A stretch of DNA of 64,000 bases from Candidatus Thorarchaeota archaeon (GCA_048884965.1 JBHLQH010000006.1:99515-163514), one strand, 5' to 3'. Shown: positions 1 through 64,000, counted from the stretch's first letter. A program made the numbers and translations. Notes: generated by a model from the letters alone, not told the origin.

Positions 1-1
1 A

Positions 2-1390
2 GCTCCCGAACATCTATTCGCTGCCCTTCAACTTCCCGGTGTAGAGGCTATCACATTATTCTTCATCATAGTAGCAGTGATTGGTGCAATCACGGCTCTC
101 ATGACAGCTACAATGGGTCTTGTTTCTAATGAGCTAAAGCAGATTCTTGCATTTTCAACCCTGAGTCAGCTAGGATACATGATGCTTGGACTTGGCACGG
201 CGGGTCTGATTTACTTCTATGGACACCACTTTGAGGAAGCATTCTTATCTAGCGTTCTGCATGTAATCTCCCATGGGGCCTTCAAGGCACTTCTCTTCTT
301 GGCTTCAGGTGGCGTCATCCATGCTGTGCATACCAAGTATGTCACAAAGATGGGTGGACTTGGCAAGTACATGAAGAAGACTTTGGTGGTCATGTGGATT
401 GGTGTTCTTGCTCTGGCTGGTATTTGGCCTCTCTCTGGTTTTTGGTCAAAGGATGGTATAATCGAATGGGCATACGATCTTATGATTGTTGAATCCGAGA
501 TGCTTGCACATGGAACCACCCTATTCCCTGTAGGTTGGATTGTGTTTCTCTTCGCAATTCTTGCTGCTGCATGTACGATTTTCTACAGCATTAGGATGAT
601 GGGTTTGACATTCTATGGCCCAAGCGAATACGACAAAGAGGGACATGATTCAACTCATTCATCGGGACATGATTCATCATATCCAGAGGAAATCGATACT
701 CTACGCGAGGACGATGAATCAAATGAACACCATGCTGACGATCATCATGCAACACCACATGATCCAGGTCTCGCCATGATGATTCCACTGTATATCCTAG
801 CGACGTTCACGATAGTGGCAATGTTTGTTTATCCCTTCATTGAGAACATAATATTGGGAACGGAACATGGGTTTACATATTTCGCAGTCGATGTTTTCTT
901 GTATAAGATAACTGTTGGTTATGTACCCTTTTGGATAACTATTGGAGCACTACTACTAGGTGGAATTCCAGGTTTTCTATGGTACATCAAAGGAGCTGAT
1001 AGTCCTAATACCTTCGTGCCCGAAACCGGTATCCGCAGGAAGATCTACAACTTCCTCCGTCATCGCTGGTACATCAACGAGTTCTACTATTGGGTGCTCA
1101 ACAAGTTCCTGAACTTTGCTGAATGGTGGAGAGTAAGGATTGACAACAACATCATCGATGGTATCGACTTCAAGTCTGCTGACACTGCGAAGGGCATCTC
1201 CAGACGTGTGCGCTGGTTCGATGATCACATCGTAGACGGTTTCGCAGAAGGTGTTTCTACCTATAGTGTTGGAGCATCAGAATCTGGACAGGCGATACAA
1301 TCAGGACGAATCAATGACTATGTATCAGTGATCATCTTCGGATTTGGCTTGATGATTCTTGTGATACTCATAACCTTGGGGGTGATCTAA
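2..1390 (+). CDS. nuoL: NADH-quinone oxidoreductase subunit L-like antiporter subunit (5' truncated by window edge)
   Basis: Motifs LAFSTLSQLGYM, HGAFKALLFLASGGVIH, SGFWSKD and C-terminal QSGRINDY. The frame is open from position 2, so the true start lies upstream. Confidence 0.93.
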   Translation, partial: APEHLFAALQLPGVEAITLFFIIVAVIGAITALMTATMGLVSNELKQILAFSTLSQLGYMMLGLGTAGLIYFYGHHFEEAFLSSVLHVISHGAFKALLFLASGGVIHAVHTKYVTKMGGLGKYMKKTLVVMWIGVLALAGIWPLSGFWSKDGIIEWAYDLMIVESEMLAHGTTLFPVGWIVFLFAILAAACTIFYSIRMMGLTFYGPSEYDKEGHDSTHSSGHDSSYPEEIDTLREDDESNEHHADDHHATPHDPGLAMMIPLYILATFTIVAMFVYPFIENIILGTEHGFTYFAVDVFLYKITVGYVPFWITIGALLLGGIPGFLWYIKGADSPNTFVPETGIRRKIYNFLRHRWYINEFYYWVLNKFLNFAEWWRVRIDNNIIDGIDFKSADTAKGISRRVRWFDDHIVDGFAEGVSTYSVGASESGQAIQSGRINDYVSVIIFGFGLMILVILITLGVI

Positions 1391-1391
1391 G

Positions 1392-2948
1392 ATGCAAGTA
1401 GACATCGCACAAGCAATCGCATCCATCCTGCCACTAGGTATCTTGCCATTCATGCTGTTCCTACCATTACTTGCAGCATTCGTAGTACTCATCCTAGGCG
1501 CAAAGCCTGCGAGAATGATCACTCTATTGATCGCACTTGCAGAGATGGGTCTCGCGATAGTACTCGGTCTTGCAATTGATCCCGCAGTACAACTTGATGA
1601 TCCCACTGGTGGAGTATTCGGTTGGCAATATACCATTGCCCCACTGACGACTGCTGAGGACGCTCCGCTTCTTCAGATCCTTCTTGGAGTGGACGGTCTC
1701 TCGGTGGTTATGATTATCCTGTCGAACCTTGTCGTGCTCATCGCTGCTATCAGCTCAAATCACATCAAGGAGTCCAAGTCAATGTACTACTCCTTCTTCC
1801 TGATGCTTCAGTCAGGTCTCCTAGGAGTGTTCATGTCTATTGACCTCTTTAGCTTCTTTGTATTCTGGGAGCTTGTGCTAATTCCGATGTTCTTCATCAT
1901 CGGGAAGTGGGGCGAGGAAGGTGCACAGCACGCAGCCGTCAAGTTCGTCATCTACACACATCTTGGCTCAGCTGTTATGGCGATATCGTTCTTTGTCCTG
2001 TTCTTCATGGCACCTACGCCGACCTTCAATATGGTAGAACTAAGAGGTATGGGACTCTCACCGGACATCCAGATTGGATTCGCGCTTGCAGTATTCATGG
2101 GTGCAGGTGTGAAGCTTCCTGTCTTCCCCTTGCACAACTGGCTACCGTGGGCGCATGTGAAGGCACCAACACCCGGCTCAGTCATCTTGGCGGGTATCCT
2201 TCTAAAGATGGGTGGCTATGCTTTCATAAGGCTAGGTCTCTGGATGGTTCCTGAAGGCTTTGCCAGATTGAGTATTCCGCTCGCATTGCTAGCAGTCTTC
2301 ACATGTATCTACGCAGCGTTCACTGCTATGGCACAGACTGACATGAAGTCCATGGTGGCGTACACATCCATCAATCACATGGCATGGGTGTTGCTTGGTG
2401 TTGCGGTCGCATCTGTTGGTATCAACAGTGCTGACCCAGTATTGCAGGGAGCTGCAAACATTGCCATTCAAGGGTCGATCTTCATGATGTTCTCTCATGG
2501 TACTATCATCTCTGTAATGTTTATCATGGCCGGGCAGCTCAAATACGCTGCTGGTACACGTGAGATTCCGAACATCCGGGGTCTGCTCTCACGAGCACCA
2601 AAGATGGCTTCAGTCTTTATTCTCGCATCATTGGCTGCATTTGGACTGCCAGGATTCAGTGGGTTTATCGCTGAAGCGTTGACTCTGTTCGGTGCAGTGA
2701 CAATCTACATCTGGGCTGGCCTCATCGGCTTCGGCATCTTTGTCACAGTTGGCTATCTTCTTTGGACGCTCAACAGGATGGTCTTCAGTGATCCTGACCC
2801 CGATAAAGAGATTAACGAGGCTCCATGGAGTGACCTCATCGCTCCTATCCTGATGATGATACCAGTCATACTGCTTGGTATCTGGCCTGATTTGATCTTA
2901 GACTTCACGAGAAGTGTTGTCCTCTTCATGCTAGGAGGTGCTCCCTAG
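1392..2948 (+). CDS. nuoM: NADH-quinone oxidoreductase subunit M
   Basis: Motifs GVDGLS, FFVFWE, KLPVFPLHNWLPWAHVKAPTPGSVILAGILLKMGGY, AYTSINHM and GLPGFSGFIAE. Starts 1 nt after the nuoL stop. Confidence 0.95.
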   Translation: MQVDIAQAIASILPLGILPFMLFLPLLAAFVVLILGAKPARMITLLIALAEMGLAIVLGLAIDPAVQLDDPTGGVFGWQYTIAPLTTAEDAPLLQILLGVDGLSVVMIILSNLVVLIAAISSNHIKESKSMYYSFFLMLQSGLLGVFMSIDLFSFFVFWELVLIPMFFIIGKWGEEGAQHAAVKFVIYTHLGSAVMAISFFVLFFMAPTPTFNMVELRGMGLSPDIQIGFALAVFMGAGVKLPVFPLHNWLPWAHVKAPTPGSVILAGILLKMGGYAFIRLGLWMVPEGFARLSIPLALLAVFTCIYAAFTAMAQTDMKSMVAYTSINHMAWVLLGVAVASVGINSADPVLQGAANIAIQGSIFMMFSHGTIISVMFIMAGQLKYAAGTREIPNIRGLLSRAPKMASVFILASLAAFGLPGFSGFIAEALTLFGAVTIYIWAGLIGFGIFVTVGYLLWTLNRMVFSDPDPDKEINEAPWSDLIAPILMMIPVILLGIWPDLILDFTRSVVLFMLGGAP

Positions 2949-4448
2949 ATGCTACAAGCAAATGCTATTCTTGATTTCATCGAAATACTATTGACTCCAT
3001 TGAGGGACATCCTTGTACAGCTTCCAGCTGAGTGGTATGGTTCCTTACCTGTCCTGACATTGATTGGATTCTCCATAATTGTGTTGATCATTGGACTCAG
3101 ATTCAATCCATTGATCATAAGCATCATTGGAGTCATTGTAGCAATGCTTGAAGTAGCCGCAATGGACCCTCTTGTCTATGGGTCTTCATTCGGAGGCCTC
3201 TTCGTTAGAGATGCCTTCGCTGACTTCTTCATCTATCTAATCCTGATAGTTGCGATCCTGGTGATGCTATCTGCAACTCAGTATGGTGGTGATAAGGGTC
3301 CTTACAACTTCCTATTCCTCATCTCCTTTGCTGGAGCGATCTGGGTTGTCATGGCTACTGACCTCATCGCTTTGTTCTTGGCATGGGAACTGATGAGCAC
3401 ACCAACCTACATACTTGTAGCTCTAGGACCTGACAGACTTGCACTTGATGGCGCGACCAAGTATTTTGTCATGGGCTTGGTTTCAACCATGTTCATGCTC
3501 TTTGGTATCGCACTCGTCTTTGGCGTGTGCGGCACTACAGTTCTGACTGAGGTGGGTGTACATGTAGCAGCGATTTGGGCTGCTCCTGCGACATTAACCA
3601 CGCAGGCATATACACTCCTCTTGTCCATGGTCCTCTTCATCATCGCCTTCGGATTCAAGGTAGGTATCTTCCCAGGTTGGATGTGGGTACCTGATACCTA
3701 TGCTACAGCTGATGGGAGCGTGACCGCATATCTGGCTGGTGCGACAAAGAAGACTGGAGTTAGTGCATTAGCCCGAATACTGATGGTTGGTTTCATCGTT
3801 GCTCGATTGGAGTGGTACTGGCTCATCATCATTGTTGCCATGCTTACGATGGTGATAGGGAACTTCCTTGCATTAGCACAGAAGGATATCATGAGAATGC
3901 TTGCCTTTTCGAGTATTGCTATGATGGGCTATGTATTCGTAGGGTTTGCCGTTGACACAGCTATAGGACTATCATCAGCCTTCTTCCTAGCATTCGTTCA
4001 TGCTATCATGAAAGCAGGAGCATTCATCCTCATCTTTGCGATGTCCATTCGTTTGCAAAAGAGGATTACCTATGAAGAACTAAATGGGCTTAGTCAACGA
4101 TATCCAATTGCTGCAGGGTTCCTTGGGATCATCGTCATCTCGTTGATGGGTATACCCTTCACTGCAGGATTCACACCGAAGTTCCTGCTATTCCTCAGCA
4201 CTGCAGAGGTAGGCCTATGGTGGCTTGGACTGTTTGCTTTCCTGAATGTGACATTCTCACTTGGCTACTACTTCCGAGTTATACGAGCGATGTATCTCAG
4301 GCCAGCTAGTGATACCAGCACCTTCACTTTGCCTAAGATCCCAATGATCATTGGTGGAGTGTGTGCACTCTCAATGCTTGTACTATTTTGGTTCCCAGGA
4401 CCTATCATAGAGCTAGCGAATGCAGCTGCCGCTCTACTAGTACCATAG
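2949..4448 (+). CDS. nuoN: NADH-quinone oxidoreductase subunit N
   Basis: Motifs LAWELMS, ATKYF, GFKVGIFPGWMWVPDTY, RMLAFSSIA and GIPFTAGF..K. Abuts nuoM in L-M-N order. Confidence 0.93.
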   Translation: MLQANAILDFIEILLTPLRDILVQLPAEWYGSLPVLTLIGFSIIVLIIGLRFNPLIISIIGVIVAMLEVAAMDPLVYGSSFGGLFVRDAFADFFIYLILIVAILVMLSATQYGGDKGPYNFLFLISFAGAIWVVMATDLIALFLAWELMSTPTYILVALGPDRLALDGATKYFVMGLVSTMFMLFGIALVFGVCGTTVLTEVGVHVAAIWAAPATLTTQAYTLLLSMVLFIIAFGFKVGIFPGWMWVPDTYATADGSVTAYLAGATKKTGVSALARILMVGFIVARLEWYWLIIIVAMLTMVIGNFLALAQKDIMRMLAFSSIAMMGYVFVGFAVDTAIGLSSAFFLAFVHAIMKAGAFILIFAMSIRLQKRITYEELNGLSQRYPIAAGFLGIIVISLMGIPFTAGFTPKFLLFLSTAEVGLWWLGLFAFLNVTFSLGYYFRVIRAMYLRPASDTSTFTLPKIPMIIGGVCALSMLVLFWFPGPIIELANAAAALLVP

Positions 4449-4459
4449 GATATGTCTGA

Positions 4460-4508
4460 AATGGGGCAAAAATGCCCCATTCATTTTCCTTTTCTAACAT
4501 CTTTTTTG
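4460..4508 (+). terminator. Stem-loop plus T-tract after nuoN
   Basis: AATGGGGCA-aaaa-TGCCCCATT (4460-4481) followed by T-rich tracts. Confidence 0.65.
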
Positions 4509-4695
4509 GTTTCATTCTGTTTGTATCCAAATGTAAGAGAAAGCGGTTTTTAGTTACTTTTCGTAATATATTAATTAGATATCTATACATATACACAGAA
4601 TTCTGGAGGGATGTGTTAAATGTCGAAATCATTTATTTGTACATATTTACGAATATCGCAAATTATGAGCACCTTCACAATAATTAACAAACATC

Positions 4696-4731
4696 TTTAA
4701 ATGTAACCTTGTTGCGAAGTTACAATTGTAA
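4696..4731 (+). promoter_or_regulatory. Putative TATA box and palindromic operator upstream of the multiheme cytochrome
   Basis: TTTAAATG at 4696-4703 and perfect palindrome TTACAATTGTAA at 4720-4731, near the expected transcription start. Confidence 0.4.
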
Positions 4732-4760
4732 ATCCGGGAAGAACATGGAGAATCAAAAAC

Positions 4761-6152
4761 ATGGTATACTATACTGATTCGCCAAGAATGAACAAGCGGA
4801 TGGTGTCAGGTTATTACCTGTTCCTCTGTTTGATTGGTTTCGCCGTTCTTCTAGGACCAACCGGTGCCGGCATTACGATAAATATTATCGGAAATGGCGG
4901 ACGTGATCAGCACGAGATTTCGAGTCCTATGGCAGGAGATGACCCAAGTGACTGTTCAGGCTGTCACTCAAATGAGTACAATAACTGGAGTACAACTCCT
5001 CATGCTACTCATGTGACTGTGGTAAACTCCACACACTATGCGATAGGTTCTCGCAATGTTTCCATGACTCTCTTTAACAGCAGCTGTGCAGCGTGTCACA
5101 CATCTGGATACAATGCATCAGCTCCTGCAAGTGAACGGTTTGATGCGTTGGGTGTGAACTGCTTTGCATGTCACAACACAACAGCTCCATACGTGGACTA
5201 TAGTGGTGAAGCGTGTGCTCCCTGTCATACAGGAAGCAATCCCGCTCATCCCTACCAGTATGCACCGTGGGAGAACTCAGCTCATGCGAACTCTCTGACT
5301 GACCTCAGAACAAGTAGCCACGCAGGCTCCTCATGTATGCACTGCATGTCAACAGAAGGCTTCATTGACCAAGACGCTGATTTAGACGTCGAAGGTGAAT
5401 ACAATGCAGTTTCCTGTCCAGCATGTCACTCCGTGCATGGTGAGTGGTCCGGCGATGGTCCATACATGATCAGAGCCGAAAATGCAAGCGAACTATGTGG
5501 TAACTGCCACACTGGTTCAAGGCATGGCTCATATGATACCTGGATTGGTGGTTCACACAATCTTGCAGGTCTCACATGTATTGACTGTCACGGCTATGAT
5601 CTGACAAACACCTCTGACACAGACACTTACTTCTTGAATCATACATTTGTCGTTAAGCCAGATCTTGCATGTGGCCAACCCGACAATGGATGTCACGAAG
5701 ACAATCTTGAGTGGGCTCTAGCACAGCTTGAGACAATTCAGGATGCTTTCGATGCTCTTGTCGAGGAGATTCAGACAGAAGCAGATGATCTAGAAGAAAT
5801 CATTCTAGCTTACAATGCTACTGAGGGTGCTGATTACGAACTAGTAGGTGAGGTAATGGATGTCATTGACGATGTCAGTGGTGTAATTACCGCAATGAAT
5901 GGAGACGGTTCATCAGGATTCCATGATCGTGTTGGTATCTTGGATACACTAAATGGAGCGTATCTTGACCTACTGAATGCCAAGGCCTACTTCTACGAGA
6001 ACACACCAGCTGAAACTGTAACTGTCACAGTTACTGAAACCGTAACAGTTCCAGCTCCAAGCGGTATGGACACTCTCGTTCTTGCAGGTGGTGCAGTTGG
6101 CGGTATCGTCATCGGTTTGATCCTAGGACTGCTAGTCGGAAGACGACGCTAA
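4761..6152 (+). CDS. Membrane-anchored multiheme cytochrome c (c552/NrfA-HAO superfamily-like C-terminal helices)
   Basis: N-terminal signal or TM, 7 CxxCH (CSGCH, CAACH, CFACH, CAPCH, CPACH, CGNCH, CIDCH) plus CMHCM and CGQPDNGCH. Acidic helical region with DGSSGFHD, Thr/Val linker, and C-terminal TM ending RRR. Confidence 0.92.
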   Translation: MVYYTDSPRMNKRMVSGYYLFLCLIGFAVLLGPTGAGITINIIGNGGRDQHEISSPMAGDDPSDCSGCHSNEYNNWSTTPHATHVTVVNSTHYAIGSRNVSMTLFNSSCAACHTSGYNASAPASERFDALGVNCFACHNTTAPYVDYSGEACAPCHTGSNPAHPYQYAPWENSAHANSLTDLRTSSHAGSSCMHCMSTEGFIDQDADLDVEGEYNAVSCPACHSVHGEWSGDGPYMIRAENASELCGNCHTGSRHGSYDTWIGGSHNLAGLTCIDCHGYDLTNTSDTDTYFLNHTFVVKPDLACGQPDNGCHEDNLEWALAQLETIQDAFDALVEEIQTEADDLEEIILAYNATEGADYELVGEVMDVIDDVSGVITAMNGDGSSGFHDRVGILDTLNGAYLDLLNAKAYFYENTPAETVTVTVTETVTVPAPSGMDTLVLAGGAVGGIVIGLILGLLVGRRR

Positions 6153-6184
6153 AGGCGATAAACTGGAGAAACTAATGTAAAGGC

Positions 6185-6216
6185 GGGATGTCTAACATCC
6201 CTCCGTATCTTTTTTT
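6185..6216 (+). terminator. Stem-loop plus T-run after the multiheme cytochrome
   Basis: GGGATGT-cta-ACATCCC (6185-6201) then T7 at 6210-6216. Confidence 0.6.
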
Positions 6217-6325
6217 CTCCCAAAGAGTTCTCCAGTGAATATTGGGTTCTGTCCTATGGGCTTCTATTAGTTTCCGGAATTTTTTACCGATATTATATGA
6301 ACCCGAGAAAGGTGATCTTTCCATA

Positions 6326-8521
6326 ATGATAAGTAAACGAACAATAATTGCATTGACTATATTTACACTAATGTTGGGGACTTTTTGTCCTCCCTTAGAA
6401 TATAAGCAAACGAACAAAACTTCAATGTATCCACAAAGCAATTTCACCACATCTGAAGAGTACAACATAAGCAGCTATATTGATTTCTCGACCGCAGCTC
6501 TCAACATCATTTTAGATGTTCTGATTAGATGGGATGATGGTAGCGTGTTTCACTCAGGTGATTACAAGTGGGAAATGATCGACTACGCTCCAAGCTTAGC
6601 AGATTTTTATTGGACTATCTCCGCGCTTTCAAGAATGTACTGGGTTTCTGTTGAGGAAGGATCTGCAAATGATACGATTTCCATTCTTGTTAGTCGTATA
6701 GCTACAAAAATGGTCTTCTTGCTTCTAGATCCTGACTATCCTGGTTTTGGTGTCAATACATACTCTGTACTAGAGGCCCGTACATCAAAGCGACCCGGAG
6801 TTCAAGCATATGCATATGAAGCCCTGAGGCTTGCTGAGGCTGTAAATAGTACTTTGGATTTCTCAGCTGAGCAACAGAGTGCAATTACATGTCTTACGGA
6901 TATGCTCTATGATGAAGTGAACGGTGGGTTCTACTTCTTCACTCTGCAGAATGGTTCTATCAACGTACCCCCAGAGTTTGATGAAGTGTATCCCAACGAT
7001 GGGAAACGACTTGACCATCTTGCTCTTGGGGCATTGGCATTGTATGACGCTTCAGTTGAAACATCGAACACTACACTACTAAATATGGCGGACGAAGCAA
7101 TCTCTTTCATGATGAAGCACATGAAGCAGACAATCCAAACTGACTATTTTGGATTGAAATTGGCCGTCACTGCCAATGGCAGTGAAGTAATCGTGAATGA
7201 AGGTGAACGACCCGCTAATGTGGTTGTATCAGATATTAATGCGATTGCTCTTGGTGCATTACTAAAGGCATATACAACCACTGGCAACTCAACGTATCTA
7301 GATTTTGCTAAGGAAACCTTCAATGCCCTACTACAGAAAAATTGGGATACAGTACATGGAGGTTGGTTTGCAGAAACTCTGAATGGAGAGCCTTTCGATC
7401 CTCTTGATGACGAGGACGTGAAGTTCTACAAATATACAGAAATCCAGTTTCAGATGACCCGATTCTTATCCGACCTTTATGAGTTGACCGATAACACATT
7501 CTACGTTAGACTCGTGATTGATACCCTCGAGCTCGTCATCTCTCATCTATGGGATAAGTCACATGGAGGTTTTGTTCAGAATGGGAATCAGGAATGGGAC
7601 GTTTTTAGTGATGAGTGGGAAATACATTACACCTCAGTTCAATGTCAAGCCATTTTAAGTCTGGAAAAGCTTTGGTCCTATGGTCTTCCGATAATATCCT
7701 ATGTCAGAATCAATCCTTCTTCTCCTAGACCATTTGATGAGATTCTCATAACTGCACTTGTCCAAGATCCCGATGGTATTGATGATGTATATGTCAATTA
7801 CACCATTTCTTTTGGTTCAGTCACGACTTCAGGGATATTGGAGCTGGATCCAAATCCTGAAGCTGGCGGAGTTTTCAATAGTACACTTGGATATCTCAAT
7901 GACACGACACAGGTCAATTTCTATGTATATGCGAATGATACGACGGGTGCATCCTTTGTAGCGGGATCGTACTATTTCATTGTACGTGAGGATATATGGG
8001 AACCCGCTATTGTGTTGAGACAAATCTATCCAGAGGAGGTAGCTGCAGGTGACGAAGTAATTCTTGAGTTCGGCACCTATGAGTTCCCATTACATAGTGC
8101 TTTGTTATATTGTACACTCTTCTGGAAGGTGAATAATGGCGCATTCACAGAATTGAATATGACCCACGTTGGGTTTGAAGAGGATTACCTTGTATGGATA
8201 GCTAACCTCGGTCGGTTTCGACCTGGTGATGTAATATCATATTACTGTATAGCGCTTGATGAATCAGGAAATATAGGTATTAGTGCATACTACAGACTAA
8301 CAATCAATAATCCTGCTTCGTATATTTCCCCTATAACCTCATGGCAATTCTTTGCAATAGTAGGATCTCTATCACTTCCAGGATTCGGTTTTGCATATGT
8401 TTGGACTCGTAGAAAGCACTCGAATGAACAACAGAGAATTTTGAAGAAGGAAGCTCGGAAACGTGGTAGGCGTGCTAGGGGGAAAAGCAGATCTCGATCG
8501 AGGTCACAAGGAGGCGAATAA
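6326..8521 (+). CDS. Secreted, C-terminally anchored protein with (alpha/alpha)6-barrel-like domain (AGE-epimerase/GH76/SSP411-like) and two Ig-like domains
   Basis: Start moved to ATG 6326 (GGTGA SD at 6311, signal peptide MISKRTIIALTIFTLML). Repeated YDEVNGGFY, WDTVHGGWF and WDKSHGGFV motifs, beta-rich domains, C-terminal TM and Arg/Ser-rich tail. Confidence 0.7.
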   Translation: MISKRTIIALTIFTLMLGTFCPPLEYKQTNKTSMYPQSNFTTSEEYNISSYIDFSTAALNIILDVLIRWDDGSVFHSGDYKWEMIDYAPSLADFYWTISALSRMYWVSVEEGSANDTISILVSRIATKMVFLLLDPDYPGFGVNTYSVLEARTSKRPGVQAYAYEALRLAEAVNSTLDFSAEQQSAITCLTDMLYDEVNGGFYFFTLQNGSINVPPEFDEVYPNDGKRLDHLALGALALYDASVETSNTTLLNMADEAISFMMKHMKQTIQTDYFGLKLAVTANGSEVIVNEGERPANVVVSDINAIALGALLKAYTTTGNSTYLDFAKETFNALLQKNWDTVHGGWFAETLNGEPFDPLDDEDVKFYKYTEIQFQMTRFLSDLYELTDNTFYVRLVIDTLELVISHLWDKSHGGFVQNGNQEWDVFSDEWEIHYTSVQCQAILSLEKLWSYGLPIISYVRINPSSPRPFDEILITALVQDPDGIDDVYVNYTISFGSVTTSGILELDPNPEAGGVFNSTLGYLNDTTQVNFYVYANDTTGASFVAGSYYFIVREDIWEPAIVLRQIYPEEVAAGDEVILEFGTYEFPLHSALLYCTLFWKVNNGAFTELNMTHVGFEEDYLVWIANLGRFRPGDVISYYCIALDESGNIGISAYYRLTINNPASYISPITSWQFFAIVGSLSLPGFGFAYVWTRRKHSNEQQRILKKEARKRGRRARGKSRSRSRSQGGE

Positions 8522-10603
8522 ATGGATATAGGAACAATTCTATTAATCGTCACAGTCATTATTGGACTGGTTGATGTCTTTGTATTACTTGTGGGCCCTC
8601 GACTGAGGGACTATGAAAGCATATCATATGGAATGAGCATCGTTGGATGGCTTACTTCCGTAGGCGCAGTATTGTGGATGCTAGTACTTCTCTATACGAA
8701 CCAGTTTCAATATGAGTATGTATGGCAGGTCACATCCAGTGATTCTGATTTCTTCTTGAAGCTCTCTGGGCTTTGGGCTGGGCAATCAGGTTCACTAATA
8801 TTCTGGACATTCTTGTCTTTCACGTTGTACTTCTTCTACCGAGTTGTTACGAATGGATATGAAGACGATGTGATTGTCTATAGGGCATCAATCCTTATGG
8901 TCATTCAAGCTGTGCTTATCGCGATAAACACCATCTTATCTGATCCATTCAGATTGATACCAGGCAATCCTCCTACAGAAGGTCTTGGACTGAATCCACT
9001 TCTACGTACCTTTTGGAACGTCATTCATCCTCCTTTGGTCTTTATTGCTTATGCGCTAATACTCGTGCCTTTTGCAATCAAGCTAGCTGGATACACTGTG
9101 CGTTCTGAAGATAGGAATACGGATCAAATTCCAGTGCTCCAATCAATTTCGAGTTACCTGACATTGCTGTCTTGGATCTTTCTATCAATCGGGATTGTCA
9201 TTGGTGGATACTGGGCTTACATAGTACTTGGTTGGGGTGGATACTGGGCGTGGGATCCTGTTGAAACCACTTCTCTTATTCCTTGGCTCCTCCTGACCGC
9301 CTATTACCATGCAAAACCGATTCTTCGAAAGAATGATGTCCTTCGGGATTCATTCCTTGTGTTTGCGTACATCTGTGTTCTATTTGCTACATGGGTCACT
9401 CGGAGCGGTGTGCTGAGCTCGGTACACGGATTTGAAATGACTATAGTCAGTTGGACTATGCTTGCAACAGTAGCTGGCAACTTCATTATCGCCTCTCTGA
9501 TCACGGTGTGGTCAGGCTATCGCGATATGGATGATGAAGAGGAACAACAGAATGAGGATGAAGGATTCTCGTTGAGACGTCTTGTCTATCCTTCAAATAT
9601 GCGGAATCTCTCAATTCAAATAGCACTGGTAGGTATTCTTGTAATCACTGCTGTGTCTGTGATTGGAGTCCTATTGCCTGCGATATTGAATCTACAAATC
9701 ATATTATCGGGAGGTGTCTTAGATGAGATGCTCTCGATTGGACCTGAATTCTTTTGGCTTGGATTCTACGGAGGTTCCTTCTTCCTTTTGACATCCGCAT
9801 TCTACTGCATGGATACCTCTCTGGTTACAACAAAAATCAGAAACATCCTTCTTCTTCTCTTGATTGCAGTCGGAGGAATCCTCGGAGTGGCGTCACTTCA
9901 ATTAGGTCTTGCATTACCAACCAGCTTCTGGATTCCTAATCTCTTAGTACCTCTAGCTCTTGGTGCAGTCGCCTATATCATTGTAGTATTTGCTCGAACG
10001 ATGGCAGGAAAGGAGAAAGGCGTTTTCACTATGCGAAAGATGGGTCGTGTGATGTTGCACCTTGGAATGGTCATGCTAGTACTTGGTGTTCTCATGAGTG
10101 AGAATGTTGTTTATGAATCCAATTATGGATTCATGGAGGATGACATGGCTCAAGTTGCTGATGGCATCTGGGTTCAAGTATCTGAGATCAATATTCTATA
10201 CTGGAATGGGCCGACGGATTTTGAGATTCGTGTAACTGTATCCGTGATAGAGGGGAATGCCTTAGTGGGTATTGGGATAACCTCGATCAAGGGTTATCCG
10301 CAATGGGGATCTGTAGCGCATAATGTATATCTGCATTCGGGAATCCTTCGTGATGTATTCATTGCTGTGACAGGATTCTCTCAAGTGCTTCCTGGACAAT
10401 ATACTGTATCACTACACATCAAGGTACTACCTATCGTATCTTTCGTCTGGGGAGGTTCTTTCTTCATGGTCGCAGCGATGCTTCCCATGGTAGGCATAGA
10501 GTTCTCTGGACTTAGGCGAGCCATGAAAGGAAAGGCACAAGATCTCTATGGCGATGATGAGCAGGTAGAGAATGATGAGATTGTAGACGAACCAGTTAAT
10601 TAA
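8522..10603 (+). CDS. ccmF: Cytochrome c synthetase (heme lyase) CcmF
   Basis: Motifs LWAGQSGSL, GLGLNPLL, IHPP, WWD motif WGGYWAWDPVET, TRSGVLSSVHGF and HLG. Confidence 0.97.
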   Translation: MDIGTILLIVTVIIGLVDVFVLLVGPRLRDYESISYGMSIVGWLTSVGAVLWMLVLLYTNQFQYEYVWQVTSSDSDFFLKLSGLWAGQSGSLIFWTFLSFTLYFFYRVVTNGYEDDVIVYRASILMVIQAVLIAINTILSDPFRLIPGNPPTEGLGLNPLLRTFWNVIHPPLVFIAYALILVPFAIKLAGYTVRSEDRNTDQIPVLQSISSYLTLLSWIFLSIGIVIGGYWAYIVLGWGGYWAWDPVETTSLIPWLLLTAYYHAKPILRKNDVLRDSFLVFAYICVLFATWVTRSGVLSSVHGFEMTIVSWTMLATVAGNFIIASLITVWSGYRDMDDEEEQQNEDEGFSLRRLVYPSNMRNLSIQIALVGILVITAVSVIGVLLPAILNLQIILSGGVLDEMLSIGPEFFWLGFYGGSFFLLTSAFYCMDTSLVTTKIRNILLLLLIAVGGILGVASLQLGLALPTSFWIPNLLVPLALGAVAYIIVVFARTMAGKEKGVFTMRKMGRVMLHLGMVMLVLGVLMSENVVYESNYGFMEDDMAQVADGIWVQVSEINILYWNGPTDFEIRVTVSVIEGNALVGIGITSIKGYPQWGSVAHNVYLHSGILRDVFIAVTGFSQVLPGQYTVSLHIKVLPIVSFVWGGSFFMVAAMLPMVGIEFSGLRRAMKGKAQDLYGDDEQVENDEIVDEPVN

Positions 10604-10612
10604 TCGTAAAAA

Positions 10613-10650
10613 GGGATGATGTCGAAATTAGACATTATCCCCCCTTTTTT
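10613..10650 (+). terminator. Stem-loop plus T-run after ccmF
   Basis: GGGATGATGTC-gaaatta-GACATTATCCC followed by T6 and preceded by an A-run. Confidence 0.65.
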
Positions 10651-10714
10651 GTCCATTTGTGAAAATTACTTACGATTCTTTATTTTATCCCCTATTTTTG
10701 GTTACGCGCTGTAC

Positions 10715-10743
10715 GCAAACCCAACATTCAAGTGTGGGTTTGC
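10715..10743. promoter_or_regulatory. 9-bp inverted repeat upstream of the flavoprotein gene
   Basis: GCAAACCCA-N11-TGGGTTTGC. Confidence 0.4.
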
Positions 10744-10779
10744 TTAATTTTTTTTCAGCTAGAATCGAGGCTGAACTGA

Positions 10780-11403
10780 ATGGTTGACATCCTAGGCATC
10801 TCTGGAAGTCCTCGCGCTGGAGGAAATACAACAATTCTCGTACAAAGAGCTCTTGACTCTGCGCAAGAAGCAGGAGCTAAGGTGAAGCTGGTCGAGCTGG
10901 GTGACAAGAGAATTGAGGTGTGTGATCACATTGGAAAATGCTATGAGATTGGAGAATGTATCATCGAGGATGACTTGAATAACATCGCATTGGCAATGTC
11001 AAAGGCGGATGGTATCGTATTTGGAAGTCCTGCCTACACCGCATCTGTACCAGGACTTATGAAGAACCTTCTAGATCGTACTGGAAGATTCGTCAATCTC
11101 AGAGGAAAAGTTGGAGCTCCTCTTGTCGTTGGACGACGGTCTGGGATGACCATGGTTGTTCTTGAGCTCATGTTCTTTATGTATGTAAAAGAGATGATTA
11201 TTGCCGGAACGCCTAACTGGCCTGTTGGCTTCTCATTACACCCTGGTGATGTGCTTGGTGATACAGAAGCCATGAAAGCTGCAGAATATGCTGGTGCGCG
11301 AATGACCGAGCTTGCCATGAAATTGAAAGAGAATCCTGTATCTTGGAAGCATGATTTGCCACATGGTGAATACAGACCTGGATTTGGCGATGATTGGAGA
11401 TAG
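10780..11403 (+). CDS. Flavodoxin-family iron-sulfur flavoprotein (Isf / NADPH-dependent FMN reductase-like)
   Basis: Motifs GISGSPRAGGNT, ADGIVFGSPAY and MKNLLDR, plus degenerate Cys cluster CDHIGKCYEIGEC. Confidence 0.88.
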   Translation: MVDILGISGSPRAGGNTTILVQRALDSAQEAGAKVKLVELGDKRIEVCDHIGKCYEIGECIIEDDLNNIALAMSKADGIVFGSPAYTASVPGLMKNLLDRTGRFVNLRGKVGAPLVVGRRSGMTMVVLELMFFMYVKEMIIAGTPNWPVGFSLHPGDVLGDTEAMKAAEYAGARMTELAMKLKENPVSWKHDLPHGEYRPGFGDDWR

Positions 11404-11452
11404 CTGAAAAAAGTAGATTGGGTCTGGTCTTAGGACCATGACCCTTATGATT

Positions 11453-11854
11453 CTAAGTTGTTGTAGTTGAGTTTGCTTCATACTTGCTTGGACATTGAGC
11501 AAGTATCTCATCTGCAATAATGAGACTTGAAGATTGCAGTTCTCCGATGGCGACCAATTCCTGATCCTCTTGAAGATTCGGTACTTCCCCTGTGACCAAT
11601 ACAGTGATTGTATATTGTTCACCATACATCTGAAGCGTCACATTGGATGATGTGATCGTCAACGAGCCTGATAGGTATTTTCCTTTGACCTGAATTCGCT
11701 GACTCATGTAAGCATCAGGATTCTGTACTACAGAATCAACACTCAGGTATGGATCAACGAATAGATCCATCATGCTGAAAGCTAAGAAACCTACAGAAAC
11801 GATGACAATTACAGTGATGACCATCGCTCTAGTCTTTGGCTTCATTAAGCTCAC
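11453..11854 (-). CDS. ccmE: Heme chaperone CcmE (CxxxY type)
   Basis: N-terminal TM, OB-fold-like core and C-terminal AQCPSKYE. Confidence 0.95.
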   Translation of the reverse strand: MSLMKPKTRAMVITVIVIVSVGFLAFSMMDLFVDPYLSVDSVVQNPDAYMSQRIQVKGKYLSGSLTITSSNVTLQMYGEQYTITVLVTGEVPNLQEDQELVAIGELQSSSLIIADEILAQCPSKYEANSTTTT

Positions 11855-11988
11855 TCCTGCTCCTGCGTATTAACAAGTCGTCGTACAGCATTCTCTACCT
11901 TCATCATCTTCATCATTAGATAGAAGAGAAAAATGAGAATACATCCCCAAAGTATGAGTGCGACAGTGAATAGTTCTGGTTGTTGCAT
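11851..11988 (-). CDS. ccmD: CcmD-like small membrane protein (45 aa, absent from the ORF track)
   Basis: Hand translation MQQPELFTVALILWGCILIFLFYLMMKMMKVENAVRRLVNTQEQE*. One TM plus charged tail, lies exactly between ccmC and ccmE, and its TGA overlaps the ccmE GTG. Confidence 0.8.
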   Translation of the reverse strand: MQQPELFTVALILWGCILIFLFYLMMKMMKVENAVRRLVNTQEQE

Positions 11989-11989
11989 T

Positions 11990-12661
11990 TTACCAACTCC
12001 TAGTCATTCGATATTCCATAAGCTTCTCTGCAGTAGAATCTACCCTATAGGTCAGATCAAGCAATACAAAGTAGACAAGTATGATTGCCACCATAGCTAC
12101 CATCAATGTTATTCCATGCTCGAATCCCATTTGCAGTCCTCCGGGAGTGATCACGATTGGATGCAATGTATTCCAGATATGGATAGACAGATAGCTAAGT
12201 ACTACTGCTGGGAATGCCACTATACTAAATATAGACCCATATTGCGCTCGCACCTCGCGGTCATTCACAGAGGCTCGATAGACAAGCAGACATGCATATG
12301 CAATCCAAAGGATTAGTGTAGTTGTCTCTCGCGGATCCCAATTCCATGGAACACCCCAGGTGACTTCAGCCCACTGCATTCCACTTAGCAAAGTGATGGT
12401 CGTGAAAAGCAATCCCAACTTGATTGATGCCCCGCCAAGCACATCATATCTGATATCTTGTTTCCATAGGTACATGACACCGCAAAATAGAGTTATTCCA
12501 AAGGCCATGTAGGCGGTCAAAGCGGGTGCAACATGCTGGAAGAAAATCCTGATAGATTCACCAAGCGTTGCCTCGGGAGGTGCATAGATCCAAGTCATAT
12601 AGATGTACAGCACACCGATTGCTGCTGTGATGATGTACAGGATTATTCGAAGTAGTTTCAC
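11990..12661 (-). CDS. ccmC: Heme exporter/handling protein CcmC
   Basis: RIFFQHV, WWD motif WGVPWNWDPRET and TLHP, with six TM segments. Confidence 0.96.
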   Translation of the reverse strand: MKLLRIILYIITAAIGVLYIYMTWIYAPPEATLGESIRIFFQHVAPALTAYMAFGITLFCGVMYLWKQDIRYDVLGGASIKLGLLFTTITLLSGMQWAEVTWGVPWNWDPRETTTLILWIAYACLLVYRASVNDREVRAQYGSIFSIVAFPAVVLSYLSIHIWNTLHPIVITPGGLQMGFEHGITLMVAMVAIILVYFVLLDLTYRVDSTAEKLMEYRMTRSW

Positions 12662-12702
12662 AAAGTCACTTCCCTTTGAATGTCCAAGTTGGATTAGCTA
12701 CA

Positions 12703-12718
12703 AATATGAAGCTTTCGC
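12703..12718 (-). promoter_or_regulatory. Putative internal BRE/TATA promoter for ccmCDE
   Basis: Minus strand reads GCGAAAGCTTCATATT about 40 nt upstream of ccmC. The same GCGAAAGCTT element precedes the tfb TATA box at 61657-61672. Confidence 0.45.
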
Positions 12719-12730
12719 TCAAATATCATT

Positions 12731-13405
12731 TCATGATGTGAGCGCGTAATGAAAGATAGCCGCCGATATGGTTACCATTGCAAAGAGATGAACGGCCAAG
12801 AGTTGCAATAGGTAACTAAGTGCGATGATTCCCGGTCCCATAACTAATCCTCTTGTCAATTCTACAAGTAAAATTAGAGCAGAGGTTGCAGTTGGAAAAT
12901 AGACCAAGGGGAATATGGTCGCCTTGGACTCAGATGGCATGGTAAGCGCTGAAGCCATTGAGCCCACTGCAGCCAGATCAAGAGTACCAATGATGAAAGT
13001 AGCAAAGAATAGGGGGTCTGTGATATTGAATGAGAATCCGAACAGAACCATCATCATGGGGATAAGGAAAACCTCAACGGCACCCATGATGAAGAATCCA
13101 TAGATGACCTTTCCTAGATACACTGACCAAGCAGGAATTGGAGCAATTGATATGCCTCTCAAGGTTCCTGTTTCCACCTCTGATAGAAAGACTGGAGCGA
13201 AACCAAACATGCCTGTGAGAAATATGATGACCCAGACCATCGCGCTACCTATCTCAGGATCAACATCGCCTCCCATTCCAAAGGCGAGAGCAAGGACTGC
13301 TATGAGTGCGAAGAGGAACATGGCAAATATCTCGAATGGTTTTCTGAATTGCGTGAGAATGTCTTTCCTTGCAATGGTAAATGCCGCTCCTAATGCTGAT
13401 GTCAT
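12731..13405 (-). CDS. ccmB: Heme exporter permease CcmB
   Basis: IARKDIL, FLSEVETGTL and VYLGK motifs, six TMs, between ccmA and ccmC. Confidence 0.92.
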   Translation of the reverse strand: MTSALGAAFTIARKDILTQFRKPFEIFAMFLFALIAVLALAFGMGGDVDPEIGSAMVWVIIFLTGMFGFAPVFLSEVETGTLRGISIAPIPAWSVYLGKVIYGFFIMGAVEVFLIPMMMVLFGFSFNITDPLFFATFIIGTLDLAAVGSMASALTMPSESKATIFPLVYFPTATSALILLVELTRGLVMGPGIIALSYLLQLLAVHLFAMVTISAAIFHYALTS

Positions 13406-13414
13406 TTCTTCACC

Positions 13415-14095
13415 TCACAGTTTCCCGTCGAATTCAGAGATATCTCCCTGCCCCACAATCTCACCTTTTCGTAAGGTGATAAAGGAGTCACTAATCTTCG
13501 TCCCAAGTGCGATATTGTGAGTAGTAAGAATCGCGGTCTTATGAGATCGAGCTTGACCAAGGTATCCCGAAAAAATCTCAGTTGACTCTATGTCGAGACC
13601 TGCATATGGTTCATCCAATAGTAGTAGATCTGGATTATGTAAGACGGTCCTGATTATATCAAATCTCTTTCTCAATCCAGTGGACAGGTTCTTCGTTGGC
13701 TCATCCAACCAACTTCTTACTCCAAATTGTGACGACAATTCCTCTGCCCTTTGCTCTATACTAATAGATTCCATTCCATAGAGTTTTCCGAAGAAATGCA
13801 AGTTCTCTCTTCCTGAGAGTTCCGGGTAGAGAAGAGGTTTGTCCCCAATGAGACCTAATCTACTTCGAATACTAATGGGATCATCCTCCGGATCGTGACC
13901 AAAGATTTTGATCATTCCTCCGTGAGGTCTGAGGAGGGTCGCGATGATACGCATGAGCGTGGTCTTTCCAGCACCGTTTGCTCCAAAAAGAGCGAGTATC
14001 CCTCCTTCTTTGATATCAAATGTGATCTTCTTAAGGGCAGTGCGGTAACCATACCGTCTGGTAAGGTCTTTCGCCTCAACGATTTTTACGCTCAT
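13415..14095 (-). CDS. ccmA: Heme exporter ABC ATPase CcmA
   Basis: Walker A GANGAGKTT, LSTG signature, Walker B LLLLDEP and H-loop TTHN, adjacent to ccmB. Confidence 0.9.
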   Translation of the reverse strand: MSVKIVEAKDLTRRYGYRTALKKITFDIKEGGILALFGANGAGKTTLMRIIATLLRPHGGMIKIFGHDPEDDPISIRSRLGLIGDKPLLYPELSGRENLHFFGKLYGMESISIEQRAEELSSQFGVRSWLDEPTKNLSTGLRKRFDIIRTVLHNPDLLLLDEPYAGLDIESTEIFSGYLGQARSHKTAILTTHNIALGTKISDSFITLRKGEIVGQGDISEFDGKL

Positions 14096-14176
14096 TATAT
14101 CACCTTGAGTTCAAAATGATTTGGCAATCAGGTTTTCTTTTTAGTGTGACGGGTGGCCCATTTTGGGCCACATACA

Positions 14177-15907
14177 CTAGTGGAATATCTTTCTTCCGAG
14201 CCTTAAGAAAGGCCTTCCCATCGTTAGCATGAATGTAATGGGAACATAGTTTATTACTTCTAAGGCTGCCACACCGATTACAAGTCCAAGACCAAATCCA
14301 ATGATAGCTCCTGCAAGATCTGTGACTGCAAGCCAACCAAGTCCATACGCTCCAAGGATGCCACTGAACCAAAGTCCTGCAAGCCAAAGCACAATTGGCA
14401 CAGCTATACCTGCCACTAGCATGACAAGATAGTTGAACCTCATAGAGAGCTGCAACGGACCTGGGAATACCTTGTTGGGATTCATGACCATCTTTGGATC
14501 CGTCTTCTTCTTCAGACGAGCCATTCCAGCATAGTCTGTCTTACCATAGAAGTTCCTTGAGTGTGCGACATTCCACATTCCTATGGAGTACGCTCTTCCT
14601 TTGTCCTTTAGTCCCAGTTCGATGAAGTCAAGAGACCTGTACCATCCCATCAAGAATGATATCTTCTTTCTCTCGTCATCCAAGAACCAAGCTAGGACAG
14701 CGACTTCTCCTTGATCGGTAACAGCACCTTCCAGTGCATACTGCTCACCCTTGAAGTGCTTATCCACTCGTTCAATGAAGGATTGCATATTCTTCAAAGG
14801 CACGTATACCTCTGAAGGAGCTAGGCTTGGTCCCAAACGTTTTATCCGCATAGGATAGAACCTTTCTGACCACTCATGTTGAGCGGCTTCCTGAGATTCA
14901 ATCTGACCGAAGTTATCCTTGATGATTTTTCTAAAGATAATCTCTTCAGATTCAAGTTCTTGTGGTGGGCCTTCGAAAGCACACAAGAAGACCCAAGGAT
15001 ATGTGGAGTGTGTAGCCATATCGACATCAGTCAGCATATGATTGAAGCCTTCAGTGATGAAATGCAAATAGAATGGATGCGTTTCATCCATCAGATCCTG
15101 CATCGCCCATATCATCTGCTCTTTGGTTCGAAATGATGCAACGAATGGTTTGATTTCGTAGAGGGGCATTACTTTTAGGACCACCTTCGTGATGACCCCC
15201 AAAGTTCCGTTACTATCAACGAAGAATGAAGTAAGATCTAGATTCTTTTCGCCAATCTCACTAAGTGCCCAAACGTACTCATCAGCATCAGGGAAATACC
15301 TGTAATCCTGCTTGACATATTCTTCGATGAATTCATCAGGTGGATTACTTGTCCGAATAATCCTTCCATCCGGTAGAACTACTTCCAAGTCAACAACTTG
15401 GTCTCTCACTCCACCGTATTTAGTGCTTCCAATTCCAGTTCCTCCTGCGGCTACCCATCCTCCAACTGTGCTCGATGGAGCACTGGAAGGATAGGCTTTC
15501 ACAGTGAGTCCTTGATCTTCTAAGTCTTCTAGGAGCTTTCCCCAGATGATGCCTGCTCCAACCTCGATAGTCATGTTGTCCATGTCAATGTTGTAAATCT
15601 CGTTCATTCTGGTCATTTCAATAGCTACACCAGCTTTGGTTGGGAGCGCACCACCATATCCGCTCGTTCCATGTCCTCGCGGGATTACAGGTATCTTGTT
15701 TTTCAGACAATATTTGAGCAAGTTCGATACAATCTCTGAACTCATTGGCTGTGCAACTGCATCAACCTTTGTCTTCAGGATATCATTAACTAGGCCAGGA
15801 AGGGCTCCAACATCATGTGAGTAGAGCTTTCTCATATACTCCTCTGAAGAGAAGAAATCCTCTCCTACTATATCTGCTAGTTCTTGGAGTTGTTTCTGTC
15901 GTAACAT
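14177..15907 (-). CDS. FAD-binding oxidoreductase (VAO/PCMH, GlcD/Dld-like) with C-terminal membrane hairpin, paralog 1
   Basis: PRGHGTSGYGGA, YPSSAPSSTVGGW, GTLGVIT and DPKMVMNPNK motifs, plus two C-terminal TMs. ATG 15907 is preferred because the GTG at 15916 lies within the SD. Confidence 0.88.
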   Translation of the reverse strand: MLRQKQLQELADIVGEDFFSSEEYMRKLYSHDVGALPGLVNDILKTKVDAVAQPMSSEIVSNLLKYCLKNKIPVIPRGHGTSGYGGALPTKAGVAIEMTRMNEIYNIDMDNMTIEVGAGIIWGKLLEDLEDQGLTVKAYPSSAPSSTVGGWVAAGGTGIGSTKYGGVRDQVVDLEVVLPDGRIIRTSNPPDEFIEEYVKQDYRYFPDADEYVWALSEIGEKNLDLTSFFVDSNGTLGVITKVVLKVMPLYEIKPFVASFRTKEQMIWAMQDLMDETHPFYLHFITEGFNHMLTDVDMATHSTYPWVFLCAFEGPPQELESEEIIFRKIIKDNFGQIESQEAAQHEWSERFYPMRIKRLGPSLAPSEVYVPLKNMQSFIERVDKHFKGEQYALEGAVTDQGEVAVLAWFLDDERKKISFLMGWYRSLDFIELGLKDKGRAYSIGMWNVAHSRNFYGKTDYAGMARLKKKTDPKMVMNPNKVFPGPLQLSMRFNYLVMLVAGIAVPIVLWLAGLWFSGILGAYGLGWLAVTDLAGAIIGFGLGLVIGVAALEVINYVPITFMLTMGRPFLRLGRKIFH

Positions 15908-15916
15908 CCTTCTCAC

Positions 15917-17101
15917 CTATCCTAACCTTAGTGCCTCTGCGACGATCTGAGTGAGGTCTTTGAACTCGATCTCTGATTTGCTTTGTTCAATCCCATCCAT
16001 GAATGACATCATGCATGATGGGCATTCACTAACAAGAGCCGAGGCTCCAGTCTTTTCTGCAGCTTTAATTCTACGGGCTGAAACTCGAACTGACATCAAT
16101 GGATTCGTACCCTTGAGGAGTCCTCCACCGCCGCAGCAATCAGCCTTGTTCCTGGTATGCTTCATCTCTCGCAATTCAAGTCCGGGAATGGCATTTAGTA
16201 TCTCACGTGATTCATCGTAGATATCTTGATGCCGTCCAAGCTCGCAAGGGTCATGCCATGTGACGACATGTTGGTAATCCTGGGTGAACTTCAGCTTTCC
16301 TTCTCGAAGCATCCTGGCAAGGAATTGAGAGAATGGAAGGAACTCAATGCCCTTGGTAGATTCTTCTCCAAGGAGATGAGGATACTCCTCATTGAATGCT
16401 CGGTGACATCCCGGACAGTTGAAGATGACCGTCTTGACACCTAGCTCTCTCAATTTGTCAAGGTGATGCTGAGCAAGTTCCTTGGCCTTGGCCCATTCAC
16501 CACCAACAAAGTATGGATTTCCACAACAGTACTCATCTTCTCCGAGTATTGTGTAATCGATTCCTAGATGTTCCATTATCTTTGCTGTATTTTCCCCTAT
16601 TGGAGCAAGTGTACCTTTGAAGGAGATATTGCAGCCTGCGAAATAGGCAACTTCGGCTTTCTGCCCAATCTTATCTTCGACTAAATCGTCAACCATGTCT
16701 GTCCAGAGAGTTCGATCCTCTTGGTCAAGGTCCATGATGTTCTTACTACCTTGAATTGAGTTGTCAAGGAATTTGACGATCTCAGGCCAGTGGCCCACTT
16801 CATTGATCTCCTGTCTTATTTTCTGCCAGAAAGTAAGTAGAGGTATATTGGTCTGGCATATCTCTTGACAGGCACCGCATAAGGTACATTTGAAGATTCT
16901 ATCTGCAAAGTCCTCTGGAATAGGTTCATTTTTCAATATGAGTTCCCGAAGCTGATAGAGCTTGCCTCGAGGGGACTGTGAATCCCATAGCGTATCATTA
17001 TACGCTGGGCAAACGAATGTACAGAACCCACATCTTGCGCATACAAGCGGCTCTACATCAAGAGCTGCCTTCCGTAGTTTTTCGAATGTCTTGGTTCCCA
17101 T
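15917..17101 (-). CDS. (Fe-S)-binding protein with 2x[4Fe-4S] and two CCG domains (GlcF/HdrD-like), paralog 1
   Basis: CARCGFCTFVCP, CTLCGACQEIC, YFAGC, CCGNP, CPGC, HDPCELGR, CCGGGG and CPSC. Confidence 0.92.
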   Translation of the reverse strand: MGTKTFEKLRKAALDVEPLVCARCGFCTFVCPAYNDTLWDSQSPRGKLYQLRELILKNEPIPEDFADRIFKCTLCGACQEICQTNIPLLTFWQKIRQEINEVGHWPEIVKFLDNSIQGSKNIMDLDQEDRTLWTDMVDDLVEDKIGQKAEVAYFAGCNISFKGTLAPIGENTAKIMEHLGIDYTILGEDEYCCGNPYFVGGEWAKAKELAQHHLDKLRELGVKTVIFNCPGCHRAFNEEYPHLLGEESTKGIEFLPFSQFLARMLREGKLKFTQDYQHVVTWHDPCELGRHQDIYDESREILNAIPGLELREMKHTRNKADCCGGGGLLKGTNPLMSVRVSARRIKAAEKTGASALVSECPSCMMSFMDGIEQSKSEIEFKDLTQIVAEALRLG

Positions 17102-17114
17102 TGTAATCCTCCTC

Positions 17115-17612
17115 TTATGGCCATGGAAGTCCTAACCAATCAAGTATTGGCTCCAAGATTGATGTATTGTAAACTGCTATACCACCCATTGCACCCATCA
17201 GGATCATGAGTGCGCCACCGACTACAACTAGAATTCCGTAGATGAGGAACCCTGATGTAGTATCCCAGACCTTATCACCTAGTTTTGCTCGTACGATGAC
17301 TAGAAAAACATAGATTTGAGTAGTGATGGCTGAAAAGAGGATCTTGAATCTCATGTAGGGGTCGAGAACTAGTGCTTCTACTGGCCAATCAAGAAAGCCT
17401 GTGAACATCGCTGCTACCAGTCCAAGCAAACCAATGATATTTCCCCAGAAGATAAAGACATCAAACTCATGAAAGATTCTTGACATCCTTGTCCCAGGGG
17501 TCTTGATGGCCTCTCTGAATACAAGTCTAAATAATAGATTGAAAAGACCTAGCGCTGCACAAGCTGCTAGAATTCCTGTGTGGAAGTGAACGAAAACCGG
17601 ATGTAATGCCAT
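17115..17612 (-). CDS. DUF2231-like 4-TM membrane protein (putative b-type heme protein)
   Basis: N-terminal LHPVFVHF, AMFTG and G..GG.AVY motifs, with four hydrophobic segments. Confidence 0.72.
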   Translation of the reverse strand: MALHPVFVHFHTGILAACAALGLFNLLFRLVFREAIKTPGTRMSRIFHEFDVFIFWGNIIGLLGLVAAMFTGFLDWPVEALVLDPYMRFKILFSAITTQIYVFLVIVRAKLGDKVWDTTSGFLIYGILVVVGGALMILMGAMGGIAVYNTSILEPILDWLGLPWP

Positions 17613-17622
17613 TTCTTGTCAC

Positions 17623-18240
17623 CTACCTCTGCGTCCTCTTGCACATCACGACACCAAAGATCACTAGCATGACTGCGACTATTGGATTAAGCGTGTACAT
17701 CAAGAATGTCCAAAGCTCTACTCGTTCCTGCTCAGGATCCACTGTGGTTGTAGTAGTAGTTGATGTAGGGGGAGTAAATGTTGTATCAGTATTCTCCTCT
17801 ACGGTGATACTGACCTCTACACTAGCGGAAAGTTGCTCTCCTGCTGCAACCCAAACCTTGATTGTGAAGGTGCCAGCTGCAAGAGGTGTAATCGATATCT
17901 CTGCGCTGATCTCGCCCGGATTTGAGTCGTCATCACCAGTACCGTCATCTTCTACCTGTGTAAGTGAGAACAAGAACTGATCATTGTCAGCCCAAGCGCT
18001 TACAATCTTCAGGTCGGCAACTCCGTTTCCTCCATCAAAAATGAGGGTAAATGGAACGCCTACTGTTGCATCTACTGTTCCTGTCGCATTCGATGAAAGC
18101 GTCAGGACACTTTGATTTGTGTGACAGTCACCGCACTCAGTGTTGCTTGTTGGAAAGCCGAGTGCCTGTGTTCCGCCAGCCACAATGATTGCTAGAAAGC
18201 AAGTTACAAGTAACAACTTTTTCGCAAGCTTTGGTTTCAA
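17623..18240 (-). CDS. Membrane-anchored monoheme cytochrome c with beta-sandwich domain
   Basis: Signal peptide ending ALG, then FPTSNTE-CGDCH, a beta-rich domain, Thr-rich linker and C-terminal TM. Confidence 0.78.
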   Translation of the reverse strand: MKPKLAKKLLLVTCFLAIIVAGGTQALGFPTSNTECGDCHTNQSVLTLSSNATGTVDATVGVPFTLIFDGGNGVADLKIVSAWADNDQFLFSLTQVEDDGTGDDDSNPGEISAEISITPLAAGTFTIKVWVAAGEQLSASVEVSITVEENTDTTFTPPTSTTTTTTVDPEQERVELWTFLMYTLNPIVAVMLVIFGVVMCKRTQR

Positions 18241-18367
18241 ATTGGGAACTCCTTTTCTTTCTAAACAATGTTAACCTCACAAAATAGTGAGCGATAACTC
18301 AGTTTTGTTTTCAGCTGGAAATTATATTTGGGTATTTTAGTGTGTTGGTACAGAAATGTTTTTGCTA

Positions 18368-20077
18368 CTACCTTCTAAAAAGGTGTCTGATTATTCGTAA
18401 AGCTGGAATACCGATCCGCAATGCTTGTCGGAGTGTCAATGATTTCATGAAGATAAACCCGAAAACGCCTCCAACCAATGAGATGAGGAATGCTGGAGGT
18501 ATATTGGAATCTCCTGACCAAAGTAGTATATCGAGGAATTCGAAGCCTGGAATTATTGGTGCAACTATTTGGGCCGCGATTGCAGCCAAGTATCCAAGAA
18601 TGAACCCGAGACTAAGTGATTTGTTTTTGGCTACAACTCTTCCACCAAAGACCTTCAAAGGATTCATCAGGTTCCTTGGGTCGATTTGAGACTTGATTTT
18701 CTTTAAAGCTGCTTTTTGCTTTTTCCCATAGAATTCATCTGCATAGGGTACATTCCATAGGGCGACAGCGTAAGGCAAGCCATCGAATTTTGCTGCGGTT
18801 GATGCCACATCAAAGGACCTATGCCATCCAAGGGTGTATGAGAGTTTCTTCCTTTCATCATCCAGAATCCATACAAGGAATGAAGTTGTTTTGTCATTGC
18901 TAACGGTGCCCTCTATCGCAATGGCCTCCATTCCTATCGAGTCGACTATCTTCTTATGGAGCCCAGGAAGCTGATTAATGGGAATAATAACCTCTGCAGG
19001 TACCAAGCTAGGTCCCAGCGTTTTGATACGGAGAGGATAGAGTCTTTCATCCCAATGGTACTGAGCCCGCTTTTCACCTGTTATCCCACCCTTATGAGCT
19101 TCGACGATTCTCTTTACCATATCAAGGTCCTCATCTATCTGATAGAATGTATCAAGGAATGCACATGTAAGAATGAATTTGCCATACTCATCGATAGAGC
19201 TCCTGGGAGAAAACCTTTTTGTTGTATATGTATCGGTAATAAAACGCATATAGTATGGCTGGGTTTCTTTGCTGAGGTCTATGATTGCACATGTGAGACT
19301 TTCTATATCATCGAATATGCATACCACTGTTCTAAGTACTAATTTTGGAATCACTCTTAGAGTGATACGAGTAATGATACCAAATGTGCCAAACAATCCG
19401 AGAAAGAGGTCCATTGGCTCAGGTTTCTCATCTTCGGGCAGTTTTTGAAGTACCTCTTGAAGGTACTTGTTCCCTTGGTCTGCAATATTCTCAAGGCCAT
19501 CGTTTTCTCTTAATGCGAACTCTCCGAGTCTCACTAGCATACCATTGGGAATGACTCCTTCTATGCCTGCAACTTGGGTTCTAATATCCCCATATCTCGC
19601 TGATCCAATACCCACACCTCCACTGGCTGCAAAACCTCCAATCGTTGCAGCTGAAGCGCTTGAGGGATAGACCGGAAGAGTAAGCCCAATTTGCTCCAAG
19701 AAAACCAAGAGTTCTTTCCATGTCATCCCAGCTTCGACTGTGACAAGCATTCTATACTCATCGATATGAACGAATTTCGACATATGCAATGTGCTTATGC
19801 AAATTCCACCATGAGTTGGTAGAGCGCCTCCCCATCCGGATGTTCCACTTCCTCGGGGTACTATAGGAATTCTATGTTCAAAGGCGTATTTGACAAGTTT
19901 CGTAAGTGAGCTGATTGTTTGCGGTTGAGTGATAATCTTGAATTGATTGTCAATAATCTGGAATGCCAAGCTCGGAAGAGCTGCGATGTCACGTGAATAC
20001 AGCCTTGTTGTTTCCTCTTGGACTGATACATTATCAGCTCCGACAATGTCTTCGATATTTTGGAGGTGTGCTTTCAT
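18368..20077 (-). CDS. FAD-binding oxidoreductase (GlcD/Dld-like) with C-terminal membrane hairpin, paralog 2
   Basis: PRGSGTSGWGGA, YPSSASAATIGG, RIKTLGPSLVPAE and DPRNLMNP motifs, plus two C-terminal TMs. Confidence 0.88.
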   Translation of the reverse strand: MKAHLQNIEDIVGADNVSVQEETTRLYSRDIAALPSLAFQIIDNQFKIITQPQTISSLTKLVKYAFEHRIPIVPRGSGTSGWGGALPTHGGICISTLHMSKFVHIDEYRMLVTVEAGMTWKELLVFLEQIGLTLPVYPSSASAATIGGFAASGGVGIGSARYGDIRTQVAGIEGVIPNGMLVRLGEFALRENDGLENIADQGNKYLQEVLQKLPEDEKPEPMDLFLGLFGTFGIITRITLRVIPKLVLRTVVCIFDDIESLTCAIIDLSKETQPYYMRFITDTYTTKRFSPRSSIDEYGKFILTCAFLDTFYQIDEDLDMVKRIVEAHKGGITGEKRAQYHWDERLYPLRIKTLGPSLVPAEVIIPINQLPGLHKKIVDSIGMEAIAIEGTVSNDKTTSFLVWILDDERKKLSYTLGWHRSFDVASTAAKFDGLPYAVALWNVPYADEFYGKKQKAALKKIKSQIDPRNLMNPLKVFGGRVVAKNKSLSLGFILGYLAAIAAQIVAPIIPGFEFLDILLWSGDSNIPPAFLISLVGGVFGFIFMKSLTLRQALRIGIPALRIIRHLFRR

Positions 20078-21270
20078 TTCTCCTCCCCCATCTTCTTTTC
20101 TTCCAAGGATTCAGCGACTAGCTCAGTAATGTCTTGCACTTGGAGAGAATAATGCATTGTTTGCGTCGCGGTATCTAGAGCTTGAACACATCTTGGGCAT
20201 TCAGTAACTAATCTTGAGGCTGGAGTAACTGATGCATCCCTGAGACGCATCTCTGCAATCTGGGATGATAGGAAGGGGTCTGCAATATTTAACATCCCGT
20301 GCCATCCGCAGCATCTGGTTTCTTTCCCAGAATGAGCCATCTCTACTTTATAGACCCCTGGTATCCGATCAATTATTTCTCTTGGTTGATTATGAATGTT
20401 TAACCTTCGAGCTGATATACAAGGATCATGATATGTTACAGTAACCATCGGCTGTTCTCTCAATCTCAGCAAGTTCTTCTCTATCAACGATCGGATGAAT
20501 TGTGATGAGGTCAATAATTTGAATTTGTTAGTAATTGGTTCGCCGAGAATACCAGAGTATGTATTGTACCAAGTACTAATGCATGATGGACAGCTGAACA
20601 CGACCTTTTCTATTCCAAGCTCTTCCAGGAGTGAGATGTTCTTTTCTGCTATGAGCGGAGCATTCTCTCTATCTCCACCCCATAATAATGGAGCACCACA
20701 GCATCCTTCCCTCTTCCCTAGTAATGTATAATCCACCCCCGAATGCTCCAAAATCTTGACCATAGAACGAGCAATCCCTCCCAGTTGTGGTTTAAGAGAA
20801 ACATCACATCCAAGTAGGTATGCTGTTTTTGATGGAGCTTCTATTCGTGAAGACACATCGATCTCAAAATTATCAGTCCATTCCATTCGTGCCACAGAGC
20901 CCATTGCAAAGGGGTCTCCATATTTAACAACGGATTCACAAGCGAATTTGACTGAAGGAGGAATCATTCCTCTTTCCCACGCTTCAGCTCTAGCGAATTC
21001 CCAGAATCTATCCAAGCTTAGGCTTGTAGTGCATACATGTGAGCAATACTCGCAGAGGGAGCACATGAAGAGCTTCCTCACATACTCCTCATCAAGGTCT
21101 GCCTTTCCCTCCATGATATCCTTGGTCACTTGGATTCTTCCTCGAGGACCGTAGGATTCCCACTTCAATTGGCGAAAAGTGGGGCACACCATCGTGCAGT
21201 TGCCACATGATGCACAGATATACGGATCCTCTCCATGACCCATGGCATCAATAATTCTAAGCCGTGACAT
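20074..21270 (-). CDS. (Fe-S)-binding CCG-domain protein (GlcF/HdrD-like), paralog 2
   Basis: CASCGNCTMVCP, CSLCEYCSHVC, CCGAP, CPSC, HDPC, CCGWHG and CPRC. Overlaps the downstream FAD gene by 4 nt (ATGA). Confidence 0.92.
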   Translation of the reverse strand: MSRLRIIDAMGHGEDPYICASCGNCTMVCPTFRQLKWESYGPRGRIQVTKDIMEGKADLDEEYVRKLFMCSLCEYCSHVCTTSLSLDRFWEFARAEAWERGMIPPSVKFACESVVKYGDPFAMGSVARMEWTDNFEIDVSSRIEAPSKTAYLLGCDVSLKPQLGGIARSMVKILEHSGVDYTLLGKREGCCGAPLLWGGDRENAPLIAEKNISLLEELGIEKVVFSCPSCISTWYNTYSGILGEPITNKFKLLTSSQFIRSLIEKNLLRLREQPMVTVTYHDPCISARRLNIHNQPREIIDRIPGVYKVEMAHSGKETRCCGWHGMLNIADPFLSSQIAEMRLRDASVTPASRLVTECPRCVQALDTATQTMHYSLQVQDITELVAESLEEKKMGEEK

Positions 21271-21362
21271 ATCTGAACCTCAAAGTATCTGACAAAATTC
21301 CAAATAGAAGAGTGATGTCAGCGGCAGAATATTTGTCGCTGACATTCTTAGTGTTTTGGTCT

Positions 21363-22688
21363 TCAGGCAAAATCATGTGTCATCTCTTGAGCACATGCTA
21401 TGCCAGACTTTGATGCTGCCTCCATCGAGGCATAATACTTGCCGCAGTTTGCAAAAGAACCAGCAACATATAGTCCTTCGATACCCGTTCTATTAGTTCT
21501 CAACCGCTGATCCATAATTCCTGGTGGTTGTGATAGAACAGATCGCCATATCTTCCAGCTCTTTTTCCAAGTGACCTTCTCTTCTATCCCTGGCACGAGT
21601 TCCTTAAGCTCCTCCAAGATAGCTGCTGTAGCTTCTTCATTCTCCATCTTCAAGAGTTCCTTATCAATGGATGTTACTGTTAGAAGGGATTCACCGATTG
21701 GTGCCAACACCCCTGAAACGCGTTTCGCCTCAGCAATGATGTGTATCTTCTTTCCAGGAATGAAACCGCCAACATTGAAATCCAACACTCTGGCAGAAAG
21801 TCCAAAGTATGCAACTACGGACGGTCTGTAGCTGAATTTTCTAACAGCGGTTGTAAAGTCATTTGGTAGTTGGTTCATATCAACGAAGTTTGGCAGGAGA
21901 TCTATCGGTGTCGTTACGACTGCAGCATCGGTTTCGACATAGTGCTCTTTACCATCCTGAGTGTATTCGATTCCCTTGACTTTTTCATCTTCGATGACGA
22001 TCTTTTTCACATCGCAATTGACCTTTGGCTCGATTGCGAAATTCCTTGCCTGGAGCATGAGAGTATATGGAACGCTACCAAGTCCGCCTCTTTCAGGATA
22101 CATCGCTTTGAACCCGTCTTCGTATGCGAATCTGAGCTGTTCGGAATAGAGATATTGTCCAGCAGATACCTCTGCGGGGTCCATGAATGTAACGGTACGA
22201 ATGAGCGGGTCGTAGAAATTAGAGAGAATATCCTCAGGTATCTTCTCTTCTGCATATTCAGCAAATGTCATCTTATCGAGATCGAGAAAATCAGCTTCTG
22301 TTCTTTTTAGATTCTCTTTGACAAGATCCCCCAGTTTCTTTCTATCTCCCAGACCTAGGAGATTGAATCGAGCTTGATCGATAATTGATTGAGTGAGTAA
22401 ATATCGCTCTCCACCTTTGAGCCATACCGCACCCTCTCCGACCGTAGTCATTCGTACTCCACTCCGTTCAAGGATTGGAATTAATGACTTGAAACCTCCA
22501 ACAAAGAAGTGCAAGCCTTGGTCAAAGACATACCCAGATTCGGTAAAGGATCTGGCTCTGCCACCTACAGTAGATTCCTTCTCAAGGATCTGGCATCGCG
22601 CTTTCAAGCCCTTCAGTTCTAGGGCACAGGAGAAGCCTGCGATACCGGCTCCAACTATTACAACTCTTGTTCCTTTTTTCTCACTCAT
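21363..22688 (-). CDS. FAD-dependent oxidoreductase, HemY/protoporphyrinogen oxidase-phytoene desaturase-amine oxidase superfamily
   Basis: VVIVGAGIAG, EKESTVGGRARS, FDQGLH and GLYVAGS...SMEAA..SG. ATG 22688 follows a GAGGTG SD. Confidence 0.85.
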   Translation of the reverse strand: MSEKKGTRVVIVGAGIAGFSCALELKGLKARCQILEKESTVGGRARSFTESGYVFDQGLHFFVGGFKSLIPILERSGVRMTTVGEGAVWLKGGERYLLTQSIIDQARFNLLGLGDRKKLGDLVKENLKRTEADFLDLDKMTFAEYAEEKIPEDILSNFYDPLIRTVTFMDPAEVSAGQYLYSEQLRFAYEDGFKAMYPERGGLGSVPYTLMLQARNFAIEPKVNCDVKKIVIEDEKVKGIEYTQDGKEHYVETDAAVVTTPIDLLPNFVDMNQLPNDFTTAVRKFSYRPSVVAYFGLSARVLDFNVGGFIPGKKIHIIAEAKRVSGVLAPIGESLLTVTSIDKELLKMENEEATAAILEELKELVPGIEEKVTWKKSWKIWRSVLSQPPGIMDQRLRTNRTGIEGLYVAGSFANCGKYYASMEAASKSGIACAQEMTHDFA

Positions 22689-22725
22689 TCGTGACACCTC
22701 ATTCTCAGAATTTCCATTAATCTAT

Positions 22726-23862
22726 TCACTCCTCAACCAATGAAGATTGTGCTAGATCAAGGATCAGCTCATCAAGCTGGATGACCTCAAGGTCAGTTCC
22801 TCGAGCACAATAGCTCAAGTTCTTGAAGCATGAAACACAGGTCGTGATTAGCCCATCAACTCCTAGTTCTACTGCCTCAGCTACTCTCTTCTTCCCTATA
22901 GACTCAGAAAGATCTGGGTCTATAACGCTTACAAAACCCCCGCAGCAATTTGAGTTCTCGCGGTTGTTAGCCATCTCGACAAACTCAAGACCGGGGATGG
23001 CTGTGATAATGTCTCTTGGTGCTTGGTATATCCCAAGGGCCCTGCCAAGGTGGCACGAATCATGGAAGGTATATCTTCCTTCCATACCCTTGAAAGTTAG
23101 GACACCATTCTTTGCCATGTCTGCAAGGACTTCCACAGTATGATGTATCTTGATATCAAAGTCCTTTATCACATGTGAATAATGTTCTGCTAACGTTCCA
23201 AAACATCCTCCACATCCAGTGATGATATGATCTACACCTGCCTTCTTGAACATTGCGTAATTCTTCTTGATGATGGCTTCGAATCCTTCATCATCTCCAG
23301 CCCAATAGTTCATTAGTCCACAGCAAACCTCACTTGGAACATAGCCCACGTTCACCTTCAGCTTCTTCATCATATCAGCTACCATCTCTGGCTGGTCTGG
23401 ATACCAATAAGAGCCCATGCATCCAGAGAAGATAGCGGTATTCGATTCCTCTGGAAGTTCAAGATCCTCTGCCCAAACGGTCCGTTCCTCAGCCTCGTAC
23501 CCAACGAATGGTGTGCCTTCCTTTGCTAGCCAATCGAGGACTTTGGTCAATCCTTCAGATCGAACTCCACCGGTGTTTATCATTGCTGCCTTAGCATCAT
23601 GCCAATACGTTGTTACTGGAACCCCCGCTGGGCAAACAGCTTCACACCTTCTGCAATCTGCGCAATAGAGTCTTTCAAGAAGCTCCTGTGGTGGTTTTGT
23701 TAGCATCTTCTCACCATAGGCTCTAAGGGCTCGCAGCTTACCCCCGGGGCTATCAAGCTCTGAGCCAAGTTCTCTATACATTGGACAAAAGTCTCGGCAA
23801 TAGTTACAAGAACCACATGCTCTGAGAACATCCATATTCAAATCTACTTTCACTTCTTTCAC
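22726..23862 (-). CDS. (Fe-S)-binding CCG-domain protein (GlcF/HdrD-like), paralog 3
   Basis: CGSCNYCRDFCP, CADCRRCEAVCP, FSGC, CCG, CGGC, HDSCHLGR, CCGG and CVSC. Confidence 0.92.
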   Translation of the reverse strand: MKEVKVDLNMDVLRACGSCNYCRDFCPMYRELGSELDSPGGKLRALRAYGEKMLTKPPQELLERLYCADCRRCEAVCPAGVPVTTYWHDAKAAMINTGGVRSEGLTKVLDWLAKEGTPFVGYEAEERTVWAEDLELPEESNTAIFSGCMGSYWYPDQPEMVADMMKKLKVNVGYVPSEVCCGLMNYWAGDDEGFEAIIKKNYAMFKKAGVDHIITGCGGCFGTLAEHYSHVIKDFDIKIHHTVEVLADMAKNGVLTFKGMEGRYTFHDSCHLGRALGIYQAPRDIITAIPGLEFVEMANNRENSNCCGGFVSVIDPDLSESIGKKRVAEAVELGVDGLITTCVSCFKNLSYCARGTDLEVIQLDELILDLAQSSLVEE

Positions 23863-25340
23863 CTCGCAAGAAACTTGGCAAGTCTTCTAAATGCAGTTGC
23901 CAAACCAAACAAGACATTGATTCTACCGTATGATGTCATACAAGATGTAATCCTGTCTGGGTTCATGATATTACTTGGATCCATAGTTCCCTTCGCTTGC
24001 TTCATTTGCTCGAATCTATCACGATATGCTTTCTTCATGTATATCGAATTCTGAAGTCCGATGGTGTATGGACCGCCTCCATATTTGATTGCCCTCTTCA
24101 TCATTTTATGGAGTATTCCCTTACTCGATATGAACTCGAGATATCTATCTGGATTGAGCATGGTCAAGAGTTCCAAACGCATCATGGACCCATAACCAAG
24201 CATCCCATACCAGAGAAGAGGATTCTTGTGAGTCTTTTTGGTCTTCTCATATGCAGTTAGGATATCAAAGACCCTATCTACCTCGACCCAAAGCTCTTGG
24301 AACATTAGTGTATGAGTATGCTCCTTTGGATTGAATTCACAATCATATCGGAGTTCCCATTCTTTTGCGGCATAGTCCTCTCCTACTGATGCTCCACCGC
24401 TAGTTGAGATTATATCAAAGATTTCTGCCACAGGAGCAGTATAAGCATCCTCTGCGTATGTCACTGTCATTACGTATCGTCCTTTTTCAAGAGGATTGCT
24501 ATAGCTCTGGAATTTACTATCAGCTATTTTGAGGTACAATGGTTTTGCCTCAAGCTTTGCGATCTGACTCATTGCATTGCATACCTGTTCAAGATAAGCA
24601 AAACCAAAACTCATTGTTCTCAGATTCGCTGGTTTTGGTCTGATTCTCAGCTTGGCTTCTACGATGACGCCAAGTATACCATAGGACCCATTGTAGAGAC
24701 CCAATTCGGGTCCTTGGATAGTCTGCATTCGACCATCGGGTTGAATAACCTTTACTTCTTCTAGGTTCTCCAGAAGCGTGCCATAATAGGGTGTTCCTAC
24801 TCCTGCTTTTCCACCACATCCTATCCACCCACCGATTACTGCAGATTTTGCACTGGTTGGGTAGATACCAAGCTCAAGCCCTTTCTTGTCAAGCTCAGTT
24901 TCGAGTTGCATGAAAGTGACTCCCGGCTCAACGCGGACATACATATCATTGGAGTCGTCAGATATCTCCAAGATGGCATTGAGTCGCTTCATATCAAGTG
25001 AAATGCCACCTCTTGAGGGACTAGAGGAACCAAGACAGCTTGAAGCTCCTCCTCTGGGAATTACTGGTAGCTTGTGTGAGCTAGCAATTGCGATGATATC
25101 CTTAACTTGATCAATATCGGTTACACGGACGACATAGTCTGCAAGGTATCTTCTCTTCCATCTATAATGAAATTGCGGCAAAGCAGATGGGTCGCCGCTG
25201 TAGACAATCCTTTCCAGCTCCATATCTGAAGCATTCTTTTCTCCAACGACTCCAACCAGTTTCTTGAGTACATCATCGCCTTCTTGAATGGCTTCTACCA
25301 CAACAACTGGTTCATCAGCTTTAGTTTCTGTTTCTGTCAT
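23859..25340 (-). CDS. FAD-binding oxidoreductase (GlcD/Dld-like), paralog 3
   Basis: PRGGASS, YPTSAKSAVIGGW, GSYGILGVI and DPSNIMNP motifs, with a short amphipathic C-tail. Confidence 0.87.
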   Translation of the reverse strand: MTETETKADEPVVVVEAIQEGDDVLKKLVGVVGEKNASDMELERIVYSGDPSALPQFHYRWKRRYLADYVVRVTDIDQVKDIIAIASSHKLPVIPRGGASSCLGSSSPSRGGISLDMKRLNAILEISDDSNDMYVRVEPGVTFMQLETELDKKGLELGIYPTSAKSAVIGGWIGCGGKAGVGTPYYGTLLENLEEVKVIQPDGRMQTIQGPELGLYNGSYGILGVIVEAKLRIRPKPANLRTMSFGFAYLEQVCNAMSQIAKLEAKPLYLKIADSKFQSYSNPLEKGRYVMTVTYAEDAYTAPVAEIFDIISTSGGASVGEDYAAKEWELRYDCEFNPKEHTHTLMFQELWVEVDRVFDILTAYEKTKKTHKNPLLWYGMLGYGSMMRLELLTMLNPDRYLEFISSKGILHKMMKRAIKYGGGPYTIGLQNSIYMKKAYRDRFEQMKQAKGTMDPSNIMNPDRITSCMTSYGRINVLFGLATAFRRLAKFLAR

Positions 25341-25341
25341 G

Positions 25342-26568
25342 TTATCCCATCCTGAAGTATAATCCTAGGTACATCCCTGTAAATCCAAGAATAGTCCATA
25401 ATACGACCGCCGGTAGTCCGAGGTTACACGTCTTCCATCCGCCTAGATGAGTAATGAATGCAAGAGTTCCTAGAATCATGCTGATGATGCCAAGCCAAAT
25501 GTGCCATGAATGCACGAACATGATGATGTTACCTGGATTGATAAGGTACTGAATGTCCATTGCAGTGAACACTGATGGGTCCTCGAAGAAGAGCCAGCAT
25601 ACATTGATCGATGTAAGTATGTAGGCCAATCCTAGCATGATACCATGTGCTCTAGTGTACTTCTCTTCATCATAGTACTCTAATGCAGTTCCGAGGTAGG
25701 CGAGCACAAGTGCTGGAGCTCCTAGTAGCCAACCATAATGAAGCTGTGGTGTTGGTTCTGGTGGAGGTATTGGAATATCTCCCACTCTGTAATCCAACTC
25801 CCAAGACACTGTTTCTTCTCCGGTATCATCACCCGCCACAACTCGATAGATGACATATGTATCATCAGGTTGGCCTGGTATCTCTCCGGAGTATAGTCCT
25901 GCATCAAGAGTCATTGAAACGTTTGTCCATGACGAGCCATTATTTACGGTATATTGTAATCGAACATATGATATCGTTGCAGTTTCGGAGGTAACATTTA
26001 CCACTACTAGAACAGGTTCATTATTCAGAGGAATCGAAGGTGTTCCATTAATCATGTTGATCGATGGCCCAGGTCCTGCTGGTAATGAAACAGTTACCGT
26101 AATGTCTGTATTGATTGAGAGTGGTGTGTGCTGAGCTCCATATACTCGAAGGGTGTATGTCCCTGGAGCGGTAGGAGCAGTGATTGTGTAATTCACTTCC
26201 ACTGCATCAGTAGCTGCATTCGTGTCTAATGGATCGCCATCCTCGACTCTTCCCTCCGCGTCCAATGATGCATAATCAAATTGATTATTATCAACTAAGG
26301 ATGATGGGAACTTCACTACGAGGGTGTTCTCTCCGCTTTCTCCTGTTACACTGATTACAACGCTAAATTGTTCTCCTATTTCCACGGTAACAGAGTTGGG
26401 GGATGCTGAGATACTCATTGACCCTGGACTATCATGGCATCCAGAGGCATCGCACGCCCCAGTTTGTCCTGGAAATCCCAAGACGGTTGTTGACGCTAGG
26501 AATAGGACCGCTGTTGCAATCGCGACGATTATTGCAATCCTAAATTGTTTCTTCACATCGGTCACCAA
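25342..26568 (-). CDS. Fusion of a putative monoheme c domain (CX4CH), an Ig-like domain and a His-rich 4-TM (cytochrome b/DUF420-like) domain
   Basis: Signal peptide ending VLG, then FPGQTGA-CDASGCH. N-domain is visibly homologous to 17623-18240. C-terminal TMs carry LHYGW, RAHGIM, VHSWHIWLG and ITHLG. Confidence 0.7.
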   Translation of the reverse strand: MVTDVKKQFRIAIIVAIATAVLFLASTTVLGFPGQTGACDASGCHDSPGSMSISASPNSVTVEIGEQFSVVISVTGESGENTLVVKFPSSLVDNNQFDYASLDAEGRVEDGDPLDTNAATDAVEVNYTITAPTAPGTYTLRVYGAQHTPLSINTDITVTVSLPAGPGPSINMINGTPSIPLNNEPVLVVVNVTSETATISYVRLQYTVNNGSSWTNVSMTLDAGLYSGEIPGQPDDTYVIYRVVAGDDTGEETVSWELDYRVGDIPIPPPEPTPQLHYGWLLGAPALVLAYLGTALEYYDEEKYTRAHGIMLGLAYILTSINVCWLFFEDPSVFTAMDIQYLINPGNIIMFVHSWHIWLGIISMILGTLAFITHLGGWKTCNLGLPAVVLWTILGFTGMYLGLYFRMG

Positions 26569-26597
26569 AGGCGAAGGTTGTGGTTACAAGTCGTGAG

Positions 26598-26626
26598 ATT
26601 ATCGGCCTTAAAATATTACCGATAAT
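26598..26626 (-). promoter_or_regulatory. Inverted repeat bracketing the probable TATA element of the redox cluster
   Basis: ATTATCGG-N13-CCGATAAT with an AT-rich spacer (minus strand TAATATTTTAAGG), about 30 nt upstream of the first gene. Confidence 0.5.
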
Positions 26627-26771
26627 AAGCTCAGAAATAAATTTGCACTAGCTAACTTACGTTGAGTAATATTAGCGAGGTTAAAAGGGATTTTTTGTAA
26701 CTATTCTCAATATTCGCATTCTGTTTAGCAATCTATTGATTGAGGGGTGATAGATAACCAAGCCACATTTT

Positions 26772-28160
26772 TCAGGAATAACACCGCAATACGTTAGCTA
26801 AGGCTCTTCCAGCTCTTTGAGGTTCTGTAAAGACAGGAATTCCTCCATCCTCTAATTCCTTGGCTCCTGGTGGTCTTCGAGTTACCGGGGAGCTTAGCAC
26901 ACTGACTACAAGCTTGGGATATTTTCTCGCTGTTTCGATAATTGATCGTACTGGCATTCCTCCACCAATACCTTCCAAATAATTTGGAGCAAAGACAGTC
27001 ATTATTGCATCAAATTCCTTCTGTTTAGCTATAATTTCGAAGGATTTTGCAAAAATGTCAGGATCTGCCCAACCTTGAGCAAGAAGATCTATTGGATTTC
27101 TTATTGGAACCTGAACAGGCATCCCAAGCAATCCCTGAATTTGATCTTGAGCCTCTTGTGGAGGTTGTGGAAGATGGATAGAATTCTCTTCTAAGGTCTG
27201 AGCCGCAATCAGAGCTACACCAAGGGTATGTGTGACGATAGCGACACTACGACCGTGTGGTTTTGCCTTAGTCATCGATAGAATCTTGGCAGTATCCATC
27301 ATCTCCTCTACACTCTCTACCTCAATCCCTTTTGCTTGCTTTATAGCTCCCGAATAGACTTCAGCTCTTCCAGCTAAACTTCCTGTATGACTGTAGGCCG
27401 CTTCTCTTGAAACTGGAGTTTTTCCAACCTTAAAGGCTATGACTGGCTTTCTTTGTGTGATTTCTTTGATGGATTCATATAGTTCTCTGCCACTCTCAAT
27501 CCCCTCGATGAAAACGCATATGACTTGTGTCTTGTCATCATCCTTGAAGTATCTGAGTAAATCGTGGAATTCTATATTCACTCGATTTCCTACACTCACA
27601 AACTTGGAGATTCCCACGTTGGTATCTCCAGCAGCATAGAGCATCAGACCGCAAACGCCCCCACTTTGACTAATGATGGAAACTGTGCCTTTCTTCTGAG
27701 CGATTGGTTGCGGAAAGAAAGTAGCGTTCAAGTCAAGGGGGATATTTCCTGCTCCCAAGCAGTTTGGACCAATAACTGCTATGTGATTACTATCAGCAAT
27801 GCGTCGAATTTCATCTTGAGCCGCTTCTCCTGCTTCTCCTAGTTCCTTAAACCCTGCCGCAAAGATGATTGCTGCTCGAATTCCAGATGCTGCGCATTCA
27901 TTCATTGCATCAGAAACAGATGGTCCTCCCACACATATGAGAGCTAAATCAATTACATCCTCTATTGCTGATAAGGAGGGATAACATGGTAGTTTTCCTA
28001 TACTCTTTAATCTCGGGTTTATAGGATAGATTTTGCCATTGAATGAGTCAAGTGCAAGCAAGGCAAGTGCACCAAGTCTATCGGGTTTGTCTGATGCTCC
28101 AATTACTGCAATTGTACTTGGATTAAACAAATGACGAAGCGACTCTCCTTTCCAAGACAA
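26772..28160 (-). CDS. acdA: Acetate/acyl-CoA synthetase (ADP-forming), stand-alone alpha subunit
   Basis: IAVIGAS, YPINP, IGPNCLG, SQSGG, SVGN, phospho-His motif SHTGSLAG and NPIDL. No ATP-grasp domain. Confidence 0.88.
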   Translation of the reverse strand: MSWKGESLRHLFNPSTIAVIGASDKPDRLGALALLALDSFNGKIYPINPRLKSIGKLPCYPSLSAIEDVIDLALICVGGPSVSDAMNECAASGIRAAIIFAAGFKELGEAGEAAQDEIRRIADSNHIAVIGPNCLGAGNIPLDLNATFFPQPIAQKKGTVSIISQSGGVCGLMLYAAGDTNVGISKFVSVGNRVNIEFHDLLRYFKDDDKTQVICVFIEGIESGRELYESIKEITQRKPVIAFKVGKTPVSREAAYSHTGSLAGRAEVYSGAIKQAKGIEVESVEEMMDTAKILSMTKAKPHGRSVAIVTHTLGVALIAAQTLEENSIHLPQPPQEAQDQIQGLLGMPVQVPIRNPIDLLAQGWADPDIFAKSFEIIAKQKEFDAIMTVFAPNYLEGIGGGMPVRSIIETARKYPKLVVSVLSSPVTRRPPGAKELEDGGIPVFTEPQRAGRALANVLRCYS

Positions 28161-28221
28161 TAGCTATACCTCACTCCTAGAAATGAGAGCCGCAGAATAT
28201 GATTGTATCGAACAGATACCA

Positions 28222-29637
28222 TCATTCTATGTAGGACGTCTTACTAGCAAGACTTCTCAGGATTTCCTCTGCCTTATCACGAATCTTAGCTATTCTCTCA
28301 CCATCGATATGTCCCTTGTAATAATTCAGTGTGATAGTTAGCTTGTTTCCTGCTGTCGCAACGCCCAGAACTAACTCCATCTTCAGTCCGGATGATGGTG
28401 TGAAGAATACTCTCTCGACTTGTAGCTCCGACTCGCCATCAGGTATTCCTAACACGCCAAGGTTCGTACTTATCAGATCTGGAAAGTTGCTTCCCATCCT
28501 ATTAGTGAATTTCGTCACAATCCCTTTTGGCCGCGATAGGAACTCCATGATTTTTGTGTATCTGCTTTGATGAGGTTCAACTAGATTCCCAAGATATTCG
28601 AAGAGTATAGCATCAAGCAGTGTTTGATCCAAATAGAAATGGGAATTTCCGCTTTCGAATATCTTATTGTCAGTGAGATGCTTAGTCACTGATTTATGAT
28701 ATCTCTGTATATTTTCCCATAATGATATGTCTTGATTGTATTCAAAAGGTGCGAAAGAACCTCCTGCATAGAATCCTACAGAATCACTGCAATCCACCCG
28801 AAGCTTCGTTCTGGCATCTACAGCTGTTGCAACATTAATTTTCCGTCCATAGTCGCCAACCGCATCAATTCTTGATTTCACGAAAGATATGAGAATCGTT
28901 GAATTCAGAGTAACCCCGTTCTCTCTAGATATCTCAATCAATCGCCTTGTTTCATCCTCGTCAAACTCCAATAACTCAATACAATATTCCGAGTTCTTCC
29001 AGAATGCCTCCCAAAGATTCACTAGATCCTCCTCGTCGAAGAGAATTCGTTCTTTCATCCATTTACGATTGATTCGTCCTATCATCCATGAACCGATTCT
29101 ACCAATGGTAACTTCTTCTGGTATTATATCCGGATTCAGTGGGGGTGTTGCTGGAAATACGGGAGAATCTCGATTGGGATCTGCAAGATGTAGCATTACT
29201 TCTCGTAATGCATATTCCAGAGACCTGCCATCGCTAATGGAGTGATGGCAAAAAACAACCAGTTCGGAAACATCCGTACCTTTAACAAGTATGAATCGAG
29301 TCAATGGACCTCTTGTTGGTCTGAGAGGAATTTTATGTTCATTATTCAGAACTCTCATCCAATCATTCTCAGATTCTCTTTGAAATACCTTGACAGGCAC
29401 CTCCGCGCTGTCTTCTTCGGTAATCCAATACTCTCCTTCATCATGCTCTTCCATTCTTACCGCAAATTGAGGAAATGTTACCAACATCTTGGTGACAGCG
29501 GATTTCAATCTCATTTCCGATATTGAACCTCTCAATCTCACGACCAGAGAGATGTGAGATGTAGGAGGGAATAGAAATCGACGTTCTTGTCCTGTTAGCG
29601 CACGTTTGATCATTTGATGTGAAGTAATTGTACTCAT
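28222..29637 (-). CDS. Condensation-domain / alcohol acyltransferase (PapA5/AATase-like)
   Basis: Catalytic HHxxxDG motif (CHHSISDG), plus GVTLNS, AVDAR and STNLG. Confidence 0.85.
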   Translation of the reverse strand: MSTITSHQMIKRALTGQERRFLFPPTSHISLVVRLRGSISEMRLKSAVTKMLVTFPQFAVRMEEHDEGEYWITEEDSAEVPVKVFQRESENDWMRVLNNEHKIPLRPTRGPLTRFILVKGTDVSELVVFCHHSISDGRSLEYALREVMLHLADPNRDSPVFPATPPLNPDIIPEEVTIGRIGSWMIGRINRKWMKERILFDEEDLVNLWEAFWKNSEYCIELLEFDEDETRRLIEISRENGVTLNSTILISFVKSRIDAVGDYGRKINVATAVDARTKLRVDCSDSVGFYAGGSFAPFEYNQDISLWENIQRYHKSVTKHLTDNKIFESGNSHFYLDQTLLDAILFEYLGNLVEPHQSRYTKIMEFLSRPKGIVTKFTNRMGSNFPDLISTNLGVLGIPDGESELQVERVFFTPSSGLKMELVLGVATAGNKLTITLNYYKGHIDGERIAKIRDKAEEILRSLASKTSYIE

Positions 29638-29747
29638 TTACATCACATACTAGGATAATTAGTAACTTTTAAATATTTACGAAATATGCAATTCTTCGAA
29701 AGCCACATATGATTGATATTCAGAATCGTCTATGTGAGGTGCATCTG

Positions 29748-30878
29748 ATGTCGATTGAGGAGATCAAACAAGATTTCATTGAATTCATGGAAGAAGAGCA
29801 TGGGTCTAATCCATATCCTCGTAATTTCTTTGGTTGCCTTCTGTCTATCATCGTTGAAGATGAACCGGTCAGCCAGGAGCGAATCATGGAGTTGACAGGG
29901 TACTCCCAAGCAACTATATCCCTAACGATTCAAAAAATCCAGCTCTTGATGCCGCTTCGAATTCTAAAGATACCGGGTGATAGAAAAAATTACTACAGCT
30001 ATGAAGGACCTCAGATGAAGTTCCTTCTTGATATGTTTCAAAGGCGTGTGGACGTACAAGACATTGACCTCAATTTGGTGGAGAGTGTGCTTAGGAAGGT
30101 CGAGAATGAGCCTTCCAGTAGAAAGATCGATCGTTTTCGAAAATATCTCAATACACTTCACTTGCTTCTGTCATCTATTCACACAATTAGAGGTGCTGGG
30201 CTAGAGCCCTTCAAGCGGTTCTTAGAGAGTGGCTCTATAGAAGAGTCCCAGCTCAAGGATTCCCAATTGATAGAGTCGGGAAAGCTGGCAGACTTCTTGA
30301 ATACTCTCAAGTCCGTGTCATATGACTCTGCGCTTTCTATAGATGATGAACGAGTTTCAGCTAATTTTCTATCACTTAAGAAAGAATACCTTTCTGGGCT
30401 GAAATCCAATTTGAATCCTCTATATTCTCAGGCCATAGCGAATCACCTCATGGTAATTCATGATGTTTTCATTGAAGGCAGAACCACACAGAATAGGATC
30501 GAAAAGGTGACAAAACTCCCTAGGAGTACAATATCTGAAATCCTCGCAGCTGGAGAAAGGGTTGGTCAAATACAAGTCACTAGGGCAACTGGATCTAAAA
30601 TCAAGCAATATGCCCCCGCAATATCTATCACAGAACTAATGCTTGCCTATTTCAACCGAGTAACTGAATATGAACTAAGAATTAGAAGAAGACTGCGTGA
30701 GTTCAAGCAAGCCACAACTAAGTTGGGTTCGCGGACGAAAGCTACGCGCAGATTCCTGGATTTCCTAAGGGAACTTGATGGTGTCTATGCATTTGCTGAG
30801 AAATATACTCGGAGTATGAATGTGGAATTGGTACTCTTGCTAAGGGAAAGGTATGAACAAGGATTCGAGTTCATATGA
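29748..30878 (+). CDS. Transcriptional regulator with two tandem GbsR/MarR-type wHTH domains
   Basis: HTH segments SQERIMELTGYSQATIS...GDRKNYY and TQNRIEKVTKLPRSTISE...GSKIKQY. ATG 29748 follows GAGGTG. Divergent from the acyltransferase. Confidence 0.78.
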   Translation: MSIEEIKQDFIEFMEEEHGSNPYPRNFFGCLLSIIVEDEPVSQERIMELTGYSQATISLTIQKIQLLMPLRILKIPGDRKNYYSYEGPQMKFLLDMFQRRVDVQDIDLNLVESVLRKVENEPSSRKIDRFRKYLNTLHLLLSSIHTIRGAGLEPFKRFLESGSIEESQLKDSQLIESGKLADFLNTLKSVSYDSALSIDDERVSANFLSLKKEYLSGLKSNLNPLYSQAIANHLMVIHDVFIEGRTTQNRIEKVTKLPRSTISEILAAGERVGQIQVTRATGSKIKQYAPAISITELMLAYFNRVTEYELRIRRRLREFKQATTKLGSRTKATRRFLDFLRELDGVYAFAEKYTRSMNVELVLLLRERYEQGFEFI

Positions 30879-30903
30879 TGAGTTATCGTACAATCCATCT
30901 GCT

Positions 30904-31395
30904 CTATTTTCCAAAAAGGAATTTGGTCATCGCAAGTGCTGGATTTACAATTGTCCGTCTAAGGATTCTCCTTAGAAGTATACTGTGTCTGGCGCGACGC
31001 GCAATTGGTGGAGATATTTCATAATATGCAAATACGAAAGCCTTTCCTAGTGGGCTAGTCAGTAACCATTCATCCCGAAAATCCCTCAGAATATCAATCT
31101 GAGGATCCAACGCTGTGCCAAACACTGCTGTTGCAATGAAACAGTCTGATTCGTGCTCCTTGCAGAATATCTCTTCACCCACCATCTTCGCTCTGTGGTT
31201 CTGACACATGTAGACCGGATTCTGGCATTTCAGACAAGTCCCCACAGGTTGGGTACCCTCTGGCAAGACTATTCCGCAGCGATCACAAGATGTCATAATG
31301 TATGCATCTTTCAGATCTTCTTCACATTTCTTGCAATGTGTAGCACTATAGCTATTAGAGTGCCCACATTTTACACACTCATAATTGATTGGCAC
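30904..31395 (-). CDS. Multi zinc-ribbon protein with CFI-box-CTERM domain
   Basis: Four CxxC pairs plus CQNH/CKEH, and C-terminal CFIATAVFG...LRDFRD..L...GKAFV..YY..SPPIA. Confidence 0.85.
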   Translation of the reverse strand: MPINYECVKCGHSNSYSATHCKKCEEDLKDAYIMTSCDRCGIVLPEGTQPVGTCLKCQNPVYMCQNHRAKMVGEEIFCKEHESDCFIATAVFGTALDPQIDILRDFRDEWLLTSPLGKAFVFAYYEISPPIARRARHSILLRRILRRTIVNPALAMTKFLFGK

Positions 31396-31588
31396 GGCTC
31401 TCCCTCTTACGAATGGTGGCTACATATAGTTTGGATTTATTATTATAAAAACGTACGTCGCGCATATTTTGCGCAAATTAAGATTATATGTCGAAAAACA
31501 GAAATGCTATTGTGGTGTCTCATACCTTGGCTCCATTTAAGGATGCACGCCACTGAGTCCTGGAGTCCGAGGGGGTTGATGCTAAATC

Positions 31589-34500
31589 ATGAGTGAGATG
31601 GGGACGGAGAAAGCCGCACGAGTCGCCGACATGATGCAGACCGTTGCACGGCTGCTTGTCGTAGTGATAATCATTCCGAGTGCAATATGGCTAGCTATGT
31701 TTTCTTTGTTGGCAGGGGTTATTCCTGATCCAATCGTCAGAGGTTTGTTCTCTCTTACATTTGGATTTGGACTTGCGGGGATTATTGTTGCGAGGATGAA
31801 ATACCCGGTTCGTGGTAGCATTCTAACATCTCTTGCTGCTGCAGCAGGAGCTATATCTCTAGCAGTCTTTTGGAATCAGTTGTTTGCTACCCTAGCAATA
31901 CTGCACATCTTCTTACTAACACTGCTTGGAATTTTCAGATATCTAAGACTAAAGCTGGAGATCTCGTATTTCCGATGGCTCAACATCAGATCTATCTTGG
32001 CATTATTGATCATCGCTACAGCTCCTTTGCCTTTGATCTTCTATCTGATTCCATTTGGGATCTCAATCTTTGTGCTAGCTACAGTGACAAGCATAACTAT
32101 CTGGTTCTATATGATAGGTACCCAATATCTCCTTCGAAACCCAAGCCTTGGAACCATTAACGCTATCATACCTGTACTTGGAGTTTCGATTTTGCTACTA
32201 GAGAATCACCTAGTACTTGTTCCAACTTCTTCAGGCATTGTTTCAGTTTCTGTCTTTCTATTTGGCTTTGGGCTATGCACACTATTCACTTCTCAAGTTT
32301 TCAGATTCATTCAACAATCAATTACACAACGCCCTATAAAGGAATATTCGGAAGAGCTTCGAAAGAGAGAACTTCTCAAATCAGTCGGTATTGAAGTTGA
32401 ATCGGAGAAGCAGGTCACACAGCAGACCTCGTCAGAAGATACGATCTGGTTGATTAAAAGTGGCCATGCTCAGATTCTTACAGGAATATCTCTTCTGATA
32501 CTGGCAGCAGGGATTCCGGCCTACTTCCTCTGGATGGTAGGTGGTACTCCTTGGGCTGCTGAAGCCTTCTTCCTTTATCTCTTCGTACCCTTGGCAATCC
32601 TTCTCACTTTGCTGGTTTCTGTACCTGCTCCTGTGATGTTCCGTCTCGCAGGAATTATCAGGCGAACACAAGAATCACGTATCGTTAGGCTCCTAGGTTT
32701 CCTTATTGTCACCGTCGCGTCCTTTGGCCTTTTCTTCTGGATGCAGTTCTATCTGATATCACTTTCAATTCCATTGAGTATACTTCTTTTCGTGAGTGGA
32801 CTCACTGGCATATTCAAAGAGATTCGTCTTCTATGGAGAGCTGCTTGGATAAGGGTTTCAAATGCTTTCAAACGTCTGTGGACAAAGCTAACTGAGTCCG
32901 TTAGACGGATATGGAGGTGGATACGTAGCCACTACATTACTGCTGGCATTATCACTGATACCTTAATCACCGGGATGATTGTAGCTTTCTTCATCTATCC
33001 ATACTCCCTTTCATCGATTATCCACCTACCCTACTTATTCTTGGGTACAACAAGTCTGCTGATATACACCATATTTGGACTATTGGGAATAGCCATGATC
33101 AAGGCTCATCCTAAGAAGCAGTATTTTGCATCAGCTGGTTTTAGTGTTCTTCTCCTTTGTCTATCTTTGCTATCATATTGGTTCTATTCAATTTCGTATG
33201 ATTTCTACACATCTGTTTCTCTGGCATCAATTTGGTTCATTGGTTTTGCACTTATGCAGGTTTTCAAGATTTCAAGAAGATCACTATCAATTCCCTTTTT
33301 TGTTGGAATCATTGGGCTAGCTCTGAATATCTATTCCTACGAATTACAGACGTCGACCTATCCAGTTCCAATTCTCTCTATAGTCTGTGTATTCTTAGTT
33401 GCAAGTATCATGCTACATAAGGAGTATACCCGTGCCTTTACAGCATTCGTTTATGCGATGATCACTGTAGGTGAGAAAGTCGCAGGTGTACTGAGAAGGG
33501 TTGGAGGAGCGATAAAGAGGTCTCTGATTCGCATTGGCTCTGTGATACGTTCTGGATTAATTCGTATCGGGGGGATAATCTACCGAGGGGCAGTCTGGCT
33601 CGGCGTTCAGATTGTCAGATTTGTACTAGTGCTGTATGCATTTGTATTGGTGTACTTCATAGGTCAATTTGGATATGGCTATGTTGCTGCATCTCCTGAA
33701 GTCGATTTTATCTATGTTTTTTCTGGACTTTCACTTCTTTTCTTCGTGTTGTTCACTCCCTCCTTGTTGGCAAAAGGCATACGTCAAGGACGTGGTTTAT
33801 TTGCCTGTATTTTCATCATATCTATTTGCTTCGGACTGCTTGTATTCAGTATAGCAAATAGTGCAGATATTCTGGTAAGAGTTCCATTCTCCGTACTCAT
33901 GACTCTCTTGGTTCTCATGCCTGTTAGAAATAGAATGCATGAGAAAATACAGAACAGTCTCCCATATTTAGCGTGGACATTCTTTGTTGGTTGGCTTTCT
34001 GCATATACATACCTTACCTTCTTACCTGACATTGTCTTTGCAGTCCTTATGACATCCTTTATCGCTGGATGTGGACTACTACCCATTCGCCTAAACAAGC
34101 GGTTTGTTCTTCTATCTAACATCATCTATGTCATTCTATGCGTTCCAAGTGGTTCATTGGTCGTCTACTTGGTTTCCTCAGCTGATCTATTTCTAACCAT
34201 TCTCGCGCTCATCATCTTGCCTGCATTTGCTTTCTACAGACAGTATGCAGCTGGCATCGCGGTGATAGGTCATGCCATCCACGTGGCAGGTATCTACATT
34301 CTGAACGGGCTTCGACACGTTGGTAGAAGAATCTTGGCTGGTATTCGAGCCATTGGGAGTTTCATTCTTCGAGGTTTCTATCGTATTGGCACAGCAATAG
34401 CCATGACTTTCAGGTTCATGTTGTTAATACTTGCAGCAAATGTCATCCTATTCATGGGGATTGTGAGCTTTGGATTCTCTCTCCTGCTTATCTATTACAT

Positions 34501-37500
34501 GTTACCAATTATTCAGAGTTATCCATTCTGGGAGTTACATGTTGTACTTGACTTTATGTTAGTGTCGAGTATGATTTGGCTACCTGCACTTGCTGTCAGA
34601 CGAGCAGATTATTCTCGAGCATTATCATCTGCAATTGTATCCATTGCGATAGCTATTGGGGGGATATGCTTCCTATCATACTTCTCTTTGCTCGGTATCG
34701 AGAATGCCGCACTTCTAGCAATATCATTCTCAACTATCATTTTTGGAGTGGGCACTCCGAACCTACTTCGAAGAAAGGTTCCAATTGTAGCATCTCTTAT
34801 TGCATTGATGCTATTCGTGCTCAATCTATGGGCTCTTGATCTACTTCTGACAATAAGTATCAGTGTTGTTGGACTTTCGCTCTTATCGCTTCCATTCCTT
34901 GGCTCTTCAAACAGATGGAGGATTGTCTACCCAATTGCATCTTTCACGATTCTTGGTGTCTTCTTCTATTACATCGTACTTGTTCTTGTTGGACCAATAC
35001 TTGCACTCACTAGCTTTGTACTTATGGAAACCTTGTTTCTGATGCTTCCAGTGCAGACAAGATCTTGGCAAGTATGGTGGACATTCTGCTTTTCGTCAGG
35101 ATACGTACTATATGCAATTCTTAGTATGCTTCTCATTGAGGGACTTATTTCCTACCTTCAATTCGTCTTTCCTGTTTTTATCGTCATCGAGCTTCTCAGA
35201 CTCACCCCTGACATCGAATACCGTTTCTCTGAATATTCTGATGTGCTTGGTATCATCCGTGCCTTGTTGCTATCGGTTGCTCTCTTCGTACTATTACCAG
35301 GAGACTCACTGCTACTATCCGCAGAGGTGACATTCTTCCTGTTTGCGCTAGTGATGACAGTTTCTCTCTGGGGTCAAGTGTCAGACGCAAGACAATTTGC
35401 TATGGTGAACATAATCGCAGTGAGTCTATCATTGCTCGCTGGAACCTATCTTGTTCTCCTCCGTAACTTCGACCTTCTCATTTCCTATTATTTCGCTTCC
35501 ATACCGATATTTGTATCATTAGGGTATAGCACATACGAAGCGCAAGATAAGCACAGATACTGGCGTTTCCTGCAGGTTCTGCTCACAGCGTCCTTTTCAC
35601 TAATTTGGTACACAGGATACAGGACTTTTGAATCTTTGATTCTTGGAATACCAACGGGTTTGTTCATCGGTTCAATTCTTGCATCAGGAACTCCTTGGAC
35701 CGGACTTGCTCAACAGGGACTATCAAGGAAATTATGTTTCTTCACCATCCTTTTCATTGAATCTGTTTGGATATGGCATGCGATCTTTGTCTTGTATACC
35801 CCTGCATCTCTATTCCTTATCGTATCATCAATGCTACTCATATCATCAGTCGTGTTTCCATTGACAAAGAACCTATCATGGATCGATTTCGAGCTTGTAT
35901 GGGATGGAATATCCATTCTCATGGCAATAACTCTTGGTGCCTTTCTAACTGGATGGGAATTATTCATGTTCAGTCTACCTCCCAATCCAGTTCTTACTCT
36001 CGGATGGGGTTTGTCGATATTCTCAATCCTGTCTGGGTCAATGATACGGTACAATGAGGCGAGTCAAGGAGAACCAGCGAGTGAGCGAATTTCCCACAAG
36101 GCCTTGCTCCTATCAATTCCTGGATGGACCCTACTAGGATTCTCATACAGCTTGGTTCTCATTGAACCTGAGGTAATCATCGGTGTAACTGCACTAGCCT
36201 TCTCAGCTGCTTCTATCTTCTATGCAGCAGCGCATCCTGAGCCAACTCGACGTCTTCATCTCTTTGTGAATTTGGCAATTGCTGTATCATTCTCCTATCT
36301 AACCTACACGTGGCTACAGGTAGTTCCTCCCTTTGAGAGAATGACTGGTACTCTTCTAGTCTGGGTGGCTCTTGAGATCCCAACACTTGGCAGATACTTC
36401 TATGCAGGACTGCTCAAGGCATCCTCATTTGTGTATGCAGGACTAGTCCGAACCTACACGATACTTAGGATGAATAGTGTAAATCTTGCCTTGATCTTAC
36501 CAGTCTTCGTGGGTCTATGGTTTGGCTCTACATTTCTCTTTCAGGCATCATGTCCTCTTCTTCTAGGATTGGATATTCGCCCATGTTTCCAAGCGATATC
36601 GGTCGCTGCGGTATCGATTGGAGCGATGTACTTCCTTGAGGGCATTTTATTGAATGGCCAAATTTCAGAGCGTGTGCGTACACCTTCTGTTGCGTTGCTA
36701 GGGAGAGGTGTTCTCATCCTCTTACTCAGTTGGACTTTGCCGGAAGCATTTCCAGATATCGAACTTGTTGCTTACCTGCTTACTGGCTCTGTAACTTTCT
36801 CTTTGATTACTATGACTGCTCTCAATCTGGCATTTGGTTTTGGTAAGGCTGCTCAACGCAGTTGGATGTTTGCAGGTCTTAGTCTACTTCCAGCCACTTT
36901 TCTAGGATTAATCCGCTTTGCTGGTCTCGTTCCGCAAACAGCATTAGCAGCCGCATTATTGCTTGCATTCATCATGGAATCTCCATTCCTCAAATCACAG
37001 ATAGCTACGGCTATTGCCATGATGTCAAGGCTCGTGCATGTTATTGCGGAATCTCTGAGGGCCTTTGGTGCCACGCTATCTCGAGCAATTCGAAGATTTG
37101 CTCTCGCAGTCAGGATATTCTTTGAGAGGTTTGGCTACATCAATTGGGTTGTGTTCTCTCTGATCTTCACTAGCGGCCTATCGTACTTCTCGGGTACATT
37201 CTTTAGTGATCTCTTAGGCATGAGTCAGCTTGGCATATTGTATTGGATTCCACGAATCAGCATGCCAGTGTTTATCCTCGGACTACTACTCCTTACTGTA
37301 GCTATAATTCGACGAACTGTAAAGACAACCTTTGGAGTCTCATGCGTTCTTGTGGCGCTTAGTGGAGCTGCTCTTACAGCGACTACATGGCTATTCGATC
37401 ACAGCTTCATACTTCTATCCATTGCAACTGGTGTGTTGCTCATTTGCTTTGGTGGACTGACTGTCCTATTTGAGCGAAGAGCAGAAGGATCAAAGATATC

Positions 37501-38038
37501 CGTGATTTGGATTCCGATACCTCTTTCAATCGGTGCGATCATCGTCAGTTTTCTAGGGACTTCCATAATGGCTCTTACTTTAGCAGGTATGTTTACCTCT
37601 CTTATCCTGCTCCTATCCACATTCACGAGACTATTGAATGAGTCCTTTAAAGATCGTTTCTGGGTTGTTACTGCAATCACCTCTGGAATGGCGACCTACT
37701 CCATTGCTACTGTAGCTTTTCAACCTCTAGCAAGTCTCTACCTAGCTGTCTTCATTGCCTCATGGGTTATGTTCCCGGTTTCTTTCAAGGTTTCAAAATA
37801 TCTCTTCAGTGCCCCACTCTTCTTTGCTGTCACTGGCTATGCCTTCACTTCCTTGATGGGTGAGTTCCTTCAAGGTCTTGCTTTGGCTCTATCACCATTC
37901 CTACTATTCATGGCACTTTTCATCAAGGAACGTGAGAGTGAGAGACCTCGACTTGCTTACCTGCGATTAGCAATCCTATTGATTCTATTGGGCTCCATCG
38001 CAGTCTTTGGACTATCTATGCTACCGCTATTCATGTAG
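31589..38038 (+). CDS. Giant polytopic membrane protein of unknown function (2149 aa)
   Basis: Uninterrupted 6.4-kb ORF made almost entirely of hydrophobic helices, with five basic amphipathic 11-mer repeat tracts. Confidence 0.85.
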   Translation: MSEMGTEKAARVADMMQTVARLLVVVIIIPSAIWLAMFSLLAGVIPDPIVRGLFSLTFGFGLAGIIVARMKYPVRGSILTSLAAAAGAISLAVFWNQLFATLAILHIFLLTLLGIFRYLRLKLEISYFRWLNIRSILALLIIATAPLPLIFYLIPFGISIFVLATVTSITIWFYMIGTQYLLRNPSLGTINAIIPVLGVSILLLENHLVLVPTSSGIVSVSVFLFGFGLCTLFTSQVFRFIQQSITQRPIKEYSEELRKRELLKSVGIEVESEKQVTQQTSSEDTIWLIKSGHAQILTGISLLILAAGIPAYFLWMVGGTPWAAEAFFLYLFVPLAILLTLLVSVPAPVMFRLAGIIRRTQESRIVRLLGFLIVTVASFGLFFWMQFYLISLSIPLSILLFVSGLTGIFKEIRLLWRAAWIRVSNAFKRLWTKLTESVRRIWRWIRSHYITAGIITDTLITGMIVAFFIYPYSLSSIIHLPYLFLGTTSLLIYTIFGLLGIAMIKAHPKKQYFASAGFSVLLLCLSLLSYWFYSISYDFYTSVSLASIWFIGFALMQVFKISRRSLSIPFFVGIIGLALNIYSYELQTSTYPVPILSIVCVFLVASIMLHKEYTRAFTAFVYAMITVGEKVAGVLRRVGGAIKRSLIRIGSVIRSGLIRIGGIIYRGAVWLGVQIVRFVLVLYAFVLVYFIGQFGYGYVAASPEVDFIYVFSGLSLLFFVLFTPSLLAKGIRQGRGLFACIFIISICFGLLVFSIANSADILVRVPFSVLMTLLVLMPVRNRMHEKIQNSLPYLAWTFFVGWLSAYTYLTFLPDIVFAVLMTSFIAGCGLLPIRLNKRFVLLSNIIYVILCVPSGSLVVYLVSSADLFLTILALIILPAFAFYRQYAAGIAVIGHAIHVAGIYILNGLRHVGRRILAGIRAIGSFILRGFYRIGTAIAMTFRFMLLILAANVILFMGIVSFGFSLLLIYYMLPIIQSYPFWELHVVLDFMLVSSMIWLPALAVRRADYSRALSSAIVSIAIAIGGICFLSYFSLLGIENAALLAISFSTIIFGVGTPNLLRRKVPIVASLIALMLFVLNLWALDLLLTISISVVGLSLLSLPFLGSSNRWRIVYPIASFTILGVFFYYIVLVLVGPILALTSFVLMETLFLMLPVQTRSWQVWWTFCFSSGYVLYAILSMLLIEGLISYLQFVFPVFIVIELLRLTPDIEYRFSEYSDVLGIIRALLLSVALFVLLPGDSLLLSAEVTFFLFALVMTVSLWGQVSDARQFAMVNIIAVSLSLLAGTYLVLLRNFDLLISYYFASIPIFVSLGYSTYEAQDKHRYWRFLQVLLTASFSLIWYTGYRTFESLILGIPTGLFIGSILASGTPWTGLAQQGLSRKLCFFTILFIESVWIWHAIFVLYTPASLFLIVSSMLLISSVVFPLTKNLSWIDFELVWDGISILMAITLGAFLTGWELFMFSLPPNPVLTLGWGLSIFSILSGSMIRYNEASQGEPASERISHKALLLSIPGWTLLGFSYSLVLIEPEVIIGVTALAFSAASIFYAAAHPEPTRRLHLFVNLAIAVSFSYLTYTWLQVVPPFERMTGTLLVWVALEIPTLGRYFYAGLLKASSFVYAGLVRTYTILRMNSVNLALILPVFVGLWFGSTFLFQASCPLLLGLDIRPCFQAISVAAVSIGAMYFLEGILLNGQISERVRTPSVALLGRGVLILLLSWTLPEAFPDIELVAYLLTGSVTFSLITMTALNLAFGFGKAAQRSWMFAGLSLLPATFLGLIRFAGLVPQTALAAALLLAFIMESPFLKSQIATAIAMMSRLVHVIAESLRAFGATLSRAIRRFALAVRIFFERFGYINWVVFSLIFTSGLSYFSGTFFSDLLGMSQLGILYWIPRISMPVFILGLLLLTVAIIRRTVKTTFGVSCVLVALSGAALTATTWLFDHSFILLSIATGVLLICFGGLTVLFERRAEGSKISVIWIPIPLSIGAIIVSFLGTSIMALTLAGMFTSLILLLSTFTRLLNESFKDRFWVVTAITSGMATYSIATVAFQPLASLYLAVFIASWVMFPVSFKVSKYLFSAPLFFAVTGYAFTSLMGEFLQGLALALSPFLLFMALFIKERESERPRLAYLRLAILLILLGSIAVFGLSMLPLFM

Positions 38039-38054
38039 GCAGAGAGGGAGTACT

Positions 38055-38531
38055 CTAGAACTCCTTCTCTGAGCAATATCCTCTTACATTTCTACCCGGA
38101 GTTCCATGGAATGTCCTGCCTTCACCACTCAGAGTTCTTCTTCTTTTCTTCTTTCGCCCCATGAATGGCTTGCTCATATCGAGATGCAATGCCGGTTCTT
38201 CCTGAAGATCCTGTACTCGAATGAACTCACCACCTAGTCCCTTTGCCAAACGCATCGAATAATCATACACCTGCACTCTTCCCTTTCGCAGAATATAGCT
38301 TCTCCCTTCTTCAACAAGATCAATATCATCATTCCACAGGGTTAGTAGGATTTTTGCAGTTTCATCAGCTACTAGAATATCCGACACAAGATGCTTTCTA
38401 CCTGTCTGCTTTGATGTTACTATCCTAGGTTCTTTCATTGAGATGACTTTGAAGAGTACATTCACTCGTCCCGTTTCCTCTGTGAAATCAGCTATCTTAG
38501 ACAGATTACCAATTGTCTCGTTCAATGACAT
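38055..38531 (-). CDS. Single OB-fold ssDNA-binding protein (crenarchaeal SSB/RPA-like)
   Basis: VNVLFKV, LVADETAKILLTLWND and G..Y....G.V motifs, with basic C-tail RKKKRRR. Confidence 0.82.
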   Translation of the reverse strand: MSLNETIGNLSKIADFTEETGRVNVLFKVISMKEPRIVTSKQTGRKHLVSDILVADETAKILLTLWNDDIDLVEEGRSYILRKGRVQVYDYSMRLAKGLGGEFIRVQDLQEEPALHLDMSKPFMGRKKKRRRTLSGEGRTFHGTPGRNVRGYCSEKEF

Positions 38532-38819
38532 CTCTACTTCACGTCAGAATATTGTTCCTAGATTTCCCTTATGAACACCTACAACATGTAACTGAGAATA
38601 TGCTCACATCTTTCGAAAATGCACTAAACTATTGTCAATTATATCGAAAACTAGTGATTTTTACAAAGAACGGTGAAAATGATTGTATACGACACATTTC
38701 GGTCTTTACGAGTTCGAATCCGTTCATGAAACTTGGAAATATGTGCAAGTGCGATTCCTCAACAGTTATCTCCCTATGAATTGCAGCGGATGCGACCTTT
38801 GACGAAGGAATGATGGTGA

Positions 38820-39884
38820 ATGCTGACATATACGATTCGAAAAGATGAGATGACAAAACTCGTCGAGACCCTCAAGGATGAGTATGATGTATATGGTCCA
38901 ATTGGAAAACGGACATCCCATGTGTTCGCTAGATTGGATGATCCCTCAAAACTCGACCTTGAATATGATTCTACGATAATGTCACCAAAGAAGTACTTCA
39001 CTCCTAGTAATCAAGTCCTCATGAGAGTTGGATTGAAGAATACAACTATAGAGGATACAATACAAGAGATACTGAATAGGAAGCCAAGGATATTACTTGG
39101 TGTTCATTCCTGTGATATAAACGGTATCAACTTTCTCAATCGTGTCTTCGGTGGTGCCTATAATGATCCCTACTATGAAGCCTATCGAGAGATTACTACG
39201 ATTGTTGGATTGAACTGCCTCGAACCCTGCAAGTACGGATTCTGTCGCTCTGTCAACAAGAACTTCGTCCTTGAAGGCTATGACTTGTATCTTACAGATA
39301 TCTCTAACACTCATTATTATGTTCATGTGGGGTCCCCTAGAGGTGACCGAGTCCTAACTTTCGCTTCTGATCTATTCAAAGACGCTACAGAGGATGACAA
39401 TGAGCTATTCAAAGCTGCCTTGCGCAGGAAGCATGAGAACTTACCTGTTTCATTGCATATTGATAATATCCATGAAACATTAGACATGTCTTGGGATGAT
39501 GAGATTTGGGATGAGCTTGGTACCAAGTGTATGAATTGCGGCTCGTGTGCATTGGTGTGTCCAACCTGTTATTGCTTTGATGTGAACGATAGAGTCGATC
39601 TAGCAATATCAAAAGTCGAGCGGACAAGAAAATGGGATACCTGTTTATTCTATGATTTTGCACTTGTCGCAGGAAATCACAATTTCCGCGAGGACCCTCC
39701 TGCCAGATTGAAGTATAGATTCTACCACAAATTCCGTGGTGCCATTCATGAGCAAGGAGAGATTGCTTGCACTGGATGCGGGAGGTGTATCGACGCATGT
39801 CCCGCTGGTATCAGTATCAAAGATGTATTGTTCCGATTGCAGGAGTATTGGGCTGCTTCCCCATCACCACAAGGAGGTCTCTAG
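38820..39884 (+). CDS. hydB: Group 3b [NiFe]-hydrogenase (sulfhydrogenase) beta, Fe-S subunit
   Basis: SPKKYF, GVHSCD, CLEPCKYGFC, CMNCGSCALVCPTCYC, WDTC and CTGCGRCIDACP. Confidence 0.92.
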   Translation: MLTYTIRKDEMTKLVETLKDEYDVYGPIGKRTSHVFARLDDPSKLDLEYDSTIMSPKKYFTPSNQVLMRVGLKNTTIEDTIQEILNRKPRILLGVHSCDINGINFLNRVFGGAYNDPYYEAYREITTIVGLNCLEPCKYGFCRSVNKNFVLEGYDLYLTDISNTHYYVHVGSPRGDRVLTFASDLFKDATEDDNELFKAALRRKHENLPVSLHIDNIHETLDMSWDDEIWDELGTKCMNCGSCALVCPTCYCFDVNDRVDLAISKVERTRKWDTCLFYDFALVAGNHNFREDPPARLKYRFYHKFRGAIHEQGEIACTGCGRCIDACPAGISIKDVLFRLQEYWAASPSPQGGL

Positions 39885-40733
39885 ATGCAGATCCATCTTA
39901 GGAAAGAAAACGAGTATGTGCCAGATTTGGCAAAGCTAGTGAAGAAGACTAAGTTGACCGAGAAGGAAACTCTATTCGAGTTCAGATTCGAAGACTCTGA
40001 GGTTCGTGAGCTCTTCTCCTATAATCCTGGTCAATTCGTTCAATTGAGCATGTTCGGTATAGGTGAAGCTCCTTTCTCCATATCTTCTACGCCTACGAGA
40101 AAAGGAGTCCTAGAGCTTGGAATAAGAAGAACTGGCGATGTGACTCGTGCTATTCACAAGTTAGATGTTGGTGACCACGTAGGTATTCGTGGACCCTATG
40201 GGAACGGATTTCCTATGAACAAGATGAAAGGTCACAATCTTCTATTTGTTGCAGGAGGAATCGGATTGGTTCCTTTGAGATCCGTGATCAACTACGTTGC
40301 GGATAATAGAGAGGATTATGGGAAAGTAACGATCTTCTATGGTGCTTGTCTTCCAGAAGAACGCGTATTTGTTGATGAGATAGAGAATGTCTGGCCAAAG
40401 ATACCCGATTTTGACGTGCATCAGACCGTTGATGAATGTCACTCGACATGGCAAGGCAACGTTGGTGTAGTTACTACCTTGTTCAGTAAGTGTGCTGTAG
40501 ATTCAACAGACACTATGAGTCTGATTTGTGGTCCACCTGTAATGTACAAGTTCGTTGTGCGAGATCTTCTAAAATTGGGTTTCGCACGCGACGAGATTCT
40601 CCTATCTCTCGAAAGAAGGATGAAGTGTGGAATTGGGAAATGCGCTCACTGTCAGGTTGGTCATAAGTTGACTTGTGTCGATGGTCCTGTCTTCACCTAT
40701 TTCGAGGCAGAACGTCTTGTGGAGAGCATCTAG
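39885..40733 (+). CDS. hydG: Group 3b hydrogenase gamma, FAD/NAD(P)-binding subunit
   Basis: PGQF, GEAPFSISS, RGPYGNGF, AGGIGLVPLRS, CGPPVM and ERRMKCGIGKCAHC..CVDGPVF. Confidence 0.94.
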   Translation: MQIHLRKENEYVPDLAKLVKKTKLTEKETLFEFRFEDSEVRELFSYNPGQFVQLSMFGIGEAPFSISSTPTRKGVLELGIRRTGDVTRAIHKLDVGDHVGIRGPYGNGFPMNKMKGHNLLFVAGGIGLVPLRSVINYVADNREDYGKVTIFYGACLPEERVFVDEIENVWPKIPDFDVHQTVDECHSTWQGNVGVVTTLFSKCAVDSTDTMSLICGPPVMYKFVVRDLLKLGFARDEILLSLERRMKCGIGKCAHCQVGHKLTCVDGPVFTYFEAERLVESI

Positions 40734-40744
40734 GAGGCTATCAA

Positions 40745-41521
40745 ATGGGGAACAATGGTAAACCTACGGTTGGTATCTTTGGATTCACAGGATGTGCAGG
40801 ATGTCAATTAAACATCTTGAATCTTGAGGATCATTTGGTAGATCTTCTTGGGCTCATTGACATTACCACATGGGTCATGGCGAAGGGAGAGAATGGACCC
40901 GGTCCTTGGGACATTGCTCTTGTTGAAGGTTCAATTGCCAAGAACTCAGAAATCGAGAGGATCAAGAAGATTCGTGAGAATTGTAAGATTCTAGTGACCA
41001 TCGGATCATGTGCGACCCATGGAGGACTCCCTGCCATGAGGAATGTTCGCGACACTCAGAGTATGATGAAGACAGTCTACGGGGATAAGATCGTCCATCT
41101 TGATGTGATGGAAAAAATCATGCCGGTGTCTCACTATGTGAAAGTGGATGCGCAGCTTCCGGGTTGCCCTATGGACAAGAATGAATTTGTCGAAGCTGTG
41201 AAGGCCATTGCAGTTGGAAAGACTCCCGTCGTTCCAAACTACTCAATCTGCTATGAATGTCGAATTCGTGAGAATGCTTGTCTCCTCAAAGAAGGCAAAT
41301 TCTGTATGGGTCCAGTCACACAAGCAGGTTGTAATGCACTGTGTCCAAGTAATGGAGCCGCATGCGAAGGATGTCGAGGACCTGTAGCACAGGTGAACTG
41401 GGGGGCTGAGTATAAGATACTTGAAGAACTTGGCGCGACCCCTGAAGATATTCGGCGACGGTTCCTGAAATATTGCCCATCTACGGCAGACATGCCCAAA
41501 TTCCAGGAGTTGAGCTTCTAA
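40745..41521 (+). CDS. hydD: Group 3b hydrogenase delta (small) subunit
   Basis: GCAGCQ, VEGS, GSCATHGG, PGCP, CYEC, CMGPVT.AGC.A.CP and CEGCRG. Start is ATG 40745 after GGAGG. Confidence 0.94.
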   Translation: MGNNGKPTVGIFGFTGCAGCQLNILNLEDHLVDLLGLIDITTWVMAKGENGPGPWDIALVEGSIAKNSEIERIKKIRENCKILVTIGSCATHGGLPAMRNVRDTQSMMKTVYGDKIVHLDVMEKIMPVSHYVKVDAQLPGCPMDKNEFVEAVKAIAVGKTPVVPNYSICYECRIRENACLLKEGKFCMGPVTQAGCNALCPSNGAACEGCRGPVAQVNWGAEYKILEELGATPEDIRRRFLKYCPSTADMPKFQELSF

Positions 41522-42801
41522 TGACTATGAATGACATTGAACTAAAACACATTGCACGTGTCGAGGGCCATGGATCCCTCTACGTGACAACCAAGGATAA
41601 CAAGCTCGTTGATGTGAAAATGGCTGTTGATGAAGGCGCACGCCTATTCGAAGCATTCCTAGTTGGAAGGGAGTATACAGAGGTACCCGAGATAGCTTGT
41701 AGAATATGTGCGATATGTAGCGCGTCACATAGAGTCGTATCCACGAAAGCAGTGGAGAAGGCAATGGGCATCGAGGTTTCGGAACAGGATAATGACCTTC
41801 GAAGACTCCTTGTTTGGGGCGAATATATCGAATCACACATACTGCATGCTCTCTATCTCGCCCTTCCAGATTATGTAGGCCATGAGAGTGTGATTTCTGC
41901 AATTGCAGATTTTCCTGATTTGGTGAAGATAGCTCTCAAACTGAAGAAGCTTGGAAACGATATGCAAATTCTAGTTGGTGGTCGTGAAGTACACCAAGTA
42001 TCAGTTCGGGTTGGAGGTTTCTCAATCTATCCCGATGAAGAAGAACTCGAGAAGATGAAATACCGCCTCATCAAGGCACGAGCTGACCTTCAGAAATGCG
42101 TGGATGTGTGGGCAACTCTCGATGAGATACCCTTTGAGAGAAAGACAGAGTTTCTGGCAATTCGTCGAGATGATGAATATGCATTGGTCGATGGAGACAT
42201 TGCTACCCTGAGTGGAATCAGAGCTCCAGTCGAGGACTACAAGAAATACATCCAAGAGAAAATCCCTGACTACAGTCAAGCAAAGGCTTGCGAGCACAAG
42301 GGTGAGGCTTTCTTCGTAGGTGCATTAGCTCGACTTAACATCAACAAGGATCTACTTCTGCCCTATGCCAAGAAGGTAGTAAGTCAACTAGGTGTAAAAC
42401 TGCCCAGCTATAATACTTTCCATAATAACGCCGCGCAGCTTATTGAAACTGCACAAGTCTTTGAGATGGCTGAGCAAACGATTGAGAAACTATTGAAGGC
42501 AGACCTAGAATGGCATGAACCTGAGATCGTACCAAGAGCTGGAAGAGGGACTCACATCACTGAAGCTCCTAGAGGTTCTCTTGTACACTCCTATGAGTTC
42601 GATGAGAAAGGTCTCCTGACCAAGGCTGATATAATCGCACCGACAACAATGAACTATGTGAATATGGAAGAGGATGTCCGTGCATTCTTTCCTCAGATTG
42701 CAGGAAAACCCAAGGAAGAGATCATGTTCAACTTGAACCGTCTGATCCGGGCATACGATCCTTGTATCAGTTGTTCTTGTCACATGGCTGAAATCAAATG
42801 A
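41521..42801 (+). CDS. hydA: Group 3b [NiFe]-hydrogenase alpha (large) subunit
   Basis: RVEGHG, L1 RICAIC, EAPRG.L.H, PT and L2 DPCISCSCH with a short C-terminal extension. TAATG overlap with hydD. Confidence 0.95.
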   Translation: MTMNDIELKHIARVEGHGSLYVTTKDNKLVDVKMAVDEGARLFEAFLVGREYTEVPEIACRICAICSASHRVVSTKAVEKAMGIEVSEQDNDLRRLLVWGEYIESHILHALYLALPDYVGHESVISAIADFPDLVKIALKLKKLGNDMQILVGGREVHQVSVRVGGFSIYPDEEELEKMKYRLIKARADLQKCVDVWATLDEIPFERKTEFLAIRRDDEYALVDGDIATLSGIRAPVEDYKKYIQEKIPDYSQAKACEHKGEAFFVGALARLNINKDLLLPYAKKVVSQLGVKLPSYNTFHNNAAQLIETAQVFEMAEQTIEKLLKADLEWHEPEIVPRAGRGTHITEAPRGSLVHSYEFDEKGLLTKADIIAPTTMNYVNMEEDVRAFFPQIAGKPKEEIMFNLNRLIRAYDPCISCSCHMAEIK

Positions 42802-42809
42802 TGCCATTG

Positions 42810-42846
42810 GAGGAGGAATTTTCCTCCTCATTCTTCCTTTTTCTTT
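42810..42846 (+). terminator. Stem-loop plus T-tract after the hydrogenase operon
   Basis: GAGGAGGA-attt-TCCTCCTC followed by TTCTTCCTTTTTCTTT. Confidence 0.65.
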
Positions 42847-42919
42847 AACGCTAATGCGTACTATTCATAAGTAGGAAAGTTATCAGTATCTTGTTTGTTA
42901 GAAACTGGAATGATAATAG

Positions 42920-43318
42920 ATGACTACGCGCATCTTACTGGTTGATGACGACTTAGCCGTGCCAAAACTCATTGGAATATATCTTAGGAGTTACCTTGAC
43001 GATTTCATGATCGATACAATGGGGAACGGAGAGGACACCATTGACATGATAAAAGGACGAATTGACTCCAATCAAGCGAATGCTCTTCCAAATATTACTA
43101 TTCTTGACTATCGGATGCCTGGAGTCGGTGGTTTGGAAGTGGCGGCTGAACTCTCTAATCTTGGATTGAAGAACATCTATCTCATGACAGCGTATATATC
43201 TCCAGAACTAATCGCAGCGGCACAATTAGCAGGTGCACGGGGTATCATGAAGAAGAGTGAGGGCTTCAATGAAGTTGCGAAGAAAATAGCTGACATAGCG
43301 AGGACTATGCAGACCTAA
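42920..43318 (+). CDS. Stand-alone response regulator receiver (CheY-like)
   Basis: ILLVDDD, phospho-acceptor ILDYRMP, MTA and conserved Lys. Confidence 0.9.
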   Translation: MTTRILLVDDDLAVPKLIGIYLRSYLDDFMIDTMGNGEDTIDMIKGRIDSNQANALPNITILDYRMPGVGGLEVAAELSNLGLKNIYLMTAYISPELIAAAQLAGARGIMKKSEGFNEVAKKIADIARTMQT

Positions 43319-43399
43319 GATGCCTGTGTGGTTTATCAACACAACCCTTTTCAGAATGTATTTTCCTTACAACTCGCTAATTGAATCGGAGGTTCAGGA

Positions 43400-45055
43400 A
43401 TGGCACGCTCGCGGTCAAGGCTTATTATGTTACTATTCACAGGATTTCTTGCTCTTTTGTTCATATCAGGGATGAACCCTGCACATGCACAACAATATGG
43501 TGGGGAATGGATTGAGGATGATAATCTTCACATCGATCTTAGATTCGATGGAATTTCAATTACAACGGCAAATTCTGATGCCAACGCCATTATTGTGCCG
43601 CGCAACGAACCAATGGAGATCTATCTGGATGTCAATGTTACGAATGATGTTCCTTTGCTAATGAATGGAAGTATAGTCTTCTATTACAATGATATCCCTG
43701 TCCTCCCAATCGTGATTCAAAGTCCCTACGATAACTCAACAACCGTTCTTGTGCCTAATGACCCTGCCTTTGATCCTATACCTGTGACATATATGTTCAA
43801 CCTAAGTCAATATTTACAGCTTGGTCCAATAGATATTATCACAGGAATATTTGAGGCTCGTCTGAGTTTCTTCTATTCAGAGGTCGACCCGACAGATTAT
43901 GCCCGTTCTAAGGTCCTTCATGAGATAAATGAGGAATTCTATTTCCGCTTGGAAACTGACAATGTGTTACAGGTGATAACATCAGTAGCTGGTATTGCTA
44001 CTACAGCATCAACTGTTGGAGCAGTTGCAGGATTCACTGGGAACATCAAGGCACTATTTGAAGGAGTTCAGACAGCTCATAAAGTACGTAGTATTCAGAA
44101 GAAAGCTTCAGAGATTCGATCACTTCCAAACCTAACCGTGCTTGGAGCACTGCCACTTCTATTTTCGATAGTTGCTACTTATGTCAAGGTGAAGAAGAAG
44201 AAGAAGAAGGATGAAACCGTATCAGAATCTGAAGATGCTGCGGTCAGTGAGTACATCATCCGGCAACGTCTGAGGGAAGTTGCTCCTGAAGCATGGCCTG
44301 GTGATAAATGTCCGCAATGCAAACGAAAGTGGGACAAAAAGAACAGTACTTGCAAGAAATGCAAGATCAATGAAGACCAAGCTCGAGACGCCTATACTGA
44401 ATTGCTTGTTAGTAGGACCGAGAGGGCAGTCAAGGTCATGGGCAAGAAGAAATCATTGTCCATTCGAAAACTCGCAAAGAAGATCAAATCCAATGAGTAC
44501 AATGCTGGTGTGATTGGAGCTGCGATGGTGGATACTGATGTGACCGAGATCGAGAAGGTCGAAACTCCGTTCAGGAGCTTCATCCTAAATATCGGTGGTC
44601 TTATCTTCCTCGTGCTGACTTGGCAACAGCTTTTGGGTGGCGCATCCAGTCAATTCCAGACTACCCTGACCTTTGTAGGTGCAGGAATGTCTCTTGCTGT
44701 TATCGTAGCTCTCTATTTCGCTCGCAAGATCCAGATTGAGAAAATGCGAAAGAGAGTCGAAGCTGGTGGGATGATGATGCCTACCGAAGCTGAGCGCATA
44801 GGTGAGAAGGATCCCAAATCAATAATCAAAGAGAAAGAAGTCGAACCTGAGGAAGAAGTCGTATCTGAGGAAGCCGTTGAAATTGAGGACGAAGCTGATG
44901 CATTCGATGACGACGAAGAGGAAGAATCGGATGATGAAACTGCTAGTAACAATGAGAACCTTCTTGATGATGACTTGGAAGATTCTGATTGGGACGACGA
45001 TGAATCCGATGAAGATTCCCTGACTCCCGAGAGACTCGATAAAGAAAGGAAATGA
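43400..45055 (+). CDS. Membrane protein with extracellular beta domain, cytoplasmic CxxC-CxxC zinc finger and acidic tail
   Basis: Signal peptide ending AHA, several TMs, poly-Lys stop-transfer, CPQC..CKKC and Asp/Glu-rich C-terminus. Confidence 0.7.
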   Translation: MARSRSRLIMLLFTGFLALLFISGMNPAHAQQYGGEWIEDDNLHIDLRFDGISITTANSDANAIIVPRNEPMEIYLDVNVTNDVPLLMNGSIVFYYNDIPVLPIVIQSPYDNSTTVLVPNDPAFDPIPVTYMFNLSQYLQLGPIDIITGIFEARLSFFYSEVDPTDYARSKVLHEINEEFYFRLETDNVLQVITSVAGIATTASTVGAVAGFTGNIKALFEGVQTAHKVRSIQKKASEIRSLPNLTVLGALPLLFSIVATYVKVKKKKKKDETVSESEDAAVSEYIIRQRLREVAPEAWPGDKCPQCKRKWDKKNSTCKKCKINEDQARDAYTELLVSRTERAVKVMGKKKSLSIRKLAKKIKSNEYNAGVIGAAMVDTDVTEIEKVETPFRSFILNIGGLIFLVLTWQQLLGGASSQFQTTLTFVGAGMSLAVIVALYFARKIQIEKMRKRVEAGGMMMPTEAERIGEKDPKSIIKEKEVEPEEEVVSEEAVEIEDEADAFDDDEEEESDDETASNNENLLDDDLEDSDWDDDESDEDSLTPERLDKERK

Positions 45056-45151
45056 GGAGGCGTCTAGGCGTTTCCTCAGCATTTTCCGCCTTCATTAATG
45101 GCAAGTGGAAAAGCTGAAATGGAAGTAGTTTTGGTGAAGATGTAGGAGCTT

Positions 45152-46507
45152 ATGTCCATGGTAGAGAGTATAGTCGTTATTGGTTGTGGAGCTGCTGGAG
45201 CTACTGCAGCAATGCAAGCTAGGAAAGCGAATCGGAATGTAGCAATTACCATCTTCAATTCGGAACAGTATTCACAATACTCACGATGTGGACTTCCGTA
45301 CACTATCTCAGGAAAAGTGAAAGATTTCCATGACCTGATACTTATGCCCCCAGAGAGTTGGGAAATGATCAAGGTTGATGCTAAACTTGGGACTCCTATA
45401 ACAGATATCGATCACTCTAAGAAGACTGTATATTATGAAGGCGGAGAAGTCCAATATGATGCTCTCATTTTTGCAACCGGTGCGAGCAATGCAGATCCAC
45501 CAATCAAAGGACTCGATAAGCAACGCGTCTATGGTCTAAGAACTCTAGATGATGCCAAAGTACTGGCCAAAGAAGCTGAGAAGGCGAAGAACGTTGTTGT
45601 TATCGGAGGTGGGCTTGTAGGAATGGAAACTGCAGAGGCGTTCCATGAAAGAGGCGTCAATGTAACTGTTGTAGAGTTTCTGCCCAATATCCTTCTTGCG
45701 ATGGTGGACTCCGACTATGCAACTATTATCGAGGATCATTGCATCGAACATGGTCTTGAGATTCTGACAAATACTGCAGCACAAGAGATTACTGGAAACG
45801 AAACCCCTGAATCTGTAATCGTCAAGAGTAGAGTGACTAGTGAAGAAGCGACTATCCCTGCTGATGTGGTTGTCGTAGCAACTGGAGTACGAGCCAACAC
45901 GGATTTAGCTAACAAGATAGGTGTGGAGATTGGAACTACGCGAGGGATAAAAGTCAACGAAAAGATGCTGACAAATCTTGATGATGTATATGCTTGCGGT
46001 GATTGTGCTGAGCATGAGGAATTCATTACGCGAAAGCCAATGGCTGGAGGTCTTGGAACTGTAGCTGTTAGACAAGCTAGGGTTGCTGGGATAAATGCGG
46101 CTGGTGGAGATGCCATATTCCCAGGAATAGTAGGGGCGAAGGTCACCAAGCTCTTTGGTCTTGAGATCGCTAGTACTGGACTTACCGAGGACCTCGCAAA
46201 ACGATTTGATATGGGTGTAGTTAAGGGTTCCATAAAGGGCAGTAGTAAGCCCCCGTACTACACTGGTGGAGAAGAGCTGAAGGTAAAAACCTACTATGAT
46301 AAGGATACAGGGAAGCTTGTTGGTGGACAACTCGTTGGCATGGAGGATGCTGCGATGAGAATAAACGTGCTAACGATTGGGATTCAACAGAATATTGACG
46401 TAGTTGATCTGTTTGATTTCGAGAATTGCTATGCGCCTGCGATTTGTGATACGTGGGATCCACTAGTGCAATCTGCAGATGCAGCACGAAAGCGTCTGAA
46501 GAAATAA
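45152..46507 (+). CDS. NADH oxidase / CoA-disulfide reductase family flavoprotein
   Basis: GCGAAG, redox Cys in SRCGLPY, ATG, GGGLVGME, ACGDC and YAP...WDP. Confidence 0.92.
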   Translation: MSMVESIVVIGCGAAGATAAMQARKANRNVAITIFNSEQYSQYSRCGLPYTISGKVKDFHDLILMPPESWEMIKVDAKLGTPITDIDHSKKTVYYEGGEVQYDALIFATGASNADPPIKGLDKQRVYGLRTLDDAKVLAKEAEKAKNVVVIGGGLVGMETAEAFHERGVNVTVVEFLPNILLAMVDSDYATIIEDHCIEHGLEILTNTAAQEITGNETPESVIVKSRVTSEEATIPADVVVVATGVRANTDLANKIGVEIGTTRGIKVNEKMLTNLDDVYACGDCAEHEEFITRKPMAGGLGTVAVRQARVAGINAAGGDAIFPGIVGAKVTKLFGLEIASTGLTEDLAKRFDMGVVKGSIKGSSKPPYYTGGEELKVKTYYDKDTGKLVGGQLVGMEDAAMRINVLTIGIQQNIDVVDLFDFENCYAPAICDTWDPLVQSADAARKRLKK

Positions 46508-46519
46508 GGAAAATGGATA

Positions 46520-47326
46520 GTGAGATGGATGCGTATCGAGGATGAATTCCCAGAGCTTCCATCTAAACTTCTAGGTTCAGATGGTCTGAAACCAGTTTTC
46601 TTCATAATCAATGACTTACGAAATAAAGGACCGTCAAAAATGAGTACAATTGCGAATGAGGTATTACAGGAAGTTCTTTCTCTCAATTCGGAAGGTGCTC
46701 AAATTTCTGATTCCCGCTTTGTGAAAGCGTTATATCCTGTAGTAGCGAATGCTCTTGAGATAGGAACACCTGAGGACCAGGCAAATGCATTGTGGGCATT
46801 GGCAATTCTTCTGAAGCATCAATTATTGGATGAATCTCCCGCTGTCAGCAAATTCCTCTCTTCAAGTGATGAAGATATTCTTCAGAAGTCCGTGTGGGTG
46901 GTGCAAATGTATGCTCACAGGGAAATTGATATCTCTGAATACATACCTCTCATAGAGCCACTACTTCAGCATCAGAATTATTGGATTCGGCATATGGCCT
47001 CAAGTGCTATCTGCGATCATGAAATCAGAATTGGAGAAGCTAGTCGGCTTTCAGTACTCGCAGGCGTGAAGGAGTATGAGAATCTGGACTCATACTGGAC
47101 CATTGCGGTGAGCCATCGTCGGCTGCATGCTATCAATGACACATCAAAGAATCAACCTGACAATGTCGTGCATTTCACACCAGAACGGATGTGCGGAGTG
47201 TGCGGGCATAAAGGTGCACGATGTATCTTCTATTGGGACGATTCCGGTACTGGATGGAGAGATAGGACTTCAGAGTACTGTTGTCCTGAATGCGGCAATT
47301 ATACTACCTATCATTATTTTGACTAA
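46520..47326 (+). CDS. HEAT/ARM-like helical protein with C-terminal zinc ribbon
   Basis: Helical repeats (ALWALAIL, PLLQHQNYWIRHMASSAI) plus CGVC and CPEC. Confidence 0.6.
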   Translation: MRWMRIEDEFPELPSKLLGSDGLKPVFFIINDLRNKGPSKMSTIANEVLQEVLSLNSEGAQISDSRFVKALYPVVANALEIGTPEDQANALWALAILLKHQLLDESPAVSKFLSSSDEDILQKSVWVVQMYAHREIDISEYIPLIEPLLQHQNYWIRHMASSAICDHEIRIGEASRLSVLAGVKEYENLDSYWTIAVSHRRLHAINDTSKNQPDNVVHFTPERMCGVCGHKGARCIFYWDDSGTGWRDRTSEYCCPECGNYTTYHYFD

Positions 47327-47332
47327 TCACTC

Positions 47333-47788
47333 TCATACAATGATTCTGACGTTATCAAGGGCGTACTGCAAAGAACTGACTTGAGTTGGTGTCGAGGCAA
47401 TGATTATGACCTTCTCAATGCCGCAGTCTTCTTTGCAATGTCTATGCAATGCCTTGACAATTTCCTCTGCAATTTCCCAAGTTGGTATACGAGCCGCTTC
47501 AAGTCCGAGTGTTGAAAAACCTACGATTGCTGCTTCTAATAGATCAGCCTTTTGAAGAGCCTCTGAAGCAGCCAAGAAGATGACTTTTCTTCTTTGAGGA
47601 TTGCCCATTGATATTTCTGGCCAATACTCGATGTTCTCTGCAGTAGTAACTTCTTGAGCAGATATGGACCCACTTCCAAAATCTACACCCAGTGGGATAT
47701 CCTTGCTTTTCACAACAAGACCCATCTTAGATTCATCATACGGGCCCAATTCTACCCTAACGGAAACATCGCTAAATAGCCATTCCAT
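47333..47788 (-). CDS. Degenerate macro-domain-like protein
   Basis: C-terminal half (ALQKADLLEAAIVGFSTLG...IPTWEIAEEIVKAL...IEKVIII) follows the macro-domain pattern, but the Gly-rich loops are absent. Confidence 0.55.
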   Translation of the reverse strand: MEWLFSDVSVRVELGPYDESKMGLVVKSKDIPLGVDFGSGSISAQEVTTAENIEYWPEISMGNPQRRKVIFLAASEALQKADLLEAAIVGFSTLGLEAARIPTWEIAEEIVKALHRHCKEDCGIEKVIIIASTPTQVSSLQYALDNVRIIV

Positions 47789-47984
47789 ATTCCAGCACCC
47801 TTTTCTTCACATTTGGAAATTACATTCGTCCTTTGCACTTTTCTCGAAGTTGTGTTCTAGCATTATTATGCATCAACACAGAAAATTGTTTTGATGAAGA
47901 GGCAGGTGATTAACTCAGACTGATGGTGCCTGAGAACCTCCAATCTCTCTCTTCTGAATCCGCAACTTCAAAACGAAAACCCCC

Positions 47985-48014
47985 TCTTTGAGTCAAAGAC
48001 GAGTATATACTCGT
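47985..48014. promoter_or_regulatory. Two abutting palindromes in a divergent promoter region
   Basis: TCTTTGAGTCAAAGA (47985-47999) and ACGAGTATATACTCGT (47999-48014). Confidence 0.5.
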
Positions 48015-48122
48015 TTCATTGATATGACCCATTGATTGCGGTATGTTGATAGTTATACTCTGGAATTGACTTGCATGATTCATAGAGTGACCATTTCAAT
48101 TACTTGAGAGTGAAACAGAATT

Positions 48123-49169
48123 ATGATTGCCCTCGAATATCAGCTTCAAAGGTTTCATGATTTTCATCTATTACAGCATTTTATGATAATACTCAAGGAA
48201 AGTGGCGGATGCATTTTCTATTATCCTTTCAAGAAGACCGAGATTAGCTCCGATTTGATAAGCGGATTCATCTCTGCGATGTCATCCATGTATGGTGAAT
48301 TCACAGGTGATGGCAAGCAAGAATCTGTTGAAAGTCTAAAATACCAAGGAATGAATCTAGATGGATTCAGTGGGAGGTATGTCATGGGTATCCTAATCTC
48401 AGAGGGCCATCAAGCTACGAGATACGATCTCAATGACTTCATCAGAATATTCGAGTCAGAATATGAGGATGTTCTGATGAATTGGAGAGGTTTTGTGAAG
48501 ATATTCGATTACAATTGGATTGCACACCAACTCTTCAATTCCATCGGATATCGAGATAACCTCCCATTTGTGATTTCATCACATAAGCCAGAGAAGAAGC
48601 AATATCAGAAAGTTGTGGATTTTCTTCGAATAGTCGGTGATAGGCAAGGACGATTTCTCATTAGAAAGGTCTTACCTGGTCTTCAGAAGTTTCTCAATGT
48701 ATCTGAAGCTTATGTTCTAGATCTTTTGCTCATGATGAAAAAAGATGATGTCATATCACACGCTCCTATCGCTGAGATACTATCATCAAATGAAAGTAAA
48801 GCGATTTCGGAAACAATATCTTCTGGCATTATTATTGAGGATTCATCTGTTGTTGCTTCAGATATTCTAGATGAAATGGATGACCACAAACACTCGCAAG
48901 ATACTGAAGGGGAATTATCTAGTGAACAAAGACGCACGCTCACTGTGACAGATCAGGGAGAGTATATTTTTAGAATCGAGATTTCACTTGACGTGATAAT
49001 GAGACATTCAGGTGATTCATGGCTTCGAGATATCATAAGCGATGCAGTCGAACTAGAGCTAGGAAAACGGGTTGTTGTTGATAATCCTCAATATATCCCA
49101 CAAGAATGTGATTCGGATAAAGGGACAATTTGGATAGATGTGCATTTTTCCGATGCGGCTCAAGACTGA
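48123..49169 (+). CDS. Protein with N-terminal longin-like domain
   Basis: HFMIILKESGGCIFYYPF...SDLISGFISAMSSM...F...FESEY...L..WRG pattern, typical of Asgard longin-like domains. Confidence 0.62.
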   Translation: MIALEYQLQRFHDFHLLQHFMIILKESGGCIFYYPFKKTEISSDLISGFISAMSSMYGEFTGDGKQESVESLKYQGMNLDGFSGRYVMGILISEGHQATRYDLNDFIRIFESEYEDVLMNWRGFVKIFDYNWIAHQLFNSIGYRDNLPFVISSHKPEKKQYQKVVDFLRIVGDRQGRFLIRKVLPGLQKFLNVSEAYVLDLLLMMKKDDVISHAPIAEILSSNESKAISETISSGIIIEDSSVVASDILDEMDDHKHSQDTEGELSSEQRRTLTVTDQGEYIFRIEISLDVIMRHSGDSWLRDIISDAVELELGKRVVVDNPQYIPQECDSDKGTIWIDVHFSDAAQD

Positions 49170-49234
49170 TGATGCTATCTATTCCCTGAATCCTCTCAAC
49201 CCTATCACAATCCTTTTTTCCTGCCAAAAATGGT

Positions 49235-49837
49235 ATGCCAAAGGCGAGAATCCTGAACGATATTACGAATGAAGAGTATGAGGATCTGGTTTCCAAATTT
49301 GGTGAACCAAGAAAATTCCATTTTGCGGCTGACTTTCTCGATTTTGAATGTGATCTCGTTCGCCGATCATCGACCAAGGGTCGTCAACATGACATTACCT
49401 GTTTCATCCCGCGAGATGATGGATATGTCACCATTCAGAAACATGCGTATAAGAAATCCGGCATCTATCGTGCTCCTTCTGGGGGTGCCCATCTTGGTGA
49501 ACCCTTAGAGGATGCAGCAAGGCGTGAGATGAAAGAGGAAACTGGTCTTGACATTGAACTGGAGCGGTTTGTCTTGGATCTCACATTAGATGTTAAATGT
49601 CCCGAAGGTACTATTCCATGGCGGTCGCTGGTCTTTTTGGCAAATGAAGTAGGTGGCGAGATGAAGCCTATTGATACCTTTGAGATATTCGACGTAAAGG
49701 TGTCTTCTAGGGAAGAGATGCTTGGTGACATCTCAACTCTCATGAATCATTCTGGTTGGGGTGGTTTCCTCTATCGGGCTTTCCTTACAAAGAAGTTCTT
49801 TGAAGTTATTGATCAGCTTCACCAAACTACGGTGTGA
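49235..49837 (+). CDS. NUDIX hydrolase
   Basis: Nudix box GAHLGEPLEDAARREMKEETGL. Confidence 0.92.
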   Translation: MPKARILNDITNEEYEDLVSKFGEPRKFHFAADFLDFECDLVRRSSTKGRQHDITCFIPRDDGYVTIQKHAYKKSGIYRAPSGGAHLGEPLEDAARREMKEETGLDIELERFVLDLTLDVKCPEGTIPWRSLVFLANEVGGEMKPIDTFEIFDVKVSSREEMLGDISTLMNHSGWGGFLYRAFLTKKFFEVIDQLHQTTV

Positions 49838-52800
49838 AAGTATCTCCTCGTTTTGGCTTTCCTCGAACTTTCGAAAGGAATTTGATCATCCTAGAAGAGA
49901 TGAATGGAATAATCACAAGGAATACAACAGGTAGTAAGATGAGAATTGCTAAGTTTGTACTCCTAATGAAGTCCAAGGTCGAGACAGTTGTAGCTCCGAT
50001 TAGTAGAAGGAACATCAAGAACTTCGTTCGAATTGATGAAGATGTCTTCTCAACGAGCAATGTTCTTTCTTCATGAACGATTTTCGTAGGAGTGCTTTCT
50101 GATTGCATGTGACTGATTCTGTTTAGTCCCTTGCTGGTTTCGCGATAGTGGTTAATGACAACCACGACGATGCTGCTGATATAGGTTCCAAATATGGTGA
50201 GCATCATCATTGGTAATACCCATCCTGCGATATGGATTTGATTTGGTTCCAAAACATGAGCTCTGAAGACTTCCCATTGGTCTCCGTAGATCAATATCTG
50301 TGCGATCATAACTGGAACAAGGGCAAGATGCCATGTACCTGCTGCCATTCTTCCTTTGCTTAGACTTCCTCTCTGAAGTATTGCTGAATATGAATCTCGA
50401 TAGAGCCATATTCCATAGAGAAGAACCGAAAGACCAAGTAGCAATATTGACTCAAAGACAGCGAAGGCAAATTCACCAACACTACCCATTGCTAGTGAGT
50501 GTACAAAAATCAACATAGAAGTGACCAGAACAACTCCATAGATAATATCGAGTTTTCTGGTTCCCTGTTCAGCATCTTCTGAGTTTTTGCTCTCTATCGA
50601 GATACTGGAAGCAATCCGGAAGTAAATGCCCATTCCTGCTAAGCTGATTATCAATACTATCCCTACAACAAGAATCCACGTGTTCAAGTCTTGCTGCATA
50701 TATGCATCAATATTAGGTGCTGGAACAGCTACCCGCACAGATTTGGGTTGTGCTTCTTTCTGGATACACATGCCACCTGATACACTGACCTGAATCTCAT
50801 AATCTGCATGGTATACTGTGATATTGTCAAAGACAACTCTGTACTTTCCATCCTCGATTTCTGTAGCGACCTTTGTCTGATAAACGAATGACACCTCGAT
50901 ATTCAAGCCCGTCAGTGGTGTACCATAAAGATCACTTACATCGACATCTACGATATACTCGTCATTTTGATAGGCAATTTCCGCAGATGTAATTCTGATA
51001 ACAGGATCAGCGATAACCATCACTGAGCCATTCAATTCCACTAGGTCCATGTACTGGTGTGAGATGTAAACGAAGTAGTTGTAAGCATCATATCGCCAAC
51101 CGACAGTAGAAACCAAGGTATGATATGTGCCATTTCCATAGGACTCAAGTTCGTATACTGTATCATGTATTTGCACTCTAACAGTTGCACTTGTCACAGC
51201 ATTATCCTGAGAATCGTATACAGAAATCACAAATGGAATATCATCTGATGCTTGCAGGTACGTTTCAGTTGATAAAGGCTGGTTGACCATGGCAGATGCT
51301 TCACTTCTCACGGTGATGCTTCTGGAGAATGATGAACTGGTCAAATAGCTACTCTCAATTTCAAGTAGAAGCGTATGAATTCCTGGAGGTCCTATAACAG
51401 GAATCGTGATATTGAAGGATATCTCCGATAATGAAGTATTCCCTGAATATGTTACTCCTTGAAATGTAACACTCCAATTGTAGTTTTGAATTCCAAATGA
51501 GTACCCATCATACATACTGATAACGAAGATGGTATCATTTCCGACATAGACTGGTTGGTCAAAGAGGATACTCGGTTTTCCTATTCCGATTATGGTGAAA
51601 TTACGATATACTATTGAAGTAAGAAGATAGTCATGTTGAATTGTGGCAATCGCGGTGTAATCTCCTAGTGCGAGATGTGTTGTTGTGATGGTTCTATTGT
51701 ATACACCATTTGCCACCTCGATCAGGGTGTAGGAAGTAGATCCAATTGTGATAACAACAGTTGCAGATGATATGTCATTGGCATTTTGATCCTGCAGAGA
51801 TAATGAGAGTGTAATACTTTCACCTTGGGAAACGCTCTCTAGTTCCATCGGAGATTGGAATTGACTTGATTGTACTCCGTATACCTTTACATTCCAGCTG
51901 TAGTCGGTTTGATTTATGTACTGGCTTGAAACTGATACATTCAGCAGATAACCACTAGGTACAAGCTCAGGTTTGACCATCCACTGGAATGTATATGATG
52001 AGGCTGTACTTTCTAAGGTATACATTTCACTAAGTGACAATGAGTAATTGAACAGGCTTAGAGGATTCCCATATTGATCGCGAACGAAGAACGTGAATGT
52101 AGTATTGTCATTGTTTAGAATATAGCTGCTATCAATTGAATAAGTAACAATAGCTGAACCACGCAATGAGAGATCCAATGTAAGATGCTGTGTATCCAAG
52201 AACGCTTGTGAAACGGTAATAGCTGCTGTATATCTACCTAGGGGCAATCCAACTGTACTTGCATACCCTGTGTAGATACCTGGCGATGTCATATTCAGTG
52301 TAAAGCTGCTCCCGTACAATACTACTATCACGTCTGCTCCAGTGATATTGTTAAAGAGCTCATCAGTCACATGTATTGTGAAATTGATTGGTAGTCCTTG
52401 GGTGTAATTTGATGCAGATACTGGCTCTAGGATGACTGCAGAGGACACACCTTGAACTGTCACCGTCACATTGAACTCCGTATCAATTGTGTATGTCGAG
52501 TTGATAGTGACAATCAAATAGTACTCTCCCGGAATCCAGTTGGGATTCACTTCCCATGAGAATTGATACCAACTGGAAATTGATGAGTAGCTGTATCCTT
52601 CGATTTCAAGGGAATAGTTGAATATGTTGATTGGATTCCCATATACATCTGTCAACTCCATGCTAAAGGTCACATTCTCTTTGTTCGAGACCGGGCTTGG
52701 ATTCATTGCCACGGAGAGATGAGGATCTCCGACTAGATTGAATATCACCGATGAGTAAGCAGTGTCAAGATATCCGTGGGTAACTGTGATATTCGCAATG

Positions 52801-55800
52801 TATTGGTTCAGTTTCAGTCCGACTGTGCTTATATTTGCTGAATAGGCTCCATCACGAATTTCATAGAGTGTGTATGTAACTCCTGATAGTAGAACCCGAA
52901 CTTGTGCAGAACTAATCTCTGTGCCAATCAAGTCTTCAACAAAGACTGTGAAATTGACCTGATCCCCTTGTGTCTGTAAGCTATAATCTATAGGTCTGTC
53001 AATGGAGATTACAGAGCTTCCAAAGATACCGATGGTATAGTTATACCTTGTAGTGTAGAGATAGGTAGAGCTCAATGTTATGTTGAGCCATTGCAATGAC
53101 GGGATAAACTGAGTTTCTGTCTTCCATGAGAATTTGTAGGATGTTGAAGTGCCACTAGTTGAATAGAGTGACCCAAACACCACGCTATAATTGAATGAAC
53201 TCACTGGATTACCATAATTATCTCGAATCGTGAAATTGAATGTCGCGTTCAAATGATTGTATACCTTCGAAGGGGAATACTCTAATGTGATGATCGCATC
53301 ACCTTTGAGGATGAATGCAATGTACAACACTTCGATGTTCATATAGGGATGTGAAATCGTAATTGTAGCGTTATATCTCCCTAGGGGAAGGCCTAGTGTG
53401 CTTACGTCGACTGAGTATACACCATCACTAACCATACTCATTGTGTGGGAAGAACCATACACTACAACAGTCACTTGTGCTCCAGTGATATCTGATCCAA
53501 TTAGGTCTTCAACACTTACCGTGAAGTTTACGTCGGATCCTTGATCCCAGACTTCATTGATTGATGGGCTGTGGATGACGCTTGAGATTTCTCCAGTTAG
53601 TGTTATGGAAAATGTGTAATTCTTGGAAATAAGACGTCCACCCGTAAGTGAAATATTGAGTAGATATAATCCCGGAGCATTTGTTGGAGTAATGGTCCAC
53701 GAGAATTTGTATGAACTCGTTGTTCCTGATATGCTCTGACCGTTGAAGTATAGGGAGTAGTTTGCTTGGTTTACAGGATTACCATATTGATCTGTTAGTG
53801 TGAGGTTGAATATCAGGTCTTGATGATTTGATGGAGTTGATGGCGTTGTCACCAAAGACACTACTGCTGTTCCATTAACTAGGAAAAGCCGCCATGTGCT
53901 ATCCGAATTCAGGAATGGATGAGATACCAATATCGTAGCGTTGTACGAATCGAGAGAAAATCCAATAGAACTAATTAGTGAGCTATAGATACCCAACCCC
54001 AAGTGTGCGAGTTCGTAGGTGTTTCCCTTTATTTGAACTCTGACATCCGCTTCAACTATATTTGTCCCAATGAGATCTTGGATTGATAGTGTGAAGTTCA
54101 CACTGTCACCCTGAACAATAGCTTGTGATACTAGTGGCGAAATGATATTCATCAGAACAATGCCCTTGATTGGCACACTGAAATTGTGAGTAGACGAAAT
54201 CAGATTCGGACCACTGATGCTGATGTTCAACCAATGATAGCCAGGTTCCAGATTTGGGGTTACTACCCACCAGAACTCGTGTGTTGACGAAGATGAGGCA
54301 TTGCTATAACCATCAAACACAATGGAGTAGTTGAAATTCGTAATCGGGTTACCATATTGATCAACCACAGTGAAATTGAAGGCCGTGCTAAGATGGTTCA
54401 AAATATTAGAACCGTATTCCAATTCAACTTCTACGGTTCCTTGAACCTCAAGAAGCTGATTCATCTGGTTCGGATTTAGGTACTCATGACTAACTGTAAC
54501 AATGATGGTATAGTTATTTGGTACAAAGCCAAATGTTGACAAATCTAATGTATATGTTCCATTGGAGTGATCAACAAAGCTTCTAGATATTGGACTGAGG
54601 AGATTTACTGTAGCTCCGGATATCAATGAATCACTCCAATCTGTGACATTGACTCGTAAAGTTATGACTGAGCCTTGCACAATCTCCCATCCTGAGAATG
54701 ATGTTAGAGTGAGAGTAGCTGGTGAATAGACATAGAAGTCGAACACATTGGACCAATCATTACCATACGTAGAGTTTAGAAATACAGTGAAATGATTCAA
54801 TCCGATCATAACGCTGGCGTTGAGATCGACAGAGTATTCGGGTCCTCCAATATGAGTGGCTGTGTAATTCTGACCATTGAACTCTACTATCGCCATGGAA
54901 CCAGATGGCGTTGTACCATATGCATCAAAAATGAACATCGATACTGTGAAGTTGGTTCCTGCATCTACATCAGCGGGGTATTCAATTGATGGCATCAAAT
55001 CTCCAGCAATCACAATGGAGAAGTTCCCAAACTCTGTTCCATCCACGTAGATACTACTGACCTTAATCGTGAAAGTGTAGTTACCAATAGGCAGGTTAGC
55101 CATATCATCAAGATAGTATTTACCTGACTCTATCTGCGTAAGAGTGAATTCATACTCGCCACTCTGGACTCTCACCAAAGCATTTGCCAAGACATTGGCA
55201 TACGGATCAGTAATATTCAGCCAGCCTTGAATTGGTTGGTTCTGTTCAATGGTAGATGGGATATCATTCGATATCAATAAGGAATCTGTTAGTACTCTAA
55301 AGCTCTGCTCAATGGATTTCGCTTCAGTTGCATAGGGATGACTAGCTGTGACATTGATGAGATAGTCTCCTGGGCTCCATGAAAGAGCAGGAATGAAAAC
55401 TTGATAGTCTGGATCGATATAGGATGCAGTATACTGCGTCGCGTCAACTACGACCTCAACTTGTGCATCCGATACGATGTGACTTTGCGAATCGGTGACA
55501 GTTATCGATATGGTCTTATCTTCACCCTGTAGACCTACACTTGCTTGATGAACATTCACGACCAATGGACTGCGGATAGTCACCTGCCCAACATCGTAGT
55601 TTTGAATTGATTGATAATCTGAATGTGTGATTTCCAGAGTCAGATTGACGGTACCAATTGGATAATTTGGAGTTTCATCATAAACGAATTGAGATTCTGT
55701 GACGCTATAGAGAAGTGCAGATGTCTGCTGACCTGTAGAATATTTCGCGGTCATGGTGACACTAGCATCACTCAGTGATTCCCCAAAGATATTCTGAACT

Positions 55801-58730
55801 GTAACATTTGCGATAATCGGATTTCCTTGTAGAATGAGCGTGTCCTGCAGAGTGGACGTGACATTGATTCTGGTGAACCAGTCAAGGTCTCTGTATGCTC
55901 CCACCTTGTATTCTGACCAATCCTTGATAATCGGATATGCTGCGATTTCTTCACCCAATCCTGGATCTACGTTACCAATTGAGATTGGATTGAGAACTAT
56001 CTCAGCCAAGTTGATTTCGCGAGTAATGAATCCTCGGGTATCTATACATCGTAGCTTCTGATCCTGATGTGTAAAGAGGACAAGGTCCTCTCTTCCATTG
56101 CCATCAAAGTCGGAGAATACATATCCAGTGAGCTGACTTGTCCCTATCATCTTGGTCCAGTGAACCGTGACAGTCGTGTTGATCGAAATCGCTGAGAGTT
56201 CTCCATCAAGTGTGATAACAAGAATCTCATCAGTTCCATCCGTGTTCGCATCATGGGTAATGACATTCCTTACATGAATGCCAAAGTAATCTATACTAGT
56301 GGCATTGAAATCAGGAGTGAATACATCAAAGAAATAGAAACGACTCGTTGGTCCACTCATATTCCATAGAGTATATTGCACTCCGAATTGCTGGCGGCCA
56401 TGAGTGGCATTGTTGTATTCAAAAGCCGTAAGTAAATTCACTTCCGTGAACGAAGGTTCGATATGAAGTTGCGCGGATCGTACTACGGTAAGATTCGCTG
56501 CATCGTAGAAATCAAGTCTCGTTTCATTGGTGACCGTTAGGATTTGCCATGTATCATCATATGCTGTCTGTGCTATTGCGGCAGCTCCAACCTGTTTCAT
56601 CATTGCGAAAGGCTTGGTACTCCAGGTTCCATCATCGTCCATGCGACATAGCCGGAGGTTCGCATTGTCCAGCACATGCAATTCATCCTTTTTGTCACCA
56701 TCATCATCAACAAATGCAACAGAGTCTAACGATGTGATTGCTATTGGCTCTGTGGAGCTGTAGAATAGACTCATGTTTATTCCATAGAAAGCGTATCCTG
56801 TTGTTCCGGTCTGATTAGACACTACCAAGACGACATCCTGTATCTCATCGCCATCAATCATTGCCGTGTAGATGCCAAAATCATAAACTTCTCCCACGCT
56901 GACTGAAACATTCACTGAATCAAGGAGTTCTCCTGTTGTAGCATGCTTATCGATTTGCAATAGTTGCCCTGTTTGATTCCAATTTGCCATATAGAGGACA
57001 TCATCGCCAGAGGAAGTGTTTCCTTTCACGAAGATGTGTACATTTCTCCCAATTCCGATGTCGGACTTTACAACTTCCCACGCGGTATTTCCAATGACCT
57101 CAAACTCATTGGGAGATGCAGGAGTTCCATTGAAAGCCTCGTTTCGATAGGTGTCAACAAAATGAATATAATATTCGTAGAATCCAGCTTCAAGACCTGT
57201 TAGAAACGCGTAGTATTTCACCTTTGGAGCATTTGGCATCAAGTCAATTTGAATCGGATAATCAACATCTCCCACTTGACGAACATAGATTCTGGCACTT
57301 TCAATGGTGGATTCCTCAAACACACCAACCTCTACAACAATATAGTCATCCAAGGCCGTGGGGTGCGACGGCACGATTGGCTCAAGGGTAAGAGCAGGGA
57401 TTTTAGTATCACTTAGGATCGTGTAAACTTGATATCCAGCAACAGCTAGGATATCATCCTTGCCGTCATTATCAATGTCGAAGAGATAAATATTACCGAC
57501 ACCACCTGCTTCATCTTCGACATACCCTGTGGTAAAGCCATCTCCATGAATGAATGTAGGCGAGCCAAGTGCTTTTCGTATGGCGACATCATCGATTGAA
57601 TCTGAATCAATCTCTCCTACAGCATATCGAAAATCTCCAGATAGTTGATCATAATTCACACCAATCATCCCTCCATCTGAACCATTCAAGAACCAAACAA
57701 CATCATATTCTACAGAAACAGCTACAAGGTCCTCTTGTGCATCTCCTGTGAAATTGCCTGTCATGAATGAGAAATCTCGATTTGTAGGTGGAGAAAGGCC
57801 TGTGGCAAACACCTGTGTGAGTGTATCTGCTCTCAGACATGTGGCAATCCCGCTTCCTTCAGATATCACTATATCATCGTAGACCGTGGCTGAGCTGTTG
57901 AATGCCTTGACACCATAGATGATGTTCCCTCGTAAAACACTATTCAGTGCAACACCGTTTCCTCGGACGATGGTGAGGTTATTATTCATAGCAACTGCGA
58001 GAGATTCTCTATAGGGACTCGTTATTCGCCCCATGTCCACATAGTCAATGTTTTTCCCTGGAGAGTATGTTCCCAATTGAGTTCTGGTGTCGGGGTCATA
58101 GAACTCGATGGTCTGAGCAAGTTTCTTGTCAATCGCTGCAAACTCATATGATGAGTCCCCTGTGAAATCTCCTACAATTAGCTGATCCAATGCCAGTATA
58201 TTTAGTGGATAACTATCAAATGACCCATCATTGAAGTCGATCAGAAGTACGAGGATATGCGTTGTATTATCATGGCCAACAAGAAATTCTGTCTCCGAGT
58301 CATGGTCAATATCTATTCCACAAAGAGTATGCTGGAGAACCGTCCCGATTGAAGGTAGGGGGAATCCCATCGTAAGCCCGTTCACTGGACTTACGAGGTA
58401 CAGACTATTATCATCATTACTAATGTATGCAAACCCTCGTTGACCCATCACTGTACCAGTAGCAATATACGACACATACGATGCAGTATAGGTGGTATAC
58501 AGATTATTTGCTAGCACTGGGGATGACTCTGGATTGACTTGGATTTCATTTTGTATCCTCTGCGTCAATCCTATTTGCGTGGTGTCAGAAAAGACTACGA
58601 GGAATGCAACGAGTACCAGGAAGATTGAGATTCGCAGTGATTTCGAATATCTCAATTTCCTTATTTGGTTCTTGAAAGAAGAGGGCTTATTCTTGCGGAC
58701 AGACATATTCATCTCCCCAGCTAGTGGCAT
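49827..58730 (-). CDS. Giant cell-surface protein: two FG-GAP/VCBS propellers, ~18 Ig-like repeats and a C-terminal 7-helix membrane domain
   Basis: N-terminal signal or TM (likely start Met9 at 58706), ten DxD/NxDGxxD-like motifs in two clusters, a 190-aa periodic stalk and seven hydrophobic C-terminal segments. Confidence 0.85.
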   Translation of the reverse strand: MPLAGEMNMSVRKNKPSSFKNQIRKLRYSKSLRISIFLVLVAFLVVFSDTTQIGLTQRIQNEIQVNPESSPVLANNLYTTYTASYVSYIATGTVMGQRGFAYISNDDNSLYLVSPVNGLTMGFPLPSIGTVLQHTLCGIDIDHDSETEFLVGHDNTTHILVLLIDFNDGSFDSYPLNILALDQLIVGDFTGDSSYEFAAIDKKLAQTIEFYDPDTRTQLGTYSPGKNIDYVDMGRITSPYRESLAVAMNNNLTIVRGNGVALNSVLRGNIIYGVKAFNSSATVYDDIVISEGSGIATCLRADTLTQVFATGLSPPTNRDFSFMTGNFTGDAQEDLVAVSVEYDVVWFLNGSDGGMIGVNYDQLSGDFRYAVGEIDSDSIDDVAIRKALGSPTFIHGDGFTTGYVEDEAGGVGNIYLFDIDNDGKDDILAVAGYQVYTILSDTKIPALTLEPIVPSHPTALDDYIVVEVGVFEESTIESARIYVRQVGDVDYPIQIDLMPNAPKVKYYAFLTGLEAGFYEYYIHFVDTYRNEAFNGTPASPNEFEVIGNTAWEVVKSDIGIGRNVHIFVKGNTSSGDDVLYMANWNQTGQLLQIDKHATTGELLDSVNVSVSVGEVYDFGIYTAMIDGDEIQDVVLVVSNQTGTTGYAFYGINMSLFYSSTEPIAITSLDSVAFVDDDGDKKDELHVLDNANLRLCRMDDDGTWSTKPFAMMKQVGAAAIAQTAYDDTWQILTVTNETRLDFYDAANLTVVRSAQLHIEPSFTEVNLLTAFEYNNATHGRQQFGVQYTLWNMSGPTSRFYFFDVFTPDFNATSIDYFGIHVRNVITHDANTDGTDEILVITLDGELSAISINTTVTVHWTKMIGTSQLTGYVFSDFDGNGREDLVLFTHQDQKLRCIDTRGFITREINLAEIVLNPISIGNVDPGLGEEIAAYPIIKDWSEYKVGAYRDLDWFTRINVTSTLQDTLILQGNPIIANVTVQNIFGESLSDASVTMTAKYSTGQQTSALLYSVTESQFVYDETPNYPIGTVNLTLEITHSDYQSIQNYDVGQVTIRSPLVVNVHQASVGLQGEDKTISITVTDSQSHIVSDAQVEVVVDATQYTASYIDPDYQVFIPALSWSPGDYLINVTASHPYATEAKSIEQSFRVLTDSLLISNDIPSTIEQNQPIQGWLNITDPYANVLANALVRVQSGEYEFTLTQIESGKYYLDDMANLPIGNYTFTIKVSSIYVDGTEFGNFSIVIAGDLMPSIEYPADVDAGTNFTVSMFIFDAYGTTPSGSMAIVEFNGQNYTATHIGGPEYSVDLNASVMIGLNHFTVFLNSTYGNDWSNVFDFYVYSPATLTLTSFSGWEIVQGSVITLRVNVTDWSDSLISGATVNLLSPISRSFVDHSNGTYTLDLSTFGFVPNNYTIIVTVSHEYLNPNQMNQLLEVQGTVEVELEYGSNILNHLSTAFNFTVVDQYGNPITNFNYSIVFDGYSNASSSSTHEFWWVVTPNLEPGYHWLNISISGPNLISSTHNFSVPIKGIVLMNIISPLVSQAIVQGDSVNFTLSIQDLIGTNIVEADVRVQIKGNTYELAHLGLGIYSSLISSIGFSLDSYNATILVSHPFLNSDSTWRLFLVNGTAVVSLVTTPSTPSNHQDLIFNLTLTDQYGNPVNQANYSLYFNGQSISGTTSSYKFSWTITPTNAPGLYLLNISLTGGRLISKNYTFSITLTGEISSVIHSPSINEVWDQGSDVNFTVSVEDLIGSDITGAQVTVVVYGSSHTMSMVSDGVYSVDVSTLGLPLGRYNATITISHPYMNIEVLYIAFILKGDAIITLEYSPSKVYNHLNATFNFTIRDNYGNPVSSFNYSVVFGSLYSTSGTSTSYKFSWKTETQFIPSLQWLNITLSSTYLYTTRYNYTIGIFGSSVISIDRPIDYSLQTQGDQVNFTVFVEDLIGTEISSAQVRVLLSGVTYTLYEIRDGAYSANISTVGLKLNQYIANITVTHGYLDTAYSSVIFNLVGDPHLSVAMNPSPVSNKENVTFSMELTDVYGNPINIFNYSLEIEGYSYSSISSWYQFSWEVNPNWIPGEYYLIVTINSTYTIDTEFNVTVTVQGVSSAVILEPVSASNYTQGLPINFTIHVTDELFNNITGADVIVVLYGSSFTLNMTSPGIYTGYASTVGLPLGRYTAAITVSQAFLDTQHLTLDLSLRGSAIVTYSIDSSYILNNDNTTFTFFVRDQYGNPLSLFNYSLSLSEMYTLESTASSYTFQWMVKPELVPSGYLLNVSVSSQYINQTDYSWNVKVYGVQSSQFQSPMELESVSQGESITLSLSLQDQNANDISSATVVITIGSTSYTLIEVANGVYNRTITTTHLALGDYTAIATIQHDYLLTSIVYRNFTIIGIGKPSILFDQPVYVGNDTIFVISMYDGYSFGIQNYNWSVTFQGVTYSGNTSLSEISFNITIPVIGPPGIHTLLLEIESSYLTSSSFSRSITVRSEASAMVNQPLSTETYLQASDDIPFVISVYDSQDNAVTSATVRVQIHDTVYELESYGNGTYHTLVSTVGWRYDAYNYFVYISHQYMDLVELNGSVMVIADPVIRITSAEIAYQNDEYIVDVDVSDLYGTPLTGLNIEVSFVYQTKVATEIEDGKYRVVFDNITVYHADYEIQVSVSGGMCIQKEAQPKSVRVAVPAPNIDAYMQQDLNTWILVVGIVLIISLAGMGIYFRIASSISIESKNSEDAEQGTRKLDIIYGVVLVTSMLIFVHSLAMGSVGEFAFAVFESILLLGLSVLLYGIWLYRDSYSAILQRGSLSKGRMAAGTWHLALVPVMIAQILIYGDQWEVFRAHVLEPNQIHIAGWVLPMMMLTIFGTYISSIVVVVINHYRETSKGLNRISHMQSESTPTKIVHEERTLLVEKTSSSIRTKFLMFLLLIGATTVSTLDFIRSTNLAILILLPVVFLVIIPFISSRMIKFLSKVRGKPKRGDTFTP
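50740..55870 (-). repeat. Intragenic tandem repeat of ~570 nt (alternating A/B Ig-like domains)
   Basis: D-x-YG-(N/T)-P-like motif Asp codons at 54926, 54362, 53792, 53222, 52649, 52079, 51509 and 50933 (spacing 564-576 nt). Confidence 0.85.
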
Positions 58731-59030
58731 AGACTTCTGGTGTACTTTTCGGGTCTGAAGAACGAGCGTTGTTCTAGTATCCTCTATGAAGGGATAAGAC
58801 CCAAGCTAAGAATTAGTGAAAAATAATACTGAATAACTTTCTTATGATGAAATGGAGCCGCTTGAAAGATTCAGAGAAGTTTAGTCAATGTTTGACTCGT
58901 CTTTATTGATTCAAATGCTATGAACTCATGAACACCCGTTTTGATAGTCTAATATCAATTTGATTAGAAAAACATTAAAGGAAGTGGGTCCAAATTTCAT
59001 GGCATCCTCAAACGCTTCTAGATTGAGGAT

Positions 59031-59432
59031 ATGAGGTGTTCAATGGTGGAAATACCTAGTATTTTGAAATATACATTCCTGTTGCATTTCATCGCATGTT
59101 TGATTTTTGGGGTGATTTTCTTCTTGAGTCCAGAAATCTATGTTGATGTCATGGCATGGCCGTATCTAGATCCCTATGCGGGGAGAGTCATGGGTTCGTT
59201 GTTCCTCGGATTCGCTGCTGCTGGATTCCTTGGATATAGAGCAGCAACATGGGAAGAGGTGAAGATTCTGGTTCTAGCTGATATCGTTTGGACACTGTTT
59301 GGAACATTATCAATGATTTGGATGATTATTGCTTATCCATCTGCTCCAATTCTTGTATCAGGTTTTGAGCTAGCTCTAGTAGCATTCTTTATGGTGCTCT
59401 TTCTGTATTGTTACTTCAAAGCGAAAGGATGA
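59031..59432 (+). CDS. Small 4-TM membrane protein of unknown function
   Basis: Four hydrophobic segments and WPYLDP..GR motif. Probable start is the second Met (59043). Confidence 0.75.
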   Translation: MRCSMVEIPSILKYTFLLHFIACLIFGVIFFLSPEIYVDVMAWPYLDPYAGRVMGSLFLGFAAAGFLGYRAATWEEVKILVLADIVWTLFGTLSMIWMIIAYPSAPILVSGFELALVAFFMVLFLYCYFKAKG

Positions 59433-59434
59433 GC

Positions 59435-59470
59435 AAAAAAGAAGATGAGGCCGCTCATTGCTCTGCGGCC
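59435..59470 (-). terminator. Stem-loop plus T-run after the second tfb
   Basis: GGCCGC-N10-GCGGCC followed on the minus strand by CTTCTTTTTT, between convergent genes. Confidence 0.55.
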
Positions 59471-59483
59471 ACATTGGCACATA

Positions 59484-60458
59484 CTATGGTGCCATCGTTA
59501 GCTTGAGCTTCTTAACAAGCTCCTTGTAACGATTCCTAATCGTGACTTCAGTGACTCCTGCAGTCCTAGCGATTGCTCTCTGCGTGACACGCTGGTCAGT
59601 AATAATTGAGGCAATGTAGATTGCAGCAGCAGCGAGACCTCTAGGATCTCTTCCTGACACAAGATTGCGAACACCCTTAGCTCGCTCGATGATTTCCAGA
59701 GTAAGTTTCTGGACTTCTCCAGGCAAGCCAAGCTCTGTAACGAATCTTGACACGTAGTTTTCAGGACCTGGGATTGGCATCCTGATTTTGAGCTTTGTTG
59801 CAAGCATCCGGTAATGAGCACCAATCTTCTTCTTGGAGACCGGTGAGTAAATTGCGATCTCTTCGAGGGATCGTGGTGATTCTCTTAGCCTACATGCTGC
59901 GTAAACTGAAGCTGCAACTGTCGCGTCAATTGACCTGCTCTTCACTCTCTTACCAACGATGAGCTTTCGGTAAAGCATAGCGGCTAGCTCTCTTATACCA
60001 TTAGAGAGTCCTAGCTGTGATGCAATTCGATCCATCTCAGTCATGGCTTGGGCAAGGTTCCGGTCAAGTGAGCTGTGGACACGAGTCCTTATCTGCCACT
60101 TTCTCAGGCGGTAGATCTGCGCACGTTGCTTCGATGTGAAGCGTCGTCCCTGTGAGTCATGATCTCTCCAATCGATGACAGTAGAAAGACCCTTGTCATG
60201 AATGGCGAAATTGGTTGGAGCACCAGTTCTTGAACGGGCATCCTTCTCATCGGATGTGAAGGCTCTCCATTCAGGTCCAGTATCGATACGGTGGTCGCTT
60301 AGGACCAAACCGCATGTGGCACAGATTATTTCCCCCTTCTCGTTATCTCGGATGATTTCGGTTCCTCCACAGTCGGAGCAAGCCTTGATGTGACCTTCCG
60401 AGAGGCTATTCCTATTGTTTCCTTTCTTTGTGTGCTTTATTCCAGCTGAAGCTACCAT
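59484..60458 (-). CDS. tfb: Transcription initiation factor IIB (TFB), downstream paralog
   Basis: Zn ribbon CSDC..CATCG, B-reader IDTGPEWRAF, HDKGLST, RLRKWQ and HTH GVTEVTIRNRYKEL. Confidence 0.96.
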   Translation of the reverse strand: MVASAGIKHTKKGNNRNSLSEGHIKACSDCGGTEIIRDNEKGEIICATCGLVLSDHRIDTGPEWRAFTSDEKDARSRTGAPTNFAIHDKGLSTVIDWRDHDSQGRRFTSKQRAQIYRLRKWQIRTRVHSSLDRNLAQAMTEMDRIASQLGLSNGIRELAAMLYRKLIVGKRVKSRSIDATVAASVYAACRLRESPRSLEEIAIYSPVSKKKIGAHYRMLATKLKIRMPIPGPENYVSRFVTELGLPGEVQKLTLEIIERAKGVRNLVSGRDPRGLAAAAIYIASIITDQRVTQRAIARTAGVTEVTIRNRYKELVKKLKLTMAP

Positions 60459-60545
60459 ATTGTTTAGATCTCTCTCCTATGTAGTGCGATCATAGTCGCG
60501 TGCGTTGGTCCGTTGGAATGGGATGATCACCTACTGGAAATTTCC

Positions 60546-61508
60546 CTAGGGAGCCATCGTGATTTTCAACTTGTTCACGAGTTCCTTGTATCGATTGCGA
60601 ACAGTGACCTCTGTGACTCCTGCAGCTACTGCAATATCTCGCTGAGTTACACGGTGGTCAGTGAGTATCGAAGCGATGTAGATTGCTGCTGCGGCTAACC
60701 CTCTCGGGTCTCTGCCGGTCACTAGTGTTCTTTTCTCCTTTGCCTGCGCCAGGATTTCGAGTACCTTCTGTTGTACCTCTCCAGGGAGTCCAAGCTGTGT
60801 GATGAATCTTGGCACGTAGTTTGCCGGGTCCGAGATTGGCATCCTGAGCTTGAGCTTCTCCACGAGAAGTCTGTAGTGCTGACCGATCTTCTTCTTGGTG
60901 ACACGTGAATGACGTGAGATTTCTTCAAGGGATCGAGGTGACTCTCTAAGTCGGCAAGCAGCATAGATTGCCGCACCGACCATCGCATCGATCGACCTGC
61001 TCCGTGCAAGTCTTCGAACGATGAGCTTCCTATAGAGGAGCGCTGCGAGTTCCTTGATACTCTTGGTGAGTCCAAGTTGTGAAGATAGCCTTTCGAGTTC
61101 AGACATTGCTTGTGCCAGATTCCTATCGACCGAGGAGTGGACTCTCGTTCTAATCTGCCATTTACGAAGTCTGTAGATTTCCGAGCGTTTCTTGGCGGAG
61201 AACTTCTTCCCTGACGAGTCATGGTCACGCCAATCGATCATGGTTGAGAGGCCTTTATCATGAATTGCGTAGTTCGTTGGGGCGCCAGCCCTTGATCTAG
61301 CATCCTTCTCGTCTGAGGTGAATGCCCTCCATTCTGGTCCAGTGTCAATCCTGTGATCGCTTAGGACGAGTCCACATGTGGCGCATATTCGCTCACCCTT
61401 TTCCATGTCTTGTACGACATCAGTGCCACCACACTCAGGACACCTGAACTCCTCTGTATCTCGTGCTGCCTTCTCTGCACGCTTCTTTCTTTCAGATCTT
61501 GAGGACAT
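60546..61508 (-). CDS. tfb: Transcription initiation factor IIB (TFB), upstream paralog
   Basis: CPEC..CATCG, IDTGPEWRAF, HDKGLST and GVTEVTVRNRYKEL. Confidence 0.96.
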   Translation of the reverse strand: MSSRSERKKRAEKAARDTEEFRCPECGGTDVVQDMEKGERICATCGLVLSDHRIDTGPEWRAFTSDEKDARSRAGAPTNYAIHDKGLSTMIDWRDHDSSGKKFSAKKRSEIYRLRKWQIRTRVHSSVDRNLAQAMSELERLSSQLGLTKSIKELAALLYRKLIVRRLARSRSIDAMVGAAIYAACRLRESPRSLEEISRHSRVTKKKIGQHYRLLVEKLKLRMPISDPANYVPRFITQLGLPGEVQQKVLEILAQAKEKRTLVTGRDPRGLAAAAIYIASILTDHRVTQRDIAVAAGVTEVTVRNRYKELVNKLKITMAP

Positions 61509-61656
61509 GTTAATTACACCTCACACTTTGGGAGCGAATTAGGGATTTGTCTATGGAGTCAAATTGTGTGTTCATCAATGAGGTTAAAAGATGGTGCAAT
61601 CCGATTGTTTATCGCCCCGTCAGTTCCGCTACATTTATATACTTAGCACATTCGAA

Positions 61657-61672
61657 CTTATAAAGCTTTCGC
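61657..61672 (-). promoter_or_regulatory. BRE-TATA promoter of the tfb pair
   Basis: Minus strand GCGAAAGC-TTTATAAG. A second TATATAAA lies at 61634-61641. Confidence 0.65.
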
Positions 61673-61897
61673 TATTTGAAATGATATCTCAATTCCTACT
61701 AAGCTTTTTCTCCCCGACTTGCGTTGGGAACATTTCAATTTAAGTTTGTTGCCTTGGTGGTATGTGACTAAGATCACCTTCTGTGTTCCAGTTCCGACAG
61801 TACATTAGAGCGTATTTCTCTCCATGTTATTTTTCTTATCTTTACAATATAAATAAGAAATCGTACTGTCCTCATACATACAATATCAATTACAATA

Positions 61898-63259
61898 TCA
61901 AGTTCGCAAATGCTTGTAATTTGGTAACTCGAATGGTATCTTCTGTGGATCTGACCAAGGCAGCTTGAATCTCCAATCGAATTCTAATCGATAAAGGATG
62001 TACTCTCTCATAGCCTGAGACATGGTTATTGGAAAAGGAGGATTGGGATCTTTCGTCGTGTGAAGTGCAAAACCTATATCTTGAAATGCCTTTTCCAGAT
62101 TTGGACGATGATTGGGTTCTAACCTATACTGGAATTCATGATTATTAGGTAAAGACGAGAGAATTCTGAATCCATAGACGGTTAGCCAAAGATTCCTAAG
62201 ATTCAGATAGTCAGTACCCTTGTCATCAGACTGCATTGGTATCTGCAGGTTTTGAATCTCATTCTTTCTAATTTCTACAATGTCATCTATACGCCTAGAT
62301 ATCTCTCCTGACTCTTTCTTTGCTTTCTCCAAGTCAAGTCCAAATGTTGCTCCTGGACTGTCAATTTGCTTTGCATATTCAACAAGAATCTGATTTCTTG
62401 CTATGCTGTAAAAATCTTCATCATCTTCATAATTTAGGATACTGGACAAGAAATCATAAGGATCTGCGTCAAGAAAGCCTAACCATCCCAGTCCTACAAG
62501 AGCGACAAACTCTTGTAAGAGGTGCATCAATTTCCATTCATGTCCATCCTTTTTCAGTATATCAAGAAGGTACTTGATTCCGAGAAGGTTTGGTATTGGA
62601 CAGGGTACATCGAATATGAATTCCCCTACTGCTGATTCGAGAAAAGGATGTTCATGCATTTGTCCCTTACTAAGAAATGAATACTTCATTACTTCATCGT
62701 CTATCATTAGTCCAGTTAGTTTCTTGCATGCATGAATTGGAGTAATATCCAGACATTTCATTGTCAGGCTGTATTTCTCATCTTCATCATTTTCACTTTC
62801 CACACGATTCTTGTGCAATGTGAGAAACTTCAATAGATCTGTTGCATAAATTGGTGAGAGATCTACAGATTGTAATTGGTTTCCGTGCAAGTTTATCTCT
62901 TCGAGCTTGGTCAAATTTCCTAGTGGAGTTAAATCGATGAATCGAATTGGATTCTGGGACAATACTAGTGCCTTCAATCCCCTACATTTCTTGATGGGAT
63001 TCAAATCCACCATATCCAGTTTGTTCTTAGATAAATTTAGTAGTTCTAGGCTTTGGAAGTTGGCTAACGGGGTAAGATCTATACTTCTCAGGTAGTTATT
63101 CTGTAAGTTTATTCTCTTCAGCGTGACATTTGTTGAATCGCATATTATCTCTAGTACCTGTATACCTTCATTAGCCAAGAATATCTCCTGAGTTTTATTT
63201 GGAAATGTCTTTTGAATTTCCTTTCCATCTCGTTGTAGAATCTTGAATCGAATTGACAT
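61898..63259 (-). CDS. Leucine-rich repeat protein
   Basis: Repeats of LxxLxLxxNxLxxIDLxPL (NNYLRSIDLTPL, KNKLDMVDLNPI, QNPIRFIDLTPL, GNQLQSVDLSPI). Confidence 0.9.
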   Translation of the reverse strand: MSIRFKILQRDGKEIQKTFPNKTQEIFLANEGIQVLEIICDSTNVTLKRINLQNNYLRSIDLTPLANFQSLELLNLSKNKLDMVDLNPIKKCRGLKALVLSQNPIRFIDLTPLGNLTKLEEINLHGNQLQSVDLSPIYATDLLKFLTLHKNRVESENDEDEKYSLTMKCLDITPIHACKKLTGLMIDDEVMKYSFLSKGQMHEHPFLESAVGEFIFDVPCPIPNLLGIKYLLDILKKDGHEWKLMHLLQEFVALVGLGWLGFLDADPYDFLSSILNYEDDEDFYSIARNQILVEYAKQIDSPGATFGLDLEKAKKESGEISRRIDDIVEIRKNEIQNLQIPMQSDDKGTDYLNLRNLWLTVYGFRILSSLPNNHEFQYRLEPNHRPNLEKAFQDIGFALHTTKDPNPPFPITMSQAMREYILYRLEFDWRFKLPWSDPQKIPFELPNYKHLRT

Positions 63260-63487
63260 TTACTCACCCCTATCGTATATTTTTCCAATTCATCTTTTGA
63301 ATCCCCTAGAAAATTCCAATAACATAGGCCTACTAGGTTTACTTCTCTAAGATTTTCGCAATTCGTGCTTTAAACATTGGGGAACCTAGTAATTAAGACA
63401 AAAAATGACCGTGCAATTTATTAGGAAGATTAGGAAGATTAAGAACACAATACATGTTTCCTACATATCTCGAGTGAAAATCACGAT

Positions 63488-64000
63488 TTACTCTGTTGCT
63501 GCCTTGCTTGTCTTTATTCTATCATAGATTTGAAATCCAATTGTTATTACCCACACACTTGCTAGAACAAACAATGGCATCGCATTGATGTTCTGAATCC
63601 ATACTGCACTAGCGATTCCTGAATCTTCGAACTGACCTGAGCTAACACGAAGAGTCACTGTGATCATATCACCATAAAGTGAGTTTTCTAGTACAATTGC
63701 CCACCATGCTGGAATGAAAGGAAAGTCTGAGAATAAGTATGGTAAACGAAAGTGAAGTAGGTGATCAGAATAGTTCCCTGAAAGATGCTTGGTACTCATC
63801 ATGTTCATATCTAATAGATAGAAAGACACTTCCGGCCTTACTACTAAGTCTGGCTCTGTAACTAGAATACTGACGTATACATCAGTTTCAGTGTAATAAT
63901 TAGATAGTATCTCGGAGTAGTATGTTTCATCGACATCCAACTCTATGGCTCTCTCCCAATAATTGAAACTAGTGGGGAAAAGGGATCCTGTGGAATAGGC
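63488..64000 (-). CDS. Hypothetical protein with C-terminal TM (5' truncated by window edge)
   Basis: Frame is open to position 64000, with a C-terminal hydrophobic helix. Confidence 0.6.
   Translation of the reverse strand, partial: AYSTGSLFPTSFNYWERAIELDVDETYYSEILSNYYTETDVYVSILVTEPDLVVRPEVSFYLLDMNMMSTKHLSGNYSDHLLHFRLPYLFSDFPFIPAWWAIVLENSLYGDMITVTLRVSSGQFEDSGIASAVWIQNINAMPLFVLASVWVITIGFQIYDRIKTSKAATE

What the first reader, a model, noticed from the sequence alone, without database searches (positions are those of the whole stretch)
14177..26568. Candidate new transmembrane electron conduit: repeated [outer monoheme c]-[His-rich 4-TM]-[CCG Fe-S]-[membrane-anchored FAD enzyme] modules beside ccmABCDE
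Seen: nine co-oriented, mostly tightly coupled genes. They comprise three GlcD-like FAD enzymes each paired with a 2x[4Fe-4S]/2xCCG protein, two paralogous exported heme-c proteins, two different His-bearing 4-TM domains (one DUF2231-like stand-alone, one fused to the cytochrome) and a HemY-like flavoprotein. The four-part logic occurs twice (26568-22726 and 18240-14177), once fused and once split, which is Rosetta-stone evidence for a physical complex. Known: HdrDE, DsrMK and the Tmc/Hmc complexes couple CCG proteins to membrane cytochrome b and outer cytochrome c, but use NarI-type membrane subunits and c3-type cytochromes. Inference: this is an analogous wire built from unrelated parts, moving electrons between cytoplasmic substrates and the cell exterior in a probable Asgard archaeon.
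Basis: partly seen in the sequence, partly recalled or inferred. Interest (0 to 1): 0.88.

Follow-up and report, generated by a model that had tools for sequence, protein, structure and literature searches.

The report
Asgard flavin–iron–sulfur–heme membrane redox modules
A conserved block of ten genes in Thor-type Asgard archaea pairs unusual flavin and iron-sulfur enzymes with small histidine-bearing membrane proteins and antibody-fold surface proteins that probably carry heme; it most likely passes electrons from the cytoplasm through a membrane quinone to the cell surface, and I found no paper describing it.

Summary
Real and conserved. The window is from a Thorarchaeota genome. The block has ten genes (not nine), in the same order in at least 12 other genomes and in the same 5 of 16 genera as ccmC. 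Its core, [His-bearing 4-TM, with or without an outer Ig-fold domain]–[flavoenzyme]–[2x4Fe-4S/2xCCG], recurs in two further Asgard families (49 of 54 TM genes are followed by that flavoenzyme clade). Corrections: the two 4-TM domains show no detectable homology, so the Rosetta-stone argument fails; each keeps ligands for at most one outer-face heme, so a closed diheme wire is unlikely; the flavoenzymes lack the lactate/glycolate dehydrogenase metal site; the fourth gene is HpnE/desaturase-like, not HemY. menA lies beside or inside these modules, a sister flavoenzyme is fused to complex I NuoB, and HemB was found in only 1 of 71 genomes. Best reading (0.5): substrate→FAD→Fe-S→naphthoquinone→outer heme b→Ig-fold heme c→surface acceptor, built on scavenged cofactors. 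It works like EtfD/HdrDE joined to a CYBDOM-like outer unit, without being a member of either. Substrate, direction, heme binding and complex formation are untested. This scan noted the same block before in other genomes.

The parts
25342..26568 (-). g1, 408 aa: signal peptide, Ig-fold domain with N-terminal CX4CH (C39, C44, H45), second Ig spacer, 4-TM domain with conserved H277, H308, H353, H356
26434..26454 (-). CX4CH putative heme c attachment motif of g1 (CX2-5CH in orthologs)
25345..25746 (-). 4-TM domain of g1, DUF420/cytochrome b561-like spacing; outer His pair H277/H356 and inner H308 kept, TM4 His position is Thr/Cys (Lys in most relatives)
23859..25340 (-). g2, 493 aa: GlcD/AGPS-fold flavoenzyme, no TM helix, no 2-hydroxyacid metal site; the clade that follows the g1-type TM domain
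22726..23862 (-). g3, 378 aa: 2x[4Fe-4S] plus two five-Cys CCG domains (HdrD/EtfD-like)
21363..22697 (-). g4, 444 aa: soluble amine-oxidase-fold flavoprotein, closest to HpnE/PRK07233/phytoene desaturase, all below cut-off; 71-83% identical in orthologs
20074..21270 (-). g5, 398 aa: 2x[4Fe-4S] plus two five-Cys CCG domains
18368..20077 (-). g6, 569 aa: GlcD-fold flavoenzyme with C-terminal TM hairpin, no metal site
17623..18240 (-). g7, 205 aa: signal peptide, Ig-fold domain with CxxCH (C36, C39, H40), Thr-rich stalk, C-terminal TM anchor; no other His or Met in the outer domain
18121..18135 (-). CxxCH motif of g7
17115..17612 (-). g8, 165 aa: DUF2231-like 4-TM protein, invariant H4, H9, H11, H48, K90
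15917..17101 (-). g9, 394 aa: 2x[4Fe-4S] plus two five-Cys CCG domains
14177..15916 (-). g10, 579 aa: GlcD-fold flavoenzyme with C-terminal TM hairpin, no metal site; same clade as g6 and the FAD-NuoB fusion
11453..14095 (-). ccmA, ccmB, ccmC, 45-aa ccmD-like ORF (11851-11988), ccmE
8522..10603 (+). ccmF-type heme lyase subunit
4761..6152 (+). exported multiheme cytochrome c (7 CxxCH), candidate downstream acceptor; adjacent to g1 in several relatives

Best explanation
The block encodes several interchangeable electron-input units and two outlet units of a quinone-linked anaerobic respiratory island. Each flavoenzyme pairs with its neighbouring Fe-S/CCG protein (shown: adjacency, natural FAD-FeS fusions; inferred: binding). 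FAD oxidises an unknown organic substrate that is not a typical 2-hydroxyacid (shown: metal site absent; substrate unknown). Electrons pass along two cubane clusters to the membrane (inferred from EtfD/HdrD). Each pair is moored in its own way: g2-type on the g1-type 4-TM domain, g6/g10-type by their own TM hairpin, a sister enzyme on complex I NuoB (shown as gene architecture). A naphthoquinone made by MenA carries electrons across the inner half of the membrane (inferred). The 4-TM domains each hold one b heme at the outer face (H277/H356 in g1; H9 with K90 or H11 in g8; inferred) and hand electrons to the Ig-fold heme c domains, matured by the adjacent Ccm system (inferred), and on to the multiheme cytochrome or an outside acceptor such as humics, Fe(III) or a partner cell (speculative). 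Heme and the quinone head group are probably scavenged.
For: Order g1-g10 conserved in at least 12 other genomes. 49 of 54 g1-type TM genes are directly followed by a g2-type flavoenzyme, 45 of these then by a CCG gene, in three Asgard families. These flavoenzymes form one starred clade (100/99) apart from the TM-anchored clade. FAD-FeS fusions in L079 and L118. Best solved relative of the CCG proteins is EtfD, E 7e-59, a flavin-to-Fe-S-to-heme b-to-menaquinone wire (PMC13083937). menA passes TIGR00751 (108.8 vs 102.15), lies in the same island here and in 10 fetched neighbourhoods, once between g3 and g4. Sister flavoenzyme fused to NuoB. TM domain and ccmC occur in 32 of 70 Thor genomes each, 29 together, same 5 genera (linked genes and kin, so not independent). 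In family f9 the Ig-bearing version sits beside ccm genes and the Ig-less version mostly does not. Thor multiheme cytochromes also use CX4-5CH motifs. H277, H308, H356 kept in 39-40 of 41 sequences, TM4 His missing.
Against: No heme binding shown for any part; the Ig domain resembles only generic Ig folds and has no obvious sixth ligand; in 15 of 29 Loki-type fusions only one Cys remains. menA is also present in Thor genera that lack the block (56 of 70), and MenB and MqnA were not found in this genome, so quinone synthesis is not established. H308 is as conserved as the outer pair, which a quinone-only model explains less directly than an inner heme. All five Cys in both CCG domains are kept, as in catalytic HdrB, unlike EtfD. 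Substrate and direction are unknown.
Confidence: 0.5

Rival explanations
1. Direct wire: TM, CCG and FAD subunits form one complex, and an inner heme held by H308 plus a non-His ligand (C381 in g1, Lys in most relatives, or a residue of a partner subunit) gives a continuous FAD-FeS-heme b-heme b-heme c path with no quinone step.
For: H308 kept in 39 of 41; position 381 is Lys in 30, Cys in 5, His in 1; strict TM-FAD-CCG gene coupling; g2-type flavoenzymes lack their own anchor.
Against: Canonical fourth His missing; g8 is unrelated to the g1 TM domain; in four loci the same Ig-TM gene precedes an HdrC-like protein that has its own 6-7 TM anchor, which suggests the Ig-TM unit can work apart from a docked CCG; menA linkage.
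Confidence: 0.22
2. Reverse or disulfide-coupled flow: electrons enter from outside (or from quinol) and the non-cubane CCG clusters reduce a disulfide, or thiols are oxidised, as in HdrDE, TfrB or the proposed GlcD-HdrD pairs; the flavoenzyme couples a second substrate.
For: Both CCG domains keep all five Cys in g3, g5, g9; top NCBIfam models are TfrB and LdhH; HdrD/GlcD pairs were proposed to reduce heterodisulfide in other archaea (PMC6421429); Ig-TM also pairs with HdrC/HdrB-like genes.
Against: All Hdr/Tfr/Dsr/Tmc models score far below cut-off; sequence is closer to non-catalytic EtfD than to HdrB; no thiol carrier identified.
Confidence: 0.14
3. Heme capture and remodelling: the surface Ig domains and His-bearing 4-TM proteins bind and traffic scavenged heme (CtaM-like), and the FAD/Fe-S pairs and g4 supply redox power for modifying heme or another cofactor rather than for respiration.
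For: HemB found in 1 of 71 Thor and 0 of 5 Loki-type genomes, HemA not found here; TM domain is weakly DUF420/CtaM-like, CtaM being a proposed heme O/A chaperone next to ctaB (PMC4958251); the Ig-less Loki variant lies next to a heme O synthase-like gene in six loci; single-Cys or Cys-free motifs in many Ig domains.
Against: Two-Cys motif invariant in Thor and tied to Ccm, which makes covalent, non-exchangeable heme; heme A synthase motif E-x-x-H-R absent; three to four paralogous FAD/CCG pairs and a NuoB fusion fit bulk electron flow better; no heme O synthase in this genome.
Confidence: 0.12

Closest known systems
EtfD / EMO (M. smegmatis, PDB 9ojn; PMC13083937) and HdrDE
   Same: Two cubane plus two CCG domains in one chain (E 7e-59); flavin donor, membrane heme b and naphthoquinone in the same functional unit.
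   Different: EtfD has a fused 5-TM domain with a heme 7 A from a cubane and takes electrons from soluble ETF; here the membrane part is a separate 4-TM domain of another family with its His pair at the outer face, the flavin partner is a GlcD-fold enzyme, all CCG cysteines are kept, and there is an outer heme c candidate.
DsrMK(JOP), TmcABCD, HmcABCDEF
   Same: CCG protein inside, membrane cytochrome b, c-type cytochrome outside (known architecture, from own knowledge).
   Different: DsrK, TmcB and HmcF models score 39-108 bits against cut-offs of 400-750; no NarI-type subunit; outer domain is a single-motif Ig fold, not a multiheme c3; a flavoenzyme is part of each unit.
GlcDEF, D-lactate dehydrogenase (Dld/LctD) and archaeal GlcD-HdrD pairs (PMC6421429)
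   Same: FAD_binding_4/FAD-oxidase_C protein next to a Fer4/CCG protein.
   Different: GHxGDGNxH and EHG metal ligands replaced (Y-S/T/A-I/V-G/A at the EHG site); glcD model at most 152 of 568 bits; dedicated membrane and surface partners.
CYBDOM proteins (DOMON + cytochrome b561; FRRS1/SDR2, CG8399; PMC10691727)
   Same: Outer beta-sandwich heme domain fused N-terminally to a four-helix His-bearing membrane core; also occurs as a stand-alone TM form.
   Different: Only three of four heme His; outer domain has a Cys/His motif, not the DOMON Met/His pair; PF03188 only weak (3 of 41, best E 0.006); donor is a dedicated FAD/Fe-S pair, not ascorbate. Analogy, homology not shown.
DUF420/CtaM and DUF2231
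   Same: 4-TM size and part of the His pattern.
   Different: DUF420 keeps TM2, TM3, TM4 His, this family TM1, TM2, TM3; g8 has Lys at the start of TM3 and an extra His in HPxxxHFH; no function is published for DUF2231 in the library searched.
Cytochrome f (lead from own knowledge)
   Same: Beta-rich exported domain, heme motif close to the mature N-terminus, frequent Pro at position 2, C-terminal TM anchor, no His/Met sixth ligand in sequence.
   Different: No sequence match; only 6-10 residues precede the motif; N-terminal amine ligation is conjecture.

Membership tests
HdrDE / EtfD / DsrMK type | Fe-S subunit with two cubane motifs and two CCG domains | tested here: met
HdrDE / EtfD / DsrMK type | NarI-type five-helix cytochrome b membrane subunit | tested here: not met
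   Both membrane domains have four helices; no NarI-family Pfam match among 41 TM members or on g8
HdrDE / EtfD / DsrMK type | Curated equivalog cut-off (TfrB, DsrK, TmcB, HmcF, HdrB) | tested here: not met
   best 167/385, 58/400, 108/735, 90/750, 43/450
HdrDE / EtfD / DsrMK type | Disulfide or quinone reactivity | not testable with these tools
   needs assay
GlcD / D-lactate dehydrogenase | FAD_binding_4 plus FAD-oxidase_C fold | tested here: met
GlcD / D-lactate dehydrogenase | His-His-Glu metal site (GHxGDGNxH, EHG) | tested here: not met
Cytochrome b561 / CYBDOM | Four heme-ligating His H1-H4 in four successive helices | tested here: not met
   H277, H308, H356 kept; fourth position Thr/Cys/Lys
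Cytochrome b561 / CYBDOM | DOMON domain with Met/His heme ligands | tested here: not met
   only one invariant His, in a C..CH motif; no Met in the g7 outer domain
Cytochrome b561 / CYBDOM | b561 and DOMON folds | tested here: inconclusive
   four-helix bundle and Ig sandwich predicted; top rows generic
DUF420 / CtaM | PF04238 match and His pattern | tested here: inconclusive
   8 of 41 members match, best E 8.5e-6; hhalign 10% to canonical, 74% to DUF420-like; TM4 His absent
DUF2231 | PF09990 match, HPxxxHF motif | tested here: inconclusive
   motif present; g8 itself no match; 16 of 92 homologs carry it; Atlas neighbours 0.85-0.86
c-type cytochrome (System I) | Export signal, CxxCH-type motif, Ccm genes in the genome | tested here: met
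   g7 canonical, g1 CX4CH; ccmABCDE and ccmF adjacent
c-type cytochrome (System I) | Covalently bound heme and a sixth ligand | not testable with these tools
   needs heme stain, mass spectrometry, spectroscopy
HemY protoporphyrinogen oxidase (g4) | TIGR00562 cut-off | tested here: not met
   41.8 versus 97.85 bits; HpnE 111 and PRK07233 103 bits score higher, also below cut-off
Heme A synthase, 4-TM type 1A | E-x-x-H-R motif at the first His (PMC12808453) | tested here: not met
   no conserved Glu three residues before, nor Arg after, H277 or H308

The most novel reading that the evidence does not exclude
Thor- and Loki-type Asgard archaea, which seem unable to make heme, run surface-directed electron transfer with a new class of cytochrome: an Ig-fold domain whose N-terminal heme motif ranges from CX2-5CH to single-cysteine HxxCH, fused to a three-His membrane cytochrome and fed by a non-canonical flavoenzyme/CCG pair. 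It would be a prokaryotic counterpart of eukaryotic CYBDOM proteins built from other parts, working on scavenged heme and naphthoquinone.
Probability: 0.35. Interest if true: 0.86.

Novelty: new variant of a known kind. Interest (0 to 1): 0.68.

Why it matters
Thor- and Loki-type Asgard archaea are mostly pictured as fermenters that depend on hydrogen or formate exchange. A conserved unit that links cytoplasmic flavin chemistry to surface hemes, in nearly half of the Thor genomes searched and about a quarter of the largest other family, would give them a route for respiration or direct electron exchange with partners, which bears on models of the archaeal host in eukaryogenesis. It also supplies concrete test objects: a small soluble Ig-fold cytochrome candidate, a first functional context for DUF2231, a flavoenzyme clade of unknown substrate, and a variant in a closed genome that matches the cultured strain MK-D1 in size.

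Tried and rejected
Complex prediction of g2 + g3 + g1 TM domain gave 'no answer' (score 0.00); it is used neither for nor against binding. Fold searches listed no cytochrome b561, DOMON, reeler, NEAT or cytochrome f rows in the top 50; the helical hits (COX subunit III, designed bundles, Z up to 13.5) are within the range of generic bundles. PDB sequence searches with the Ig and TM profiles found nothing significant. PF03188 and PF09990 searches of the own genome did not pick up g1 or g8. Promoter and terminator scans gave fewer sites than shuffles and use bacterial rules. Literature searches found no description of the block. A recalled His/Lys heme ligation in HemJ, as a model for g8 H9/K90, could not be confirmed in the library and stays a lead. 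Rejected: HemY for g4, lactate/glycolate dehydrogenase for g2/g6/g10, Rosetta-stone equivalence of g8 and the g1 TM domain, heme A synthase. Distribution outside the phylum was not tested properly; one homolog is labelled Bathyarchaeota and one Thermoplasmata by their sources, possibly misbinned.


Full report
Observation. The stretch 26568-14177 holds ten minus-strand genes, here g1-g10, with gaps of -4 to 127 bases, followed 81 bases later by ccmA, B, C, a 45-residue ccmD-like ORF and ccmE; ccmF and a seven-motif multiheme cytochrome lie on the other strand nearby. g2, g6 and g10 are FAD_binding_4/FAD-oxidase_C proteins, g3, g5 and g9 are Fer4_8 plus two CCG domains, g4 is an amine-oxidase-fold flavoprotein, and g1, g7 and g8 have no significant Pfam match.

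Conservation. The order g1-g10 is intact in at least 12 other genomes, and in many a further unit follows: a stand-alone copy of the g1 membrane domain, a g2-type flavoenzyme and a CCG gene. In 70 family genomes the g1-type TM domain is found in 32, ccmC in 32 (29 shared) and g8 in 29, always in the same 5 of 16 genera; these genes are linked and the genomes are kin, so this is not independent co-evolution. The TM domain also occurs in two other Asgard families (24 of 92 and 5 of 9); the matching Atlas cluster is Promethearchaeota. Of 54 distinct TM genes in fetched loci, 49 are directly followed by a g2-type flavoenzyme (45 then by a CCG gene), four by an HdrC-like gene, and one follows a FAD-CCG fusion. 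The real conserved core is therefore TM-FAD-CCG, with an optional outer domain; in family f9 the version with the outer domain lies beside ccm genes.

Outer domain. g1 and g7 start with a signal peptide, then after 6-10 residues a C..CH motif, then an Ig-like sandwich (model pLDDT 92; generic Ig hits only; weak choice-of-anchor V matches in 15 of 49). In Thor both Cys and the His are invariant but spacing runs from CX2CH to CX5CH, as it does in their multiheme cytochromes. In Loki-type fusions only the His is fully kept; 15 of 29 have one Cys, often HxxCH. g7 has no other His or Met outside the membrane, so the sixth ligand would be the N-terminal amine (as in cytochrome f, own knowledge), a partner residue such as g1 H353 or g8 H4/H11, or absent. 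Heme binding is inferred, not shown.

Membrane domains. The g1 domain has four helices with His at the starts of TM1 (277), TM2 (308) and TM3 (356) in 39-40 of 41 sequences; the TM4 position that completes the inner pair in cytochrome b561 and DUF420 is Thr/Cys/Lys (four His define b561, PMC10691727). Since the Ig domains precede it, TM1 and TM3 start outside, so H277/H356 make an outer-face pair and H308 stands alone inside. Resemblance to DUF420 is weak. g8 is DUF2231-like through its homologs, with invariant H4, H9, H11, H48 and K90. The two TM families show no profile similarity, and the two modules differ in order and anchoring, so they are analogous, not a fused and a split form.

Cytoplasmic parts. 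All three CCG proteins keep two cubane motifs and five Cys in each CCG domain. Their closest solved relative is EtfD, then HdrB. EtfD wires flavin through Fe-S clusters to one heme b and menaquinone, and has lost catalytic cysteines that HdrB keeps (PMC13083937). The flavoenzymes lack the His/His/Glu metal site of D-lactate and glycolate dehydrogenases, so the substrate is something else. They form two starred clades: TM-less g2-type enzymes that go with the g1-type domain in three families, and g6/g10-type enzymes with their own TM hairpin, whose third member is fused to NuoB. g4 is nearer to HpnE and phytoene desaturase than to HemY.

Context. Upstream on the same contig lie a geranylgeranyl reductase family gene, a polyprenyl synthase, menA (above the TIGR00751 cut-off) and a nuo operon. 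menA lies in ten other fetched neighbourhoods of these modules, once between g3 and g4, but it is also common in Thor genera without the block. MenB and MqnA were not found here, nor HemA; HemB was found in 1 of 71 Thor genomes. Heme and the naphthoquinone head group are probably taken up (inference; MAGs are incomplete).

Mechanism. Most likely (0.5) the flavoenzyme/Fe-S pairs oxidise unknown organic substrates and reduce a membrane naphthoquinone, and the 4-TM proteins, each with one outer-face heme b, pass electrons to the Ig-fold heme c domains and on to the multiheme cytochrome or an outside acceptor. Gene architecture, motifs and conservation are shown; cofactors, contacts, quinone and direction are inferred. 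Rivals: a direct wire with an unusual inner heme on H308 (0.22); disulfide-coupled or inward flow as proposed for GlcD-HdrD pairs (PMC6421429; 0.14); heme capture and remodelling, suggested by auxotrophy, CtaM likeness (PMC4958251) and the heme O synthase neighbour in Loki-type loci (0.12).

Comparison and novelty. It works like EtfD/HdrDE/DsrMK on the inside and like CYBDOM proteins on the outside, but fails defining tests for each (membrane subunit family, curated cut-offs, four-His pattern, DOMON ligands). Literature searches found no account of the block or of a function for DUF2231. I class it as a new variant of a known kind: known logic, new parts. Earlier notes of this scan describe the same block in other genomes; they gave me the EtfD and NuoB leads, which I checked, and are not counted as support. 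Interest 0.68; if the Ig domains prove to be cytochromes that run on scavenged heme, about 0.86.

Noticed in passing
G000:C6:89195-91135 (L131:9596-11536), 8 kb before the window: A sister of g6/g10 is fused at its C-terminus to NuoB (PF01058, 88 bits) and faces a divergent CCG gene; lead from e1-5584372, confirmed here and in G008.
   Followed up: partly
G000:C6:81339-85964 (L131): Geranylgeranyl reductase family gene, polyprenyl diphosphate synthase and menA lie together just before the nuo operon; with the window this makes a respiratory island of about 45 kb.
   Followed up: partly
whole genome and 70 relatives: HemB found in only 1 of 71 Thor genomes and 0 of 5 Loki-type genomes, HemA not found here, no PF01497 binding protein here: cytochrome-encoding organisms with no visible tetrapyrrole synthesis or standard heme uptake.
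   Followed up: partly
L112, L114-L117, L120, L121, L130; P0246, P0251, P0267 and others: In Loki-type Ig domains next to ccm genes the motif is often HxxCH or CxCH with a single or closely spaced Cys; possible single-thioether heme attachment.
   Followed up: partly
L113, L119, L127-L129 (also L122-L124): The Ig-less module follows a ~500-aa polytopic protein with five conserved His and no Pfam/NCBIfam match, and usually a heme O synthase-like gene (197-200 bits, cut-off 210), in genomes with no COX1 match (four tested).
   Followed up: partly
L111, L125, L126: The same Ig-TM gene precedes a 6-7 TM protein fused to an HdrC-like domain and an HdrB-like gene, without a flavoenzyme.
   Followed up: partly
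L122 (G293:C1, 4,324,194 bases, one contig): Closed genome with the Ig-less module; size and about 32% GC in the fetched stretch fit the cultured Promethearchaeum syntrophicum MK-D1 (4.32 Mb, 31.1%; PMC11316595). Identity not proven.
   Followed up: partly
G000:C2:39037-41370 (L135:14038-16371): A third copy of the CxxCH Ig domain heads a 777-aa surface protein with PKD-like domains; in G008 and G005 its ortholog sits beside the FAD-NuoB/CCG pair.
   Followed up: no
window 4761-6152: Exported multiheme cytochrome with 7 CxxCH; relatives show CX4-5CH variants; earlier notes report CxxCM and CX6CH motifs.
   Followed up: partly
   Followed up: no
window 6242-8521: 759-aa exported alpha/alpha-barrel-like protein (weak GH88 match) with Ig domains, conserved between the multiheme cytochrome and ccmF.
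   Followed up: no
window 31589-38038 and 49827-58730: A 2149-aa multi-TM protein with no Pfam match and a 2967-aa Ig-repeat surface protein.
   Followed up: no
G000:C2:61539-66598 (L133): Carotenoid-type cluster (two CrtI-like genes, a synthase-like gene, PRK12875 prenyltransferase above cut-off); of possible relevance to the desaturase-like g4.
   Followed up: no
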